Source of the DNA: a virus
Lineage: Duplodnaviria > Heunggongvirae > Uroviricota > Caudoviricetes
Length of the DNA: 64,000 nucleotides
IMG/VR virus record: IMGVR_UViG_3300028886_000031
Coordinates: 32,001 to 96,000 of that record
Reading direction: 5' to 3' (one strand)
In this document: piece after piece, positions 1 to 64,000 of the stretch
How the letters are laid out: every line of letters starts with the position of its first letter
Position numbering within the stretch: the first letter of the stretch is position 1
Notes under the pieces: generated by a model
The model's input: the letters and a program-made list of their open reading frames with translations, nothing else
Database searches by the model: none
Told to the model about the DNA's origin: nothing
Translations under genes and position numbers: made by a program

Positions 1-1
1 A

Positions 2-397
2 AAATTCCTTAAAACGGTATTTGAGTTTTATGTTAAGATTGGATATAAATCCAGTTTTAATGTTCTTCCAAACACAAGTAATGAAGTTCAAAAGTCTGCT
101 AATATTATTACAGAATCTCTGAAGAAAGAACTTAGCAAACAGTTTACAATGAATAGTAAACAGTATTGCAAGATTATCTCTGAAGGTGTAGATGTTAATA
201 ATGATAAACTTCTTAAAACAAGAACCAATTATCTCGGTAGAGCACTCATGATAGAGAATTTCTTTATTAAGAAACCACAGAGAACATGTATTGGAAGCAA
301 TCTAAGTAAACCAGAGTTAGATATTTATAAGAACTGTCTCAACGAATGTACGGATCTAATGCTTAAGATAGCAATGAAGTACAATAAAAAATTCTAA
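2..397 (+). CDS. Hypothetical protein, 5'-truncated
   Basis: The frame of the 149..397 ORF is open back to position 2 (KFLKTVFEFYVK...), so the gene probably starts before the window. Confidence 0.6.
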   Translation, partial: KFLKTVFEFYVKIGYKSSFNVLPNTSNEVQKSANIITESLKKELSKQFTMNSKQYCKIISEGVDVNNDKLLKTRTNYLGRALMIENFFIKKPQRTCIGSNLSKPELDIYKNCLNECTDLMLKIAMKYNKKF

Positions 398-399
398 TT

Positions 400-720
400 A
401 TGGATGTTGTTCAGAAACTTCTTAATGAACGTAAACAATTATATGATATTGTTAAAAAGAATTGTGTGCGTCCAGTAATAGATACTGGTCATTGTGATGA
501 TTGTCATGATTTGCATGTTGGAGTTCAGCATTATGAGGATATGACTTTAAATGAGCCTCCAAAACCAGAGAATTTACATCACATAGATGATGAATGGCAA
601 AACATAGAAGATAGTCCAACACATCCATTAACAAAGCAATCAGTGGAATCTGAGAGTATTAGTTCTGAGGAAGAATCGAACCAAGAACAAATAAATAATA
701 ACGTACCATTGTTTTTATAA
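400..720 (+). CDS. Hypothetical protein (CxxC/His motif, acidic tail)
   Basis: Tightly packed ORF; HCDDCHDLH motif. Confidence 0.55.
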   Translation: MDVVQKLLNERKQLYDIVKKNCVRPVIDTGHCDDCHDLHVGVQHYEDMTLNEPPKPENLHHIDDEWQNIEDSPTHPLTKQSVESESISSEEESNQEQINNNVPLFL

Positions 721-738
721 GTTTTAAGAGGTTAAATA

Positions 739-2196
739 ATGATTTTCATATATCCAGCATCCGTAAGTGAAACTTGCGATAAACGTATTGTACCTGCTGT
801 AGCTAAATGTATAGAGAGATTTTTCTTGACACAAATTATGGATGCTATGTCCGATAATGTTATTCCGTTGTCTAGAAAATATGTCGGGAGTAATTATGGA
901 CCAATATTAATGGAGTGCGTTAACAACTATAACAAGAAACAATTGGTCACAGAGAATAAGATTTTGTTAGAAGATATTGCTACCGCTGCCGATTTTACAT
1001 ATCGAGTTAATGATATAATTAAAGATTCCCATAGTAGGGATCTAGCAACTTTACAAGGTGTTGTGAATAAGTTATCTAATCTAGCACATGAAATAGATAA
1101 TTATCGAGATGGTGGTCCTACTGATCGCGACACATTAACTGGTAATGAAAAGGATAGATTACTTAGAGATATACAAAGAGAGATGTCTAGAGTTCAAAAT
1201 AGAATTGATCAAATAGAGAGAAGATCACCTGATATTAATGGTCGCACTAGGGAAGATAGACAAGAAAGTAGGGATGAAGAAAGATTACAGTTAGAAAAAG
1301 AAAAGAATCAAAGGGAATGGCAGAAAGAACGTAGGGACGATTTGCTACAGAGAAGAAAAGATGCTAGAGAGACAAATAGAGATGCTCGTGAGTTTGAAGC
1401 ATATGCTGATGAAAGAGCTGGTTCAGGAACTGGTCATTACATGCCTTTGGATACAAAAATAGATATTACACCAACAGTTGGAAGTGTATGGGCACCAGTT
1501 TATTATAAAGGTGGTCCAAGAAATGGTGCTATCAAGGATATAGAACTTTCTATTGCCGTTAAAGTTATTCCTACGATAATTAAGAATTTTAAGGTTCTAG
1601 AAAAAGATCTCTTAGACGATTACTTTACAAAGAAAAGTGAAAGCTATTTTAAATCTAAAGGAAGAAATGCTGCTAGACATGTTTACAACGCACTAAAGAG
1701 ACTTCCTTTTGGAATGGGTGATGCTATTTGGAAACATGGTATGATGGCTGTTGCTGGTGATGATGTTGAACGTGAAAGTAGAAAAGATATTATATATAAT
1801 TCACATGGCTTTGTAAATGCTTCAGCGTTTCATAAATCATCAAGTTCACCAAACAATTACAATTTTACATCTAATATTGTTATATTTAACAAAGATGATT
1901 TAACAGATCCGGATGATTCTAATATCTTCCAAAATAGATCTGCAATGGTTAAATTATTTAAGTTGGGATGGTCTACATTCTGCATGCTTGATCCAGTAGA
2001 GGAGATGATGTATTTTATTTCTTCATTGGATGGTGGTTACATGCATCCAATTCCATATAGATACATTATGGAATCTTATGGTTCCAGAGCTTATTATGGA
2101 ACAGAGGAAAAATTAAAAGATGCTGCTAAACCATTTTCAATCAAGCGTGGTAATTTCAGTAATTTTTCCAAAGTGTTCTATAAGAAGAGAAAGTAA
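739..2196 (+). CDS. Putative virion structural protein with charged coiled coil
   Basis: 485 aa; GAGG upstream; R/E/D-rich helical centre; lies in the structural module. Confidence 0.45.
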   Translation: MIFIYPASVSETCDKRIVPAVAKCIERFFLTQIMDAMSDNVIPLSRKYVGSNYGPILMECVNNYNKKQLVTENKILLEDIATAADFTYRVNDIIKDSHSRDLATLQGVVNKLSNLAHEIDNYRDGGPTDRDTLTGNEKDRLLRDIQREMSRVQNRIDQIERRSPDINGRTREDRQESRDEERLQLEKEKNQREWQKERRDDLLQRRKDARETNRDAREFEAYADERAGSGTGHYMPLDTKIDITPTVGSVWAPVYYKGGPRNGAIKDIELSIAVKVIPTIIKNFKVLEKDLLDDYFTKKSESYFKSKGRNAARHVYNALKRLPFGMGDAIWKHGMMAVAGDDVERESRKDIIYNSHGFVNASAFHKSSSSPNNYNFTSNIVIFNKDDLTDPDDSNIFQNRSAMVKLFKLGWSTFCMLDPVEEMMYFISSLDGGYMHPIPYRYIMESYGSRAYYGTEEKLKDAAKPFSIKRGNFSNFSKVFYKKRK

Positions 2197-2915
2197 TGTC
2201 TAATAATACAGAAGTTGAATTGCCTCCTCAAGAACCAGATGAGGCTAATGTTTTTAAAATTGAAAATTCCCCATTTGAACTTTCTTTAAGAATAGAAAGT
2301 TTTTCTAATGAGAAAGATGAGATTAGTTTCATCAAATCTGTAGAAAAAATGGTGAGGTTTAGTCCAGAGTATAAGTTATGGGTAAATTACATAGTAGATA
2401 CTCTTGGTCAAAATAAATGTGAGTTTACAGGCGAGATAAAAGGCGAGTGTCCTGTCGAGGTTCATCATCATCCTATATGTCTGTACACGATTGTTAAAGC
2501 TGTTATAGAAGATAAAATGAGGAAAAAAGAGCCGTTCTGTACTTTCGATATTGCTAGGGATGTAATAGAGTTACATTTCCAAAACAAAGTCGGGTATGTT
2601 TTAATGCTCTCTGATCTACATGCTAAATATCATAATGGATATATGCAAATTCCAATAGAGTTTGTAAGTGGTGATTATAAACATATATTAACGCACTTTG
2701 AAATAGAACAAGAGGAATATTCACGTATACTCCTGTTATGTGGAGTTCATAAGGATGATATTGTCCAGTCTTGGGGCAAGAATAATTATCCAGGATTAAC
2801 AAATTCTAATACGGAAGTTAAACAAATAGATAACCAACAGGTAATGTTGGTTTCTGAACAACCTCAACAATCTATAACAGATGAAAAAGTTCTAGATATG
2901 ATATCTGTTGTATAA
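2196..2915 (+). CDS. Phage protein with HNH-like His/Cys motifs
   Basis: CEFTG...VEVHHHP...LHAKYHNG pattern; TAATG overlap with the upstream gene. Confidence 0.4.
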   Translation: MSNNTEVELPPQEPDEANVFKIENSPFELSLRIESFSNEKDEISFIKSVEKMVRFSPEYKLWVNYIVDTLGQNKCEFTGEIKGECPVEVHHHPICLYTIVKAVIEDKMRKKEPFCTFDIARDVIELHFQNKVGYVLMLSDLHAKYHNGYMQIPIEFVSGDYKHILTHFEIEQEEYSRILLLCGVHKDDIVQSWGKNNYPGLTNSNTEVKQIDNQQVMLVSEQPQQSITDEKVLDMISVV

Positions 2916-2930
2916 AAAGAATAAACAAAT

Positions 2931-3734
2931 ATGGCAGAAGGAATTGGAACAGAATCTAGTGGAATGGTTAGCATTTCCAACGATATAGATTTCTATAGGT
3001 ATAAATATAGGGACTACGAACAACAGTTGGATGGCACAAGAATCCACGTTTCATTTGTCTCGCCAATATTTTCTGTTTTTGAAAAATATAGATTCTATCT
3101 TTTACAGAATAGTGTAAAAGTTCCTTTGGATAAAAAATACTGGTATAGACCAGACTATATATCCTTTATGTATTATGGAACAACTGCCTGGTGGCAATTG
3201 GTTCTATGGCTCAATAATGTAAATGCTATAGAGTATTTTACAATAGATGAGATTATAGTTCCAATCCCAGAAGCAATAGATACTTTACAACAAGAGGCAT
3301 ATACAGCTGGTGCATATTTAGATATTAATGAAGATGCTAAACACAATGTTACGTTGTTTACATTATATAAGCCTGCTCAAAGTAATATAATAGATCTTAA
3401 ACGGAGTTTCAGTAATAGTTCAACGCTATCACAATTAACAGAACCTCCAGAAGAAGAAAAGACAATCTTCCATAGAGAAATTTATGAAATGACCATTCCA
3501 ATTCTTAGACTTAGATATGTTGATTTGGAGAAAATTCCAATAGAAAAGTCTCTAAGAGTTATTGCTAAATGTAGACCAAATTTAATATTTGGAAAGCATT
3601 ATACTCTAGTAGAAAACGATGATGGGAAAAAGAATAGGATTACTTGGGATCCTAAGATTATAGAGAATGCTGGTCTTTTATTTAAATTACAAGAAAACGA
3701 TGTATTGGAAATACAGTATGTTTCTAAAGAATAG
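2931..3734 (+). CDS. Baseplate wedge protein, T4 gp53/LysM-like
   Basis: YRPDYISFMYYGTTAWWQLVLWLNNV matches the gp53-like RPDxIS..YG....W.I...N pattern. Confidence 0.7.
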   Translation: MAEGIGTESSGMVSISNDIDFYRYKYRDYEQQLDGTRIHVSFVSPIFSVFEKYRFYLLQNSVKVPLDKKYWYRPDYISFMYYGTTAWWQLVLWLNNVNAIEYFTIDEIIVPIPEAIDTLQQEAYTAGAYLDINEDAKHNVTLFTLYKPAQSNIIDLKRSFSNSSTLSQLTEPPEEEKTIFHREIYEMTIPILRLRYVDLEKIPIEKSLRVIAKCRPNLIFGKHYTLVENDDGKKNRITWDPKIIENAGLLFKLQENDVLEIQYVSKE

Positions 3735-4173
3735 GAAGATTACAGAGTATAAACAGATAACAAGGCTTACATCCCATCCAAATTGTAAATTAAATGTAGC
3801 ACCTTGTGATATTAAATCATTGTATTTTTGGTTTGATCAATGTAATGATGTTATACCATCTGTTCTGACGTTTTCGAATAGTGGAATACAGCATATTAAC
3901 TACGAGGATATAAAAATAGTTATAATCACTAGGGATCTTGGATTACATAAGACATACGATAAAGATAATAACTATTATTTACATTATGATTGTAACTATG
4001 TCAAAAACAACTATAAACATTATTTGACTCCATATCAGAGAACAAACGCACTTATCGGGAGTTATATTATAGATTGGAGAGATAATTATAAATTAAGAGA
4101 AAGACTCAAATTAAATGAGTCTGAGTTTATAGAATTGAATTATTATATATTTGATCCCAACTATCCCGAATAA
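3718..4173 (+). CDS. Hypothetical protein (possible baseplate-associated)
   Basis: Likely start MFLKNRK overlapping the previous stop; the C-terminus (IIDW..LKLNESEFIELNY) resembles that of the upstream protein (ITW..FKLQENDVLEIQY). Confidence 0.5.
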   Translation: MFLKNRKITEYKQITRLTSHPNCKLNVAPCDIKSLYFWFDQCNDVIPSVLTFSNSGIQHINYEDIKIVIITRDLGLHKTYDKDNNYYLHYDCNYVKNNYKHYLTPYQRTNALIGSYIIDWRDNYKLRERLKLNESEFIELNYYIFDPNYPE

Positions 4174-4199
4174 ATTTAAATTTCGTTTATGGATTAAAT

Positions 4200-5084
4200 A
4201 TGATTACTAAGAAACTATCATTACTTCGTGACATTCCAAATATTGTCAATATGTCACAGGCTGATGTGGATCTTTATAAAATAAATGACGATGATACTAG
4301 GCAGTTTATAGATTCTGTAGATCTTTTTAGTAATAGAGCAAAGAATCATAATAGCTATCAGTATGTCAAGTTCCATGTAGATAACAATTTCAAGTTTTTA
4401 GATATTGTAAAGATTCCAAAATATCCACTTCTCGCTGTATATAATAGTAATACAAAGAAGTGTCTTATCAATATATCAGCATCTCTTAAAACAAATGTTA
4501 ACAATATTGACTCTCGTGATCTGTACACAATGGTTTTCTATGCTCATTGTTGTAGTTGTTTAAGTGTATCTAATATTAATCCAGGTTTTTATGAGTTCTT
4601 CTGTAACTTTATATGCTTGATGTTTTTAAAGTTATTTGCTAAGAAATATGGAATTACTGGAAGTTATGTAGATCTAATACCTCAATTTAAATATGTTGTA
4701 AGCTGTTATATACTTATGAGGTTCTTTGGAATCAATTTTACAGAGGCGAATAAAAAAGCTAAGGCGTATAGTAAGTTTGATTCTAACCTCTTGTTTAAAA
4801 GAGTAAATATATCAGATTATAATCTATCAGATATTAAGGATATGTTGAGACTTCTGGATAAAAGTGGTATATGTCCAGGACTTGGACCTTATAGATTTTT
4901 GGAAACTGTTATTAGATATTATGGTCCAATGAATCTATGTATGTTTGAAGATATTATGAGATTTAGTTGTGCATTGTTATGTTCAAGTATTAACTCAAAT
5001 TCATTTTTCCCACAGATATTCCAGCTAGCGTATTCTAGACAGGATTACGAAAAGATTACACAAATAGTAGAAAAATATCTATAA
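4200..5084 (+). CDS. Hypothetical protein (structural module)
   Basis: 294-aa ORF between the baseplate wedge and spike genes. Confidence 0.6.
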   Translation: MITKKLSLLRDIPNIVNMSQADVDLYKINDDDTRQFIDSVDLFSNRAKNHNSYQYVKFHVDNNFKFLDIVKIPKYPLLAVYNSNTKKCLINISASLKTNVNNIDSRDLYTMVFYAHCCSCLSVSNINPGFYEFFCNFICLMFLKLFAKKYGITGSYVDLIPQFKYVVSCYILMRFFGINFTEANKKAKAYSKFDSNLLFKRVNISDYNLSDIKDMLRLLDKSGICPGLGPYRFLETVIRYYGPMNLCMFEDIMRFSCALLCSSINSNSFFPQIFQLAYSRQDYEKITQIVEKYL

Positions 5085-5103
5085 GTTGTAAAAAGGTAAA
5101 TTT

Positions 5104-8100
5104 ATGGTTGTTAATGGTAGATTGTATGGTTTCTATAGAGCACTTGTTGTAAACGCCCATGATCCTAAAAAGACAGGAAGGGTAAAAGTACACATTCCTG
5201 ATATCATGCTCGATAAAGGCTGGACTGGACAATGGTGCGATAATGGAATATGGGCACATCCAGCAAACAACATGCTTGGAGGTAGAAATACATACGATAT
5301 AGATGGTGTAAGATGTTCTCATCAAGATGCTAGATATCAGGGTCAATGTATGATTCCACCGAAGGGGTCACATGTATTTCTGTTCTTTGAAAAAGGTGAT
5401 CCTAGTAGACCATATTACTTTGCTGCTGCAGATTATGGTCAGACAAAAGTTCTACCAGAAAATAGAGTAGGTTCAAAATGGGAAGAGAAGTGGACTCTAA
5501 TTAAAACACATAAAGGTCGTGCTATTGTAGTTAGTGATGAAGATGGGTACGATGGTAGAGTAGAGATTACTGGTAAGAAGAGAGCAATTCATAATAGTCC
5601 TGATGGTGATACGGAATCTGTATTTAATATAGATGGGAATCAGACTGTATTTTTAATAGATGAACGTACTGGAAGTCATGAAAAAGTAATGCTTAAGGAT
5701 TATCGTGGAAATTACATAAAGATGATCCAGGACGAAGCTGGTAGAAATGATCAGCTCCATATTTTCATGAAAGACGATATTCATATAGAGACATTGAAGA
5801 ATATCTATATAGAAGCACATGAAGATATACATATGACAGCACATAAAGATATTTTTATTACAGCTTTAAACGATATGTATATAAAAGTAGATAAGCATTT
5901 TAGTGAGATGGCACAATTAATAGATAGATATTCAGAAACAAAAGACAGAAGATATGCTGCTACAAACATTGAGGATAAAGCTGATGTAGATTATGCTATG
6001 TCTGCGGGAGCCAATATAAAAGAAATGGCTGGAGCAATGTGCGGAAGAGATGCTGGGAGTTCTATTGCTGATAAAGCCGGAGGTGCGTGGTGTGCCCAAG
6101 CTAGTTCTACAGCTTCAATGATTGGAGCTGGCGGTGCGTTCGTAGATGGACCACAATCAGCAGTAAATAATGGAAGTGCTCCCGTAAGTCCCCCTAAAGG
6201 AATAGATCCAGCTAGACCATCCCAAAAAGCAACTTTACCTGTACCAGATCCTGAGAGACATTTTACTCCAACTGATGATGGCTGGGCTCCTGTGGCTCCA
6301 GAAGAAAATCCACAAAACAAATGCCATCAAAAATTCTGGAAGAATCCACAATGGAAGAATTTAAGTAGTCCGAGTCAATGTCATAACGCAAAAGTTGGAG
6401 GATCTGGAAGTGGTGCAGCAAGTGGAACTGGAGGTTCCGGCGGAGGCGGTGGAGCCGGAGGTGGAGGAGGATCTGGTGGTGCTGGAGGAGGTTCTGGCGC
6501 AGGCGGTGGAGCCGGAGGCGGAGGAGGATCTGGTGGTGCTGGAGGATCTGGTGGAGGCGGTGGTGCACGAAGTTCTTCTCCATCCGCTAATTTAGCAACA
6601 AATGCTATTAATAAAGCAATAGATATTACAACAAATGTATCGAAAAATGTAGCCGATGTTACATCTAATGCAGCAACATCAATTAAAGATACAATTAATA
6701 AGGTAATAAGTACTGCTACAAATCTTCCAGTTACTGCAGCCAATGTTGTAAATGGTGCTTTAGGGGCTGTAGACGCTGCGGCATCTAGTGTAATAAATGG
6801 AATAGGTAATACAGTTCAAACTGCTATATCTGCTACGAATTATATTACATCCGCTGTAAACTCTACAGTTAATGGAGTGGATTCAGCAATTAAAACATCT
6901 GTTCAAACTCTATTTGAGAAGATTTCTGACAATAAAGTTACAAATACAATTAACGATGTTGTTACAGATGCTATGAGTGCTGCTCTATATGGAGCACATA
7001 CAGCGTCAGCGGTTCTTGGTGATGTTAGGGAAATGTTCTATAATACGCTTGTAGATGCTGGAAATTTTACACAAGCTATTGCTACAAATACTCTGGGAAC
7101 TGTATTAAATACAGTGAATTTAGCTAGTGCCTATGCTAATGCTACAATGAATAATATAACTGGTTTTATGGCATCAAATGTAAATGCTATATGTAATAAT
7201 CTATCCAACGCTATAGGAACGGCAGTAGATACAGGATCTGGGATTGTTAATAACTTCGCAAATATGGCATTAAATGTATCTGGTGATGTATTATCAGCTG
7301 GAGGTAACGCCATAGATAACATACTTAGTACACTTATAAACGGCGCTATAGATACAGCAAAAAATACAGGAGAAACATTTTACGATTCTGCATTAGATGG
7401 TATATATTCCACAATGGGAATGTTATCTAATGCGGCAAAGCAGCAAGTAGTACAGCAATTCTATAGTAGGTGTTGTGATTTTATTAGTTCTTCTCCTAGT
7501 GTCTATAATCAAAATATCATTGATGGATTAGCTGGTTTTCGTACATTTATAAATACTCTGGATATAACAGCAAATGTTACGAATATGTTTGCAACACAAA
7601 TTGTATATAATACAGTCTATTGTACAAAAGTGATTGAAGATGCCTATCATAAGCTTCCACAAATTACAGCTAATACTTTAACTGCTTATGTATTTGAAGG
7701 ATTAATAAGTGCTGTAGATTCTATTCAAAGTAGATGTAATGATTATCTTATTTCTAATATTAGAAATAATATGTATCAACAGATATATTCTATAGATAAA
7801 TTTATCTATTCTACTATGGATGCTGCAAGTCTGTTATGTACTGTTTATCATGAAATATGTGATCCACTTCTAACCCATGATTGTAATGATTTCTGCCTAC
7901 ATAATCTAGTTCAGATATCTACTGATAATTTTATGGATGTTGTCGGATCTGATCTTAATGAATGTATAGACGAATGTATATCAGATTCTTATGGGGAACT
8001 TGTAACTGATGTAATAGGAAGTATTACAGATAACATTCCAACCCTAGAAGGTTTGAGAGCATACATTCCAGTATCTATAGTAGATACATATGCCTCTTTA

Positions 8101-10509
8101 GGAATGGAAGGTATTTTGACACCTCAACAACTAGGCATTAAAATTGCTGAAGCTATTAGAGATTATATGTGTAGTCCAGATTTTGAAAGCATTTTTGATG
8201 AATATATAGCACAAGTGGATCCAGATTCATTTACAATGGATTATGCTTTACTATCATCATACGATCCAAGTTCTGGAATAACACTTGCTGATTTTCTTCT
8301 TAATAATTATTCTAATACTGTTTTACAATTAACCAACTCTCTAATAGAAAGATGTAGTTCTGTGATTAATACTGCTATAACAGTAAGTGATCCAACGATG
8401 AATTATTCTCCATTGTATTCTAGTGTTGTTAATAATCTTCAAAATGGAATAGATACAGTTTTAAGAGATTCTATGACTACATCAATAGAATCTGATGTAT
8501 CATCTATCTATGATGAATCTGTTCTTCCTGTAAATGAAGTTTGTGATATGGCATCTGATTGTTGCAGACAGTTATTAGATGTTAAAGATAATGTTCTTGA
8601 TAACCTTGTTGATAATATGTCTTTGGATTATAAAGCAGCAATTAATAATGCTTCTGATGTAATTAAGGATAATTTTAATTCTTTAGTTAATGATATAGAT
8701 CCATCTACTTATATAAATTATGGAACAGAGCTTCTATTGGATTCTGTAAATAAAACCATATCAACATTACAAGATACAAGTTCTGTTAATGGAGTTTTGT
8801 ATTCTTCCATGTATAATGGAATGGAATCGTTTATTAATCCATCCGTTTATTATATAGATACTCAACCGACTGTTTTACTTGATATATTAGATAGAGCTGG
8901 ACAGTTATTATGTGATTCCATAGTTGAAGTTGTTAAGGAAGAAGGTAGATCAGCTCTTCAATACTTAGAAGATGCTATAGATGCTAAGCCAATGTCTTTA
9001 TGGACTCAAGAAGAGATAGATGAAGCTGTTGTAAGACTGGATTTGTTAAATTCTTTTGCATATAGACCATTAGAAACTTTTGATTCTTTAAATGAATATG
9101 GATTCACTAGAAGTCAATTCATGACGAATGCACCAGAAACATTTACTAATCAGGTTATTTTAGATTCTGATTATCCAACTGTAGAAAGTCAAAAGAAAAA
9201 GATAATGCTGACAATAGATGATGTTATTGTTAAAGCAATTAATCTTATTAAAGATACATGTACAAAGACGTTAATTATAAATGATAATTTTATAGATAAC
9301 CAGTTTAACAAAAATGTAGATCTTACAAAGATATATACCATTCCTGGAGTTCGTACAAAGGAATGTTCATGCGAAACAGAAATAGTAGAGAATATTCCAT
9401 TATGGTGTGATTATGTAAATGTTGGTGGCTGTGGTTGTTTGTATGAATACACAATGTTCCTGAAGGATAGATTCTATAATCCAATTCATTGGATATGTGA
9501 ACATGACGGTATTAGAACATTTGGATTCTCTTTAAATCCAAATTTGGATAATTTGAATGATCCAACAAATTTACTTCATTCTAGTGAAATGATTTCTGCA
9601 AGAAACGCTGTTTTTGATTACTTCTTTAAAGATATAGATACAGATTTAGAGAGTAATATTTATCTTAAGAGAATAGATAATATTATGACATTATGTGAGC
9701 AAAACGATTTTGATGTTGTTATAAATCTCTTTGATTTTGGTTGTAAGACATATCCTTGGTTAGATGGTATTCCAGAGAGGATTAGATATACACACGAAAT
9801 GAAAGATGATAAACTTAAGAAATATCTCAAGTATATGACTCATAGGATCTTTTATAAGAGAGATAAAAATAACGAAGAGGTAAGAAGACACACGAAAGTT
9901 ATTTTCAATATTGGAAATGGAAGTTATGATAATACGGAAGATCCAAATAGAGAGATATTTGACATGTATCCTAATTGTGGTTTTATACGTGAGTTGGTAA
10001 TGTTCTTAGGCTATGAGTGTGAGGCAACAACTAATTTTATGGGTATGTCTGCAAATGAAAAAGATAATCTATATTATTATAGTCCATATGCAGAATTTCA
10101 AGTATATGACGATGGAATACAGAGAAACCTTGATGAATATTCCATGTGTTTAAGAGATAGAATAGATGGTAGCGATAATGGAAAATGTGATATTATAATA
10201 TATAATGATGATGGATCCATTAAGTCAGGATATTTTAAATATCTAACATCATGTAATGAAAAATCATATCCGATGTCTTATATTTATGATTTAAACTCTT
10301 GGTTAGATGAAAGATATAGTGCTATGGAAACAATAAGGGAACATTATACATTACCTGATGGAACATTAAACGCTAATGTAATGAATGCTATTTACAGTCC
10401 ATATTTCAGAAATGTTTTAAGATATATGTATAATGGTCATGATGCGTATTTTAAATTCAGAGAAGTTGAGTTTGATCCAATTACTGGAATGCCGAAGGAT
10501 GAGGATTAA
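5104..10509 (+). CDS. Gp5/VgrG-like baseplate central spike with long C-terminal extension
   Basis: N-terminal Gp5 OB-fold signature GFYRALVVNAHDPKKTGRVKVHIP...WA.P...IPPKGSHVFLFFEKGDPSRPYY, followed by beta-helix-like repeats (DIHIET/NIYIEA/DIHMTA/DIFITA). Confidence 0.8.
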   Translation: MVVNGRLYGFYRALVVNAHDPKKTGRVKVHIPDIMLDKGWTGQWCDNGIWAHPANNMLGGRNTYDIDGVRCSHQDARYQGQCMIPPKGSHVFLFFEKGDPSRPYYFAAADYGQTKVLPENRVGSKWEEKWTLIKTHKGRAIVVSDEDGYDGRVEITGKKRAIHNSPDGDTESVFNIDGNQTVFLIDERTGSHEKVMLKDYRGNYIKMIQDEAGRNDQLHIFMKDDIHIETLKNIYIEAHEDIHMTAHKDIFITALNDMYIKVDKHFSEMAQLIDRYSETKDRRYAATNIEDKADVDYAMSAGANIKEMAGAMCGRDAGSSIADKAGGAWCAQASSTASMIGAGGAFVDGPQSAVNNGSAPVSPPKGIDPARPSQKATLPVPDPERHFTPTDDGWAPVAPEENPQNKCHQKFWKNPQWKNLSSPSQCHNAKVGGSGSGAASGTGGSGGGGGAGGGGGSGGAGGGSGAGGGAGGGGGSGGAGGSGGGGGARSSSPSANLATNAINKAIDITTNVSKNVADVTSNAATSIKDTINKVISTATNLPVTAANVVNGALGAVDAAASSVINGIGNTVQTAISATNYITSAVNSTVNGVDSAIKTSVQTLFEKISDNKVTNTINDVVTDAMSAALYGAHTASAVLGDVREMFYNTLVDAGNFTQAIATNTLGTVLNTVNLASAYANATMNNITGFMASNVNAICNNLSNAIGTAVDTGSGIVNNFANMALNVSGDVLSAGGNAIDNILSTLINGAIDTAKNTGETFYDSALDGIYSTMGMLSNAAKQQVVQQFYSRCCDFISSSPSVYNQNIIDGLAGFRTFINTLDITANVTNMFATQIVYNTVYCTKVIEDAYHKLPQITANTLTAYVFEGLISAVDSIQSRCNDYLISNIRNNMYQQIYSIDKFIYSTMDAASLLCTVYHEICDPLLTHDCNDFCLHNLVQISTDNFMDVVGSDLNECIDECISDSYGELVTDVIGSITDNIPTLEGLRAYIPVSIVDTYASLGMEGILTPQQLGIKIAEAIRDYMCSPDFESIFDEYIAQVDPDSFTMDYALLSSYDPSSGITLADFLLNNYSNTVLQLTNSLIERCSSVINTAITVSDPTMNYSPLYSSVVNNLQNGIDTVLRDSMTTSIESDVSSIYDESVLPVNEVCDMASDCCRQLLDVKDNVLDNLVDNMSLDYKAAINNASDVIKDNFNSLVNDIDPSTYINYGTELLLDSVNKTISTLQDTSSVNGVLYSSMYNGMESFINPSVYYIDTQPTVLLDILDRAGQLLCDSIVEVVKEEGRSALQYLEDAIDAKPMSLWTQEEIDEAVVRLDLLNSFAYRPLETFDSLNEYGFTRSQFMTNAPETFTNQVILDSDYPTVESQKKKIMLTIDDVIVKAINLIKDTCTKTLIINDNFIDNQFNKNVDLTKIYTIPGVRTKECSCETEIVENIPLWCDYVNVGGCGCLYEYTMFLKDRFYNPIHWICEHDGIRTFGFSLNPNLDNLNDPTNLLHSSEMISARNAVFDYFFKDIDTDLESNIYLKRIDNIMTLCEQNDFDVVINLFDFGCKTYPWLDGIPERIRYTHEMKDDKLKKYLKYMTHRIFYKRDKNNEEVRRHTKVIFNIGNGSYDNTEDPNREIFDMYPNCGFIRELVMFLGYECEATTNFMGMSANEKDNLYYYSPYAEFQVYDDGIQRNLDEYSMCLRDRIDGSDNGKCDIIIYNDDGSIKSGYFKYLTSCNEKSYPMSYIYDLNSWLDERYSAMETIREHYTLPDGTLNANVMNAIYSPYFRNVLRYMYNGHDAYFKFREVEFDPITGMPKDED
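6430..6543 (+). repeat. Two near-identical 57-bp tandem repeats encoding a Gly/Ser/Ala linker
   Basis: ggaggttcYggcgSaggcggtggagccggaggYggaggaggatctggtggtgctgga present twice. Confidence 0.85.
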
Positions 10510-10511
10510 TT

Positions 10512-11651
10512 ATGTTGACATTAACTAAAATGAAGAGGGCTTATATAATAGATCATATAATGCCATCAGATCTAGATAAGAAAAATATAAAACATGGTCT
10601 CAAGCTTAAAGAAGAGATGATAGATAGTATAACGGATGATTATATTAAAACTATTATTCCAGATTGGAGACAAATAGAAAGAGATTATAGAAAACGCGGA
10701 GTATCGCAGTATATGGAGAAAGTTAATTGTGGCGAATTAACTTTGGACGATATATTAAAACCAAATCCAATACAATATGATGTATGGATAAGATGGAAAG
10801 ATTTTAATGTAACAGAATATAATAACAATCCAATGTATGGTCTAAAAGATTATGATTATGTTTGGAATCCTTTTAATGTTCTTGTATGTCATATAACAGA
10901 TCTAAAAAACGATGGCGCTGATAATGTTCTTATGACATGGGATACAGATAAGTATATAGCAACTTTTAATAATGTTAATTATACATTTTCCAAATTAGAA
11001 CATAATTATCAACTTAAGATAAATGATAGCGAATTCACCGTATCATCTATCGATAATAATGTTCTATACTTCAATAAAGATACTGTAAAAATAGAATGTT
11101 CCAATGTATATAGAGATGGTTATTCTGAATGGATTAAGTCTGATGATAAAAGACAGTTCGAATTTAAGAATAAAAAAGACACAGTATTTCAAATGAAAAT
11201 TGTTATGTATGGTGATAACCATAATAGATATTTTCCATTTCAAAGTTATGATATTACTAATGGATGGCAATACATATCTGATGATGTAGAACTTTATGAT
11301 TTTGAGACTGGTATGAATGAACAATTTTACAGGCTATTTTTTAGAAATAGACCTGGATATGGCGATATTATGTATAAAGGTTGGAAATATGAAAATATAG
11401 ATTGGTTTAGAATTAATTATCCATCATTGGTTGATGGAAATAAAGTTAACGCTAGCACAATATTATGCGATCCATTTCGTGTAAAATACAATGAACCTCC
11501 ACCAAATCCACAAGATGTAAATAGAAATATGTCTGGATCTATGGTTGTTATGTTGGGTAGACAATGGGTTAAATCAAAATATCTATGTGATATGTATTTG
11601 CTATGTAATTTTTCAATTCATATTGATAATATTGTTTTAAATAATGTATAG
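10512..11651 (+). CDS. Hypothetical protein (probable tail/baseplate)
   Basis: 379 aa, aromatic and beta-rich, directly after the spike gene. Confidence 0.5.
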   Translation: MLTLTKMKRAYIIDHIMPSDLDKKNIKHGLKLKEEMIDSITDDYIKTIIPDWRQIERDYRKRGVSQYMEKVNCGELTLDDILKPNPIQYDVWIRWKDFNVTEYNNNPMYGLKDYDYVWNPFNVLVCHITDLKNDGADNVLMTWDTDKYIATFNNVNYTFSKLEHNYQLKINDSEFTVSSIDNNVLYFNKDTVKIECSNVYRDGYSEWIKSDDKRQFEFKNKKDTVFQMKIVMYGDNHNRYFPFQSYDITNGWQYISDDVELYDFETGMNEQFYRLFFRNRPGYGDIMYKGWKYENIDWFRINYPSLVDGNKVNASTILCDPFRVKYNEPPPNPQDVNRNMSGSMVVMLGRQWVKSKYLCDMYLLCNFSIHIDNIVLNNV

Positions 11652-11659
11652 GAGATAAT

Positions 11660-12745
11660 ATGGGAGTAATCGCTGACGCACTTGTTGGACCGGCAGTAAG
11701 TCCAAGTATAATATCGGCAATGAATAAAATCACCAGTCAGGAATCTGTCGAACATAAGAACGTAACACCAGAAAAGAACATTAAAGGAAGTGTGAATTGT
11801 GGCGGTGGTGGAGGTGGGGGAGGAAGTGGATGTGGAAAACCTGCTGCATGTGGCGGCTGTGCTAAAAAAACAAAATCCTGCGGTGGAGGCGGAGGAGGGT
11901 GCGGAGGAAGCAAAAAAGAAAATCCGGAAAAAGGTGAATTTAAAGTTGTTTTTAAAGATTTTAACGGAAAAGTAATTTCTACGGATTTCCAGGGAAATAA
12001 CATAGGGAGTGTTCAAAAAGTAGAAAAAGATAGTTCTGCAGCAAAGCCATGGAATAGTCCGGATGAGGCAGACCAACATAAACAGGGAAAAATTGATGGA
12101 TATATGTTTAAGGAATGGAGTGTTTCGGATACTGATTTATCTACTGTTACAAAAGATCTAGAAGCAAAAGCCGTATACGAAAAAGATACAAGAGATTTTA
12201 TGACGGATTCCTCTTATGAAGAACAGATAGAGGAAATAAATGAATTTAGAGATAATTGTGTATCAGAGTATAATAATTGTATAGATGGTTGTCTAGATAC
12301 AATAGATCAAACATCTACTTGTATTAACGGCGAAAGTGTAACTGGTAGATCCGCTAGAGCAATTAACATGAATGCTGTAATGATTGTACTAGAACAGCAT
12401 AAGGATGAAGTAATTGAAGATCTTAGACCAAAGTTTGAGGATACAAAGAAATGTATAATGAATATACAAAGTACTTATATTTTTCAAACTAGAATGTTAT
12501 TTAATTATGAATGTGAAGAATGCCGAAGTAGTATAGATAAGAATGTAGACGAATTATGGGATATTCTCGTAACAGATGAACCAATAGAACAGAGACTTAA
12601 TGAAATGAAGGAAGAGTTTGATACTCAGATTTATGATATAACAGAAGATAACGCTGAGGCATTTAAACAGTTTAAAGATGATCTCAATAAATATATAAAG
12701 GATTTAAATAGTTGTTTTCCTTCTCCAGTACTCCAACAAATGTAA
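11660..12745 (+). CDS. Gly/Cys-rich protein with an InlB-B/Listeria-Bacteroides-repeat-like domain
   Basis: AGGAG RBS; FKVVFKDFNGKVIS...VQKVEK...A.KP...GYMFKEWS...VTKDLEAKAVYE fits that repeat family. Confidence 0.6.
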   Translation: MGVIADALVGPAVSPSIISAMNKITSQESVEHKNVTPEKNIKGSVNCGGGGGGGGSGCGKPAACGGCAKKTKSCGGGGGGCGGSKKENPEKGEFKVVFKDFNGKVISTDFQGNNIGSVQKVEKDSSAAKPWNSPDEADQHKQGKIDGYMFKEWSVSDTDLSTVTKDLEAKAVYEKDTRDFMTDSSYEEQIEEINEFRDNCVSEYNNCIDGCLDTIDQTSTCINGESVTGRSARAINMNAVMIVLEQHKDEVIEDLRPKFEDTKKCIMNIQSTYIFQTRMLFNYECEECRSSIDKNVDELWDILVTDEPIEQRLNEMKEEFDTQIYDITEDNAEAFKQFKDDLNKYIKDLNSCFPSPVLQQM

Positions 12746-12751
12746 AATACT

Positions 12752-13285
12752 ATGGTCGATCAATATATTACCACGAATCTTGGAACAGCTCCAAGAAGAT
12801 TCTTTTTTATCATAATACATGATACAAATTGTCAGTGGGAAAATTCAGATCTCTATAGAATAGATAAGAGGATGTTTCAGTCTGGACCAATGAGAGCCAG
12901 ATTTAGAACAGAAAAACATTATGACGAAATGCCTTATCATTTTATAGTTGAAAAGATAGGAGAGAATTTTCAAACAATTGTTGGTAGACCTCTACAGTAT
13001 TCTTGTGAAGATGAATATCCAGATATAGATTCTTATTATAGTAAATATGGCATACATGTATGCCTGATGGGAAACTATAATATTAATTTTGTAATTCCAA
13101 GATTATATCAGCAGTTGGCTTATAGAGTTATATGTCCAATGATGAAAACATATAGAATTACAAAAAGTAGAATCTTTACTCATGGTGAGATTTCAACAGA
13201 ACATCCAGATTGTCCTGGATTTAATTTTAGTAAACAGACTCTGTTCTCGTTTATGACAAAATTCTTACGTGGAATTAATTCTTAA
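12752..13285 (+). CDS. N-acetylmuramoyl-L-alanine amidase (Amidase_2/PGRP-like)
   Basis: IIIHDT, PYHFIV, IHVCLMGNY and THGE...CPG zinc-ligand motifs. Confidence 0.8.
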   Translation: MVDQYITTNLGTAPRRFFFIIIHDTNCQWENSDLYRIDKRMFQSGPMRARFRTEKHYDEMPYHFIVEKIGENFQTIVGRPLQYSCEDEYPDIDSYYSKYGIHVCLMGNYNINFVIPRLYQQLAYRVICPMMKTYRITKSRIFTHGEISTEHPDCPGFNFSKQTLFSFMTKFLRGINS

Positions 13286-13301
13286 AAAAGGTTGTTAAGC
13301 T

Positions 13302-13940
13302 ATGAAATTTGAAAACTTTTATTGTTTGTCAATTAGACAAGATAGATATTCCGTATTATGTAAAAACTTTGAAAAATTCGGACTTCCAATACCAAAAATG
13401 TTCGAAGGTTTTCGATGTGATGAAAAAGCAGAAAAATGCTGTCTCTTTGGACATATGAGTCTAATAATGATGGCACGAGCATTAGATTTTCCACATATTT
13501 TTATATTTGAGGATGATGCTTATCCAAGAAAAGATGTTGTTGAAAGGATGAGTCATTATATAGATAACAGACCTGCTAATTGTGGAGTTCTCGTCTTAGG
13601 TAGAAATGGAGAAGCTGGACCAATATCTAGACATGGTGATTATCATATTGTAGTACATAGACCTTTTGGTGCACATGCTTATTTAGTATATAAGAGTGCA
13701 TACGATGAAATTTTAAGTTCCATGGAAAAGGCAAAGATCGCTGATATAGCTCTAAAAGGTGAGAATTTTACAAATGTAAAACCATATTGGACAAATGAAT
13801 ATCTTTTTATACAGAAGAATATGGATAATAACTGTATGTCAAAAGGTCTTGTAAATAAATATGGAATGTATTTTTATCCAGCTCCAAATGGTGGTTTAGG
13901 AGTACATAGACATTTGCCAATGGATGGTAAATGGGAATAA
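13302..13940 (+). CDS. Glycosyltransferase family 25
   Basis: YCLSI..DR, CLFGH, IFEDDA and GAHAYLV motifs. Confidence 0.8.
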   Translation: MKFENFYCLSIRQDRYSVLCKNFEKFGLPIPKMFEGFRCDEKAEKCCLFGHMSLIMMARALDFPHIFIFEDDAYPRKDVVERMSHYIDNRPANCGVLVLGRNGEAGPISRHGDYHIVVHRPFGAHAYLVYKSAYDEILSSMEKAKIADIALKGENFTNVKPYWTNEYLFIQKNMDNNCMSKGLVNKYGMYFYPAPNGGLGVHRHLPMDGKWE

Positions 13941-13954
13941 AATTAAAAATCATT

Positions 13955-14530
13955 ATGAAATATAGTTTTATAACAGAGAGTAAGAAATCCCTTACCAAAA
14001 ATGGTACTCCTCCAAATAAGAAGTCTGAGATTATACCTTCGAATGTTAATGTAACTATAGATCAGAATATGGCTGATGATTTTACAAAGCCAGAGAATGT
14101 AAGTCCAAAAACAGTTTATACTAGAAGATTACAGGTAAAGTTAATCAAACAGATTCTAGGAAAATGTCCAACTGCTAAGGCATTTAGAGATACGTTTAAA
14201 AACTCTCCAATTGGATCTATGAGAAGGTTGTGTGACCTAATCACAGATGAAACACCTTTACAAGAATATATAGATTTCTTGCAATACAAGGTTGTAAGAT
14301 GGTCTATGAAGGATAAGTTAATCCAGATGGTACTTGCTGGATTCTTTGGATCTGTTGTTGGAGCTATTATTGGAGCTTTATCTACATTTACATCTTACGC
14401 TCCAAAGAATTTAACAATAGATCAGAATGCTGCTATTGGAGCTGGAGCTGGAGCTTTACTTGGTGGCACCGGCGGGGCTATAAGATATGACTGGTATGAT
14501 AATGACTCTGTTGAAAAGAGCATTAAGTAA
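13955..14530 (+). CDS. Hypothetical protein with C-terminal glycine-zipper hydrophobic segments
   Basis: LAGFFGSVVGAIIGAL and AAIGAGAGALLGGTGG; likely start MKYSFITES. Confidence 0.55.
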   Translation: MKYSFITESKKSLTKNGTPPNKKSEIIPSNVNVTIDQNMADDFTKPENVSPKTVYTRRLQVKLIKQILGKCPTAKAFRDTFKNSPIGSMRRLCDLITDETPLQEYIDFLQYKVVRWSMKDKLIQMVLAGFFGSVVGAIIGALSTFTSYAPKNLTIDQNAAIGAGAGALLGGTGGAIRYDWYDNDSVEKSIK

Positions 14531-14531
14531 A

Positions 14532-14559
14532 TCCCGTTCTACAAAGAAGTAGAACGGGA
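14532..14559. terminator. Hairpin between convergent genes (likely bidirectional terminator)
   Basis: Perfect 11-bp stem TCCCGTTCTAC/GTAGAACGGGA with a 6-nt loop. Confidence 0.75.
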
Positions 14560-14572
14560 CTTACCGTTGATT

Positions 14573-16003
14573 TTAGTAGCACATATCTATTTTCTGACGA
14601 ATCTTATCTAATTCGGCATCAAGTTTCCCACTAAAATATTTATTGTAGAAATCTACAATTTCCGTTTCTATCTGGTTAATCGGGAATGTCATAATCTGAT
14701 TTCCAGTAATAAAGTCTACATAATCATTCTTTGTGATCTTACCAATTAATAGACTGTAGATCTCATATACACTTGCTCTATTTTTAAATCCAAGAAAATG
14801 ATCAAATGTTTCCAAGAACTTATTTAGATTCTTAATCTTATAAGATGTCTTTGTGATAGGTCTCTGAAGATTATGATAGAGAAGTATCTTTCTTATATAA
14901 GGATAATGTTCCTCAAAGTATGTTCCTTCCATTAACTTATAAAGAAGAATGTTAAGAATATAAGATGTAGATACGGACAAAGTCTGGAAATGTCTAAAAG
15001 GAATATCTAGAATCTTACAAAGAATCGGATATGTAATACACTCAGATACAACAGACAATTCTTTAATGGATTCTATCTTACTTTTAAATTCTTCAATCTT
15101 GGCATCTTTGCGTTCATTCTCTTCAAAAAGCTGATCTAATGCATCATATGCCATTACACAGAGTTGTCCTATTGTATTGTTATGTGCATATGTCTTAAGA
15201 TTATCTCTACCAACTACACTATTAACATCTTGTGTTGAAATACTATCACTGTATACAATAGAATCCTTGTATGTGGTTCTTAAAATCCATTTAATAGATT
15301 CATCAATAACAGATATAAGATAAGGAATCGGATTCATTGTTGTTTCACATGTTACGATAATGTAATTTACAACGAAGTTAAATATACTTGTGATGTGCAT
15401 ATCCGGAGTACGACAGAACATATTCTGAATATACTGCCACATGAACTTATCAGAAGAATTATATTCAAAAGTCTTGGAAGATACTATTTTATGAAGCTTA
15501 ATTATAATTGGTGAATTTACAATGTTCTCTACGAGTTTCTGGAATATTTTGTTATTGAAACGCTGTGGGATATCCATGTTCATATCTTTATATAAAGTAT
15601 AATATACTTTAAGATACGAAGATGTTTTTACAATTTCTTTAATTTCATCAGAATCAAAAAAGATGCTAGATTTAGATGCTTTGGATTTATCGATATAACC
15701 TTCAAAATCGATATTCAGTTTTTCAATGTATTTATTGCAGAATTCTTTAATCTTTGGAATTTGACTGTATATAATCTGAAAATCTTGTTTGTCTAAATAG
15801 TCATTAACAAGTTTAACGTACCAGTCTTCACATTCTTTTCCAAGATCATTACACATGTTCTGAACGAAGTTAAACAGAACATCATATTTATTAGATCCAG
15901 GACTATAAATAAGATCGTATTTGTGTATCTTCTTTTCGTTTCCATTTTCGTCTATCTGTGTAAGAACATATTGACGTTTTTCTGGACTTGTGAATTTGAT
16001 CAT
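14573..16003 (-). CDS. Hypothetical helical protein; candidate RNAP promoter-specificity (sigma-like) subunit
   Basis: Only long minus-strand gene; AAAGGAG RBS; 476 aa, predicted helical. Function is inference only. Confidence 0.4.
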   Translation of the reverse strand: MIKFTSPEKRQYVLTQIDENGNEKKIHKYDLIYSPGSNKYDVLFNFVQNMCNDLGKECEDWYVKLVNDYLDKQDFQIIYSQIPKIKEFCNKYIEKLNIDFEGYIDKSKASKSSIFFDSDEIKEIVKTSSYLKVYYTLYKDMNMDIPQRFNNKIFQKLVENIVNSPIIIKLHKIVSSKTFEYNSSDKFMWQYIQNMFCRTPDMHITSIFNFVVNYIIVTCETTMNPIPYLISVIDESIKWILRTTYKDSIVYSDSISTQDVNSVVGRDNLKTYAHNNTIGQLCVMAYDALDQLFEENERKDAKIEEFKSKIESIKELSVVSECITYPILCKILDIPFRHFQTLSVSTSYILNILLYKLMEGTYFEEHYPYIRKILLYHNLQRPITKTSYKIKNLNKFLETFDHFLGFKNRASVYEIYSLLIGKITKNDYVDFITGNQIMTFPINQIETEIVDFYNKYFSGKLDAELDKIRQKIDMCY

Positions 16004-16168
16004 TTTGTTTCTCCTTTAAAAAATGGCTCTTATCATAGGTGTATATATATAGTGATAAAAACCATTTATAGTAAAGTCTTTTTATACGATATTAAATACC
16101 AAAATTATCTTATTATATACAACAATGGTTATGTTTAATAAATATAAAATAAATTGAATATCATTTCT

Positions 16169-16570
16169 ATGGATATATTGCTAGAAGAAAATATGGTGAC
16201 AGCCATATACAACACATACAAGAATAGAAAAGAAAAATGTGATTACAACTGTGGTCAGAAATTTATGAATGATAAATTTCTGCAGCCAAAGCTTAATGTC
16301 TGTAAAGCAAATTGTGATGTAATATGGGAAAGCCAATATGTAAGAGAACTTCAGGCTTATATATCTGGCAATATGTCTAATCTAAATTCTGAGTACGCAA
16401 CCGATTTAAGAAAAAGATTAGATATAGCAAAGAAAAGATTATATAATTCTAAAGCCAGACTCATCAAAACAAGAATGATGTTAAATAAAGTTCTGTATGG
16501 ACGTAGGGCAAGTATGTCTATGACTCCAGTTAAAAACGGTCCAGCATTTGAAAGAATAGGTACTATATGA
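16169..16570 (+). CDS. Hypothetical protein (possible head-internal protein)
   Basis: Likely start MDILLEE; ATGA overlap with the RNAP beta' gene. Confidence 0.55.
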   Translation: MDILLEENMVTAIYNTYKNRKEKCDYNCGQKFMNDKFLQPKLNVCKANCDVIWESQYVRELQAYISGNMSNLNSEYATDLRKRLDIAKKRLYNSKARLIKTRMMLNKVLYGRRASMSMTPVKNGPAFERIGTI

Positions 16571-19500
16571 TAAAACTTATAGATATGCAGAAGGCACCTG
16601 ATAAGCTGCCTGAAGTTACATCATCAGAGTATACAATAGGTTCTAAAAGTTTGCTCTTCCATCCAGAAGGTCTTTTTTCTGAGGTTATTTTTGGACCGAA
16701 GGATGATAATAGACGTAGAACACAATACGCTTACATAGATCTTCATTGTAAGATACTTCATCCACAACTTGTCAAATGTGTAAATAGATTTAATAGAAAA
16801 ATTATTATGGCATTAAATAGAGAGTGTCAGTATAATTTTGATGCTAATGATGAACTTGTCGAAGTTCCTGAAGATGGTGAAATTAATGGAGTAACTTCTA
16901 TTATACAAAACTTTGATAGAATAATTAACGCACGTTCAGAGAAAACAAGAATACGTCAAGACATTAAAAAGATGTTAAAGGCATACCATTCAAAGGGGAT
17001 GGTGTTTATAGATAAGTGTATTGTTATTCCTCCATTCTGGAGAGAAGCCAACGCTGATGTTGTAGATGAACGTGGAGGATTAAGAATTCCAAAAATTAAT
17101 GAATTTTATCAAAGAATTATTAAGTTATCAAGACAGATAGCATCCATGCCTATGATGAATCCTGGAGAAATTATATATGAGATTCATGCAGCAAAGATGC
17201 AAAAATATGTAAATGAACTTGTTGATTTTATAATTGCTAGAGTAAGTAAGAAGAGTGGACTTGTTAGACAGGATATTCTTGGAAAGAGAATAGACTTCTG
17301 TGGGCGCGCCGTTATTATTGGAGGTTCCTATGAAATTAAACCAGACGAAATAGGAATTCCTTTTAAGATGCTTGTAAAACTATACGAGCCTTTTATTTTA
17401 CATGAACTTTATTATGGTGAACAGACAGATAAAAAAACATTAGAAAAAGAACTTCTAGCATACAATGATTCTGCGTATTCTCTTGTAGCATTGAGACAAT
17501 TGTTAAATGATATTCAGAAGGGACATGTACTTCCTCCAGTCTTAAATACAATATTGGTGGATTGTGTAAAAAGAGTTATTGTTGATAAGGTTGTTATAGC
17601 AAAACGTGACCCGCCGTTACATGCTGAATCTGTAAGAGCGTTTAAGCCAGTCTTTGTAGAGGGATCATCAATTAGAATTGCACCAACTTGCTGTAGTGGA
17701 TTTAATGCTGACTTCGATGGCGATACAATGGCTGTTTACGCACCTTTGACAAGGCAATCTATCGAAGAGGTCAAGGAGAAGATGCTTGTTCCATATTCTA
17801 TGGACGGTATGAAAAAAGTATGTGATGATTTGTCAAAAGACTATTGTGTTGGACTTTATAATCTTACCAAGGATAATATTAAGTTCAAAAACATTCAACC
17901 TAAAATTATTAAAGATGATAAAGAGTTAGATTCACTTCACCCAAATTATCCAATTTTAATAAACGGAAAAGTAACAACCGTTGGAAGATACATGTTCAAT
18001 AAGTATGTTCCTGATAAATCTTATAGAATAGATCATGCTATTAATAAGAACAGCATTAATGACATGATTACAAGATGTGCCAACGATTATTATCAAGACC
18101 ATCCAGAGATATATTCTAATTTCGTCAATAAAATAATTGAACTTGGATCTAAATATTATACTTTAATGCCTGTAACGTTTTCGTTGGATGATCTACAGGT
18201 TCCGGCATCTATTATGAAATTAAAGGATAAACTTGTAAATGCTACTCCAGAACAGGCACAATTAATTATTACGAAGATGGAGAGACTCCTTAAAGATTAT
18301 CTGGAAGAGAATCAGTTGAATTTTGGTATCGTTGGTGCTGGTGGTGGATTAAAAGGTGGATATGGACAATTAAGACAGATTCTTATATGTAAAGGTATTA
18401 TATCTGGTCCAGGAGGAAAAATTCTAACGATTACGGATTCCTATGGCTCAGGAATGACATCTAAAGACCATTTTGATTCTGGATTTGCTTCCAGAAACGG
18501 TATTGCCGATAGAGTTCTTAATACTGCAGATACTGGATATTTAAGTAGAAGATTAGCTTATGCACTTCAAAGAGTTGAATGTGATCCAACAATATTGGAT
18601 TGTGGAACAAGAAAAACAATATCTGTTAAAGTCACAAGTGATATTGCTAAAAGATTAGCTGGTCGATATGTATATAATGACAATAACAAGCTTGAGTTGT
18701 TTGATGCTGATAAATGGCTGGATAAGGTCGTTAGGTTAAGAACTCCTATATATTGTACTACTACAAAATTATGTAGACATTGCTATGGTGAACTTTCTGT
18801 TAGAAATAGAACTAAGAATGTCGGAATTCTTGCTGCCCAAATTATGGGAGAAAGACTAAGTCAAAGCATTATGAAAACATTCCATGTTGGTGGTTCCATT
18901 AACGTTAAGATTATAGATATCAGAAAAGTTTTAACGGAAATGATGGATCAAAATCAAAAACTTTTATTCGATAAGCAGTTTAAATGTACAGAGGACTCTA
19001 AATTAATTGCTAACATGCCTGGAAAGATTATTATAGAAAAAACATTTTATAAGGATAAAAAGGACATTACAATTAGTGATGATAAAATAGAGGCAAGTTA
19101 TGGATACTTCTATATTGATGCTGGTGGTAGAAAAATAGACTGTACGATAGACAATAAGATAGAAATACCTCTTCAAAGCAAACAAATGACAGAGGATGAC
19201 AAACAATATACTATAGATTTTCCAATAAATGATGTTGTGTTCTTATGTGTTCCAACTCCGGATATTCTCTCTAAGAAAATTAAAGTAATTGAGAATGTAT
19301 TTAATGGTAAGACACCATATAAAACACCTGACCATTATGTGAAGAAAATATATGAGATATATAAAGATCTTGGATGTGGAGCCGATTATGTACATTTTGA
19401 AACATTTACATCAAATATTCTAAGAGATGCACATAATCCATCTTATCCAGCAAGGTTAAATACAAAGAATTATTCTCCTTTAATTATTTCTTTGAATAGT

Positions 19501-19632
19501 ATTCCAACTCAGGAGTCATGGCTACAGGCGTTCTGTTTCCAAGATTCTAAGGATGCCATTACAACAGGATTATTATATGATCGAAATCCAGAGCCAACAA
19601 TTCTGGAAAGATTAGCAATGTCAGATATTTAA
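16567..19632 (+). CDS. rpoC: DNA-directed RNA polymerase beta'-like subunit, set 1 (probable virion RNAP)
   Basis: GLFSEVIFGP, LGKRIDFCGRAVI, KRDPPLH, catalytic NADFDGD at 17704-17724, TADTGYLSRRL, C..CYG, MKTFHVGG. Confidence 0.95.
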   Translation: MIKLIDMQKAPDKLPEVTSSEYTIGSKSLLFHPEGLFSEVIFGPKDDNRRRTQYAYIDLHCKILHPQLVKCVNRFNRKIIMALNRECQYNFDANDELVEVPEDGEINGVTSIIQNFDRIINARSEKTRIRQDIKKMLKAYHSKGMVFIDKCIVIPPFWREANADVVDERGGLRIPKINEFYQRIIKLSRQIASMPMMNPGEIIYEIHAAKMQKYVNELVDFIIARVSKKSGLVRQDILGKRIDFCGRAVIIGGSYEIKPDEIGIPFKMLVKLYEPFILHELYYGEQTDKKTLEKELLAYNDSAYSLVALRQLLNDIQKGHVLPPVLNTILVDCVKRVIVDKVVIAKRDPPLHAESVRAFKPVFVEGSSIRIAPTCCSGFNADFDGDTMAVYAPLTRQSIEEVKEKMLVPYSMDGMKKVCDDLSKDYCVGLYNLTKDNIKFKNIQPKIIKDDKELDSLHPNYPILINGKVTTVGRYMFNKYVPDKSYRIDHAINKNSINDMITRCANDYYQDHPEIYSNFVNKIIELGSKYYTLMPVTFSLDDLQVPASIMKLKDKLVNATPEQAQLIITKMERLLKDYLEENQLNFGIVGAGGGLKGGYGQLRQILICKGIISGPGGKILTITDSYGSGMTSKDHFDSGFASRNGIADRVLNTADTGYLSRRLAYALQRVECDPTILDCGTRKTISVKVTSDIAKRLAGRYVYNDNNKLELFDADKWLDKVVRLRTPIYCTTTKLCRHCYGELSVRNRTKNVGILAAQIMGERLSQSIMKTFHVGGSINVKIIDIRKVLTEMMDQNQKLLFDKQFKCTEDSKLIANMPGKIIIEKTFYKDKKDITISDDKIEASYGYFYIDAGGRKIDCTIDNKIEIPLQSKQMTEDDKQYTIDFPINDVVFLCVPTPDILSKKIKVIENVFNGKTPYKTPDHYVKKIYEIYKDLGCGADYVHFETFTSNILRDAHNPSYPARLNTKNYSPLIISLNSIPTQESWLQAFCFQDSKDAITTGLLYDRNPEPTILERLAMSDI

Positions 19633-19641
19633 GGATTTAAT

Positions 19642-22600
19642 ATGATTAGACTAGATAAACTTAAACTTTTTCCATTCAGAACACAGGAAATTTTCTTTCC
19701 TGGAACTGGATCTGCTGATGTTCCTTTAAATATTGTATTCTTCCCAGAGAATTCGAATTTTAATTTGGCATATAGAAAGCTTAGAATACAGAAGCGTTTT
19801 GCTAGGTATGGAACTGTTGTTCCAGCAAAAATTCCAAGACTAATGTGGAATAGAGAAATTATTTCACAATACATGTTGTTTAGGATGCTTCCAATTAGAA
19901 ATTTTAATCCTCAGATTAAAAATGTCTTTTTTGATACAACAATGTATCTATCTAAAGTGGATGCTAGATATAAAAAAGGATCTTACAGACGTCCACTTGT
20001 TCTAGAAAAGATACAGGAATATTTGAAATCCATTAGTTCTATATGGCCTGCTAGAGAGAATGTTCTTATTTATTATGTGGATACAACACAGAATATTCCA
20101 GAACTCATATATAATAAACGTGCTTGGATATTAATGGATGGATTTAAAAAAGGAGAGTTAATGGGATTCCATTACATTCTTCTCTGTGTATATAATGGAA
20201 AAAAGACTGTTTATTATTGTCTTAAAAATACAGAAAAATGTCTTCCATGGACAAGGTTATTTACAATATTCCAGACTTTAAAACACAAGATTGATAGTAA
20301 TGCTCTAGAACAATCTGTTAATGATATAAGTGATGATGTTATTATAACATCTAAACTAGACGAGGATGATGTCACAAGCAATATTATTAATACGGATAAT
20401 AAGACTGGAATATTTAGTAATATTCAAACTACACAGAAACAAGAGGTCTTAAATAATAAGGATCAGCCTCAACAAAAAGTAGAAAAGATAGATGTAATAG
20501 GAATTGATAAATTAGATGTTTCAAAAAATGAAGAAAAGACAAAGAACATTGTTAAACAGTTTCTTTATAATAAACCGAAGTTAACATCAGCGTTAAAGAA
20601 GCAACCGATTACACCATATACATCACAAAAATTAATTTTAACATCTATTCTTCAAAAGAATTTTAAAGATACAAAGTTAGTTAGAAATGCAGTTCAAAAA
20701 ATAGATCCAAAGAACTATAAACTAGCAATTGATAATTTAAAGTCTACAGTTGTTCCGAATATAGTGGAACATGATAAGTATGAAAACAATGCTAGAGAGT
20801 ATGTCTACTGTGATAGTCATATTAATGACATTAATGATCATAAGAATCCGAGTGCTATTTTAAATAAAAGAAAAGTAGATTTCAACAAGAATTTTGAACA
20901 GGATCTTTATAATTCACTTCTTGAATTATCTAAAAATAAGAAATATCCTTTGTATATTAAGGAGATTAAATCAGAATCTATACCTATTACTCCTGGTGAT
21001 CTAAGACCATCTAAGAATAGAAGATATACAATTAGACTTATGGATGAAAAGAAAAGGATCCATGAGATTAACATAGATATTCCAGAAATACAGAAAGATG
21101 GAACATTCTTAATTAATGGCAACAGAAAGTTTTTCATGTATCAATTAATAATTGATCCTATCTTTTTCTTGGCTAAGGACGAAGGTAAACTTCAAACTGC
21201 ATATGCTACAATTACTGTATTTAGAAAAACAACCAAATATAAGTCTTATTTCGAAGCATACGTAACTGGTTACAATATTCCGTTATCACTTCTTTTTATA
21301 TACTATATTGGTTTTGATCAGATGTGTAAGTTGTTCGGTATTAAATATGAAAAGACAACGGAAGAAATTGCTAAACAACAAGATTGCTATTATATACCTT
21401 TCTTGGATAAGAATGCTATAATTTTTCCAAATTATAAAGGTTTGGATACAATTCCAGCTTATGTCTATTCATTACTGGAATCTATTAAGGAAATTAAAGC
21501 ATTAAATAGTATAAACGATTTATATGATAAGAATTCTATAGCTAATCTGTTAATAGAACAGACTCAAAACAGAAATAGTTTGTTTAAAATAGATCAGATA
21601 TTGAAAAATATTATGGAGCCTATTGCTGTTCAAATATTAAAGGCAAAGATGCTTCCTACGCAATTGGCTAGATGTTTACTTTATATCTGCGTTAATATAG
21701 CAAATGGGAGAGTAGATGATAGAAATGATATAAGCAAGCAGAGAATACGTTGTTCTGAAGTCATGTCATATCAGATACAGAAACAATTACAGAAGTCCTA
21801 TTCTCAATACGAAATGGATAGGGAACATGGAAATGATAATGCTGTATTCTTCTGTGACACGAAAGATATTATTAGCAAGATTCTAGTTGGAACAAAGATT
21901 GTCTCACAAAGTGGCGAGTCTGGATCTTCTTCTTTGGTTAGAGAGTTGGATAATGCAAATCCGTACGATGAACTTGCTTGTATGACTGCTATTACGCCAA
22001 CTGGAGATGGAGGTGTACAGAATGCTGATGGATTGACAATGGATTTCAGAAATACACATCCAACATATTATGGAAATATAGATGCTTGTGATACCCCAGA
22101 GGGAAACAACATTGGTATTCTAAACCATTTGACTGTAGATGCTTTAATCGGTAATAGTAGAGGAAGTTTTGGTAAGGTAGAAGAAGGAAATGATGTAGGT
22201 ACGGGATCTCTATCTGCATGTACAGTATCTGTTCCATTTGTTAACCATGATGATGGATGTCGTGTAATGCTCTCTTGTTCGCAAGGAAAACAGGCGATCC
22301 CTATCATTGGTAACGAGAAACCTTTGGTTCAAACTGGGTACGAGACAATAATGACATCGATGCTAACAGAATCTTATGTTAAGAAGGCGTATTTTGATGG
22401 TGTTGTTAGTAAGGTAACTCCAAACTCTATTGTTATTACGTCTAAAACTGGTCAAAATCAAATAGTGGAATTTGACCATCCAATTTTAAAGACTTCTGTT
22501 GGACAGATTAAAGGTTCTTTAAACTCATTCCATTCTGTTGTCCAAGTTGGACAAACTGTTAAAGAAGGACAGATAGTTGCCGAAGGTAAGCATATTAAGG

Positions 22601-23970
22601 ATGGTATTATTTCTGTGGGATGTAATCTCTTGGTTGCTGTTATGGGATGGAAAGGATATGCTTTTGAAGATGGCTATATTATATCAGAAAATGTAGCGAA
22701 AAGTAAATTTACATCTACTTCATATGAAGAAAAAGAGGTTCTTATTACATCTGATGATGATGTAAAGTATATTGCTGAATGTGGTCAGTTTACACAATCT
22801 GGAGATACATTGTTAATTAGAACATCTAAAAACATCCAAGAAATACTTGGAATAGATTCTAGTGAAGTAATAGATGGACAACATATATTAAAATCTCCTG
22901 GAGGAAAAATTATTGATATAGAGATATATCCAAATATTTCTATTTCTAAGTTTCCAGTATTAAGAGCTGAGTATGAAAGATTTAAGGCTAAGTATCAAGA
23001 AACAAAAGGAGAATTCCCGAAGAAGTTCTTTAATGCTAAATCTGGTGATAATGGACCATTCCAAGGAATTAGAATTGTATTTAAAATAGAACGTTATGAT
23101 TCTTGTGTTCTTGGTGATAAGATTGCTAACAGTCATGGTGGAAAAGGAACTCTGACCATGATCGAAAAAGATGAAAATATGCCAATAACTCCTTGGGGTG
23201 AAAAAGTAGATATTTTATTTAATCCATTGGCTGTTGTTAATAGAATGAATCCAGGAACAATTTATGAACTTTATACTGGTTTAATTGCCAAATGCCTTGC
23301 TAGAAGATTTGTACAATTTGGATATAATAAGAATGATAAAGCCATAGCCCTAGCATCTAAAGTATATGAGTTAATGGATAATACAAAGAATAAGGTTCTG
23401 AGTACAAACTTAATTAAATCATTAAAAGCATTAACAAATCAACAATACACAAAGTTTGTAAATCAGATTATAGATGATAACTATGTTATGCCGATTTATG
23501 TTCCACAATTTCAAGAACCAACAATACAGATGATAGAAGAAACTATGAAATTCCTTGGTCTTAAAAAGAGATATTATCTCGATTTACCGGAATTTAAGAG
23601 TAAAACTCTAGAGCCTGTTGCTGTTGGATATCTATATTATAAGAAATTGGAACAACAAGCCGAATATAAACAATCTGTAAGATCTACAGGTAGGTATAAT
23701 CAGGCAACTGGTCAGGCAACGCAAGGTAAATCAGCTGGTGGTGGACAGAGAGTTGGTGAAATGGATACATGGTGTCTTATTTCACATGGTGCAGAAACGA
23801 CATTAAAGGAACTTATGGGTGGTCTTTCCGATGATATGGCTACAAAGAATGAGATGATATCTGATATTATTAATAATGGCTATACTGAATATAAAGAACC
23901 TAGACGTTCTCCATCTACGGAAAGATTGAAAGTGTATCTTACAGGAACCATGATAGAGACGGATTTCTAA
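19642..23970 (+). CDS. rpoB: DNA-directed RNA polymerase beta-like subunit, set 1, with N-terminal extension
   Basis: GTFLING, DTPEGNNIG, GYAFEDG, GDKIANSHGGKG, NPLAVVNRMN, GGQRVGEMD. Confidence 0.95.
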   Translation: MIRLDKLKLFPFRTQEIFFPGTGSADVPLNIVFFPENSNFNLAYRKLRIQKRFARYGTVVPAKIPRLMWNREIISQYMLFRMLPIRNFNPQIKNVFFDTTMYLSKVDARYKKGSYRRPLVLEKIQEYLKSISSIWPARENVLIYYVDTTQNIPELIYNKRAWILMDGFKKGELMGFHYILLCVYNGKKTVYYCLKNTEKCLPWTRLFTIFQTLKHKIDSNALEQSVNDISDDVIITSKLDEDDVTSNIINTDNKTGIFSNIQTTQKQEVLNNKDQPQQKVEKIDVIGIDKLDVSKNEEKTKNIVKQFLYNKPKLTSALKKQPITPYTSQKLILTSILQKNFKDTKLVRNAVQKIDPKNYKLAIDNLKSTVVPNIVEHDKYENNAREYVYCDSHINDINDHKNPSAILNKRKVDFNKNFEQDLYNSLLELSKNKKYPLYIKEIKSESIPITPGDLRPSKNRRYTIRLMDEKKRIHEINIDIPEIQKDGTFLINGNRKFFMYQLIIDPIFFLAKDEGKLQTAYATITVFRKTTKYKSYFEAYVTGYNIPLSLLFIYYIGFDQMCKLFGIKYEKTTEEIAKQQDCYYIPFLDKNAIIFPNYKGLDTIPAYVYSLLESIKEIKALNSINDLYDKNSIANLLIEQTQNRNSLFKIDQILKNIMEPIAVQILKAKMLPTQLARCLLYICVNIANGRVDDRNDISKQRIRCSEVMSYQIQKQLQKSYSQYEMDREHGNDNAVFFCDTKDIISKILVGTKIVSQSGESGSSSLVRELDNANPYDELACMTAITPTGDGGVQNADGLTMDFRNTHPTYYGNIDACDTPEGNNIGILNHLTVDALIGNSRGSFGKVEEGNDVGTGSLSACTVSVPFVNHDDGCRVMLSCSQGKQAIPIIGNEKPLVQTGYETIMTSMLTESYVKKAYFDGVVSKVTPNSIVITSKTGQNQIVEFDHPILKTSVGQIKGSLNSFHSVVQVGQTVKEGQIVAEGKHIKDGIISVGCNLLVAVMGWKGYAFEDGYIISENVAKSKFTSTSYEEKEVLITSDDDVKYIAECGQFTQSGDTLLIRTSKNIQEILGIDSSEVIDGQHILKSPGGKIIDIEIYPNISISKFPVLRAEYERFKAKYQETKGEFPKKFFNAKSGDNGPFQGIRIVFKIERYDSCVLGDKIANSHGGKGTLTMIEKDENMPITPWGEKVDILFNPLAVVNRMNPGTIYELYTGLIAKCLARRFVQFGYNKNDKAIALASKVYELMDNTKNKVLSTNLIKSLKALTNQQYTKFVNQIIDDNYVMPIYVPQFQEPTIQMIEETMKFLGLKKRYYLDLPEFKSKTLEPVAVGYLYYKKLEQQAEYKQSVRSTGRYNQATGQATQGKSAGGGQRVGEMDTWCLISHGAETTLKELMGGLSDDMATKNEMISDIINNGYTEYKEPRRSPSTERLKVYLTGTMIETDF

Positions 23971-24001
23971 TCATGAATAAATTTAAATTAACGTTAATTT
24001 T

Positions 24002-24694
24002 ATGGATATAAGAATGAAAAAGAAAACACAAAAACAAAATAGGCAGTACGATTGTTTTGTTGTTAGTGAATCTTTTGGTGGACAAGCTCTAAAGGGTTTG
24101 CAACATTTTTCTAGAGCTAGTTATGGTCAAGCTGCTTTGAGAGGTGCTGGAGTTGGAGCTTCCGTTGGCGGTGTTGGAAATATGGTCAACAATGTTATGA
24201 AAAGAGATGATGATCCAACAAAAGTCGGGCTCGGAAAGGCGTTTATAAAAGGCGCTGCTGGAGGTGCTACAACAGGTGCTGCACTTGGCATGGGTACTAG
24301 ATTCGTAACAAATAGACAATTTGCACAGGATGCTATGCAAAATTTGGCACAAAAGGTCCATGCAGAGAAAGTTACAGCTGCTGGAAGACAGGCAGCGAAT
24401 AATGCTGTTAAATCTGGTATAACAGATCCAAGACGCGTTGGTGAAGAAGTTAGAAAAGCTGAGATTGCTGCAAACCAATCATTTGCTAAAGAATATGGCT
24501 ATAAATATTTTCAGGGTAAGCATGGTGGTCCAGACCAATTAAAGATTACTACAGGACAAGTTCCATGGACTGGTGAAGCTAAAGCCGCACGTAGACGCTA
24601 TTACGATTTACAAAGTTTTGTACCAGATTATATAGCTGGTGAAGAAAGACAGTTACCTGAAGTTCTTACACAAGCAGCCAATAGAAGATATTAA
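24002..24694 (+). CDS. Basic Gly/Ala-rich protein with glycine zippers (possible ejected internal virion protein)
   Basis: GAGVGASVGGVG and GAAGGATTGAALGMG. Confidence 0.5.
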   Translation: MDIRMKKKTQKQNRQYDCFVVSESFGGQALKGLQHFSRASYGQAALRGAGVGASVGGVGNMVNNVMKRDDDPTKVGLGKAFIKGAAGGATTGAALGMGTRFVTNRQFAQDAMQNLAQKVHAEKVTAAGRQAANNAVKSGITDPRRVGEEVRKAEIAANQSFAKEYGYKYFQGKHGGPDQLKITTGQVPWTGEAKAARRRYYDLQSFVPDYIAGEERQLPEVLTQAANRRY

Positions 24695-24698
24695 TAAA

Positions 24699-25328
24699 AT
24701 GCTAGATGATAAGTTAGTAGATTATATTAGTGCTATTAAATCACCATTTGAGGAAGAAAATGAAACCCAACAGGATTTAGAGTATGACGGATATATGAAA
24801 TATTTCCGGGATTGTATGATTAAATCTGTTGGAACTAAAGAATCAGCAATACAATTTGATTTGTATTGGGATGAATTTAAATCAAGTTGTGACGAACAGC
24901 AATTTAGACAGTTTCTAAGTAATGTACTTAATTCCATCATTAAACATTATAAAATGTCATATTTAAGTTCTCTATTACAAGAGAATGAATATTCAGATGA
25001 TGATATTATAGATTTCATAAACTTTATAGTATACAACAACTGGTTAGAATATTTTCCGAGATGTCTTGATTATATAGATGAAAAAATATTAACGAATGAT
25101 TCTATGGTTAAGATATTCTTAACAAGTGATTATGATAATTTTATATCTAAACTAGATAAGTATAAAAGATGTAATATTTTAATAAGAGAATATTTTAAGT
25201 ATTGTAGTAAAGATGATGGCGTAGAAACATTAAGATTAATTCTAAAAGATGATATGTTATCTAACTTTATAGAACAATTTAACCTGAAAAATAAACAAAA
25301 GGAAAGTAATAATGTTCAAGATCATTAA
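24699..25328 (+). CDS. Hypothetical protein
   Basis: Likely start MLDDKL just after the upstream stop. Confidence 0.55.
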   Translation: MLDDKLVDYISAIKSPFEEENETQQDLEYDGYMKYFRDCMIKSVGTKESAIQFDLYWDEFKSSCDEQQFRQFLSNVLNSIIKHYKMSYLSSLLQENEYSDDDIIDFINFIVYNNWLEYFPRCLDYIDEKILTNDSMVKIFLTSDYDNFISKLDKYKRCNILIREYFKYCSKDDGVETLRLILKDDMLSNFIEQFNLKNKQKESNNVQDH

Positions 25329-25695
25329 ATACGGTTGTGAATATAACATAACCAAAAAATGTCTGGCATCTATTGATGCTACATATGATGGAATAATAGT
25401 TAGACTCAATGATAATACAGAGCTACGTTTTTCTATGAATGTTAGTCCGCAGGTCAAAGCAATTATTCCGATTGCTAAGATCTCAAGTTCTGATAATGTT
25501 ATTCTAAATTTAGATAACGCCATTTCTGGAAAGTATGATTCCGTACTTCAACTTGGTGCTGCTGACACAAATACAGTCACACCTCAAGTAATTATTATTC
25601 CAAATAAAACAAGCGAAGCAACATCTTCTGTGGAACAACCTAAGCCAAAGCACAGGGGTGGTCGTCCAAAGAAAGATGCTTCAAAAAATAAATAA
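25312..25695 (+). CDS. Hypothetical protein with C-terminal AT-hook-like motif
   Basis: AAGGA RBS; KHRGGRPKK near the C-terminus. Confidence 0.55.
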   Translation: MFKIIKYGCEYNITKKCLASIDATYDGIIVRLNDNTELRFSMNVSPQVKAIIPIAKISSSDNVILNLDNAISGKYDSVLQLGAADTNTVTPQVIIIPNKTSEATSSVEQPKPKHRGGRPKKDASKNK

Positions 25696-25791
25696 GTTAT
25701 TTAAATGTTTCAGAAATTCAATATATATTAATTTTTGGAATATATAGAATATTATTTTTGTTTTCATTTAAAAGCAAAAAGGAATTCAACA

Positions 25792-26682
25792 ATGTCACTA
25801 ATCAACGCAAGCAGCTATGAAAATCTAAATGCCGTTTCTGCAAATGGAATGCGGCAGAGAAATCCAACTAAGTTTTTTAATACATTTATCAGTTCAGATA
25901 GACGTGGTCAGATGAATGGTGGTTTTTATCACTGTCCGGCAGGATTTGGAGATGATAACCAGAAGTTCTTTGTATTAAATCAAGATGTCGTTTATTTTAT
26001 TCCGCTCTATGTTAAGAAATATTGGGCTAAATACACTCAGGTGAAAGACAAGAATGGTCAGGAATATCCATCTTGTATTGCTTTTGGATGGGATGATAAG
26101 GTCAAGAAGATAGAAGGTGCAAAGACAGAGTATATTATTGCTGGATATCTGTGGGATAAAGATAAGAAGAATATTGTCAAGCACCAGGAAGACATGGAGG
26201 AGAATGAAATTCATGCTGGAGATCCTGTCATGATCTATTTCCGTTGCAAGGGTATTAAGTGTAATTGTGCATTTAATTTCTTGAAACGTGTAAATGAGGC
26301 AGCGAAGAATCTATCACCTCTATCGGATAATCCTACGTTCGAGACGAATGTCATCAATCCTAGAAGGTTCTTGATTAAGGCTACCATTGGTCAGTCTGAG
26401 CCTATCCATAATAGACGTTTCAAGATATTTGATTTTTATCCAGATATGCAACTTCCGGATGAACTCGTTCTTAAGATTTTGGATGCTTCTAACAATAAGC
26501 ATTTAGAAGATTTTAACAAGCAGTTTGATAAGACGGAAGAGATTAAATCTGGTGTGACGGTAAATTCAGAGTCTGATGTTCCATCTGCTCCTATAACTCA
26601 GAAGGTTGAAGAGGTAGATGTTCCGGATATGAGTGCCGATCATAATCCAGGAGATAGTTTTAACATAGATCTTAACTTCTAG
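25792..26682 (+). CDS. Putative single-stranded DNA-binding protein
   Basis: AAGGA RBS; beta-rich core with an acidic tail ending DSFNIDLNF; first gene of the replication module. Confidence 0.45.
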   Translation: MSLINASSYENLNAVSANGMRQRNPTKFFNTFISSDRRGQMNGGFYHCPAGFGDDNQKFFVLNQDVVYFIPLYVKKYWAKYTQVKDKNGQEYPSCIAFGWDDKVKKIEGAKTEYIIAGYLWDKDKKNIVKHQEDMEENEIHAGDPVMIYFRCKGIKCNCAFNFLKRVNEAAKNLSPLSDNPTFETNVINPRRFLIKATIGQSEPIHNRRFKIFDFYPDMQLPDELVLKILDASNNKHLEDFNKQFDKTEEIKSGVTVNSESDVPSAPITQKVEEVDVPDMSADHNPGDSFNIDLNF

Positions 26683-26705
26683 ATAACAGAAGCTTAAGTT
26701 CTAAA

Positions 26706-26741
26706 GTTCAGCCATGTATGTTCTTACATACATGGCTGAGC
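26706..26741 (+). terminator. 16-bp stem-loop after the SSB-like gene
   Basis: GTTCAGCCATGTATGT-tctt-ACATACATGGCTGAGC; no clear U-tract. Confidence 0.6.
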
Positions 26742-26751
26742 ACTTACGCCT

Positions 26752-27654
26752 ATGTTTTCTTCTAATCTTAAAAACAATATAGATAAAATTTATCTAAAAG
26801 TTTGTGATAATAGTTGTGAGGTTTTTATAGATATAGATAAATTTACGGAATTCATAGAATATATCAAGAAAATTAACAATGTTAAAATAATATTAGATAC
26901 AACAACACTTAAATATAAAAATTTAAATGAACTAATTGAATGTCTAAATTTAAGCGGATTGGATTATATAATTCATTGTAATGATTATAATGATTTTGTA
27001 TATCTAAATAATATATACTATATGATCTATAATCTAACATTACATGTTCCTGGTGATCTTGGAAATACAATATATAGATCAGATAACATAAATTATGTGA
27101 ATTTATATCATAAACTTCAGAACTTAAATATTCATAATGTTTTAAATTTTACAACAACTATTTTTATAGATAAGAAGAACGCATATAAGATATATGAGAC
27201 GTTGTCTATGTTATCTAAATTCAATATTAGTTCATATCTATATATAAAAGATTATACTCGATCTGTAAATTATGATAATCCAAATTTAACAAGCGTAATT
27301 AATTGTCTACAGCCTTCTATTGGCTATAGATTAGCGTTGGATAATATCATAGACAATAAAGAATTGCTAATCAGTAATAGACGGGAATTAAACTTTATAT
27401 ATAACAATCTAGATAAGAAAGATTTAAAATGTAAGATTAATTCAGATCTAAATTTTATTTCTATTAACGAGAAATTTCAAATTAGATTATGTAATAACAT
27501 AGAAGGAAAAAAATGTTCACAACTTAATCCTTTCGAATGTATAGATGATAATGGATATCCAACAGAGAAATTTCTAAATTATATAAAAGAAGATTATAAG
27601 GATTTGTGTTGTGGTTGTAACTGTTATCAAAAATACAATGAAAGGAGTGTATAA
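26752..27654 (+). CDS. Degenerate radical-SAM/SPASM-like protein
   Basis: C-terminal SPASM-like C...ISI..K.QIRLC...C...CCGCNC; no CxxxCxxC motif. Confidence 0.35.
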   Translation: MFSSNLKNNIDKIYLKVCDNSCEVFIDIDKFTEFIEYIKKINNVKIILDTTTLKYKNLNELIECLNLSGLDYIIHCNDYNDFVYLNNIYYMIYNLTLHVPGDLGNTIYRSDNINYVNLYHKLQNLNIHNVLNFTTTIFIDKKNAYKIYETLSMLSKFNISSYLYIKDYTRSVNYDNPNLTSVINCLQPSIGYRLALDNIIDNKELLISNRRELNFIYNNLDKKDLKCKINSDLNFISINEKFQIRLCNNIEGKKCSQLNPFECIDDNGYPTEKFLNYIKEDYKDLCCGCNCYQKYNERSV

Positions 27655-27845
27655 TGGAAGTCATAATTCCAGAAGTTGTTTTTCCGGAAGATGAAGTTAG
27701 AAATAAGAAGAAAAAAGAAAAAGCACCTTCTATGATTGGATATTTATTTAGATTTTGGTTCTTTCTTTTTATTATTAATATAATAAAGCATGCTTGGTTA
27801 ATATTGGTTATTATCCTAATATGGATAATTAGACTTCTTGTATAG
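27654..27845 (+). CDS. Small membrane protein
   Basis: AAGGAG RBS; basic stretch followed by two hydrophobic segments. Confidence 0.6.
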   Translation: MEVIIPEVVFPEDEVRNKKKKEKAPSMIGYLFRFWFFLFIINIIKHAWLILVIILIWIIRLLV

Positions 27846-27858
27846 TTTGGAGGTTTTA

Positions 27859-29688
27859 ATGAGTGAACAATACAGTGAGAAAGATATAATAACATTATCT
27901 GAAGTTGAAAGCATCCGGCAAAATCCCGGCATGTTTATTGGTTCTACAGATAATCCGAACCATTTGTTGTATGAAGCGTTAGACAACGCCCTAGACGAAG
28001 CAAACGCCGGATTTGCGGATTTAATATTAGTCTCAATAGATAACAAGAATTCCATCTTTACAGTTGCGGATAATGGTAGAGGAATTCCATTTAAGAATGA
28101 TAAGATTGTAGAAATTACCACTAAACTTTTTAGTGGTGGAAAATTTAGAAAAGGTGAATCTTCTACTTCATATAAAGCAGCTATTGGTATGCATGGAGTT
28201 GGACTTGTTGCAGTCAATGCTTTAAGTGAATGGATGGAAGTTCTTGTATATAGAGAGAATAAGAAGGTCTTTTATAGATTCGAAGATAGTAAGGTTGTAA
28301 AACATACAGAAGAGGATTTTGATAGTTCTAAAAGACCATGTTCTACATGTATTAAATTTAAGCCCATAAAGAAGTACTTTGAAGATGATAAGATAGATGT
28401 TAAACCAGTTAGAACAAGATTGGAATTGGCATCTGTTCATATAGACAAGTTAAGATTAATATCTGTTGCGGATGGCAAAAAAGAAGTCATCAAAATGACA
28501 ATGGAAGAATATTTTAACAAAAATTATTTTGGGGAAACTGATGCAAAGAATATATCTCCCATGTTTAATTTCATAGAACAGATTAAAGGTGAGGAACTGA
28601 GAATCGTTTTTGGATGGGATATGAATAAGTATTGTCCATCGGTAACTGGAGGATGTATTAATATTCTACCAGTTAAAGAGGGAACACATATAGCTTCAGC
28701 TTTATCCGTATTTCAATCTGTATTTGAAAATATTGCCAAGAAAGAAAAATTGAGTTATAATGTTAGAGACTTTATGACTGGATTTAGAATGTTTGTCAGT
28801 ATGGAATTGTATCATACTGATTTTACATCTCAATCCAAGGAAAAGTTTTCTACATCTAAGAATAAACTCGAGTTTCTATTTAAAAATGCTGAAAAGAAGA
28901 TAGAAGAGACTCTACGGTCTAATGATGAAGTATTTAACAAGATTATCTATTACATCGATAGTTATAGAAAATCTTTAACAACAAAGAAGACGATTGTTAA
29001 GAATACTGGAACTGTTAATAGATATAATACAAATATAGATGCTAAGTTAAAGGATTGTTCAAGTACAGATGTTCCAAAATGTGAATTGTATATAACAGAG
29101 GGTGATTCTGCATCTGGCGGTCTTGTTCAGTGCAGAAATCCAAAATACCATGCTATATTGGGGTTAAGAGGAAAAGTTCCAAACCTTGGGTCGAAGACTG
29201 TTAATTATTTATCAAACAAAGAGTTTGTTGAAATTATTAATGCTCTTGGAACTGGCTGTGGAAGAGACTTTGACATCTCAGGAATTAAGTATGGAAAGAT
29301 TATATTGGCAACAGATGGTGATGTAGATGGAGATCATATATCAGTTCTTTTAATAACGGCGTTCTTAAGAATGTTTCCAGAGATTATTAAGCAGGGAATT
29401 GTATATAAGGCGTTAATGCCTTTGTATGGTGTAAGAAATTTTGAAGGAAGATTCTTGCCTTTTTATACAGAGGATGAAATGAGAATATTTAAAGAATCCC
29501 ATCCGAATGTAGAAATATCTAGATATAAGGGACTTGGTGAGATGATGCCAAATCAATTAAAAGAGGTATTGCTAAATCCATCTGTTCGTAGATTACAATT
29601 GATTAAATCAGAAGAAGATTTTGAACCTATATTTAAGTTAATGACGGATTCTGAAAGTAAACGAAATCTTATCTTAGACGAAGACTAA
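27859..29688 (+). CDS. gyrB: Type IIA DNA topoisomerase subunit B (GyrB/ParE-like)
   Basis: GGAGG RBS; EALDNALDE, DNGRGIP, GMHGVG, EGDSA, LRGK, TDGDVDGDHI, RYKGLGEM. Confidence 0.93.
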   Translation: MSEQYSEKDIITLSEVESIRQNPGMFIGSTDNPNHLLYEALDNALDEANAGFADLILVSIDNKNSIFTVADNGRGIPFKNDKIVEITTKLFSGGKFRKGESSTSYKAAIGMHGVGLVAVNALSEWMEVLVYRENKKVFYRFEDSKVVKHTEEDFDSSKRPCSTCIKFKPIKKYFEDDKIDVKPVRTRLELASVHIDKLRLISVADGKKEVIKMTMEEYFNKNYFGETDAKNISPMFNFIEQIKGEELRIVFGWDMNKYCPSVTGGCINILPVKEGTHIASALSVFQSVFENIAKKEKLSYNVRDFMTGFRMFVSMELYHTDFTSQSKEKFSTSKNKLEFLFKNAEKKIEETLRSNDEVFNKIIYYIDSYRKSLTTKKTIVKNTGTVNRYNTNIDAKLKDCSSTDVPKCELYITEGDSASGGLVQCRNPKYHAILGLRGKVPNLGSKTVNYLSNKEFVEIINALGTGCGRDFDISGIKYGKIILATDGDVDGDHISVLLITAFLRMFPEIIKQGIVYKALMPLYGVRNFEGRFLPFYTEDEMRIFKESHPNVEISRYKGLGEMMPNQLKEVLLNPSVRRLQLIKSEEDFEPIFKLMTDSESKRNLILDED

Positions 29689-29716
29689 GAAGTCAAGGAG
29701 GTTCAAAAACTAAGAA

Positions 29717-30070
29717 ATGAGACTAAACAACGAGAACATTCTTAATATATTCGTAGATTATATTCCGGAGCATACTGTCAAAGAATTAACGGAAAAGTAT
29801 GATCATTTGATAATGGGGAGTAATCTATGTATTGTTCGGTATTATGAATTGTACTCGTATAATGTCTTTATATCATATTATGATAAACATGCCAGAACAT
29901 TCTTTGTTACAAACCAAAGAGATTTATGTAAAAGTGTGAGAAAACATATTAGCAAAGCAATATCCATTATTAAAGACCTCATCAAGTTAGATTCCAGTTA
30001 TTCATTAGATAGAAGTATGGATTTATCTAATTTTATTGTAGAGAACTTCGATCACTGGAGGATAGTTTAA
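29717..30070 (+). CDS. Hypothetical protein
   Basis: ORF in a packed small-gene array; AAGGAGG upstream. Confidence 0.55.
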   Translation: MRLNNENILNIFVDYIPEHTVKELTEKYDHLIMGSNLCIVRYYELYSYNVFISYYDKHARTFFVTNQRDLCKSVRKHISKAISIIKDLIKLDSSYSLDRSMDLSNFIVENFDHWRIV

Positions 30071-30390
30071 TGTCTGCTGATGATTTTTGTAAACAATACG
30101 TAAACGATATGGTAGATAATATACAGAATGTATCTGAATATCATGGAAATACACACTATCGTAATAATATATTCTATTCTTATAGAATGCCTATATGTCA
30201 ACATTTTATGTCAGGATCTCTACATTATTTTGAAATTGTAGATAAAGAGGAATCTCCTTCAGGAACTACAACTAAACATATAAACAAACTTACAAGAGCT
30301 ATACAAAAGAGAGGTGAAACTAATTCTAATATATATATAACTTATGTTCAAGAGATTATAAAACGTGAAAAAAGAAATGAACTGGACTGA
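30070..30390 (+). CDS. Hypothetical protein
   Basis: GGAGG RBS; TAATG coupling; FYSY..PI...S.TTTKHIN pattern. Confidence 0.6.
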   Translation: MSADDFCKQYVNDMVDNIQNVSEYHGNTHYRNNIFYSYRMPICQHFMSGSLHYFEIVDKEESPSGTTTKHINKLTRAIQKRGETNSNIYITYVQEIIKREKRNELD

Positions 30391-30790
30391 TTTAAAAGAA
30401 GGTATGTTTATTAAGTGGAATCCTTTATGGTCAAGATTACCACTTATAATTCTTTTATGTAGTAAAACTGCGGATGATATATTTATAACACAGCTTATTG
30501 TTGGATTAGGTTATTCAGCTTTTAATTACGATCAATTATTGAGTCCAAAGTATGATAAGTATGGATATACAGAAATGCGAAGGTATAAATTCGAAAATTG
30601 TAAAAATGATATTTCACTATCCACAATAGAAGATAAAACACAGATAGAAAATAGATTAAATACACATGTTGAAAGTTACTATAGAGAGTATTTAATACAA
30701 AAAGAATGGGCTAATAATATTCTAGATTGTGCCAATAAGTATTATAAAACTGAAGCAGAAAGTGAGGAAACGAATGTATCAGGAATCTAA
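30377..30790 (+). CDS. Hypothetical protein
   Basis: Likely start MNWTDLKEG. Confidence 0.5.
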   Translation: MNWTDLKEGMFIKWNPLWSRLPLIILLCSKTADDIFITQLIVGLGYSAFNYDQLLSPKYDKYGYTEMRRYKFENCKNDISLSTIEDKTQIENRLNTHVESYYREYLIQKEWANNILDCANKYYKTEAESEETNVSGI

Positions 30791-31010
30791 AACAGTTTAT
30801 GTTTTAAATCAAAAATTGGATAGTGGAGTTATTTGTACATCTGTATTTAGAAAATTTGATTCTTGTGTGAAGAGTGTTCTGGATGAAATAGAAATGCACG
30901 ACACAGAACATGATTTAGATAAAGCCGAAAAAGAGTTAAGAGAACAGTCTTATTATTTTGATGGTGCTACAGAGTATTTCATAGAAGATTGTATAATTAA
31001 CGAGGATTAG
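30774..31010 (+). CDS. Hypothetical protein
   Basis: GAGG RBS before MYQESK. Confidence 0.55.
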   Translation: MYQESKTVYVLNQKLDSGVICTSVFRKFDSCVKSVLDEIEMHDTEHDLDKAEKELREQSYYFDGATEYFIEDCIINED

Positions 31011-31011
31011 G

Positions 31012-31338
31012 ATGGAAATAGTTACTATAAAAAAAGTTATAGAGGAAACTAAAATTAAATATGTTATTGGTGATATTATAAGAATTAATACTGATAAATA
31101 TTCTAATCAAATTGGAATTATTGTAAGTATAGATCAAGAAAAAGACTTATACTATACTTTTATCTTTAACTGTTCTATAGTTGAATCATTTGAAGGAACA
31201 GATATAGATGCAAATTTTGTATATCATATTCCACTTAAAGATCCTTTTGATATAATAAGATATAAAATAGAAGGTGATGTAGTTAAAACCGAACCAGCTA
31301 TTCGATTATTACCAGCAATGAAGAAGGAGATCACATGA
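31012..31338 (+). CDS. Hypothetical SH3/KOW-like protein (paralog 1)
   Basis: KYVIGDIIR...QIGII; similar to the next ORF. Confidence 0.6.
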   Translation: MEIVTIKKVIEETKIKYVIGDIIRINTDKYSNQIGIIVSIDQEKDLYYTFIFNCSIVESFEGTDIDANFVYHIPLKDPFDIIRYKIEGDVVKTEPAIRLLPAMKKEIT

Positions 31339-31625
31339 AAGCAACAGTAAAGAAAAAGGTTGTAAAGGATGTATCTATAGAATATTCTGTTGGTGATATT
31401 GTAAAAAGTACAACAACAGAAGAATTTGGAATTATTGCAGATGCTATACCACAAGATGATACATATTACATTTTCTTTTTTAAAGATAGTGTTTTAGCAC
31501 CATATAATTCGGAATATATAAGTCCAAGCCCTGTATTTCATGTTCCGATAGATGATATATCAGATATAAGAAGATGTTATTTAGATGGTGATAAAGTTAA
31601 GTCTGTTCCTTTAACAATGAAGTAG
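31335..31625 (+). CDS. Hypothetical SH3/KOW-like protein (paralog 2)
   Basis: AAGGAG RBS; EYSVGDIVK...EFGII. Confidence 0.6.
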   Translation: MKATVKKKVVKDVSIEYSVGDIVKSTTTEEFGIIADAIPQDDTYYIFFFKDSVLAPYNSEYISPSPVFHVPIDDISDIRRCYLDGDKVKSVPLTMK

Positions 31626-31634
31626 GAGTAATGA

Positions 31635-33185
31635 ATGACAAACAAGGAATTCATAGAAAAATTAATGACGTGTAGGGAAGAACGTAAAGTAGAAGATACA
31701 TATAATGAAATGTTGCTTTCTTCCTTTCCTAACATTAATATTCAATATCCACACAATTGTGATGGATGTTTTGAAATAGAAAATGAAAATAAAAAGTTAA
31801 AATGTATACTGGAATACAAGTATGATTACAATCTAAAAGAAAAAACAGATAAATGCAAAGTTATTTCTCAGGTTATAGCTTATCTTAAAAAATTTGATGT
31901 TAATGGTGAAACAATACCGGATGTTGTTTTAATAGGTGATATAAATGAGTGTTTTGTAATATCTACAAGATATCTAATTAAATATTTGGATTTAGAAGGA
32001 ATAGATTGGACTATAGCACCTTCTTCATTCTTTGATAATGCTATATTAATGGAAAAATTAACATCTGATGAACAGATTGTTCCTTGGGTGTTTGATATTA
32101 ATGTAGATTTTAATTTTGACGTAGTTAAACAAACACTTATTGATTTTCTAGAATGTGCTCCTAAACTTATAGATATTACAGTACATAACATTGATGGAAT
32201 TTATAGAGATTTTGAAACTAGAGTTATTAAAGATAAGAAGATTAATACAAATGAGAAGATACAGATATTTCTAGGGACAATTACAAATGATGAGAATTAT
32301 GAGATATCGACTAGAAAGAAGAATATATTGACATATCCTACTGCAGAAGATAATTATAGACAGGTCAAAGTAGATACAGATCAATATAATGCTTTTAAAG
32401 GACAATTTAATACAAATATTACACTAAGACAAAAACGTGAAATTACATCTATTTGTGATAGATTATTAGATGATGAAAAAAGAAGATTAAATGGTGAATT
32501 CTATACCCCTACAAAATGGTGTGATTATTTTCATAATAGAATTTGTGAAACAATTAGTCCAAATTGGAAAAGTGAATATGTAGTATGGGATATGTCTTGT
32601 GGGACTAAAAATTTAACAAGAGATTATAATTTTACTGAGTTATATTGTTCTACATTAGAACAAGCAGATTTAAATATAAGTCAGAATTATAACATCAATT
32701 CCGTTAGTTTTAAATATGATTTCTTAAATGATGAATTAGAAAAATTACCAACAGGTTTATTAGAAGCATTTAAACAAAATAAGAAGATTATATTTTATTT
32801 TAATCCACCTTATGGAACGAGTGGCGTTATGTCCACTGAAGAAGGTAATACTAAAGGTAAAGGATTATATAAAACAAAAATTAATAAAGAAATGCTTAAA
32901 TTAAAACTTGCAGAATCTTCCAGACAATTATATGCTCAATTTCTATATAGAATAGTTAAAATTAAACGTCAATTTAATCTGACTAATTGTTATATTTGTA
33001 TAATATGTAATCCTGCATATATGCAGTCTAGTGGTTATAAAAAATTTAGAGAAATATTTTTACAAGAATTTGATTTTGTAGATTCTTGGCTATTTAATGG
33101 TAGTGAATTTAGTAATGTATCTTCTAATTGGGGAATTACATTTACAATATGGAAATCTATAGTAAATCCGGAGGACTTTGTATGA
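31635..33185 (+). CDS. Type IIG-like restriction-modification protein: PD-(D/E)xK nuclease plus amino-methyltransferase
   Basis: CDG...ILEYK, GEFYTP, VWDMSCGTKNL (SAM-binding motif I) and FNPPY (motif IV). Confidence 0.8.
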   Translation: MTNKEFIEKLMTCREERKVEDTYNEMLLSSFPNINIQYPHNCDGCFEIENENKKLKCILEYKYDYNLKEKTDKCKVISQVIAYLKKFDVNGETIPDVVLIGDINECFVISTRYLIKYLDLEGIDWTIAPSSFFDNAILMEKLTSDEQIVPWVFDINVDFNFDVVKQTLIDFLECAPKLIDITVHNIDGIYRDFETRVIKDKKINTNEKIQIFLGTITNDENYEISTRKKNILTYPTAEDNYRQVKVDTDQYNAFKGQFNTNITLRQKREITSICDRLLDDEKRRLNGEFYTPTKWCDYFHNRICETISPNWKSEYVVWDMSCGTKNLTRDYNFTELYCSTLEQADLNISQNYNINSVSFKYDFLNDELEKLPTGLLEAFKQNKKIIFYFNPPYGTSGVMSTEEGNTKGKGLYKTKINKEMLKLKLAESSRQLYAQFLYRIVKIKRQFNLTNCYICIICNPAYMQSSGYKKFREIFLQEFDFVDSWLFNGSEFSNVSSNWGITFTIWKSIVNPEDFV

Positions 33186-34120
33186 GGACAGAATTTCCAC
33201 AGAAAATTGCTGATAGTAATGAAACTAAAATATTTTATAATAGAGATAATAATATTGGTACATTATTGGAGTGGTATAGAGAACCAATCAAAAATTTAAA
33301 AAATAAAATAGAATATTTAGCATTAAAAAGCGGAATTATACCAGTATCAGATGAATGTAAAAAATGTTGCTTAATAGAAAATTCTTTTGGATCTCTAATT
33401 TCTTGTTGTAATAATATATATCAAAGTACGATGTTTGTATTTCTGATGACTTGTCCAAATACACAAAAAAATGGTAGTGCTTTAGATAATACATCTATCC
33501 TTCCACAAAATTTCTTAAAATGTGTATCAGCGTTTACTGCTAGAAAAGCTATAGATTCTACATGGATAAATCAAAAAGATGAATATATGGCTCCAAATGA
33601 ACAACATCCAAAATTCCAGCAATTCCAGAATGATTCTATAATATACTCTCTATTCAATTCTTCATCACAACAAACATCTCTTCGTAATATTCAATATCAT
33701 AATAAAACATGGAATATTAGAAATAACTTCTTCTGGTGTTCTAATTCTTGGATTAAAGCATTAGCTGAATTATATAACAATGAACAAGTATATAATGATT
33801 TAATTCAATATCCAACAGATCCTTATGTATATACTTTAATAGGTCAAAAAATAACAAATAGAGAACCTTTTGGTAGAACAGCATTACAAGTTCTAGATAA
33901 AGCTTCTCATCTATTAGAAACTACTTTTCAATATAGAAATGAGTTTAACAATGAACATCCAGAATATCAAGTTTGCAATTGGGATTGCGGATATTATCAG
34001 TTAAAACCAATGTGGAAAAAGTATAAAGAAAAAGAGTTTAAAGAATTTAGAGAATTATATTTAACATTTAGAGATGAGTTAAAACCTTTGGTATATGAAC
34101 TTGGATTCTTAAAGGAGTAA
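33182..34120 (+). CDS. Probable C-terminal/target-recognition part of the R-M system
   Basis: GGAGG RBS and ATGA overlap with the MTase stop; function inferred from position. Confidence 0.55.
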   Translation: MRTEFPQKIADSNETKIFYNRDNNIGTLLEWYREPIKNLKNKIEYLALKSGIIPVSDECKKCCLIENSFGSLISCCNNIYQSTMFVFLMTCPNTQKNGSALDNTSILPQNFLKCVSAFTARKAIDSTWINQKDEYMAPNEQHPKFQQFQNDSIIYSLFNSSSQQTSLRNIQYHNKTWNIRNNFFWCSNSWIKALAELYNNEQVYNDLIQYPTDPYVYTLIGQKITNREPFGRTALQVLDKASHLLETTFQYRNEFNNEHPEYQVCNWDCGYYQLKPMWKKYKEKEFKEFRELYLTFRDELKPLVYELGFLKE

Positions 34121-34126
34121 TAAACA

Positions 34127-34432
34127 ATGGCATGTGATTCAAAACAGTTTTTGAAAGAAGTTGATGAATTTGTCAAAAATATTCTTAGTAAAAGTAGCTG
34201 GCTATTTGGACTTGGTGAGAAACGTGAAAAAGAAATTTATGATTATTTAGACTCTAAGTTTAATGGACATGAAATATACTATAGAAGAAGTGAGCCAACA
34301 TGTACTCAAGCAGAAATACTATTGAGATTAAAAGTTTTAAATAAATATGGAACTGGAAATGATATAATTATTTATAATTTTGATGTCAATGGAATTCCTG
34401 GTAGGTTATATTATAAAATAGAAAAGGAATAA
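34127..34432 (+). CDS. Hypothetical protein
   Basis: AAGGAG RBS. Confidence 0.55.
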   Translation: MACDSKQFLKEVDEFVKNILSKSSWLFGLGEKREKEIYDYLDSKFNGHEIYYRRSEPTCTQAEILLRLKVLNKYGTGNDIIIYNFDVNGIPGRLYYKIEKE

Positions 34433-34437
34433 TTCGA

Positions 34438-35781
34438 ATGCCAGAGCACATAATACAACCAACTGGAACTCTTCTATCACAATGTGAAGAGCTATATGGC
34501 AGATATGGTAGATATATTAATAAATGGAGAGCTTTTCCATTATACGAGGATGGATTAAAATTAGCTGAAAGAAGAATATTGTACTCTGAATATTTAACTG
34601 CTAGAAAGAAATATACAAAGTCTGCAGAAGTTGTTGGATATTGTATTGGTAAACTCCACCCGCATGGCGACCAAAGCGCATATCAAACATTGGTTCAATT
34701 GTGTAATTGTGGATTAAGTGATTACAATGGTAATTTTGGTACATCTATTGGATTACATGATGAACCTGCTGCAGCTATGAGATATACAGAGGTAAAAATG
34801 AATCAAGATGTTGTAAACATGGCTTTTCAACATCTTGATTTTATACCATTTGAAGAATTGGAATTACCTACAAAGGAACCAATATATTTAGCATCTAAAT
34901 TTCCATTCTGTTTGTTGAGAAAGACAAATTATTGTATTGGACTTGGATTTGGATTCAGAACATATATGCCATCTTATACAAAGGAAGATCTTGTTAAACG
35001 TCTTAATTGGCTCTTAACTAAACAAGGTGCGGAGCCAATTATTAGACCAGTGACAGATTGTACTTTTGATAAGGATGATGAACCTTTTAAAGAACTTCTT
35101 ACAAAAGGTAAAGCAAAGATAATGTACAAAGGAAAAGTCAAACTAGATAAGGTAAATAAAGCCGTAATAGTTAATTCCATATCTCCAGCTAGGAAATGGA
35201 CTGGATTGTTAAATAAGTTAAAGGATCAAATACAAGTTCAAAAATCTATAGGATTCTTGGACGAATCATGTGGTGATAAAACGGAAGTTGTCTTTAAGGC
35301 AATTAAACGTGGTCAGGATATGGAGAAACTATATAAGTTAATTCAAAAGAATGTCTGCGGTGAGGTTTCCTTTACATGCAACGTATGTGATGTAGATGGA
35401 AACGTTAAGACTGTTTCGATAGATGAGCTTTTACTTAAATCTTATGAGACATATAAACAAGCTAACATTAAGATGTTAGAGTTTAATATTAAGAAATGCC
35501 AACAAATTATAGATGAATTAATATTGGTATCTAAAGTAAAGAAAGTTTTGCCTAAATGGCTTAAAGAGTGTCCAGAAGACATAGATGCTCTTATTAACGG
35601 TGTTTCTATGGATACATCTATTGATAAAGATGTTCTTAAAGAAATGTTTGATAAATATACGATACCACGTTTTCTTAAGTGCAAAACAGATACTGATGAT
35701 ATGCGTAAGAAAATGGATATTTTTAAAAATGATTTAGTTAACATCAACAACTTTGTCTGGAGGCTTTATGAACAGCTGTAA
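34438..35781 (+). CDS. gyrA: Type IIA DNA topoisomerase subunit A (GyrA/ParC-like, no C-terminal pinwheel)
   Basis: DGLK..ERR, KSAEVVG, HPHGD, AAAMRYTE catalytic Tyr; only 447 aa. Confidence 0.92.
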   Translation: MPEHIIQPTGTLLSQCEELYGRYGRYINKWRAFPLYEDGLKLAERRILYSEYLTARKKYTKSAEVVGYCIGKLHPHGDQSAYQTLVQLCNCGLSDYNGNFGTSIGLHDEPAAAMRYTEVKMNQDVVNMAFQHLDFIPFEELELPTKEPIYLASKFPFCLLRKTNYCIGLGFGFRTYMPSYTKEDLVKRLNWLLTKQGAEPIIRPVTDCTFDKDDEPFKELLTKGKAKIMYKGKVKLDKVNKAVIVNSISPARKWTGLLNKLKDQIQVQKSIGFLDESCGDKTEVVFKAIKRGQDMEKLYKLIQKNVCGEVSFTCNVCDVDGNVKTVSIDELLLKSYETYKQANIKMLEFNIKKCQQIIDELILVSKVKKVLPKWLKECPEDIDALINGVSMDTSIDKDVLKEMFDKYTIPRFLKCKTDTDDMRKKMDIFKNDLVNINNFVWRLYEQL

Positions 35782-36232
35782 ACTATTCGAGACACTCTCC
35801 AAATCCAATTGTAACTTAACGGAAGAATATAATCCAAAATCTTACGATTGTACGGAATCTTGTCCATGGTATTCTAAATGTTTCTATAATTGTGAATGTC
35901 CACCTCAAAATCCAAGATTACAGGAGTTCTTTGGTGGATGGCAGAAGTATGCTAGATATGATATAAATGATAAGAAATGTGTTTTATCTAGTATAAATTG
36001 TCCAATTATTAACATATTGCATCTAATTAGTCCAAATAAGGTAGATGATATAATTATTTATAGAGTAGCAAAAAAGAATAAGACACAAAAGAAGTATAAT
36101 ATACGATATTATTGTGTACAGGGCAATAAAACCAAACTGTGTGCTGATATCGTAGAATTGAATAATTTTATGGATAAACGTTGCAGTTATTCAGGAAGAA
36201 AAATTAATCTGGAGGATTTTAAAAATGTTTGA
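35768..36232 (+). CDS. Cys-rich hypothetical protein
   Basis: GGAGG RBS; CTESCPWYSKCFYNCEC. Confidence 0.5.
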   Translation: MNSCKLFETLSKSNCNLTEEYNPKSYDCTESCPWYSKCFYNCECPPQNPRLQEFFGGWQKYARYDINDKKCVLSSINCPIINILHLISPNKVDDIIIYRVAKKNKTQKKYNIRYYCVQGNKTKLCADIVELNNFMDKRCSYSGRKINLEDFKNV

Positions 36233-36674
36233 ATGTAGTAAAACCTATAAGTTTGAATACGCACATCAGCTATTCACATCATATACAAATTTATGTCATG
36301 AAACAATTCATGGTCATAGTGGAAAAGTAAGAATTACTTTTAGAAATAATGAAAATGCCACATTAGATAAAGATAACATGGTCATAGATTTTGGTAAGAT
36401 TAGTGCTACCATAAAAGAATCACTAATGAGTAAATATGATCATGCATTGTTTATCCCAAAGGATTTTCCAAAGGAATATTTGGATATACTTGGTAAATAT
36501 AATAAAAGACTTACAATTACGGATAAGAATCCAACTGCTGAACAATTTGCGTATGATATATTCTATTTTGTAAAGCATATTTTACAATCAGAACCAAATA
36601 ATTGGATGATTTGCGTTACTAAAGTAGAGTTTTGGGAAACGGAATCTGGCTGTGCTACATATCAGGAAAGATAA
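36225..36674 (+). CDS. queD: 6-carboxy-5,6,7,8-tetrahydropterin synthase
   Basis: FEYAHQL, C...IHGHS, MVIDFG, NPTAE, FWETE. Confidence 0.9.
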   Translation: MFECSKTYKFEYAHQLFTSYTNLCHETIHGHSGKVRITFRNNENATLDKDNMVIDFGKISATIKESLMSKYDHALFIPKDFPKEYLDILGKYNKRLTITDKNPTAEQFAYDIFYFVKHILQSEPNNWMICVTKVEFWETESGCATYQER

Positions 36675-36676
36675 TT

Positions 36677-38074
36677 ATGGTTTTAAAAGTTGGTTCTTCA
36701 ATTGAGATCCCAGGAGACTGTAAAAATGTCTTCTGGGTATCTCAAGTTCTAAATGATCTAACAAGAACTCAAAAAAGTTATAATGATCCAGATACTGTTG
36801 AAACTGTCACGTTCTACGAATTAAAAAATAATAAGATTAAAATTCCTAGGTTGTATAATTTAGCTAGATATGGTGTAGAACTAGAGGAGTATAAGACAGA
36901 AGGGGAAGATATAAACATAAATAATGTGTTTAGTCCAAGAAATGAACTTCAAGTAGAGGGCGTTAAATACTTCTGTACACATAATGATGGAATTTTAAAG
37001 TTAAATCCTGGTGAGGGTAAAACAATTATTTCTATTATTGCTATATGTACATTAAAGAAAAAATCCATTATATTTGTACACAAGGACAGTCTTGTATCTC
37101 AATGGAAAGAAAGATTCTTACAAGCATCTGATATTAAGGAAGAGGATATTGGAATTCTAGATACATCCAAATATTTAGAAGTTATTAAGAAACCGATAGT
37201 TATAGGTACTGTTCAGACAATGAACAGTATGATTAAAAAATATCCAACATTAGAGGAAGACTTCAGAAAAGCTAATTTTGGAATTGGTATATGGGACGAG
37301 TGTCATACAACTGGAGGTGCTCCGTTGTTCTCAAAATCTATATATTATATTCCAGCAAGAAGATGTTTTGGATTAAGTGCCACGCCATCTAGAAGTGACC
37401 ATAATGATGATATAATTGGAATGCACCTTGGTAATGTAGTAGAGCCAAAAGGAAAATCTGATACATTAAAACCAAGAATTGTGATGACATATTTTGATTT
37501 TCTTGTAATGTCCACTTTCTCGTATTACATAAATTATGGATTCCCTGATAAAGATGGAAAAAGACAGTCTTATGCACAGTTTGATAAAAATAGATATTTA
37601 TCTATGTTAACATCTAAAAAACAAACACGATACATTAGAACTGTACATAAGATAATAGATGTTATTTATAAGAAGAACAGAAACATTTTGGTATTATGCG
37701 ATAGAATTAAAATTATAGATAAACTTGCCGCTGGTTTCCCGGAAGAGGATGTTGGATTCTTTCTACCTAGAACTGGAAAGGATAGGGACAAACATCTACA
37801 CAGAAAGATTGTATTCTCTACTCCTGGATCAGCAAGAGACGGAACAGATAATCCTGAGCTAGATTGTTTAATATTGGCTACGCCGCTGGGAAATTTAGAT
37901 CAAGCGATTGGAAGAGTAACACGAATGAAAAGTGGTAAAGCACAACCAATTGTTATTGATATAGTAGATTCTGGTTGTCCCGAAATGGTAAAATGGGGTG
38001 ATTACAGAAAAAGACAATATGAACAGAAAAAACAAGAATCCGGTTGGATGTTAGAAGAAAAGTTTTTAAAATAA
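36677..38074 (+). CDS. Superfamily 2 DExH helicase (UvsW/XPB-like)
   Basis: PGEGKT, DECH, GLSATP, QAIGRVTR. Confidence 0.88.
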   Translation: MVLKVGSSIEIPGDCKNVFWVSQVLNDLTRTQKSYNDPDTVETVTFYELKNNKIKIPRLYNLARYGVELEEYKTEGEDININNVFSPRNELQVEGVKYFCTHNDGILKLNPGEGKTIISIIAICTLKKKSIIFVHKDSLVSQWKERFLQASDIKEEDIGILDTSKYLEVIKKPIVIGTVQTMNSMIKKYPTLEEDFRKANFGIGIWDECHTTGGAPLFSKSIYYIPARRCFGLSATPSRSDHNDDIIGMHLGNVVEPKGKSDTLKPRIVMTYFDFLVMSTFSYYINYGFPDKDGKRQSYAQFDKNRYLSMLTSKKQTRYIRTVHKIIDVIYKKNRNILVLCDRIKIIDKLAAGFPEEDVGFFLPRTGKDRDKHLHRKIVFSTPGSARDGTDNPELDCLILATPLGNLDQAIGRVTRMKSGKAQPIVIDIVDSGCPEMVKWGDYRKRQYEQKKQESGWMLEEKFLK

Positions 38075-38400
38075 TGTTAACTGTTAAACAAAAATTAATG
38101 TATGCAACTATAAAGAAATTATTTTCTAAGTTACATACAAAAAATACAGAGTTTTCTATGGATTATTGCAAATCCGTAATGAAAACGACAGTGAAGGAAC
38201 TGTATAAAATATATCCTGATAAGAATGTGGGTAAGTTATCTGTTAATTGGTTCGATGAAAAATTTAACAAAACACCAGAAATAGATAAAAACACATATTG
38301 TTTTGAGATAAACTTTCATGATATATACCATGAAATGCCTTGGCTTATATGCAGATTTTACAAAGGTCAAGCAAAGGTATCACTCTATCTCATCCAATAG
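38074..38400 (+). CDS. Hypothetical protein
   Basis: TAATG coupling to the helicase stop. Confidence 0.5.
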   Translation: MLTVKQKLMYATIKKLFSKLHTKNTEFSMDYCKSVMKTTVKELYKIYPDKNVGKLSVNWFDEKFNKTPEIDKNTYCFEINFHDIYHEMPWLICRFYKGQAKVSLYLIQ

Positions 38401-38466
38401 AAAAATATAACTTTAAGCATAATATAATATATGTTATGAAAACAATAAACAAGAAAGATTCATATT

Positions 38467-38955
38467 ATGAATAATACAAACGAAAAAGTTATTCTAGAAG
38501 CAAAACTTCCAGCTCAGAAAAAAGAACAAAATATTCTAAAGTTGTCCATTAATGAAGAACAAGCATCAGCAAATATCGCAAAGAGTCTTGTTCAAGATTT
38601 CATGACATTAATAACTATTGCTGGTTTAAAGGCAGTATTTTTGAAATTTCCAGATAGAGCTGAGTTTTTACAACAGCTTAAAGATGCTTGGAAACATAGA
38701 ACATCTACTCAGATTGCTGAGGAAACAAAAATCTTCCAGAGTTCTATTATGGAAGCTTTTAGTTCTGAGGCAAGCGTCTCCAAGGAGACAACTGACAGGA
38801 TGAATAAACAATTAGAGTCTTTTTATGCTACTAGAGATAAGTCTGTTAAGATAGCTGAAGATGCTATTGATAATATTATCAAAGCAATAGTAGAAGATGA
38901 TGCAAATGATAAAACTGAAACACCCAAGACGGAGAACACGAATGAAGCACGATAA
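38467..38955 (+). CDS. Hypothetical helical protein
   Basis: ORF after an AT-rich intergenic region. Confidence 0.6.
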   Translation: MNNTNEKVILEAKLPAQKKEQNILKLSINEEQASANIAKSLVQDFMTLITIAGLKAVFLKFPDRAEFLQQLKDAWKHRTSTQIAEETKIFQSSIMEAFSSEASVSKETTDRMNKQLESFYATRDKSVKIAEDAIDNIIKAIVEDDANDKTETPKTENTNEAR

Positions 38956-40006
38956 AGAAACGTATCTTCGGCGTATTGAGATGAATCTCGATAACGCCAA
39001 TTATAGTGCGGAGAAGAAGGCTGAAATTTTTGCCAGACTCCGCATTAATAATATGGATAAGAATATAGAGAACTATCGCTGGAAGTCTATCCGTAAATAT
39101 TTCTTACATGATGTAGATCCTTTGAATATTAGGTTCTATAAAGTTATAGATCTCTGTTCAGCAGTTGTCATAAGGAATCCAGAGACAGATACGTATTCTG
39201 TGGCGTTTAGTTTTATACATCCATCAGATCTTAATATATATCCTTTTTATGATGAGTATAAGAAATGGACGTTAATTAATTACATCCGTGGAAAGTTTAA
39301 GTACGAAGGTATTAAGGCTAGAAGTTCCATTAATGCTATTTGTATAGCATATAATCAGAATAGCTCCAAATTTCCTAAGAATAGACTTTTGTTGCCTGAG
39401 CAGGGTCTTCCTAAGAAGATTGTTCCGTATCTTTATCTCAGAGATATATCTAGTTTTGTGTATGATACTCCAGTACAAGCATGTGATGACATCACGATTC
39501 AGGATATAAAGAATGGTATCTTGAATAGACCGGAAATTCTGGATAAACTTAGTACTAAGTATAGTCTCAGTAAGAACAAGTTGAAGGCTAGTGGAGTAGA
39601 TATTAGGGAAGTGAGATATTATTTAACATTCCAGAACATGAATTGTATGGTAATACGCAACAACGGTAAGTTTACAGTTACGTTTAGCTTCATGTCACCT
39701 AAGGAATCTATTGTATTCAAGAAGTTCTATAATAATCCAGTTGATATTGTTCTCTCTGGAAAACTTACATTGATAGAAAATTATCTGGCAAATAAGTTCA
39801 CATATATTGTAGATGATTCCAATAACAGTCTCTCTGCTGTTGTAAGGGCATTTAACTCTAATAAGAATAAGTTTCCGAATAAAATTTATAAGAGGCTGAA
39901 GATGGACATCAAGTTTGCTCCAGCACTAGGAACATCTGAAAATTATTATAATGAACTTAAAACCATTAAGTTTATGCCGGATGTTACAACACAGCAAACG
40001 TTTTAA
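38942..40006 (+). CDS. Hypothetical protein with internal domain duplication
   Basis: GGAG RBS; two similar domains (VIRN..YSVAFSFIHP / VIRN..FTVTFSFMSP). Confidence 0.65.
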   Translation: MKHDKETYLRRIEMNLDNANYSAEKKAEIFARLRINNMDKNIENYRWKSIRKYFLHDVDPLNIRFYKVIDLCSAVVIRNPETDTYSVAFSFIHPSDLNIYPFYDEYKKWTLINYIRGKFKYEGIKARSSINAICIAYNQNSSKFPKNRLLLPEQGLPKKIVPYLYLRDISSFVYDTPVQACDDITIQDIKNGILNRPEILDKLSTKYSLSKNKLKASGVDIREVRYYLTFQNMNCMVIRNNGKFTVTFSFMSPKESIVFKKFYNNPVDIVLSGKLTLIENYLANKFTYIVDDSNNSLSAVVRAFNSNKNKFPNKIYKRLKMDIKFAPALGTSENYYNELKTIKFMPDVTTQQTF

Positions 40007-40026
40007 TTAATTAGAGGATCATATAT

Positions 40027-40446
40027 ATGTTAATATTACCATCAGTAGGTGCTACTGTAAGTAAGATTCAATTAAATGAGTCTGCTACAAGGGCAAGAAT
40101 TACATTTAGTGATGGGAGCTCTACCATTGTTTCTACTGTAAACACGCCAACTAAAAAAACTGTTTCCAAAACAATGGTATCTCCAAATAAAGTAGTAAAG
40201 AAGAAGGTCGTCATTCATAAAGAATCTGCTGGAATGCCAATGTACAAGCAGTTTAAAACACGTGATGGACAGATCATTCCAGTCCCAACAATGGATCAAT
40301 CTAAGATGCAACTTATAGAGGCAAAGAAGATTGATGTTATTGCCCGTGCTAAGAAACGTGCTGAAATGCTAGAGGCTAAGACAATGGATGCCTCAGCAAA
40401 GATGGTAGCAGATATGAAGGACGGCGAAGAGATAAATATGACTTAA
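40027..40446 (+). CDS. Hypothetical basic protein
   Basis: GAGG RBS. Confidence 0.55.
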   Translation: MLILPSVGATVSKIQLNESATRARITFSDGSSTIVSTVNTPTKKTVSKTMVSPNKVVKKKVVIHKESAGMPMYKQFKTRDGQIIPVPTMDQSKMQLIEAKKIDVIARAKKRAEMLEAKTMDASAKMVADMKDGEEINMT

Positions 40447-40512
40447 AGATATTAAATCTACTTAAAATGTTCTCTAGATGTTAAATATATTAATATATGA
40501 ATAAGAATACAA

Positions 40513-40571
40513 TTCTCTGGACATTCATATTACTTGTTATTTTTATAACTGGTGGTTGTGTGTCCAGAGAA
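40513..40571 (+). promoter_or_regulatory. Long imperfect hairpin in the leader of the peptidase operon
   Basis: Outer stem TTCTCTGGACA/TGTCCAGAGAA, inner GTTAT/ATAAC, plus G-U-rich pairing. Confidence 0.5.
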
Positions 40572-40593
40572 AAGTACATTCCTTGGTGGGCTA

Positions 40594-41259
40594 ATGAAGT
40601 TCGAAATTGATAATGATGTAGATGTTTCTTTTTCTGGAAGACATTCTAGGGGAACAACTCCAGTCGAATATAGACATCCAAACATTATTGATTTAAGAGA
40701 TTTTTGTTTGCCAACGGATAATCAAGGGAATACACCACATTGTGTTGGCTATACTGTTGGTGGTTTTTTGGAGGTACATAATTGGAAGAACACACATATA
40801 CCTAGACAAATAAATGCAGAGAAATTATATGATTTAGGTAGAAAATATAAAGCTGATACAAGAACTGGAACTCGATTGGAATATGTTTTATCCCAATTGA
40901 AGACAGATGGGTTCATAAAAGGAACTCCAAAAAAGATAGAGACAAAAGATATAAAATATTTTATTCACCAGTATGGTGTTGTGATGTGTGCATTTTACAT
41001 TACAAATGAATGGTATTCGTTAGATAGAAAATATAGAATTAAAGAAAAGAAAACTCCTAAAACTCTCGGTGGTCATTGTGTTTTAGGATGTGGATATTGT
41101 GAGGATGGTTTGTATATACAGAATTCATGGGGGTATAAGAAGTGGGGTAATTATGGTTTTGCCATTGTACCTTGGAATTTGGTATATAAACAATTATCAT
41201 ATTCCATGTGTGTCGATGGAATTGAACTATCCAATATCACGGAGTTTTTTAATGCTTAA
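40594..41259 (+). CDS. Papain-like cysteine peptidase (C1 family)
   Basis: NQGNTPHCVGY (Q and catalytic C), GGHCVLGCGY (H), IQNSWG..WG..G (N). Confidence 0.88.
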   Translation: MKFEIDNDVDVSFSGRHSRGTTPVEYRHPNIIDLRDFCLPTDNQGNTPHCVGYTVGGFLEVHNWKNTHIPRQINAEKLYDLGRKYKADTRTGTRLEYVLSQLKTDGFIKGTPKKIETKDIKYFIHQYGVVMCAFYITNEWYSLDRKYRIKEKKTPKTLGGHCVLGCGYCEDGLYIQNSWGYKKWGNYGFAIVPWNLVYKQLSYSMCVDGIELSNITEFFNA

Positions 41260-42184
41260 AGCTGATCCTAAAGTTCTAGAGAAAATAAAGAAACTATTAG
41301 ATCACCATGCTGGAAGTTTAAAAATAAATTCAGAACATGAAGCATTCTGTGCTTTGGAACTTGCTAAATCCATGATGAAGAAATATCATCTGGATATGAT
41401 GCAAGTGAAAGAGTCATTTGAGGAATCTGATATAACACATAGACCAGTTGATAAATGTTCTGTTTACAAGATTCCAATATGGATGTGTAATCTGATCAAT
41501 ACTGTGAATAATATTTGTAATTGCAGTTGCATATTGGAGAAGGTGCCACAAAGTAGTGGTTACATTCACATAAGCATTGTTTTTGTGTGTCTGGCTGCTG
41601 ATTTAGATAAAGTAACACATTTCTATAATTTCCTTAAGAAAACGGCGTATAAATTAGCGAATAAACACGTTAAAGAGATACATGGAAATTATACGAATTG
41701 GAGATCTTTTTGCGAAGGATTTACTTCTAGACTTTTAGAAAGGTCAAGAGTTTTCAACATAGATATTAGTGAAAATACATGGAAAGAAAGTTCGGACGAA
41801 ACAAGAGATGCTGAGGAATTCAGCGCTGATGATTTCGAAGAGTCCGAAGAGGAAGTAGATGATGATTTTGAAGAATTTGAGAGTGAAGATGATGTATCTG
41901 TGGATGAAGTTCCAGAAAAGAAGAGTGAAATAGATACAGAAATTGCTAAGTATGAACAAAACACAGATATACAATTATACGAATATTTAAGAAACGTTAA
42001 GAAGAAAATAGATTCTTATATCAAAAAGAACATGAATAACATACGATATGAGAATGTAAATAGAAAGTCTAATGTACTTAAGACTTCATATATGATTGGT
42101 AGAGAACAAGCTGAAAACACTAACTTGAAGTTCATTGATAAATCACATCAACTGACTTCGAAAACAAAGGAACAAAAACAATGA
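41252..42184 (+). CDS. DUF2786-like protein with acidic tract
   Basis: LEKIKKLL...SEHEA..AL..A..MMKKY N-terminus and RSFCEGF; GGAG RBS. Confidence 0.7.
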   Translation: MLKADPKVLEKIKKLLDHHAGSLKINSEHEAFCALELAKSMMKKYHLDMMQVKESFEESDITHRPVDKCSVYKIPIWMCNLINTVNNICNCSCILEKVPQSSGYIHISIVFVCLAADLDKVTHFYNFLKKTAYKLANKHVKEIHGNYTNWRSFCEGFTSRLLERSRVFNIDISENTWKESSDETRDAEEFSADDFEESEEEVDDDFEEFESEDDVSVDEVPEKKSEIDTEIAKYEQNTDIQLYEYLRNVKKKIDSYIKKNMNNIRYENVNRKSNVLKTSYMIGREQAENTNLKFIDKSHQLTSKTKEQKQ

Positions 42185-42780
42185 ATACTGATGTCTGCTC
42201 AAAAATATTGCGTGTTGCTACATATGCTATGTCTGCAACGGCACTTGCCCAGAAGCTTGGTAAATCTAAGGGTTATATGATTGCTGATGAGATCCGTCAC
42301 CTTGTTGACAATGGTCAGCTGGTTGAGAATACGTCTGGCGCGTATCCTACTTACAAGGTTGCTGAGCAGCCTGTGAGCACCCGCGCTTGTCAGACGACTG
42401 CTCGTGATACGACTGTTGTTGCTGACACCGTAACTACGCCGGCTGCCAATAAGCTTCCGGAAGGATATGTTGTCTCGAAGGCTGGTAAGCGCAAGTCGGA
42501 TAACAAGGTTGGCCGTAAGGTCACTCTTCCGAATGGCACCAGCTATTTTGTTGAGAATGGTGATACTCTTGTAAATATCAACGATGGTGATTACGTGAAG
42601 ATTATCACCTCGAAGAATGGAGCTGTCCCTGAGGCTCAGATTTCTACTCTCATTGAGCAGTATACTCACGAGCGTTCTATGACCGCTTACACCATTAAGC
42701 ACAAGTTTGGATCCATCGGCCGTGATCAGGCTGTTGGTGTTCTTGACTATAAGATCACTAAGTGCAACAAGGCTGCATGA
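42181..42780 (+). CDS. Winged-helix protein with candidate C-terminal ubiquitin-like (beta-grasp) domain
   Basis: N-terminal SATALAQKLG...IRHLVDNGQL wHTH; C-terminal beta-beta-alpha-beta-beta pattern ending KCNKAA; upstream of E2/E1/JAB genes. Confidence 0.5.
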   Translation: MNTDVCSKILRVATYAMSATALAQKLGKSKGYMIADEIRHLVDNGQLVENTSGAYPTYKVAEQPVSTRACQTTARDTTVVADTVTTPAANKLPEGYVVSKAGKRKSDNKVGRKVTLPNGTSYFVENGDTLVNINDGDYVKIITSKNGAVPEAQISTLIEQYTHERSMTAYTIKHKFGSIGRDQAVGVLDYKITKCNKAA

Positions 42781-42803
42781 TTTAATAGCTAGCAGCTAAA
42801 CTG

Positions 42804-42840
42804 ATTGCCGGACCTACGTATTAAACGTGGGTCCGGCAAT
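42804..42840 (+). terminator. 16-bp stem-loop between the Ubl-like and E2-like genes
   Basis: ATTGCCGGACCTACGT-attaa-ACGTGGGTCCGGCAAT (one G-U pair), weak T tract. Confidence 0.7.
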
Positions 42841-42856
42841 TTACTCGGAGAAACAA

Positions 42857-44581
42857 ATGTCAGAAGAAACACCTCAAACAAATAGTCAAGTAATAACTGA
42901 TGTAAAAACTGCACTTGTTAATGTTCTGAGAAATGATGCTTCGTTATGTAATTACGAAAGATTTACGGATTATGGAAAAATAGAAAGGGATAGTTATAAT
43001 GATAAGTATATGTGGACTACAATACAATGTGATTTGAATCATGATAATACAGCTAACAATTCTCAGATTATTAGAATTGTTAATAAAATGGATACGAAGT
43101 TTTTCACTATGCTATTTGGATATAACGGAAGCCCGTCTTCTATAGGTCTAGATAATGGCGTAGCTATTTTATATAGTAATATGTTAATAAATATGCCTTC
43201 TACGTCACGTGATAGACGTCAAACGAGAGTCGATGATTGTCTAAAGAGTTTAATTAGTAGAATGGTAAATTTGGATTGTACATTTAAAATCAAAGGAACG
43301 TGTTTAACAGCCCTTGATTTTATAGGTAAGAATCCAAATCATACCTCTACTGAAGCTGAATTCACATTTAATCTATATGAATATGTAAAAAAGTTTATTT
43401 TTATTGGAGATAAATGTTATCTACTTGCTGTAATGGATAAATATCATTATATATATGTTAGCCAGAAAACGCTGGAAATTATTTATAAGTTGGATACAAC
43501 TGCTGATAAATCACAATTTAGAGATGCTGTTTTGAAACTGTATGGATATGCTAGTTCTAATTGTTTGTTGATGTTAAATGTCCCAATGGCACAATATATC
43601 ACGAATGATATAACAAATCTCGTTATAAATGATACATTAAAAGATAATGTGTTTGCTGAATTAGATAAAAATGGCTCAAGTGATTTCAGTGAACTTTTTG
43701 AGTATAAATTTAACAATGATGCTGTGACGGATGATTATATCAAGAGTAATATTAAACAAATAATTTATACTTATGTAGATAATTATGTCAAGACATATTA
43801 TTGTTTAAAGGATTTTAGCTTTGTAAGCTTAATAGACAATATAAAGTATAAGATGAAAGGTCTTTATGCTAGCAAGATCAACGAAGCCTTTCGTAACGGA
43901 CTTGTAATATCTAGGGTTTGTCAACGGTGCGGGTGGAATATTTATGACAATAAGACATACCGTGATGTGAGACCGAGTACGATGAACTATAATAACCAGT
44001 ATATATGGAAAGATGTAAATATTATCCCAGATACATGCGTTCTCTATGATACTGATGCTAGAGATTTTGGAATAGATAAGTATAGAAAACTTAATGAAGC
44101 TGGAATTCATAAACTCAGAACCGAATATGGGATTTGTGTTAAAAGATTGTTTATATGTTTAAATGAAGGCACTATGCTATGTATTGGAAAGCATCCTAAT
44201 GTCTCTTCGTCCGGTCAAGTCTGTATGGGAGATATAAAAGGAACAATTGTTTTCCAGGATGTATCAGATGATGTAATAATATCTAACTTAGCAACATGTG
44301 AAAAATTACTGACATGTATTCATTATGCTAGTTCATATACAAGTAGTGGTCAGAATGTATTTACAAATCCAGATTACAGTTTGGACTATAAGAATTTTGT
44401 AAATGGATTTGATTCTGATAAATCGGCAAGAGAAGCTGCAAAGAAAGATGAAAATTTAATAAAGAACGCTGTGCAGTTGGAAGATGACTTTGAAGAAGAA
44501 TCCATGGATTCTTCAGATAATTCTTCGACCGAGCAACAAGGTTCTGGAATAATAGAATCTGATGACTTTGAGGAGATATAA
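42857..44581 (+). CDS. Large protein with C-terminal prokaryotic E2 (UBC-like) domain
   Basis: GGAG RBS; KHPNVSSSGQVCMGD at about 44190-44233 matches the E2 HPN-x7-C active-site motif; acidic tail. Confidence 0.65.
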   Translation: MSEETPQTNSQVITDVKTALVNVLRNDASLCNYERFTDYGKIERDSYNDKYMWTTIQCDLNHDNTANNSQIIRIVNKMDTKFFTMLFGYNGSPSSIGLDNGVAILYSNMLINMPSTSRDRRQTRVDDCLKSLISRMVNLDCTFKIKGTCLTALDFIGKNPNHTSTEAEFTFNLYEYVKKFIFIGDKCYLLAVMDKYHYIYVSQKTLEIIYKLDTTADKSQFRDAVLKLYGYASSNCLLMLNVPMAQYITNDITNLVINDTLKDNVFAELDKNGSSDFSELFEYKFNNDAVTDDYIKSNIKQIIYTYVDNYVKTYYCLKDFSFVSLIDNIKYKMKGLYASKINEAFRNGLVISRVCQRCGWNIYDNKTYRDVRPSTMNYNNQYIWKDVNIIPDTCVLYDTDARDFGIDKYRKLNEAGIHKLRTEYGICVKRLFICLNEGTMLCIGKHPNVSSSGQVCMGDIKGTIVFQDVSDDVIISNLATCEKLLTCIHYASSYTSSGQNVFTNPDYSLDYKNFVNGFDSDKSAREAAKKDENLIKNAVQLEDDFEEESMDSSDNSSTEQQGSGIIESDDFEEI

Positions 44582-44582
44582 A

Positions 44583-44885
44583 ATGAGATATTCAGAGAGG
44601 TGTGTCTCAATAAGACCACATAAAAATTCACAACGGTATTGTCAGGATTTTGAAGTGATAAAATATGATCCAGACGATGATATTGGAAATATAACATATC
44701 AAACGGACACACAGCCAATATTATCGAATGAATTCTGTAAAATTTCGATTGATTGGGATGATAGAAAAATCTATTTAAAATGTATTGATAATAAAGGAAA
44801 TATCTTAATTAAAAAGACTTTAAAAAATAAAGTAGCAACTCCGGCAGTATTGCAACCACAGGAACCTGAAAGTGAGGAATCTTAA
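44583..44885 (+). CDS. Hypothetical protein within the E2-E1 cluster
   Basis: GAGGAG RBS; beta-rich sequence. Confidence 0.55.
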   Translation: MRYSERCVSIRPHKNSQRYCQDFEVIKYDPDDDIGNITYQTDTQPILSNEFCKISIDWDDRKIYLKCIDNKGNILIKKTLKNKVATPAVLQPQEPESEES

Positions 44886-44887
44886 GA

Positions 44888-45751
44888 ATGTCTAGCGCTG
44901 ATCTCTATAATAGACAAGAAAAATTGCAGCTTATTAATTATGATAATGCTGTTGTAATAGGATGTGGCGGAATAGGAAATTGGGTAGCTTTAGATTTAGC
45001 ATTGTCTGGAATGGTAGGTAGTCTTTATTTGATTGACCCAGATACAATTGAAGAGTCAAATCTAAATAGAACTTTATTTGATTACACGGATATAGGATGT
45101 TATAAAGTAGATTGTGTAACTGATCAAATAATAAGAAGAAGACCAAATCAAATAATAAACAAAATGAAATGTTTTATGAATGATAGTTTAGCGGAGAAAT
45201 TTATAGAGAAACTGTTTAATGGTGATAATTCTTATTATCATACAGATACTGTTTTTGTAGATTGTCGTGATGATATATACACTGATTGTTATCAGTTAAA
45301 TTGCAAACTGTATAAAGTTGGATATGATGGAACGGAGATAACAATAGACGGCAATCCAAGATTAACGGAAGTTCATGGTCAGCGTGGTGGATCATATTCT
45401 GTTACTCCATCTTATGTCGGATCCGCTCAGCTTGCAGCAATTCTTGTTGTAAATGATTTGTTATATCCAAAACATACAGATATGTATAGGCGTGATGGTT
45501 CTAATATGCCAACTAGACATGCTATATACAAATGGGCAAAGAAAGAGGATTTTCCATATATCAATCAGAGACCTTGTTTTGAATTTGATGAAATTGGAAG
45601 GTTAAATGATACAATCAATATCAATGTTTCAGATATTCTTCAGAAATTTATGGAAAATAATCACCAGTATGTTATTCCCAATGAAACTTGGGACAATCTT
45701 CCAAACAAAGTCACAGAGGAGTCTGAAAACAATGGAACAGAACAACAATGA
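44888..45751 (+). CDS. ThiF/MoeB/E1-like adenylyltransferase
   Basis: YNRQ, VVIGCGGIG, LIDPDTIEESNLNR, G.YKV, VDCRD. Confidence 0.9.
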   Translation: MSSADLYNRQEKLQLINYDNAVVIGCGGIGNWVALDLALSGMVGSLYLIDPDTIEESNLNRTLFDYTDIGCYKVDCVTDQIIRRRPNQIINKMKCFMNDSLAEKFIEKLFNGDNSYYHTDTVFVDCRDDIYTDCYQLNCKLYKVGYDGTEITIDGNPRLTEVHGQRGGSYSVTPSYVGSAQLAAILVVNDLLYPKHTDMYRRDGSNMPTRHAIYKWAKKEDFPYINQRPCFEFDEIGRLNDTININVSDILQKFMENNHQYVIPNETWDNLPNKVTEESENNGTEQQ

Positions 45752-46619
45752 GATAGATAATATTTGTCCGAAGATAACTGGGTTTTCTGAATCTACTTCA
45801 GAATCCGAGGAATTGGAAATGTTTGACGATGAAGATCTTATGGAAGCAGAATCTGTAAATGTGACCAGTGATAAAAAATTTGATCCTAAGTCTATTGAAG
45901 TTGGTGAATATATAAACAAGGATATAGTTCCGGTTAAAAGGATTAAATGTATTATTCCATCTAAACTTTTAGATAGTATTAGGGAGATCGAAATAGGTGT
46001 CAATAAGAAATTTGGATCATCTAATGAATTCTCTATATTCATTCATGGTGATTATGATCCGAATGGATATTTGGTTGTTAGTGAGGATTTTTATATTCCA
46101 AAGCAAGTTGTATCTGGTGCATCTGTTCAATATAATGAAGAACCAGAACCACATTATAATGGATGTTTGCATAAGCATCCAGATGGATGTACAAGTTTTA
46201 GTGGAACGGATGAAAAATATATTAATAGCAATTTTGATTTTTCATTGCTATATGTTCAGCAAAAAATATCTAAAGGAATTATTAATATTCATTATGATGG
46301 CATACATAGAATACAATGTGATCTGAATATTCAAATGGATAACGAAAAATGTGTATGCGGAATTAACATTGATAATATAACAAAAAATGTTCCGAAGACT
46401 TATCAATTAAACAGACCTTATAATCCATTGGATGTTCCTACTCTTCCAGGAATGTATTTTCCTGGATTTAATGAAAAAACTGGAAAAGAAACAAAGGAGA
46501 TAATAATGCCGCATGTATATCCAAATGCACTAAATTTAGATGATGAATCAGAACCGGAAACGGATTCTATGGAATTCTTTTCCGATCCGGAATTATATCC
46601 TAACTTGCTAGGTGATTAA
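45732..46619 (+). CDS. JAB/MPN-domain metalloprotease
   Basis: NEF (catalytic E) ... IPKQ.V ... LHKHPDG...FSGTD (HxH-x7-S-x2-D); GAGGAG RBS. Confidence 0.85.
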   Translation: MEQNNNEIDNICPKITGFSESTSESEELEMFDDEDLMEAESVNVTSDKKFDPKSIEVGEYINKDIVPVKRIKCIIPSKLLDSIREIEIGVNKKFGSSNEFSIFIHGDYDPNGYLVVSEDFYIPKQVVSGASVQYNEEPEPHYNGCLHKHPDGCTSFSGTDEKYINSNFDFSLLYVQQKISKGIINIHYDGIHRIQCDLNIQMDNEKCVCGINIDNITKNVPKTYQLNRPYNPLDVPTLPGMYFPGFNEKTGKETKEIIMPHVYPNALNLDDESEPETDSMEFFSDPELYPNLLGD

Positions 46620-47683
46620 TGAAAATAATTTGTATTGGTGATATTCATGCTAGCGGGTTCGGGGATGACCCGCTAGTAGATAACCTCCCAGAAAGATTAT
46701 ATTATATAAAGAAATCCCTTGAATATATAATGGATTATGGCAGAAAAAACGGAATAGAACATTATGTAATTCTTGGTGATGTTTACCATGATAAAACAAT
46801 TATATATAATACAAGTCAGGCAATGTTGCTTGATTTCTTTAAGCAGTATGAAGATAGAACATTTTATATAATAAGTGGAAACCACGATTTATCATCTACT
46901 GGTGAAAACCAAAAGTCTGCAATACTGGCTCTTGGTGAATTGAATAATGTTCAGTGCTTTACAAAACCAGTAATTATAAATAAAAGTCAATTTGTTAAAG
47001 TAGATACTCCATTGTTCTTTGTACCATATTCAGGAAACTTTCTAGATAGTATAAAGAACTTTAAGAACATAGAACCTGATACAATATTGTTTTCACACAT
47101 AGGTTTAAATGAGGCTGTTCTACAATCTGGTTTGAGTAGAGTTGACAAACTTAAATTATCTGATCTAAAACAGTTTAAATTAGCAATATTGGGTCATTAT
47201 CATAAACCTCAAGATTTTGGTAATGATCAGACTCATGTATGGTATGCTGGATCTCTTATTCCAAGAGACTGGAATGATAAAAATGAAAAGAAAAGGTTTC
47301 TAGTTCTAGATACAATTACTAAAGAAGTTCAAAGTGTAGATTTAGATTGTGGTGTTCCACAGTATATTGAGATTGTAATTCCTCCTAAGAGTACTCCTGA
47401 ATTCATTACATCTGAAATGAATAGAGCTAAAATTATAAAGAAACAAGGAAATAAAGTTCGAGTTATTAATAAAAACAATCCGAAAATCAAAGAAGATGAT
47501 ATATCCGATATGATTGTATTGGAACAGCAGGAAATAGATGTTACAAATCGTGGAATCACGGTTGAGCAATCTAAACTGGATCAATGCAAGAAATACATGG
47601 AAATTAAAAACATTCCGGAAGATGAACGTGAGGCATATTTAAAAGTGCTAAATGATTCTAAACTCTTGGAGGTGACAGAATGA
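46619..47683 (+). CDS. sbcD: SbcD/Mre11-like (T4 gp47-like) nuclease
   Basis: GDIH, LGDVYH, SGNHD, FSH, LGHYH, YAGS. Confidence 0.88.
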   Translation: MKIICIGDIHASGFGDDPLVDNLPERLYYIKKSLEYIMDYGRKNGIEHYVILGDVYHDKTIIYNTSQAMLLDFFKQYEDRTFYIISGNHDLSSTGENQKSAILALGELNNVQCFTKPVIINKSQFVKVDTPLFFVPYSGNFLDSIKNFKNIEPDTILFSHIGLNEAVLQSGLSRVDKLKLSDLKQFKLAILGHYHKPQDFGNDQTHVWYAGSLIPRDWNDKNEKKRFLVLDTITKEVQSVDLDCGVPQYIEIVIPPKSTPEFITSEMNRAKIIKKQGNKVRVINKNNPKIKEDDISDMIVLEQQEIDVTNRGITVEQSKLDQCKKYMEIKNIPEDEREAYLKVLNDSKLLEVTE

Positions 47684-48003
47684 GTGACATATACACAAAT
47701 TCCAAAAATCTTCGTAATGTTCCAATACCATATGAATTTCCAAATATGGCTGATTTATGTATGAATAACGGACATCCTTACGATGGATACGTAGATTTCA
47801 TGGTAATAACGGATTCTGATTTTGAAAGGGATATGTTGTTGCAAGATAAATTGATAAATGCCGAAACATTAATACATAGTAGAATTAGAGCTGAATATCC
47901 AAATAGAAGATATAATTTAAAATTAAGTGTTGGTTGTACGATAGGTCATGTTTATTATAGATTATATTATCTGCTTGATTTCTTAGACAATAATCGCTGG
48001 TAA
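47680..48003 (+). CDS. Hypothetical protein
   Basis: GGAGG RBS; ATGA overlap. Confidence 0.55.
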   Translation: MSDIYTNSKNLRNVPIPYEFPNMADLCMNNGHPYDGYVDFMVITDSDFERDMLLQDKLINAETLIHSRIRAEYPNRRYNLKLSVGCTIGHVYYRLYYLLDFLDNNRW

Positions 48004-48017
48004 GAGAAAGGATCAAA

Positions 48018-48350
48018 ATGATAAGGAACGATTTCGTATCAAATAGTTCTTCGTCCAGTTTTGTTGTTGGATTTGTAACTAAAAAAGATTTTGTCGATTT
48101 CAAAAATAAAATATTAGATGAATGGGGTCGAGATAATAAGTTCGGAAAATTATTAGAACAATATTTTGAAAATAATATTCAAGATAAAGATGATTATGAT
48201 GAAGAAAGAGTCGATAAATACGAAGTATTACTTAGAGGATTATACCAATCTACAGAAGATGATTTTGAAACATTGGCACCAGGACTTTTAGTATACGAGC
48301 ATATTTCGTATGGTGATGAAAATGAAGGAATTCAGCTTCTTTATGATTAA
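48018..48350 (+). CDS. Phage protein with N-terminal IRxDFVSNSSSSSF motif
   Basis: MIRNDFVSNSSSSSFVV N-terminus; AAAGGA RBS. Confidence 0.7.
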   Translation: MIRNDFVSNSSSSSFVVGFVTKKDFVDFKNKILDEWGRDNKFGKLLEQYFENNIQDKDDYDEERVDKYEVLLRGLYQSTEDDFETLAPGLLVYEHISYGDENEGIQLLYD

Positions 48351-48365
48351 AAAGAAAGGATTCGT

Positions 48366-50993
48366 ATGATTAACTTTATATTGGATAAAATCCAGTTGAG
48401 AAATGTTCGTAGATATGGTGATGAAATGATGGAAATGGATTTTCCATTAAACAACCTTACTGTATTTACAGGGAAGGTCGGTGCTGGAAAATCCACAATC
48501 CTTAAAGCTGTTTCAATGGCTTTATATGGAGATGATGGTGGTGCAAAAAACCAAAAATTATCTATAGATGATCTTGTAAATGAAAAGAATAAAAAGAATT
48601 TGGAAATACATTTGTATTTTCATTCTACTGTAGATGATAAACCAGAGGAAACAAAATATGAAATACATTTGTTTCATAAACATTCAAAATATAATAATAA
48701 ACTTGTATTTGTAAAAGATGGAAAAGATATATCACTTGCAAGTAAAACTGAGACGTATGAGTTAATCGAAAGAACGTTAATTCCCAGCAGCGTTTATCAT
48801 AATACATACTATTTTACCCAAAACTGCAAGAATTTCTTTACATCATTAACAAATTCAGAACAGAAAGAGATATTTAACTCTATATTGGATCTTTCAGAAT
48901 ATGAAAGTTATTATGAAAACACTAAGAAGGAACTTGAAAAAGTAACTTCTGATTGTGAGAAATTAAATTCTACATATCTTGTACAACAAGAGAAAGTAAA
49001 GAATTTAGAGAATAACATAGAAGATAAAAAGAAGAATTATGATTATCAGGTTACAACATCTAAAGGTAAAATTTCTATTATAGAGCAGAAATTAGAAGCT
49101 GCTGGAATGGAGTTAGATAGATTAACAGAGGAAATAGAAAAATATGGTAATGTAGATGACGAACTTGTTAAATTGGAAATGCAGAATCAAGAACGTCGTC
49201 TAAATATGGAATCAGAAACAACTAAGTTAAAAGAAGAATATAAAAAACTTATGGATGATTTCGATTCTAATGAGGTTCATAATACTAAGCAAAAGTATAT
49301 AAATCTCAGAGGAGAACGTTCTCGTGATATTCAATCTAAGATTCAAAATATTAATGCTGAGATAGAGAAATTAAAAGTTGAAGAAGAGAAGATGTTAGCT
49401 GAAATAGATTCCAAATCATCAGATAAAATATCTGAGTTAATGTCTGAAAAAAATGATGTTATTTCTAATAAAAAAGATGAGATTAAGAAATATGAATTGG
49501 AAGTTGCTAAATTGGGTTCAGAATGCCATCGTCAGGAATTATTAGTACAAGATGAGACGAGAAAACAAATAAGCGAAATAGAAAAGAAAATAAGTGTAGA
49601 AAGAGAATTTATTTTTCAAACAGATGCTGGTTTAAATCTATTAAGGACTGAGTATACAGATAAAATTTCTAAACTTAAGAATTATAGAGAAGCACTAGAT
49701 AAACCAGATGCTATATGTTCTGAATGTGGTCAAAAATTGGTTAATAAAGACCATATTAGAAAACATATTGTTGAATTAGAAAAAGAGTTAGAAAAGATTA
49801 AATCTGAAGGTATTAAAGGTAAAGAAGCAAAAGATAAACGTCAAAAAACAATTGATGAGTATAATAAACAAATAGAAGATTTAGAAAATAATTTAAAATC
49901 TAAAATAAAAGAACTTGTTCAAAAGAAGGATGAAGATTCTAAAGAATTTAAGTCTAAATTGGATATATTGTATAAGGAAGTAGATAAGATAAATGATGAA
50001 TATTTTATTAAGGTAAATGAGGTTAAAGAATCAAAAATACAATTAAAGAATACAATTATGGAGTCATCTATTAAAGATGGTGATTTAAAGAAATCTGAAT
50101 TGGAATCTTTGAAAAAAGAACAATTAGAAATAGATAATCAAATTAAAGCTGAATATAAAGAAGAACTAGATAAACTTCGTGAAGGATTAAATAAGAAATT
50201 AGAAGATATCAAACAGAAAATTCAAGATATTGAATCTAGTTATTCTAATTATAAACAGACAACTTACATAGAAAAATATCAAGATTTAAAAATTCGTAAA
50301 ACGAATCTGGATAATATAAAGAAGGAACAAGATGATTGTAATATTTGTATAGAGAAATACAAGAATGAAATTAAAGTGATTAATGAAGGAATAGAATCCT
50401 CTAAGCAATTTTGTGATAACTATCTTAAGGAATATGAAGTTCTTCTAAATACAGAGAATGACAAAATAAATAAAATGAATCAGGATCTTAAGGAATATAA
50501 TAAGAAGAAAGAAATACTGGAGTTCTGGAAAGTGGCGTTTTCTGATACTGGAATTAAATCTATGTTAATAGATTCCGCGTTACCACATATGAACGAATGC
50601 GTCAGTACAGAACTAGAAAGAACTGCACCTGGAAAGTTTACGGTTTCGTTTGATACATTGTCTGAAACGAAGTCAGGTAAGATTCGTGATAAATTTAATA
50701 TCAATATTTTGAATAACGAAACTCAATCTACGGGTCATAAGAAATTGTCCGGAGGCGAAATGAGGATCGTAGATTTGTGCTGTATGTCGGCATTAAGATC
50801 TCTAGCTGAAAGATTATATCAAAAGAGATTCTTCCATATCTTCTATGATGAGATATTGGATTCTCTGGATGATGAGTGTAAACAGATGTTCTGTGCTAAT
50901 GTTAAGGTTCAATCCACAACAGGTAGAAATATAACATTGGTAACACACGATCTTCCGGATGATGTAGATCCAGATAGAGTGTTTCCGTTCTAA
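48366..50993 (+). CDS. sbcC: SbcC/Rad50-like (T4 gp46-like) SMC ATPase
   Basis: Walker A GKVGAGKS, coiled coils, zinc hook CSECGQ, LSGGE, Walker B IFYDE, LVTH. Confidence 0.92.
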   Translation: MINFILDKIQLRNVRRYGDEMMEMDFPLNNLTVFTGKVGAGKSTILKAVSMALYGDDGGAKNQKLSIDDLVNEKNKKNLEIHLYFHSTVDDKPEETKYEIHLFHKHSKYNNKLVFVKDGKDISLASKTETYELIERTLIPSSVYHNTYYFTQNCKNFFTSLTNSEQKEIFNSILDLSEYESYYENTKKELEKVTSDCEKLNSTYLVQQEKVKNLENNIEDKKKNYDYQVTTSKGKISIIEQKLEAAGMELDRLTEEIEKYGNVDDELVKLEMQNQERRLNMESETTKLKEEYKKLMDDFDSNEVHNTKQKYINLRGERSRDIQSKIQNINAEIEKLKVEEEKMLAEIDSKSSDKISELMSEKNDVISNKKDEIKKYELEVAKLGSECHRQELLVQDETRKQISEIEKKISVEREFIFQTDAGLNLLRTEYTDKISKLKNYREALDKPDAICSECGQKLVNKDHIRKHIVELEKELEKIKSEGIKGKEAKDKRQKTIDEYNKQIEDLENNLKSKIKELVQKKDEDSKEFKSKLDILYKEVDKINDEYFIKVNEVKESKIQLKNTIMESSIKDGDLKKSELESLKKEQLEIDNQIKAEYKEELDKLREGLNKKLEDIKQKIQDIESSYSNYKQTTYIEKYQDLKIRKTNLDNIKKEQDDCNICIEKYKNEIKVINEGIESSKQFCDNYLKEYEVLLNTENDKINKMNQDLKEYNKKKEILEFWKVAFSDTGIKSMLIDSALPHMNECVSTELERTAPGKFTVSFDTLSETKSGKIRDKFNINILNNETQSTGHKKLSGGEMRIVDLCCMSALRSLAERLYQKRFFHIFYDEILDSLDDECKQMFCANVKVQSTTGRNITLVTHDLPDDVDPDRVFPF

Positions 50994-51040
50994 AAAGACT
51001 TTAAATAAAATCACTTGAATATATTGTGGAGATAACTTTT

Positions 51041-51526
51041 ATGTTGAAATGTTCCAATTTAATGTACTGTTTTGAATTGGATGGTGTTTTGGTTGACAAC
51101 GTTCCGTATGATGATAATGTAGTTATACGGAACGTTAGTCTATTCAAAAATAAGTCAATTTTCAATCCAAATGAGTTAGATATTAGGTGGAATATTATTA
51201 CAAATAGACCAAGAGTAGATATCCCTTGGATAAAATTATTCTGTTTTAAGAATGGAATGACACCATGTGAAATTATTACATATAAGAAGTTTTTAAAAAG
51301 ATATAATCTAGCTGAATACTCAGCAGATTTTAAACTTTCTATCTTTAAGGATATTTTAGATGAAAAGCGTAGTGTAAAGTATACAAAAAACAAAGTTGAA
51401 AATATAATGCATATATGCAACGACCAGACAGAGAATTATTATATAAATTCGAATAGGGATAACTATCCTGTAATTTCTGTCAGTATGATCGATTTCAAAC
51501 GTGAGTTCTTCAACCACATAGTCTAG
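51041..51526 (+). CDS. HAD-fold-like protein (degenerate motif I)
   Basis: YCFELDGVL (DxD replaced by ExD) and IITNRP. Confidence 0.45.
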   Translation: MLKCSNLMYCFELDGVLVDNVPYDDNVVIRNVSLFKNKSIFNPNELDIRWNIITNRPRVDIPWIKLFCFKNGMTPCEIITYKKFLKRYNLAEYSADFKLSIFKDILDEKRSVKYTKNKVENIMHICNDQTENYYINSNRDNYPVISVSMIDFKREFFNHIV

Positions 51527-51543
51527 AAAAGGAAAAAGAAACA

Positions 51544-51924
51544 ATGGCAATTAAAACAAACGCCGATGGCTCTAAAGTCAATGTTATACGTCTAGATGCA
51601 AAAGACGATGAAGTCAAAAGAAAAGAAGCCAAGGGTATGATGGATCTTTGCCGTCTCGTAAGAGAAAGCAAATTCAATGTAAGACGCTGTATCATGGCAA
51701 TTCATGATCCAGATGTTGCTACGTTCTATAATGTTCCTGCCTCAGAAAGCAGGAGTTATGCTATGGTAGAAATTTTTGGTTCTAATAATAATTCTGTAAA
51801 TGATTTCAGATTGAAAATGAAATTAGTTGAAGGATTTCTTGTTTCACATAAATATAAAGTAGTAGCCTCCAAGGTCTTTAATAAAGAATATCCAATTGGT
51901 AAGATTGTTGTCAGTCTCGTTTAA
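51544..51924 (+). CDS. Hypothetical protein
   Basis: AAGGA RBS; directly upstream of RNAP set 2. Confidence 0.6.
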   Translation: MAIKTNADGSKVNVIRLDAKDDEVKRKEAKGMMDLCRLVRESKFNVRRCIMAIHDPDVATFYNVPASESRSYAMVEIFGSNNNSVNDFRLKMKLVEGFLVSHKYKVVASKVFNKEYPIGKIVVSLV

Positions 51925-51949
51925 CAATTGATTTCAAGGAGGAATATCA

Positions 51950-54900
51950 ATGAAGATTGATTGGCTCAATATCGATGAGTTCTGTAAGAACTTACCTGAA
52001 GTAACAACATCTAAGATATATTCTAAAAAGATCTTTCATCCAGAAGGATTATTCTCTGAACAGATTTTTGGACCTGTGAAGAGTTATACATGCTCTTGTG
52101 GAATTTATTATGGGCGTTCGAAACATAATACAGTATGTCCAATTTGTGGAACTAAAATAGAGAATAGCAATGTTCGTAGAAAGAACATGGCTAAGATTGT
52201 ATTGCCGTTTGGGGTAATTAATCCAATTATGCTCTTTACAATTAAGAGAGTGAAGTTGGAGATTTATAACATCATCATGAGCATGATCATGGATAATGAT
52301 GTTATGGGTTATTACTTCGACGAGAATAAAGAAAAGTTTATTAAGGTTCTTAAACCTACGTTAGACACAGAAGGAACGGCAATTCCGGATGGAGTAACGT
52401 TATATAGTGGTCCAAAACAGACTTTCGATCTTGTTAAGTTTGAAGCTGAACGTAACATGGAAACGAGTCGTTATTGGAAGTTTATATATGATAGACTTGA
52501 TAATTATTGGATGCATAATATAGGAGTTGTTCCACCAGAGTTTCGTCCAGTATCTAAGAGTAACAATCAACAGATGCGTGACGAGATGAACAAGTTCTAT
52601 TTGAAGATATTGGAATTCAAGGCTGTCAATAAAGATAATCAACTTAATCTCCAGCCGACATCTGAATCTGAGTCAGAACCTGAATCTGTCAATGAGAATG
52701 AAAGTGTTGCTGAGATAGAAAATGTAGAACAAGCTATAGATATGCTTGCTGAAAACATTCAGCATCAGGTAGATGAATCACAACAGACAGAGACTACACA
52801 GACTGTTAATCCAGTTCCTCAGCAGGCTCTAGATGATATTTATAGGTTTAGCTTTAAAAACCTTCAGAATTACATACTTGATCTTTATCAATTTATATTT
52901 GATAAATTCTCTAAGAAATCTGGTCTGATTCGTGGATCTATTCTTGGTAAAAGAATTGACTTTTCTGGTAGATGTGTAATTGATCCGGATCCAAACTTGG
53001 AACTAGATCAGTGCGGAATTCCGTATTTAATGGCACTAGAGTTTTATAAACTTCAAGTTGCTAATAGATTGTTGGAGTTGAAAAACTTCAATGGACATAA
53101 GTTCTACAGATTTGACCCAGTTTTGGATTTCATTGATGAATGTATCGAGAAACATGATTTCTGTTTGTTTGATATTGTAAGTGAAATAGCAAATAATAAG
53201 TTGTTTATATTAAATAGACAGCCAACACTTCATAGAATGGGATTAATGTCATTCCGTTGTGTTGTTCATAAGGATTATGTCATCAAGACGCATCCATTTA
53301 TATGTGAGCCATACAACGCAGACTACGATGGTGATCAGATGGCTGCGTATATTTCATTGTATCCGGAAACGGAACAATCTAATAGAGATCATCTATTTAT
53401 TATGGAGAACTTGATATCACCGTCTACTGGTGATGTATGTTTGTCTGTAAACCAAGATGTTGTTTTGAGTCTGTATCTTCTAACACAAGACAATGCAACT
53501 CCAAAGACAACATATTCGGGACCTAAGATTTGGCCTGGAAAGAAAGATGGTGATGTTCTTGAAACATATGAAGGCAGGATAGAGTTCAATAACATTTTAC
53601 CGAGTAACTTCCCATTCTTTAATGAGGAACTCACAAAAGGAAAAATACATAGTCTTTTGAATGTTATATGTAAAAACTATGATAAAGATACAATCAAGAA
53701 AGTACTTGATAACATCAAGGTTCTTGGTTTTACAAAGACTACACAGATTGGTTCTACGTTCTCGTTAAAGAATCTAGCAACGGATGATAGAATTGCAGAA
53801 CATATAACTAAGATTGTAGATGATAATAAGAAGTCTCTGGCACAAAAGTTCTTTGAACTTGCTGAATCACCATTGAAGAAGGAAGTCGAAAATAACTTCC
53901 CGTATGCTAACTTTATTAGATCTGGATCACGTGGTACTTGGGATCAAGCTGACCAGTTAATATGGTGTCGTGGATATGTATCTAACTCTAAAGGACAAGT
54001 TGTGGAGACTCCAATTAAACACAATCTTGTAACTGGTCTAACTAGAGATGAGTTCTTAACATCTTGTTATGGTGCTCGTAAGGCACTTTTGGATGTAGCG
54101 TTAAATACTGCTGTGTCTGGTTATCTAACTCGTAAACTTGTCTATGGACTTGTTAATGTAGAGTTGGATGAAAACTGTGATGATTGTGGAACAGATCAAT
54201 ATATGGAACTAACAATTCCTGAGGAATTGACAGATGAAAAGATAGAGCAATTAACAGCTGATATTGCTGATCCTAAATTGAAGCAACTTAAGATAGATGA
54301 ACTTAAGATTAAGAAGGCTAACAGCATTAGTCCAATAAAACTTGCTAAATCTTTAAGATATAGATGGTATAAGGACGAGGATGGTCAGCTTAAGATGGTT
54401 ACTGAAAATGGATTCAAGAATCTCTTAGGAAAGACAATTAAACTTCGTTCGCCCATCTTCTGTAAGAATCCGAGAATATGTAAGAAATGCTATGGTGATT
54501 TGTACAAACAACTTCATAGTAAATATATCGGTGTTATTGCTGCACAAGCACTTGGTGAGGTTGCAACTCAGCTCACGTTGAGAACATTCCATGTGTCTGG
54601 AGTTGCCCAAATGAACAAGGGTCAGCAGGATGATACACAACAAGATATTATTAACGATCTTACGAACGTGAAGAAGATTCTTCATGGTGGTAATGATTGG
54701 AATACAACTGGTTATAAAGATATGATTATGAATCTGTTCCATATCTATTCAAACCATAAAACTCTAATGTTAAATCATTTTGAGTTAGCTGTCTCCCAGC
54801 TAATGAGATCTGGTTCTAGACGCTGGAGAAATGATCCGAATAGAGATGAACATGAACCTAATATAGTATCTATTGAGAAAGTTCCATCACTTGAATCTCT

Positions 54901-55012
54901 ATTCTTGGCACTAGCTTTCTCAAAGCCATATGTTTATATTATAGGTGCTATTATGGGCAATGCCCAAACAACAGATGGTATTCTAGAAAAAATGCTTATA
55001 AACAAAGTCTAA
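51950..55012 (+). CDS. rpoC: DNA-directed RNA polymerase beta'-like subunit, set 2 (probable non-virion RNAP)
   Basis: AAGGAGG RBS; GLFSEQIFGP, Zn finger CSCG..CPICG, LGKRIDFSGR, NRQPTLH, NADYDGD at 53315-53335, SGYLTRKL, TQLTLRTFH. Confidence 0.95.
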   Translation: MKIDWLNIDEFCKNLPEVTTSKIYSKKIFHPEGLFSEQIFGPVKSYTCSCGIYYGRSKHNTVCPICGTKIENSNVRRKNMAKIVLPFGVINPIMLFTIKRVKLEIYNIIMSMIMDNDVMGYYFDENKEKFIKVLKPTLDTEGTAIPDGVTLYSGPKQTFDLVKFEAERNMETSRYWKFIYDRLDNYWMHNIGVVPPEFRPVSKSNNQQMRDEMNKFYLKILEFKAVNKDNQLNLQPTSESESEPESVNENESVAEIENVEQAIDMLAENIQHQVDESQQTETTQTVNPVPQQALDDIYRFSFKNLQNYILDLYQFIFDKFSKKSGLIRGSILGKRIDFSGRCVIDPDPNLELDQCGIPYLMALEFYKLQVANRLLELKNFNGHKFYRFDPVLDFIDECIEKHDFCLFDIVSEIANNKLFILNRQPTLHRMGLMSFRCVVHKDYVIKTHPFICEPYNADYDGDQMAAYISLYPETEQSNRDHLFIMENLISPSTGDVCLSVNQDVVLSLYLLTQDNATPKTTYSGPKIWPGKKDGDVLETYEGRIEFNNILPSNFPFFNEELTKGKIHSLLNVICKNYDKDTIKKVLDNIKVLGFTKTTQIGSTFSLKNLATDDRIAEHITKIVDDNKKSLAQKFFELAESPLKKEVENNFPYANFIRSGSRGTWDQADQLIWCRGYVSNSKGQVVETPIKHNLVTGLTRDEFLTSCYGARKALLDVALNTAVSGYLTRKLVYGLVNVELDENCDDCGTDQYMELTIPEELTDEKIEQLTADIADPKLKQLKIDELKIKKANSISPIKLAKSLRYRWYKDEDGQLKMVTENGFKNLLGKTIKLRSPIFCKNPRICKKCYGDLYKQLHSKYIGVIAAQALGEVATQLTLRTFHVSGVAQMNKGQQDDTQQDIINDLTNVKKILHGGNDWNTTGYKDMIMNLFHIYSNHKTLMLNHFELAVSQLMRSGSRRWRNDPNRDEHEPNIVSIEKVPSLESLFLALAFSKPYVYIIGAIMGNAQTTDGILEKMLINKV

Positions 55013-55027
55013 TGAAAGGATGAAATA

Positions 55028-58000
55028 ATGATAAGGATTCCTTCTTTTGAATTGTCTGATTTAAATGCTTTTAACTTTCGTGAGTATGAATGGGATTCTA
55101 ACACGATTATAAATGTTATAAAACAGATACTTCAGAATTCAGAGAAATATAACATTACCGTCAAGAATGTCTCAATAGAGGAAAAACCAGAAAAGAGTAA
55201 CTCCAGTGAGATCAGAAAGACGTTATCAAAGATTCTTAAAATAGATCTTGTTTATCATAATGGTGACACAAGTATAGATATTCCGTTGGACTATGAAATA
55301 CCTTGGCTAATTAACAACCATTTCTATATTGGTGGTAATTACAAGGTAGCAATATATCAACTTTATGACAAGCCAATTATTAATGTTCAGAAAAAGAACA
55401 TCATTAAAATAAAGACTACGTTGTTTCAATCGTTTAACGTAGAAAAGAAGAAACCAACGAAAAAGAGTAAGATAAATTTTGAGGCACAGTTCTTCAATAA
55501 GAAATTTCCTTATGTTTATCTGCTAATAGCTAAACATGGAATCGATTGGTGTAAACAGACATTTAAGTTGGATGATAACTTTGAATATATTGATGATGCT
55601 GAATATGCTAATAAAACGGAAGAGGTTCAACTACTTCGTAGTGATATGAAGTATGTTCTTTCTAACGCTGCTATTGATAAAGCCCGTCTATTTAGGACAG
55701 ATTTTCCAAAAATGACGGATGCTGAATTTGTACAAAATATGGATCTAATTACAGATCTGGATATTTTCACAAGTAGGTATTTAAGTACTGGAAACATTAT
55801 TGATGAGTTCCTTGCTATATATGAGAATGGAACTTATGATGATTCAGATTACAGCAATAAGAGACTTCGTTTCTCAGAGCAGGTGATATATTGCTGGGTT
55901 ATCAAAGATCTTTATAGTCTGTTTAACCAGATTAAGACAAAGAGCATTAAGAAATTGAGATTCAATATAAACAATAAGGTTATTCTACAGAATGCCAATG
56001 TTTCAAGTATTGTTCAGTTCGACACATGTATTAATCCATTGTATGAATTAGCTATATTGTCTAGAACATCTCTATCTGGTCCTGGTGGATTTAAGAAAGA
56101 GAATGTTCCTACGAACATGAGGGATATTCATAGTTCAATGCTTCATATAATAGATCCGTCTGATACTGGTGACCGTGATGGCTGCGGAACAATTCAATAT
56201 ATTGTACCTTCTGCTAAATTTAAGGAAGATGGTTGTTTAGAAAGTTGTGGACCGAATTCTCCGGTTAACTCTGTGTCTACATCTTTTGTACCTCTTTGTG
56301 AACATGATGACCCTGTTAGACTTCAAATGAGTTCATCTCAGCAACGCCATGCTGTAATGTTGCAGAATTTCGACTCTGCAATTATTCAGTCTGGCATTGA
56401 GGGAATGTATTCTAACCATACATCTTTCTTATATACAGCAAAGGATGATGGAACAGTCATCTATAAAAATCGCGACATTGTAATTGTTAAATATAATAAC
56501 GGCACATTCCAGACATTACATATTGGATATAGAAAACTATATATTAGTGTTCTAGATTTCTATCATGTGTATTATAATGTTGGTGATACATTTAAGAAGG
56601 GTGATATTATTGCTGAGTCTAATTTCATGAAGAGTGGAAAAATCTGTCTCGGCAAGAACCTGAGAGTATGTATAACTCCTTATTATGGTCTAAACTACGA
56701 GGATGCGATTGTGCTATCTGAAAGGGTTAGACGTGAAAAGATGTTTACATCTGTTCACTATAAAGAGATTGTAATAGAAGTTCCGAAGAATAAGGTTCTG
56801 TTGAATATCACGGATAACAAAGATACCTATAAGGTAATTCCAAGTATTGGTGATCAGGTTAAACGTGGCGAGGTAATAGCTAAACTCAAAACAATTGATA
56901 AAGAGCGTTTCCCGAGCGTAATCTTTGAGAAGTGTTCTGAAGTTAAGAGTGATGAGGATGGTGAGGTAATAGATGTTAAGGTATATGCTAACAAATGGAA
57001 TACTGACTTTGAGCAATTTAATGATTTCGTTAAGAGTTCAATAGCTCAGAATAAGATAGAAAGGGATAACCTTGTCAAGGAAGTTTCTGAATATCTAAAT
57101 AGTGACGAACTTGAACAACTTGTATCTACATTGGATATTAATAAATCCGAGAAAAACAATTACAAGTACAAAGGTGATGTCATTGATGGAGTTAGAATTG
57201 AATTAACAATTAAATATGACCGTGATCTTCAAATAGGTGATAAACTGGCAAATAGACATGGTAATAAAGGAACAATTTCAAGGTTTGTTCCCGATGAGTT
57301 AATGCCTGTAAATCAGGAAGATGGAACTCGTGCCGATATTGTGATTAATCCTCTTGGTATTATTTCACGTATGAATGTCGGTCAGGTATTTGAATGTCAT
57401 TTGTCCGAAGCTGTTATGAACCTTCGTAAGAAGTGTCATGTAATGCTTCATGGTGCAAATGACACAGTAGTAATAAAGGATCCTGATATAGATGGTGTAA
57501 AGAATTATATTAATGGATTTATTGATATAATCGATTGTACAGAAAATAAAACATATTCGACTCAAGCTAAAGAAATTATTAATGGGTTGAATTTTATGCA
57601 ATTGTGTTCATTGGTTAAAAACTTTACTGTAATTCAGCCTCCATTCCAGAGCATTGGAACGAAGGAACTTCAGAAAGCTATGGAATATACAAACACTAAA
57701 TATGAGGTTCGTGTATATGATCCTGTATGCAAAAAGGAAATCAAGAACGACCTTGTATTCGGTTGGCTCTATTATATGAAACTAAATCATATTTCCCAAG
57801 ATAAGATTGCCTATAGAGGAATTGGACCATATTCGGCTAAAACAAATCAGCCGTTGTGTGGCAAATCCCGTAAAGGTGGTCAAAGACTTGGCGAGATGGA
57901 AATATGGGCTGTAATAGCACATGGTGATGAAAAGAATTTAAATGAGTTCATTACAACAAAATCAGATAGTATTCAATTGAGGAACAAGTATATTTCCCAT

Positions 58001-58243
58001 TGTATTGGAAACGAGGAACTCCTCGCAGACCAGGACGATGATAAGGTTCCACAATCACTTAGGTTGTTGGAAAGTTGCTTAAAGTCCATAGGTATAGATT
58101 TTAAGATCAACAGTGAGAAGACTGATGATGAAACCCAAGAGGTGACAGATACGGATCCGATCTTGGATGATCTTATGAATGAGGAAGATATGGAAGTCCT
58201 CGATGATACAAATGATACATACGATAGTGATGATAAGGAGTAA
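55028..58243 (+). CDS. rpoB: DNA-directed RNA polymerase beta-like subunit, set 2
   Basis: SLSGPGG, GLNYEDA, GDKLANRHGNKG, NPLGIISRMNVGQ, YYMKLNH, GGQRLGEME. Confidence 0.95.
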   Translation: MIRIPSFELSDLNAFNFREYEWDSNTIINVIKQILQNSEKYNITVKNVSIEEKPEKSNSSEIRKTLSKILKIDLVYHNGDTSIDIPLDYEIPWLINNHFYIGGNYKVAIYQLYDKPIINVQKKNIIKIKTTLFQSFNVEKKKPTKKSKINFEAQFFNKKFPYVYLLIAKHGIDWCKQTFKLDDNFEYIDDAEYANKTEEVQLLRSDMKYVLSNAAIDKARLFRTDFPKMTDAEFVQNMDLITDLDIFTSRYLSTGNIIDEFLAIYENGTYDDSDYSNKRLRFSEQVIYCWVIKDLYSLFNQIKTKSIKKLRFNINNKVILQNANVSSIVQFDTCINPLYELAILSRTSLSGPGGFKKENVPTNMRDIHSSMLHIIDPSDTGDRDGCGTIQYIVPSAKFKEDGCLESCGPNSPVNSVSTSFVPLCEHDDPVRLQMSSSQQRHAVMLQNFDSAIIQSGIEGMYSNHTSFLYTAKDDGTVIYKNRDIVIVKYNNGTFQTLHIGYRKLYISVLDFYHVYYNVGDTFKKGDIIAESNFMKSGKICLGKNLRVCITPYYGLNYEDAIVLSERVRREKMFTSVHYKEIVIEVPKNKVLLNITDNKDTYKVIPSIGDQVKRGEVIAKLKTIDKERFPSVIFEKCSEVKSDEDGEVIDVKVYANKWNTDFEQFNDFVKSSIAQNKIERDNLVKEVSEYLNSDELEQLVSTLDINKSEKNNYKYKGDVIDGVRIELTIKYDRDLQIGDKLANRHGNKGTISRFVPDELMPVNQEDGTRADIVINPLGIISRMNVGQVFECHLSEAVMNLRKKCHVMLHGANDTVVIKDPDIDGVKNYINGFIDIIDCTENKTYSTQAKEIINGLNFMQLCSLVKNFTVIQPPFQSIGTKELQKAMEYTNTKYEVRVYDPVCKKEIKNDLVFGWLYYMKLNHISQDKIAYRGIGPYSAKTNQPLCGKSRKGGQRLGEMEIWAVIAHGDEKNLNEFITTKSDSIQLRNKYISHCIGNEELLADQDDDKVPQSLRLLESCLKSIGIDFKINSEKTDDETQEVTDTDPILDDLMNEEDMEVLDDTNDTYDSDDKE

Positions 58244-58246
58244 ATT

Positions 58247-58897
58247 ATGGAAGAAATGACAGTTGATATGGTTAAAGATATGATTCTTAAAGGTGCCAGC
58301 AAAGAGAAAATTAAAGAAGCTCTTGAAAAGATATATCCTGGCGCTATGGAGAAGATAAAAGAGCTAATAGCCATTATTGGTGATGATCCTGAAAGGGAGG
58401 GTCTACAAGACACTCCCTTCAGGGTTGTTAAAAGTTGGCTCGAGATATATGGTGGTTATAAATGCAATAATACAAAGCTGGATACGTCATTTGAGGATGA
58501 CACAGGTGATTTTGATGAGAGTCAGATTATAATGTGTAGGAATATAGATTTCTATTCTACATGTGAGCACCATATGATTCCTTTTCATGGATATTGTCAT
58601 ATTGGTTATCTTCCGAATAAGAAGGTCATTGGTGTATCTAAGTTAGTAAGAATTACAGAATATTTTGCAAAGAGACTTCAAATTCAAGAGAAGCTCTGTA
58701 CACAGATTGCAGATTATATACAGAAAATTCTGGAACCACAAGGTGTTGGAGTTATTATAACTGCTGAGCATCTCTGTATGAAAGCCAGAGGAGTTCGTAA
58801 TGCAACAAGCAATATGGTAACATCACAGATGCGTGGTAAATTTAGAACACAGATAGAGACTAGACAAGAGTTCTTATCACTAATTGGTCTTAAGTGA
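58247..58897 (+). CDS. folE: GTP cyclohydrolase I
   Basis: REGLQDTP.RV, STCEHH, GVSKL.R, RLQIQE, EHLCM..RGV. Confidence 0.95.
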   Translation: MEEMTVDMVKDMILKGASKEKIKEALEKIYPGAMEKIKELIAIIGDDPEREGLQDTPFRVVKSWLEIYGGYKCNNTKLDTSFEDDTGDFDESQIIMCRNIDFYSTCEHHMIPFHGYCHIGYLPNKKVIGVSKLVRITEYFAKRLQIQEKLCTQIADYIQKILEPQGVGVIITAEHLCMKARGVRNATSNMVTSQMRGKFRTQIETRQEFLSLIGLK

Positions 58898-58923
58898 CCA
58901 GAAAAAGTTCTAAGGAGAAACCA

Positions 58924-59754
58924 ATGAACGAAGAAATGACGAATGAGATTCAAAATATGATTAATGTATCTGAAAATGATGAAGTTCAGAACGAACAAGA
59001 AAATGTAGTCAATGAGATAACTGAGACCGTTACGATGGGAAATATAGCTCCACAGGAAGTTGAAACAGAAGTTCCTGCTGTGGAAGAGGCTGCACCGGAA
59101 GCTGATCCTGTTGGTGATCCGACTGATGAGGCTGCACCGGAAGCTGATCCTGTTGTCGATCCGACTGTTCTTGTCGAGTCTGATTGTGTAACTGTATCAG
59201 ATGTTATTCTTCAAAATGTAGATAAACATATTAAGATGACTCTTTTGAATGATCTCGTTCACGCAAATTCTGCTGATGCTGACGTTTCCAATTACATTGT
59301 ATATGTGAACACAGATAAGAAGATTCCGTGCATTTACGATTGTCAGAAATTGATTGTTCCGAAGGCATCTGTTCAGAATGCTGATGGAACCTGGAACATC
59401 ACGTCGATTGAAGGACGTCGTTCTGGTTTTGTGATTAAGTGTCCGGGACGTGACCTTGTTATGTCCAAGAACTTCATCTACGATATCATTTTCAATGAAT
59501 CTGGAAATATCGTCAGCATTAGCGAATATAATCGCAAGCATGCAAACAACAATGTAGTTGTAGAAGTTCCGCCTTCTTTGGATTATGATGTTGTTTCCTT
59601 CTGCATCTCTAGCGTACTTCCGAAGATTGTGAAATGTGGAAAGTATAAGACGATACCTGAGCTTTACGAGCAGGTTAAGAATAGCTACAACAATGTAGAC
59701 GATATCAATGCAATGTTTAAAATTGCAGAACTTCGTTTGAAGATCGGTTGCTAA
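58924..59754 (+). CDS. Hypothetical protein with acidic repetitive N-terminus
   Basis: AAGGAG RBS before MNEEMT. Confidence 0.65.
   Translation: MNEEMTNEIQNMINVSENDEVQNEQENVVNEITETVTMGNIAPQEVETEVPAVEEAAPEADPVGDPTDEAAPEADPVVDPTVLVESDCVTVSDVILQNVDKHIKMTLLNDLVHANSADADVSNYIVYVNTDKKIPCIYDCQKLIVPKASVQNADGTWNITSIEGRRSGFVIKCPGRDLVMSKNFIYDIIFNESGNIVSISEYNRKHANNNVVVEVPPSLDYDVVSFCISSVLPKIVKCGKYKTIPELYEQVKNSYNNVDDINAMFKIAELRLKIGC
59086..59167 (+). repeat. Tandem 42-bp duplication (EAAPEADPVxDPT twice)
   Basis: gaggctgcaccggaagctgatcctgttgNNgatccgactg at 59086 and 59128. Confidence 0.9.
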
Positions 59755-59761
59755 TCAGATA

Positions 59762-59856
59762 AGAGTTGATCCGTAATTGAAGCATTTATTTCATGATGCT
59801 GTGAGTGAAAAAGGTATTAACCTTTCGTTACGTGATCAGATACTCAAAAAAACTCT
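59762..59856 (+). ncRNA. Candidate structured RNA (three-way junction) in the intergenic region
   Basis: TGATC-CGTAA/TTACG-t-GATCA encloses AGCAT/ATGCT and AAAGGT/ACCTTT hairpins. Confidence 0.35.
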
Positions 59857-59871
59857 CAGAAATTTAAATTA

Positions 59872-60606
59872 ATGATTAATCAAAAATGTCCACTTGTTCT
59901 GCATGATTTATATTATTATGATATAGTTAGTGCTTTTCCAACAATCATGCAGAACCAGAATTTTAATTTTGGAAATATTGATTTAACAAACAAACAAGAA
60001 AGAAATACTTTTATCGGTAAACAACAGATAAAGAACAAAAATTTATCTGGTTATTTAAATGATTCTGTTAAATATCTGACAGATTTTTATTTGCAATATA
60101 ATGAGATAGATGATGAGGACGTTATCTTTAGACAAAAAGATGGATTTATCTTAAAGACACTACTTCCTAAAAATAATCTATATATAGAAATGTCTCTTAG
60201 ACATACACTTCCACTTTTGTATATAGATACGAAACGAGAAGGCATGTTATACTTCGATGAGACAGATGAACTATATGTTAAGGGGGTTAGATATTATTAT
60301 GAGAAATTGGATGAGATATATTCAAAGTTTCTTAATTTAGATTTTTATGATACACGGACTTTGTGTATTCAACTACAAGATATAAAAGATAGTGTTGTTA
60401 ATAGTAATGATAAGCTTCTGTTCGGTATAAATGGGGATGATGTTCAATATACATTTATATTAAAGAATGGAAAGAAAGTACGTACCTATGATCCAGACTT
60501 TGTAGAGTTGGACGAGATAGATAAATATAGATATTTTAACCATTATTTTAAACCATTCACTGATTCTGTTTTTATAGAAGGGATTATCAATGGAAAAACA
60601 AACTAA
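59872..60606 (+). CDS. Minimal family-B DNA polymerase-like protein (palm only)
   Basis: YYDIVSAFPTI (motif A-like), RQKDGFI (motif C-like), YVKG and ID...YF..Y..PF. Confidence 0.5.
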   Translation: MINQKCPLVLHDLYYYDIVSAFPTIMQNQNFNFGNIDLTNKQERNTFIGKQQIKNKNLSGYLNDSVKYLTDFYLQYNEIDDEDVIFRQKDGFILKTLLPKNNLYIEMSLRHTLPLLYIDTKREGMLYFDETDELYVKGVRYYYEKLDEIYSKFLNLDFYDTRTLCIQLQDIKDSVVNSNDKLLFGINGDDVQYTFILKNGKKVRTYDPDFVELDEIDKYRYFNHYFKPFTDSVFIEGIINGKTN

Positions 60607-61048
60607 AGAATATATTTTTGATTGGGTTGTTGGTTTTGAAAATGAAGCCCTGGAACATATGAGGGAAGAAGTTATAAAGACAGCTGAGTTTAACTTCGGA
60701 CCAGTTGGAAGGGATGTTGCTGAGAAGTATTATAGAGCAATTGATGGGGAAGAAGATTTCGATTCCGAGTCTATAGATGAGGAATGTGACGATTGTAAAA
60801 AACGGGCACAAAAGATTGCCAAGAATATGCAACTTATTCAGTATATAAGCGCTATTCTTCTAAAGGATTCTTTAGATCAAGCTGTTCAGGATTCTGATTG
60901 TAATGAACTCTTGGACTGTGTTAATAAGAAAACTCATGAGATTTTTAATAAGACATGTTTTGATCTTGATCCAACTGAATTGAAGTTTAAACTACTTCTA
61001 AACGCTTGCCGGAGGTTACAGCCAAATGAATGTAACGGAACTGAATGA
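60590..61048 (+). CDS. Hypothetical protein
   Basis: Coupled ORF; CDDC motif. Confidence 0.55.
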   Translation: MEKQTKEYIFDWVVGFENEALEHMREEVIKTAEFNFGPVGRDVAEKYYRAIDGEEDFDSESIDEECDDCKKRAQKIAKNMQLIQYISAILLKDSLDQAVQDSDCNELLDCVNKKTHEIFNKTCFDLDPTELKFKLLLNACRRLQPNECNGTE

Positions 61049-61712
61049 AAATTTAGAAAATGATACACGGATTATAGTTAAGAAATCTACAGATAGATTG
61101 AATTATTCAACAATATCCGATTATCTAGATGACTTTATACATACAGAGTATAAGAAATCTCTATCTGAACAAGATTGTTTAGACAGATTTAGACGGACAA
61201 TATTATTGTGCTGCAATACATTAAGAACTGTTAAATATGGTGAAATTATAGCCAGAACACTTAAGAACATGATTCGTATATATGTGAATTACGATAAGTT
61301 TGAATTGATAGATGTAGAGTATAGTCCTTTAAATTTCTGGTTCTATAAGTCTCATATATCACGTGTAGAAGATGGTGTACAGCATATTGTTCTAATAGAT
61401 AACGTAGAGTACGTTTGCTATAGAACATGTGTAGATAAAAAGGTAACACCGGATAAATGTTCTATCTTTGATATCGGTTCTTTTATTATAGATTTTAAAT
61501 TAAACAATGAGATAAAACATTGTGTATTTACATTCAAGATAACAAGAAATAGTGGACATAGAACAGTTATGCCAGATATAAAAAATATAACAGAGGATAC
61601 TTATCAAAAATTTATAGAATCTAGAGATAAGCTTGTTTCTGAGAATCCATATTTACGGAATAGTCAGTATTCAGATTATGACGATAGTTTATTAACCATA
61701 TTAGCCGTTTAA
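61026..61712 (+). CDS. Hypothetical protein
   Basis: GGAGG RBS. Confidence 0.55.
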   Translation: MNVTELNENLENDTRIIVKKSTDRLNYSTISDYLDDFIHTEYKKSLSEQDCLDRFRRTILLCCNTLRTVKYGEIIARTLKNMIRIYVNYDKFELIDVEYSPLNFWFYKSHISRVEDGVQHIVLIDNVEYVCYRTCVDKKVTPDKCSIFDIGSFIIDFKLNNEIKHCVFTFKITRNSGHRTVMPDIKNITEDTYQKFIESRDKLVSENPYLRNSQYSDYDDSLLTILAV

Positions 61713-61726
61713 AGGAGTAACAAACA

Positions 61727-62854
61727 ATGAAAAACAATGCTATAAAGTACCAGGATGTAATAGATGGAAGTAGAAGCTATAAACAGATTCTAGGTATACA
61801 AAAAGATACGAAAGAGTTCCTTCCGTATCATACTAAGAGGTTTATAGATTTTGTAAAAGAGGAATATCCAGAAAAACTAAATTCAAGTAATCTAGATATG
61901 TCTACTCTACTTATGATTTTAAGATATAGGAATTGTGATATTTCTATTCCTTATTATAAATCAACAACTGTTACAAGAGTAAACAAAAATGAGATAGTAA
62001 CAGATTCTGAAAGAAAAGGAAAAATATTATCACTTGTAAGCAACAAAGATACATTTAAGTTTAGTGTATTAATTGCTGATGAAAGTTATTCAGAGAAGAA
62101 ATTTGATGGAACAATGACCAATTTCGTTCCAAAGAATTATTCTATTACTGGCGTAGATGGAAACTTTCACGAAAATTGGTCAGAGTTTAAATTTGATATA
62201 AATAATAAGGAAAAAGATTATTTTTCTGATATATTGGATAATTCTACAATACATTGCAAGAAGTTTGTTAATCCTCAGTTAGCACAGGCGTTCTATTCTG
62301 AGTATTATAGAATACTTAAGACGTTAGATGATCGTCTTGATGCTGAAAGAAAATATATAACTAATATAAAGCAGACATACATACCAAAATGCAAAACATT
62401 GCCTAATTCTGAGTTCACAAACGCTGATACATCTAAAAAAGTAGTAGACGAAAGTGCCAAGCAGTTCGAGTCCGTTAAGACGCTGTGTTTTGAGACAAAA
62501 ATATCCAACCTCCCGGAACACTATAATTTTAACTATATTGTTGTAAATAATAGAACTCCAGAGCAAATTGTTTCCGAATGTGAAGATTTATTAGATGGAT
62601 TACTTGGTGTTAAAGGTGAGATTCGTTTCCTTTATAGATTAATAGAATGTGCCTTCTCTAAAGTTAATCCATACAAAGAAGATATGAAACCTTCAGATTT
62701 TCAGAAATATAATAGATGTGATTGTAAGTGGAATGAACAAACAGTAAGATTACCAAAAGGGAGAATCGATTGGTTCGAACTTATGTTTAAGGATTACAGT
62801 ATCTTAGTGAGGTACTATTATAAATCAATACAACAAAGAATAAACAAGGAATAA
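61727..62854 (+). CDS. Hypothetical phage protein
   Basis: AAAGGAG RBS; 375 aa. Confidence 0.65.
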   Translation: MKNNAIKYQDVIDGSRSYKQILGIQKDTKEFLPYHTKRFIDFVKEEYPEKLNSSNLDMSTLLMILRYRNCDISIPYYKSTTVTRVNKNEIVTDSERKGKILSLVSNKDTFKFSVLIADESYSEKKFDGTMTNFVPKNYSITGVDGNFHENWSEFKFDINNKEKDYFSDILDNSTIHCKKFVNPQLAQAFYSEYYRILKTLDDRLDAERKYITNIKQTYIPKCKTLPNSEFTNADTSKKVVDESAKQFESVKTLCFETKISNLPEHYNFNYIVVNNRTPEQIVSECEDLLDGLLGVKGEIRFLYRLIECAFSKVNPYKEDMKPSDFQKYNRCDCKWNEQTVRLPKGRIDWFELMFKDYSILVRYYYKSIQQRINKE

Positions 62855-62860
62855 TAATAA

Positions 62861-63040
62861 ATGTCAGATAAATGGAGATTTGATCCAAATCGTGACTATA
62901 CAGCCGACGAAGAGGATTATGGAAATAGACGTGGGAATTTCCAGCGTTTCAAAAATAGAAATAAAAAGAAACGCTCCCGTTTCAATGATAATAATTCTGA
63001 TGATGAGGATACAAGAGGAAAGCGTAATAGCTGGAGGTAA
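62861..63040 (+). CDS. 59-aa highly charged protein (absent from the ORF track)
   Basis: MSDKWRFDPNRDYTADEEDYGNRRGNFQRFKNRNKKKRSRFNDNNSDDEDTRGKRNSWR; fills the gap exactly; AAGGA upstream. Confidence 0.6.
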   Translation: MSDKWRFDPNRDYTADEEDYGNRRGNFQRFKNRNKKKRSRFNDNNSDDEDTRGKRNSWR

Positions 63041-63043
63041 TTA

Positions 63044-64000
63044 ATGGCAGATCCAATTCTAAAGAGATTAGATGAATTAATATCTAGCCTTAATAGTACA
63101 AATGCCACAAACCAAAAGATTTTATTACTTAAAGAATATTCCGATTGCCAAAAAATTCTATCTTATACATATGATACAATTAAGTATCAATATGGTGTAA
63201 CATCAGATAGTATTTTAAACATAGGTTCGACATTGGATTTGTCTGATGCCGTAGAGTATGTAGATTTAGAACATCTCTTGATTGCGTTATCGAACAGAAC
63301 ATTAACTGGTCATAACGCAATCAAGGCATGTATGAAATTTATACAACAAAATGATTCCTATAGAAACTTAATTCTTAAAGTTATAGATAGAAATCTTGAG
63401 ATACGAATTGGATCTCAGATTATTAATAAAATTTTTCCTGGTTGCATTAGTGAGTTTAGTGTAGCGTTAGCTAACTCACTTAGTGATTATGATCCAAACA
63501 GAACTAAAATAGATTTTACAAAAGACGAGTATATTGTAGAACGCAAACTTGATGGCGTTCGTACAATAGCCATTATAGATAAAGATGGGAATATTACATT
63601 TAAATCTAGAAATGGTAAGATTTATAATACACTCGGTGTTATTGAAGATCAACTTAAATCTTTAAAACTTCATAATGTAGTTTTAGATGGTGAGTGCTGT
63701 TTATTGAATTCTGATGGTACGGATGACTTTCAAGGTATGATGAAAGAAATTCGTAGAAAAGACCATACGATTCAAAATGCAGCATACCGTTGTTTTGACA
63801 TAATACCTTTAGATAAATTCTATGCTAAAGCAGATGATACTCGGTATTCGTTTAGATATAATTGCTTACAAAGTGTACTTGGCAAAAATCTTCCTAATGT
63901 TGGATATGTAGACGCTTGGATGGTTAAATCATGGAAAGATGTAGATCAGTTACAAAAAATGGCTATTCAAAATAATTGGGAAGGTTTAATGCTTAGAAAA
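63044..64000 (+). CDS. lig: ATP-dependent DNA ligase, 3'-truncated (absent from the ORF track)
   Basis: GGAGG RBS; in-frame ERKLDGVR (motif I), SRNG, VLDGE, CFDI, WEGLMLRK. Confidence 0.9.
   Translation, partial: MADPILKRLDELISSLNSTNATNQKILLLKEYSDCQKILSYTYDTIKYQYGVTSDSILNIGSTLDLSDAVEYVDLEHLLIALSNRTLTGHNAIKACMKFIQQNDSYRNLILKVIDRNLEIRIGSQIINKIFPGCISEFSVALANSLSDYDPNRTKIDFTKDEYIVERKLDGVRTIAIIDKDGNITFKSRNGKIYNTLGVIEDQLKSLKLHNVVLDGECCLLNSDGTDDFQGMMKEIRRKDHTIQNAAYRCFDIIPLDKFYAKADDTRYSFRYNCLQSVLGKNLPNVGYVDAWMVKSWKDVDQLQKMAIQNNWEGLMLRK

Follow-up and report, generated by a model that had tools for sequence, protein, structure and literature searches.

Does a jumbo phage encode a complete system of its own for attaching a ubiquitin-like (Ubl) modifier to proteins and removing it again? 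The question was raised by five genes in the 321,650-bp (~322 kb) genome of a jumbo phage from cattle rumen, which an earlier note had read, in the order Ubl, E2, X, E1 and JAB, as a tightly coupled conjugation operon. Analysis of the 64,000-nucleotide stretch that contains them (the window) confirmed five co-oriented open reading frames on the + strand with unchanged coordinates, and profile tests bore out the identities of the E1, E2 and JAB. Tight coupling held except between genes 1 and 2, which are separated by a 76-nt gap containing a 17-bp hairpin. The arrangement is more than chance, since the E1 matches ThiF (PF00899) with an E-value of 1.1e-18, over the cut-off, and 45 of 69 distinct viral loci carry the four-gene core (39 ordered Ubl-E2-E1-JAB), so that the synteny proposed across phages was found. 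Up to the choice of target, it is probable that the E1, E2, JAB and predicted Ubl modifier form a self-contained protein-conjugation cascade.

Dozens of uncultured phages carry the cassette, whose four-gene core is rare in prokaryotic genomes; five of the 69 E1 clusters lie outside the cassette group (four with an E1 only). Searches of cultured phages (INPHARED) with the E1 and JAB of the window and the E1s of two relatives returned generic ThiF matches and no cassette member, as was also the case for plasmids, and a literature search found no paper describing this system. The cassette is flanked by DUF2786/DUF7168 and SbcD, the SbcD/SbcC-like nuclease genes (46619..50993, + strand; PHROG 100 and 77) being context outside the cassette. 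QueD and FolE genes are also present within the window, and 7-deazaguanine genes in the genome. A clamp and clamp loader lie upstream of the Ubl gene in 22–23 of 59 loci, the 23 clamp-linked loci falling in one subtree and therefore counting as one observation, and SbcCD lies downstream in 5 of 59 loci, all from the window's clade. Replication regions also carry unrelated early genes. Based on these neighbours and on a winged helix in gene 1, our tentative guess is that the phage tags its own machinery for DNA replication/recombination, the winged helix steering the tag to DNA. It is rather doubtful that the cassette is instead a counter-defence or inter-phage weapon, which would tag proteins of host defences or of a competing phage, or blunt host Ubl-type defences with abundant Ubl and JAB. 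Bacterial relatives that have been characterised take part in conflicts with phages (PMC10557695, PMC11601603), three cassette copies occur in Ignavibacteria contigs amid host-type genes, and the E2 N-terminal regions and gene X diverge quickly; against this, the cassette keeps its place next to core replication genes within each clade, the order of its genes is strongly conserved and PADLOC matched nothing past generic E1 and weak JAB models.

Gene 2 (42857..44581, + strand; 574 aa from its ATG, with HPNVSSSGQVCMG) encodes ~340 residues of unassigned fold, a UBC domain at ~350–510 and an acidic tail. The window protein alone had no Pfam match and the full-length E2 profile had no PDB match. 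UQ_con matched 4 of the 50 E2 members, and the E2 family profile matched UBE2C (E 1.6e-5), the His and Cys positions being in register. Cys456 is invariant (50/50) and His446 nearly so (48/50). By sequence profile, gene 2 ends in a genuine E2/UBC domain, with the H-P-N motif and Cys in register. Gene 3 (gene X; 44583..44885, + strand; 100 aa) is fast-evolving and confined to the closest clade: an ORF of 76–113 codons lies between E2 and E1 in all four close metagenome loci, one of these ORFs being a clear homologue, and no homologue was found in the wider locus set. Gene 5 (45729..46619, + strand; 296 aa from its ATG) carries the E...HxH...S..D signature of JAB/JAMM metalloproteases as E...HKHP...SGTD. 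Its catalytic residues (i.e. Glu100, His148, His150, Ser158 and Asp161) are all invariant in 62 of 62 sequences, and the JAB profile matches AMSH-like Sst2 at E 1e-8; the window protein alone matched Prok-JAB at E 0.0015, below the cut-off.

Gene 1 (42181..42780, + strand; 199 aa, ending in KCNKAA) is not a plain Ubl. It consists of a winged helix (residues 1–62), a low-confidence linker, two extra strands and a beta-beta-alpha-beta-beta domain that ends in N-K-A-A and whose strand-helix order is compatible with a beta-grasp. No ubiquitin-type chain was among the rows of structure searches (Foldseek, VIA); as these rows were taken up by the winged helix, the absence is no evidence against a beta-grasp. 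NUDIX rows in these searches were weak (E 0.025 and above) and were not counted, and a single-sequence AF2 model (pLDDT 48) was not used for fold claims. The winged helix matches the Z-alpha fold, and other winged helices rank level with it in the top rows; the Asn and Tyr of Z-alpha helix 3, at what we take to be their positions, appear to be absent. An atlas search with the window's C-terminal domain returned no usable match, and the Ubl profile built from 48 small Ubls had nothing under E 0.1 in the PDB. The sequence link of the window family to small Ubls is weak: hhalign of the window Ubl family against the small Ubls gave a probability of 2%, and an HMM from the small Ubls alone missed the window family. 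An HMM of the long forms ranked small Ubls next (18 of the 21 following rows, E 0.017–1), a result that is partly circular. A ThiS model matched 2 of 53 Ubl members (best E 0.0015), and a small relative of gene 1 showed atlas likenesses of 0.91 and 0.89 to ThiS-type clusters. The tail column of the family holds Gly or Ala in 52 of 59 members (G 37, A 15) and Lys in six; Gly itself is absent from the window protein, and the N-K-A-A tail is conserved within its clade. Among 126 database relatives whose tail motif is recognisable, 50 carry extra residues at the C-terminus, and several relatives are head-to-tail 2–3x repeats resembling polyubiquitin, indicating that a processing protease is needed.

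Gene 4 (44888..45751, + strand; 287 aa) encodes a single-domain E1 with the GxGxxG (GCGGIG), N-L-N-R (SNLNR) and Mg-binding Asp features of E1/ThiF enzymes. ThiF/MoeB are its nearest named families, and the family profile matches ThiF at E 6e-25. No CxxC or zinc motif and no catalytic Cys were found; a loop Cys is scattered through 11 of 68 E1s and absent from the window protein. Tyr170, Arg61 and Asp128 are each invariant (68/68) among E1s of 22–71% identity, and Tyr170 precedes the start of a P-S helix in the context G-x-Y...P-S. Bub E1s have an invariant crossover-loop Tyr in the context G-Y...P-S (PMC11601596); the equivalence of the two residues is drawn solely from this motif context, because the hhalign alignment of the phage E1 with a BubCD relative ends at residue 144. 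A quick tree was made of the E1s; because a cutting rule removed 17 genome rows from it, among them the BubCD-like ones, it is silent on kinship with Bub. These features (i.e. a Tyr-for-Cys E1, an Ala terminus as a family feature and a winged-helix fusion) had not been remarked on in the earlier note.

A predicted complex of E1 and gene 1, the pairing suggested earlier, scored 0.70, as compared to 0.01 for the best control; of 157 solved complexes, 116 attained the mark for such scores, as did 2 of 215 mismatched pairs, and the mark applies only roughly here. Runs shared at least 83% of contacts, with partner pLDDT of at least 84. Ala199 of gene 1 contacts the GxGxxG loop and the 143–147 strand of E1, so that an exposed small C-terminal residue is predicted to enter the E1 active site, as in Ubl modifiers. 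This pass may stem from likeness to solved ThiF-ThiS-type complexes. In the model Ala199 also contacts Cys126 of the D-C-x-D motif, a Cys in 58 of 68 E1s, and Tyr170 is not among the confident contacts. Conjugation could on this basis proceed without a covalent E1 intermediate, the E2 Cys attacking the Ubl-adenylate directly (or Cys126 serving) and Tyr170 being structural, and no literature precedent was found for an oxyester-to-thioester hand-off. We consider this unlikely, as Tyr170 is invariant across such divergent E1s and Cys126 is not, ThiF itself shares D-C-T-D, and Bub conjugation is abolished by Y370F (PMC11601596). It is improbable that in the window's clade gene 1 encodes a DNA-binding protein that has lost, or never had, the role of modifier, with E1, E2 and JAB acting on something else: the winged helix, the weak sequence link to small Ubls and the missing terminal glycine would fit, but gene 1 occupies the small-Ubl position in the cassette, its tail is conserved and predicted to dock in E1, and the long-form HMM ranks small Ubls next. 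A pathway that carries sulfur or modifies small molecules or nucleic acids (ThiS/ThiF-like, or linked to the 7-deazaguanine genes) would accord with the ThiF/MoeB affinity of E1, the ThiS-like small relative and the QueD and FolE genes, but is highly improbable given that the genome has no ThiS or rhodanese match (the earlier note had seen no sulfur-transfer genes nearby), that CxxC motifs are absent, that an E2 with an invariant Cys is linked in 50 loci and that QueD adjoins the cassette in only 3 of 59.

Under the preferred reading of a conjugation cascade, an E1 dimer would adenylate the C-terminal Ala199 of the modifier, which, on the pattern of Bub, would pass to Tyr170 as an oxyester and from there to Cys456 of the E2 as a thioester. 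The E2, probably via its large N-terminal region, would join the modifier to target lysines without an E3, and JAB would strip it from targets and, in relatives, also trim precursors. Production of the modifier probably exceeds that of the enzymes, as suggested by the hairpin, the GC content of the Ubl gene and RNA contigs. The hairpin (42803..42841, + strand) lies in a region (42775–42860) that folds at -33.7 kcal/mol (z -5.9; 0 of 200 shuffles as stable); it was not called as a U-tailed terminator and is likely an attenuator or stabiliser. Of 39 loci, 30 have a hairpin of -10 or better after the Ubl gene, 12 after E2 and 7 after E1, and the GC of the Ubl gene is higher in 37 of 39. RNA contigs spanning gene 1 only came from two runs, a weak observation with no DNA control on the same stretch; the lack of X17/X22 RNA cover over genes 2–5 is uninformative, as RNA depth cannot rank genes. 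A promoter scan was at chance level (54 vs 49.3).

The bacterial ubiquitin-like conjugation systems characterised so far serve the host as defences against phages. If the cascade operates, its retention by many unrelated large phages next to their replication genes would mean that viruses infecting prokaryotes use protein tagging for purposes of their own. A bolder version, which we think unlikely, is that a Tyr-E1 oxyester passes to a Cys-E2 thioester throughout a large family, most of it viral, and that in the clade of this jumbo phage an Ala-ended modifier with a Z-alpha-like domain tethers targets to DNA during replication; such a DNA-binding modifier would broaden the notion of a Ubl. As all four proteins are small, reconstitution in E. 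coli is feasible and the chemistry is directly testable.

Membership of the named PRTRC, CBASS or Bil types, with which the operon had been compared, was not borne out, and the cassette also lies outside Bub. PRTRC systems (Iyer et al. 2006 class 6d; PMC1779556) likewise lie on mobile DNA and have a stand-alone Ubl with an E1, a Cys-E2 and a JAB, but the phage E1 reached 21.7 bits where the PRTRC_ThiF model requires 144.75, and there was no Prok_Ub, Prok-E2 or PRTRC ParB match. Type II CBASS Cap2/Cap3 (10.1101/2022.03.31.486616) shares a ThiF-like E1, a Cys-E2 and a JAB acting on a protein C-terminus, whereas Cap2, in which E2 is fused to E1, has two catalytic Cys and acts on a CD-NTase, and the phage has separate genes, a small modifier and no adjoining CD-NTase. 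The PRTRC-related cassette of two phages, the crAss-like cr111_1 and Flavobacterium phage FpV4, has an E1 with Cys at the loop position and the order Ubl-E2-JAB-E1, and its Ubl and E2 candidates did not match the phage-family profiles. Bil types I/II (BilABCD; PMC10557695) likewise have separate Ubl, Cys-E2, JAB and E1 genes and no E3, but they are host defences, their order is Ubl-E2-DUB-E1 as compared to Ubl-E2-E1-JAB, and BilD is an IAD-AAD-CYS protein with a catalytic Cys in place of a single domain lacking the loop Cys. Bub operons (6E/DUF6527; Citrobacter BubAB-BubCD-BubE; PMC11601596; PDB 9ea4, 9ea5) have in common with the phage cassette a homodimer-type E1 with no catalytic Cys and an invariant Tyr in the loop before the P-S helix (equivalent by motif context), together with a JAB, a Ubl, an E2 and no E3. 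They differ in their Ubl-E2, JAB-E1 or E2-E1 fusions (four separate genes in the phage), in BubE (DUF6527; none among the phage flanking genes or genome), in a Tyr-to-Pro spacing of 9 in BubCD as compared to 4 in the 287-aa phage E1, and in the Ala end and phage-borne location of the phage system. The Bub E2 uses Ser and the phage E2 Cys (50/50). What appears to be new here is an E1 with an invariant Tyr170 and neither catalytic Cys nor zinc motif that is yet paired, unlike Bub, with a Cys-E2, a pairing that would represent chemistry between the canonical and Bub pathways.

All five open reading frames assigned by the earlier note to a ubiquitin-like conjugation cassette on the forward strand (42181-46619) were confirmed at their positions, each with a plausible start. 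The candidate modifier gene (gene 1, 42181-42780), encoding a winged helix and a beta-grasp-patterned domain ending in Ala199, is followed by genes for an E2-like protein (gene 2, 42857-44581), the gene X product (44583-44885), an E1 (gene 4, 44888-45751) and a JAB protease (gene 5, 45729-46619). The tight coupling claimed for these genes holds for the E2-X, X-E1 and E1-JAB junctions, which overlap or are spaced by a few bases, but not for genes 1 and 2, whose 76-nt gap contains a 17-bp hairpin (42803-42841; z -5.9). Directly 5' of the cassette (40552-42184) are genes for a papain-like peptidase (weak Pfam C1 match, E 0.012) and a DUF2786/DUF7168 protein, the latter common to three of 59 loci.

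Assignment of gene 4 as a ThiF/E1 was upheld by a match to the ThiF family (E 1.1e-18); its scores were under the cut-off of all specific NCBIfam models. The glycine-rich loop, Arg61, Asp128 and Tyr170 were invariant among 68 aligned relatives (22-71% identity). Gene 4 encodes neither a CxxC motif nor a Cys in the loop following the K-x-G-Y-D-G strand; CxxC was absent in 64 of the 68 relatives and a loop Cys occurred in 11, at scattered positions. As a single sequence, gene 2 had no Pfam match, and residues 1 to 340 had no fold assignable by profile search. Its C-terminal domain contains G-x-H-P-N-V-S...V-C-M-G-D, kept in 15/15 close relatives, and a profile of 50 viral domains (Cys in 50, His in 48) matched UBE2C (E 1.6e-5) with His and Cys in register, the next matches being mostly other E2s. 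Gene 5 likewise carries the five JAMM residues of a JAB protease, invariant in 62/62 sequences, and the family profile matched AMSH-like proteases (E 1e-8). One cassette (L030:5231-6973) has two E2 genes in tandem. Some Ubl relatives (P0087, P0107, P0104, P0114, P0123, P0153, P0168 and L010:929-1387) consist of a small Ubl repeated two to three times head-to-tail, as in polyubiquitin, with the tail motif at every junction and Lys in the tail column of some.

The source contig (321,650 bp, 31% GC) is a virus record of 100% estimated completeness, has its first 100 nt repeated at its end, and encodes a terminase, portal, tail sheath, DNA polymerase and clamp loader; the best-matching sequencing runs containing it were bovine gut metagenomes. 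Multisubunit RNA polymerase genes form two separate pairs (window 16567-23970 and 51950-58243; compare phages with virion and non-virion polymerases). QueD, FolE, QueC-like and TGT-like genes (window 36225-36674 and 58247-58897; L254:10387-11667; L249:9398-10792) likely serve 7-deazaguanine DNA modification, and a cytidyltransferase/NUDIX gene adjoining a nicotinamide phosphoribosyltransferase gene (L255:16184-18631; genome ~271-274 kb) is likely an NAD+ reconstitution module. The 15 tRNA genes of the source genome include a tRNA-Ser (244519-244608) called with anticodon ACT, which is uncommon among bacteria.

Distribution was examined by an E1 alignment search of IMG/VR, in which the best 80 of 160 relatives, one earlier locus and the window gave 69 clusters (90% identity). 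The synteny anticipated across phages was observed, the four-gene core being complete in 45/69 clusters, with the order Ubl-E2-E1-JAB in 39, as scored with a Ubl profile seeded by the tail motif and including the window sequence. Six of nine loci scored as lacking E2 had a weak E2-profile match between Ubl and E1 (E 3e-4 to 2.8). Searching with one DNA pattern gave 50 viral stretches, each having both a family E1 and a JAB gene close by; 10 of these were contigs independent of profile building. The family was not found in cultured phages by tblastn with four queries. In a quick tree, the 72 rows of cassette E1s grouped together (SH-aLRT 89, not starred). Members of the clade containing the window (5 rows, support 98) have in common the fusion to a winged helix and SbcCD genes downstream of the cassette. 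All four close metagenome contigs have a small ORF between E2 and E1, and one has the full order Ubl-E2-X-E1-JAB-SbcD. In GTDB (52/64 parts scanned), 9/120 matches were family members; two adjoin clamp and clamp-loader genes, as phage loci do, one of the two having an E1 identical to a viral E1, and three lie amid host-type genes in Ignavibacteria contigs, indicating that the family is mainly, though not exclusively, viral. These Ignavibacteria contigs (L109, L151 and L160; 99-487 kb) carry one to three acidic paralogues of ~100 aa 5' of the cassette and E2 candidates with weak or no profile match; in one genome the cassette is present twice. E1-like proteins with inactive and active domains, some adjoining JAB genes, occur in Chloroflexota, Latescibacterota and Woesearchaeota records (L090, L096, L113, L122, L138 and L140).

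A hairpin of <= -10 kcal/mol lies 3' of the Ubl gene in 30/39 loci (E2, 12; E1, 7), and Ubl GC exceeds E1 GC in 37/39, both being counts across related loci that overstate independence. Gene 1 ranks 12 of 290 genes in the genome for C-ending codon use. It is covered by contigs in four rumen RNA runs from two studies, two having long pieces there only, and contig ends (42757, 42765 and 42811) lie near the hairpin; these contigs, assembled without a DNA control, are a weak hint of expression.

The sequence data establish the set of genes, its conservation across relatives and the catalytic residues it keeps. The cassette probably carries out conjugation as such. Ala199 of the modifier would be adenylated by E1, and Ubl-E1 docking was obtained in structure prediction. 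The modifier would then pass to E1 Tyr170, a relay borrowed from Bub by analogy and marginally favoured, and on to E2 Cys456 and lysines of targets, with JAB as putative editor of conjugates. The winged helix and gene neighbours tentatively suggest phage DNA metabolism as the target: clamp and loader genes are neighbours in 22-23/59 loci, all within one subtree, and SbcCD in five. Counter-defence as the purpose of the cassette is nearly as likely as this DNA-metabolism target; a sulfur-carrier role is unlikely.

The cassette was compared with known systems. Gene content resembles Bil and the E1 resembles Bub, but the cassette falls outside both by their defining tests, and likewise outside type II CBASS and PRTRC. 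In Bub (PMC11601596), Tyr370 is the sole invariant loop residue and Y370F abolishes conjugation. BubCD has G-Y, eight residues and P-S, whereas the window E1 has G-x-Y, three residues and P-S; an hhalign alignment of the window E1 family with a BubCD relative did not cover the Tyr region. E1-like genes only are reported for Asgard viruses in the portion consulted of 10.1101/2021.07.29.454249, and the main text of PMC7824862, as far as accessible, mentions no JAB, ThiF or UBC. No description of a phage-encoded Ubl-E2-E1-JAB family was found in the main texts of mostly open-access papers; phage copies might be among the operons tabulated in the Bub and Bil papers. A different cassette, a candidate Ubl-E2-JAB-E1 with a Cys-type E1, occurs in crAss-like cr111_1 (L258:1788-5663) and Flavobacterium phage FpV4 (L257:1610-5621), so that annotated genomes already include E1 and JAB genes carried together by phages. 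Both cassettes adjoin primase and UDG genes and bear a thiamine biosynthesis annotation; FpV4 has been cultured and is hence accessible to infection tests. Set beside these systems, the window cassette is real, conserved and carried by phages, and encodes an apparently undescribed variant of predicted ubiquitin-like conjugation.
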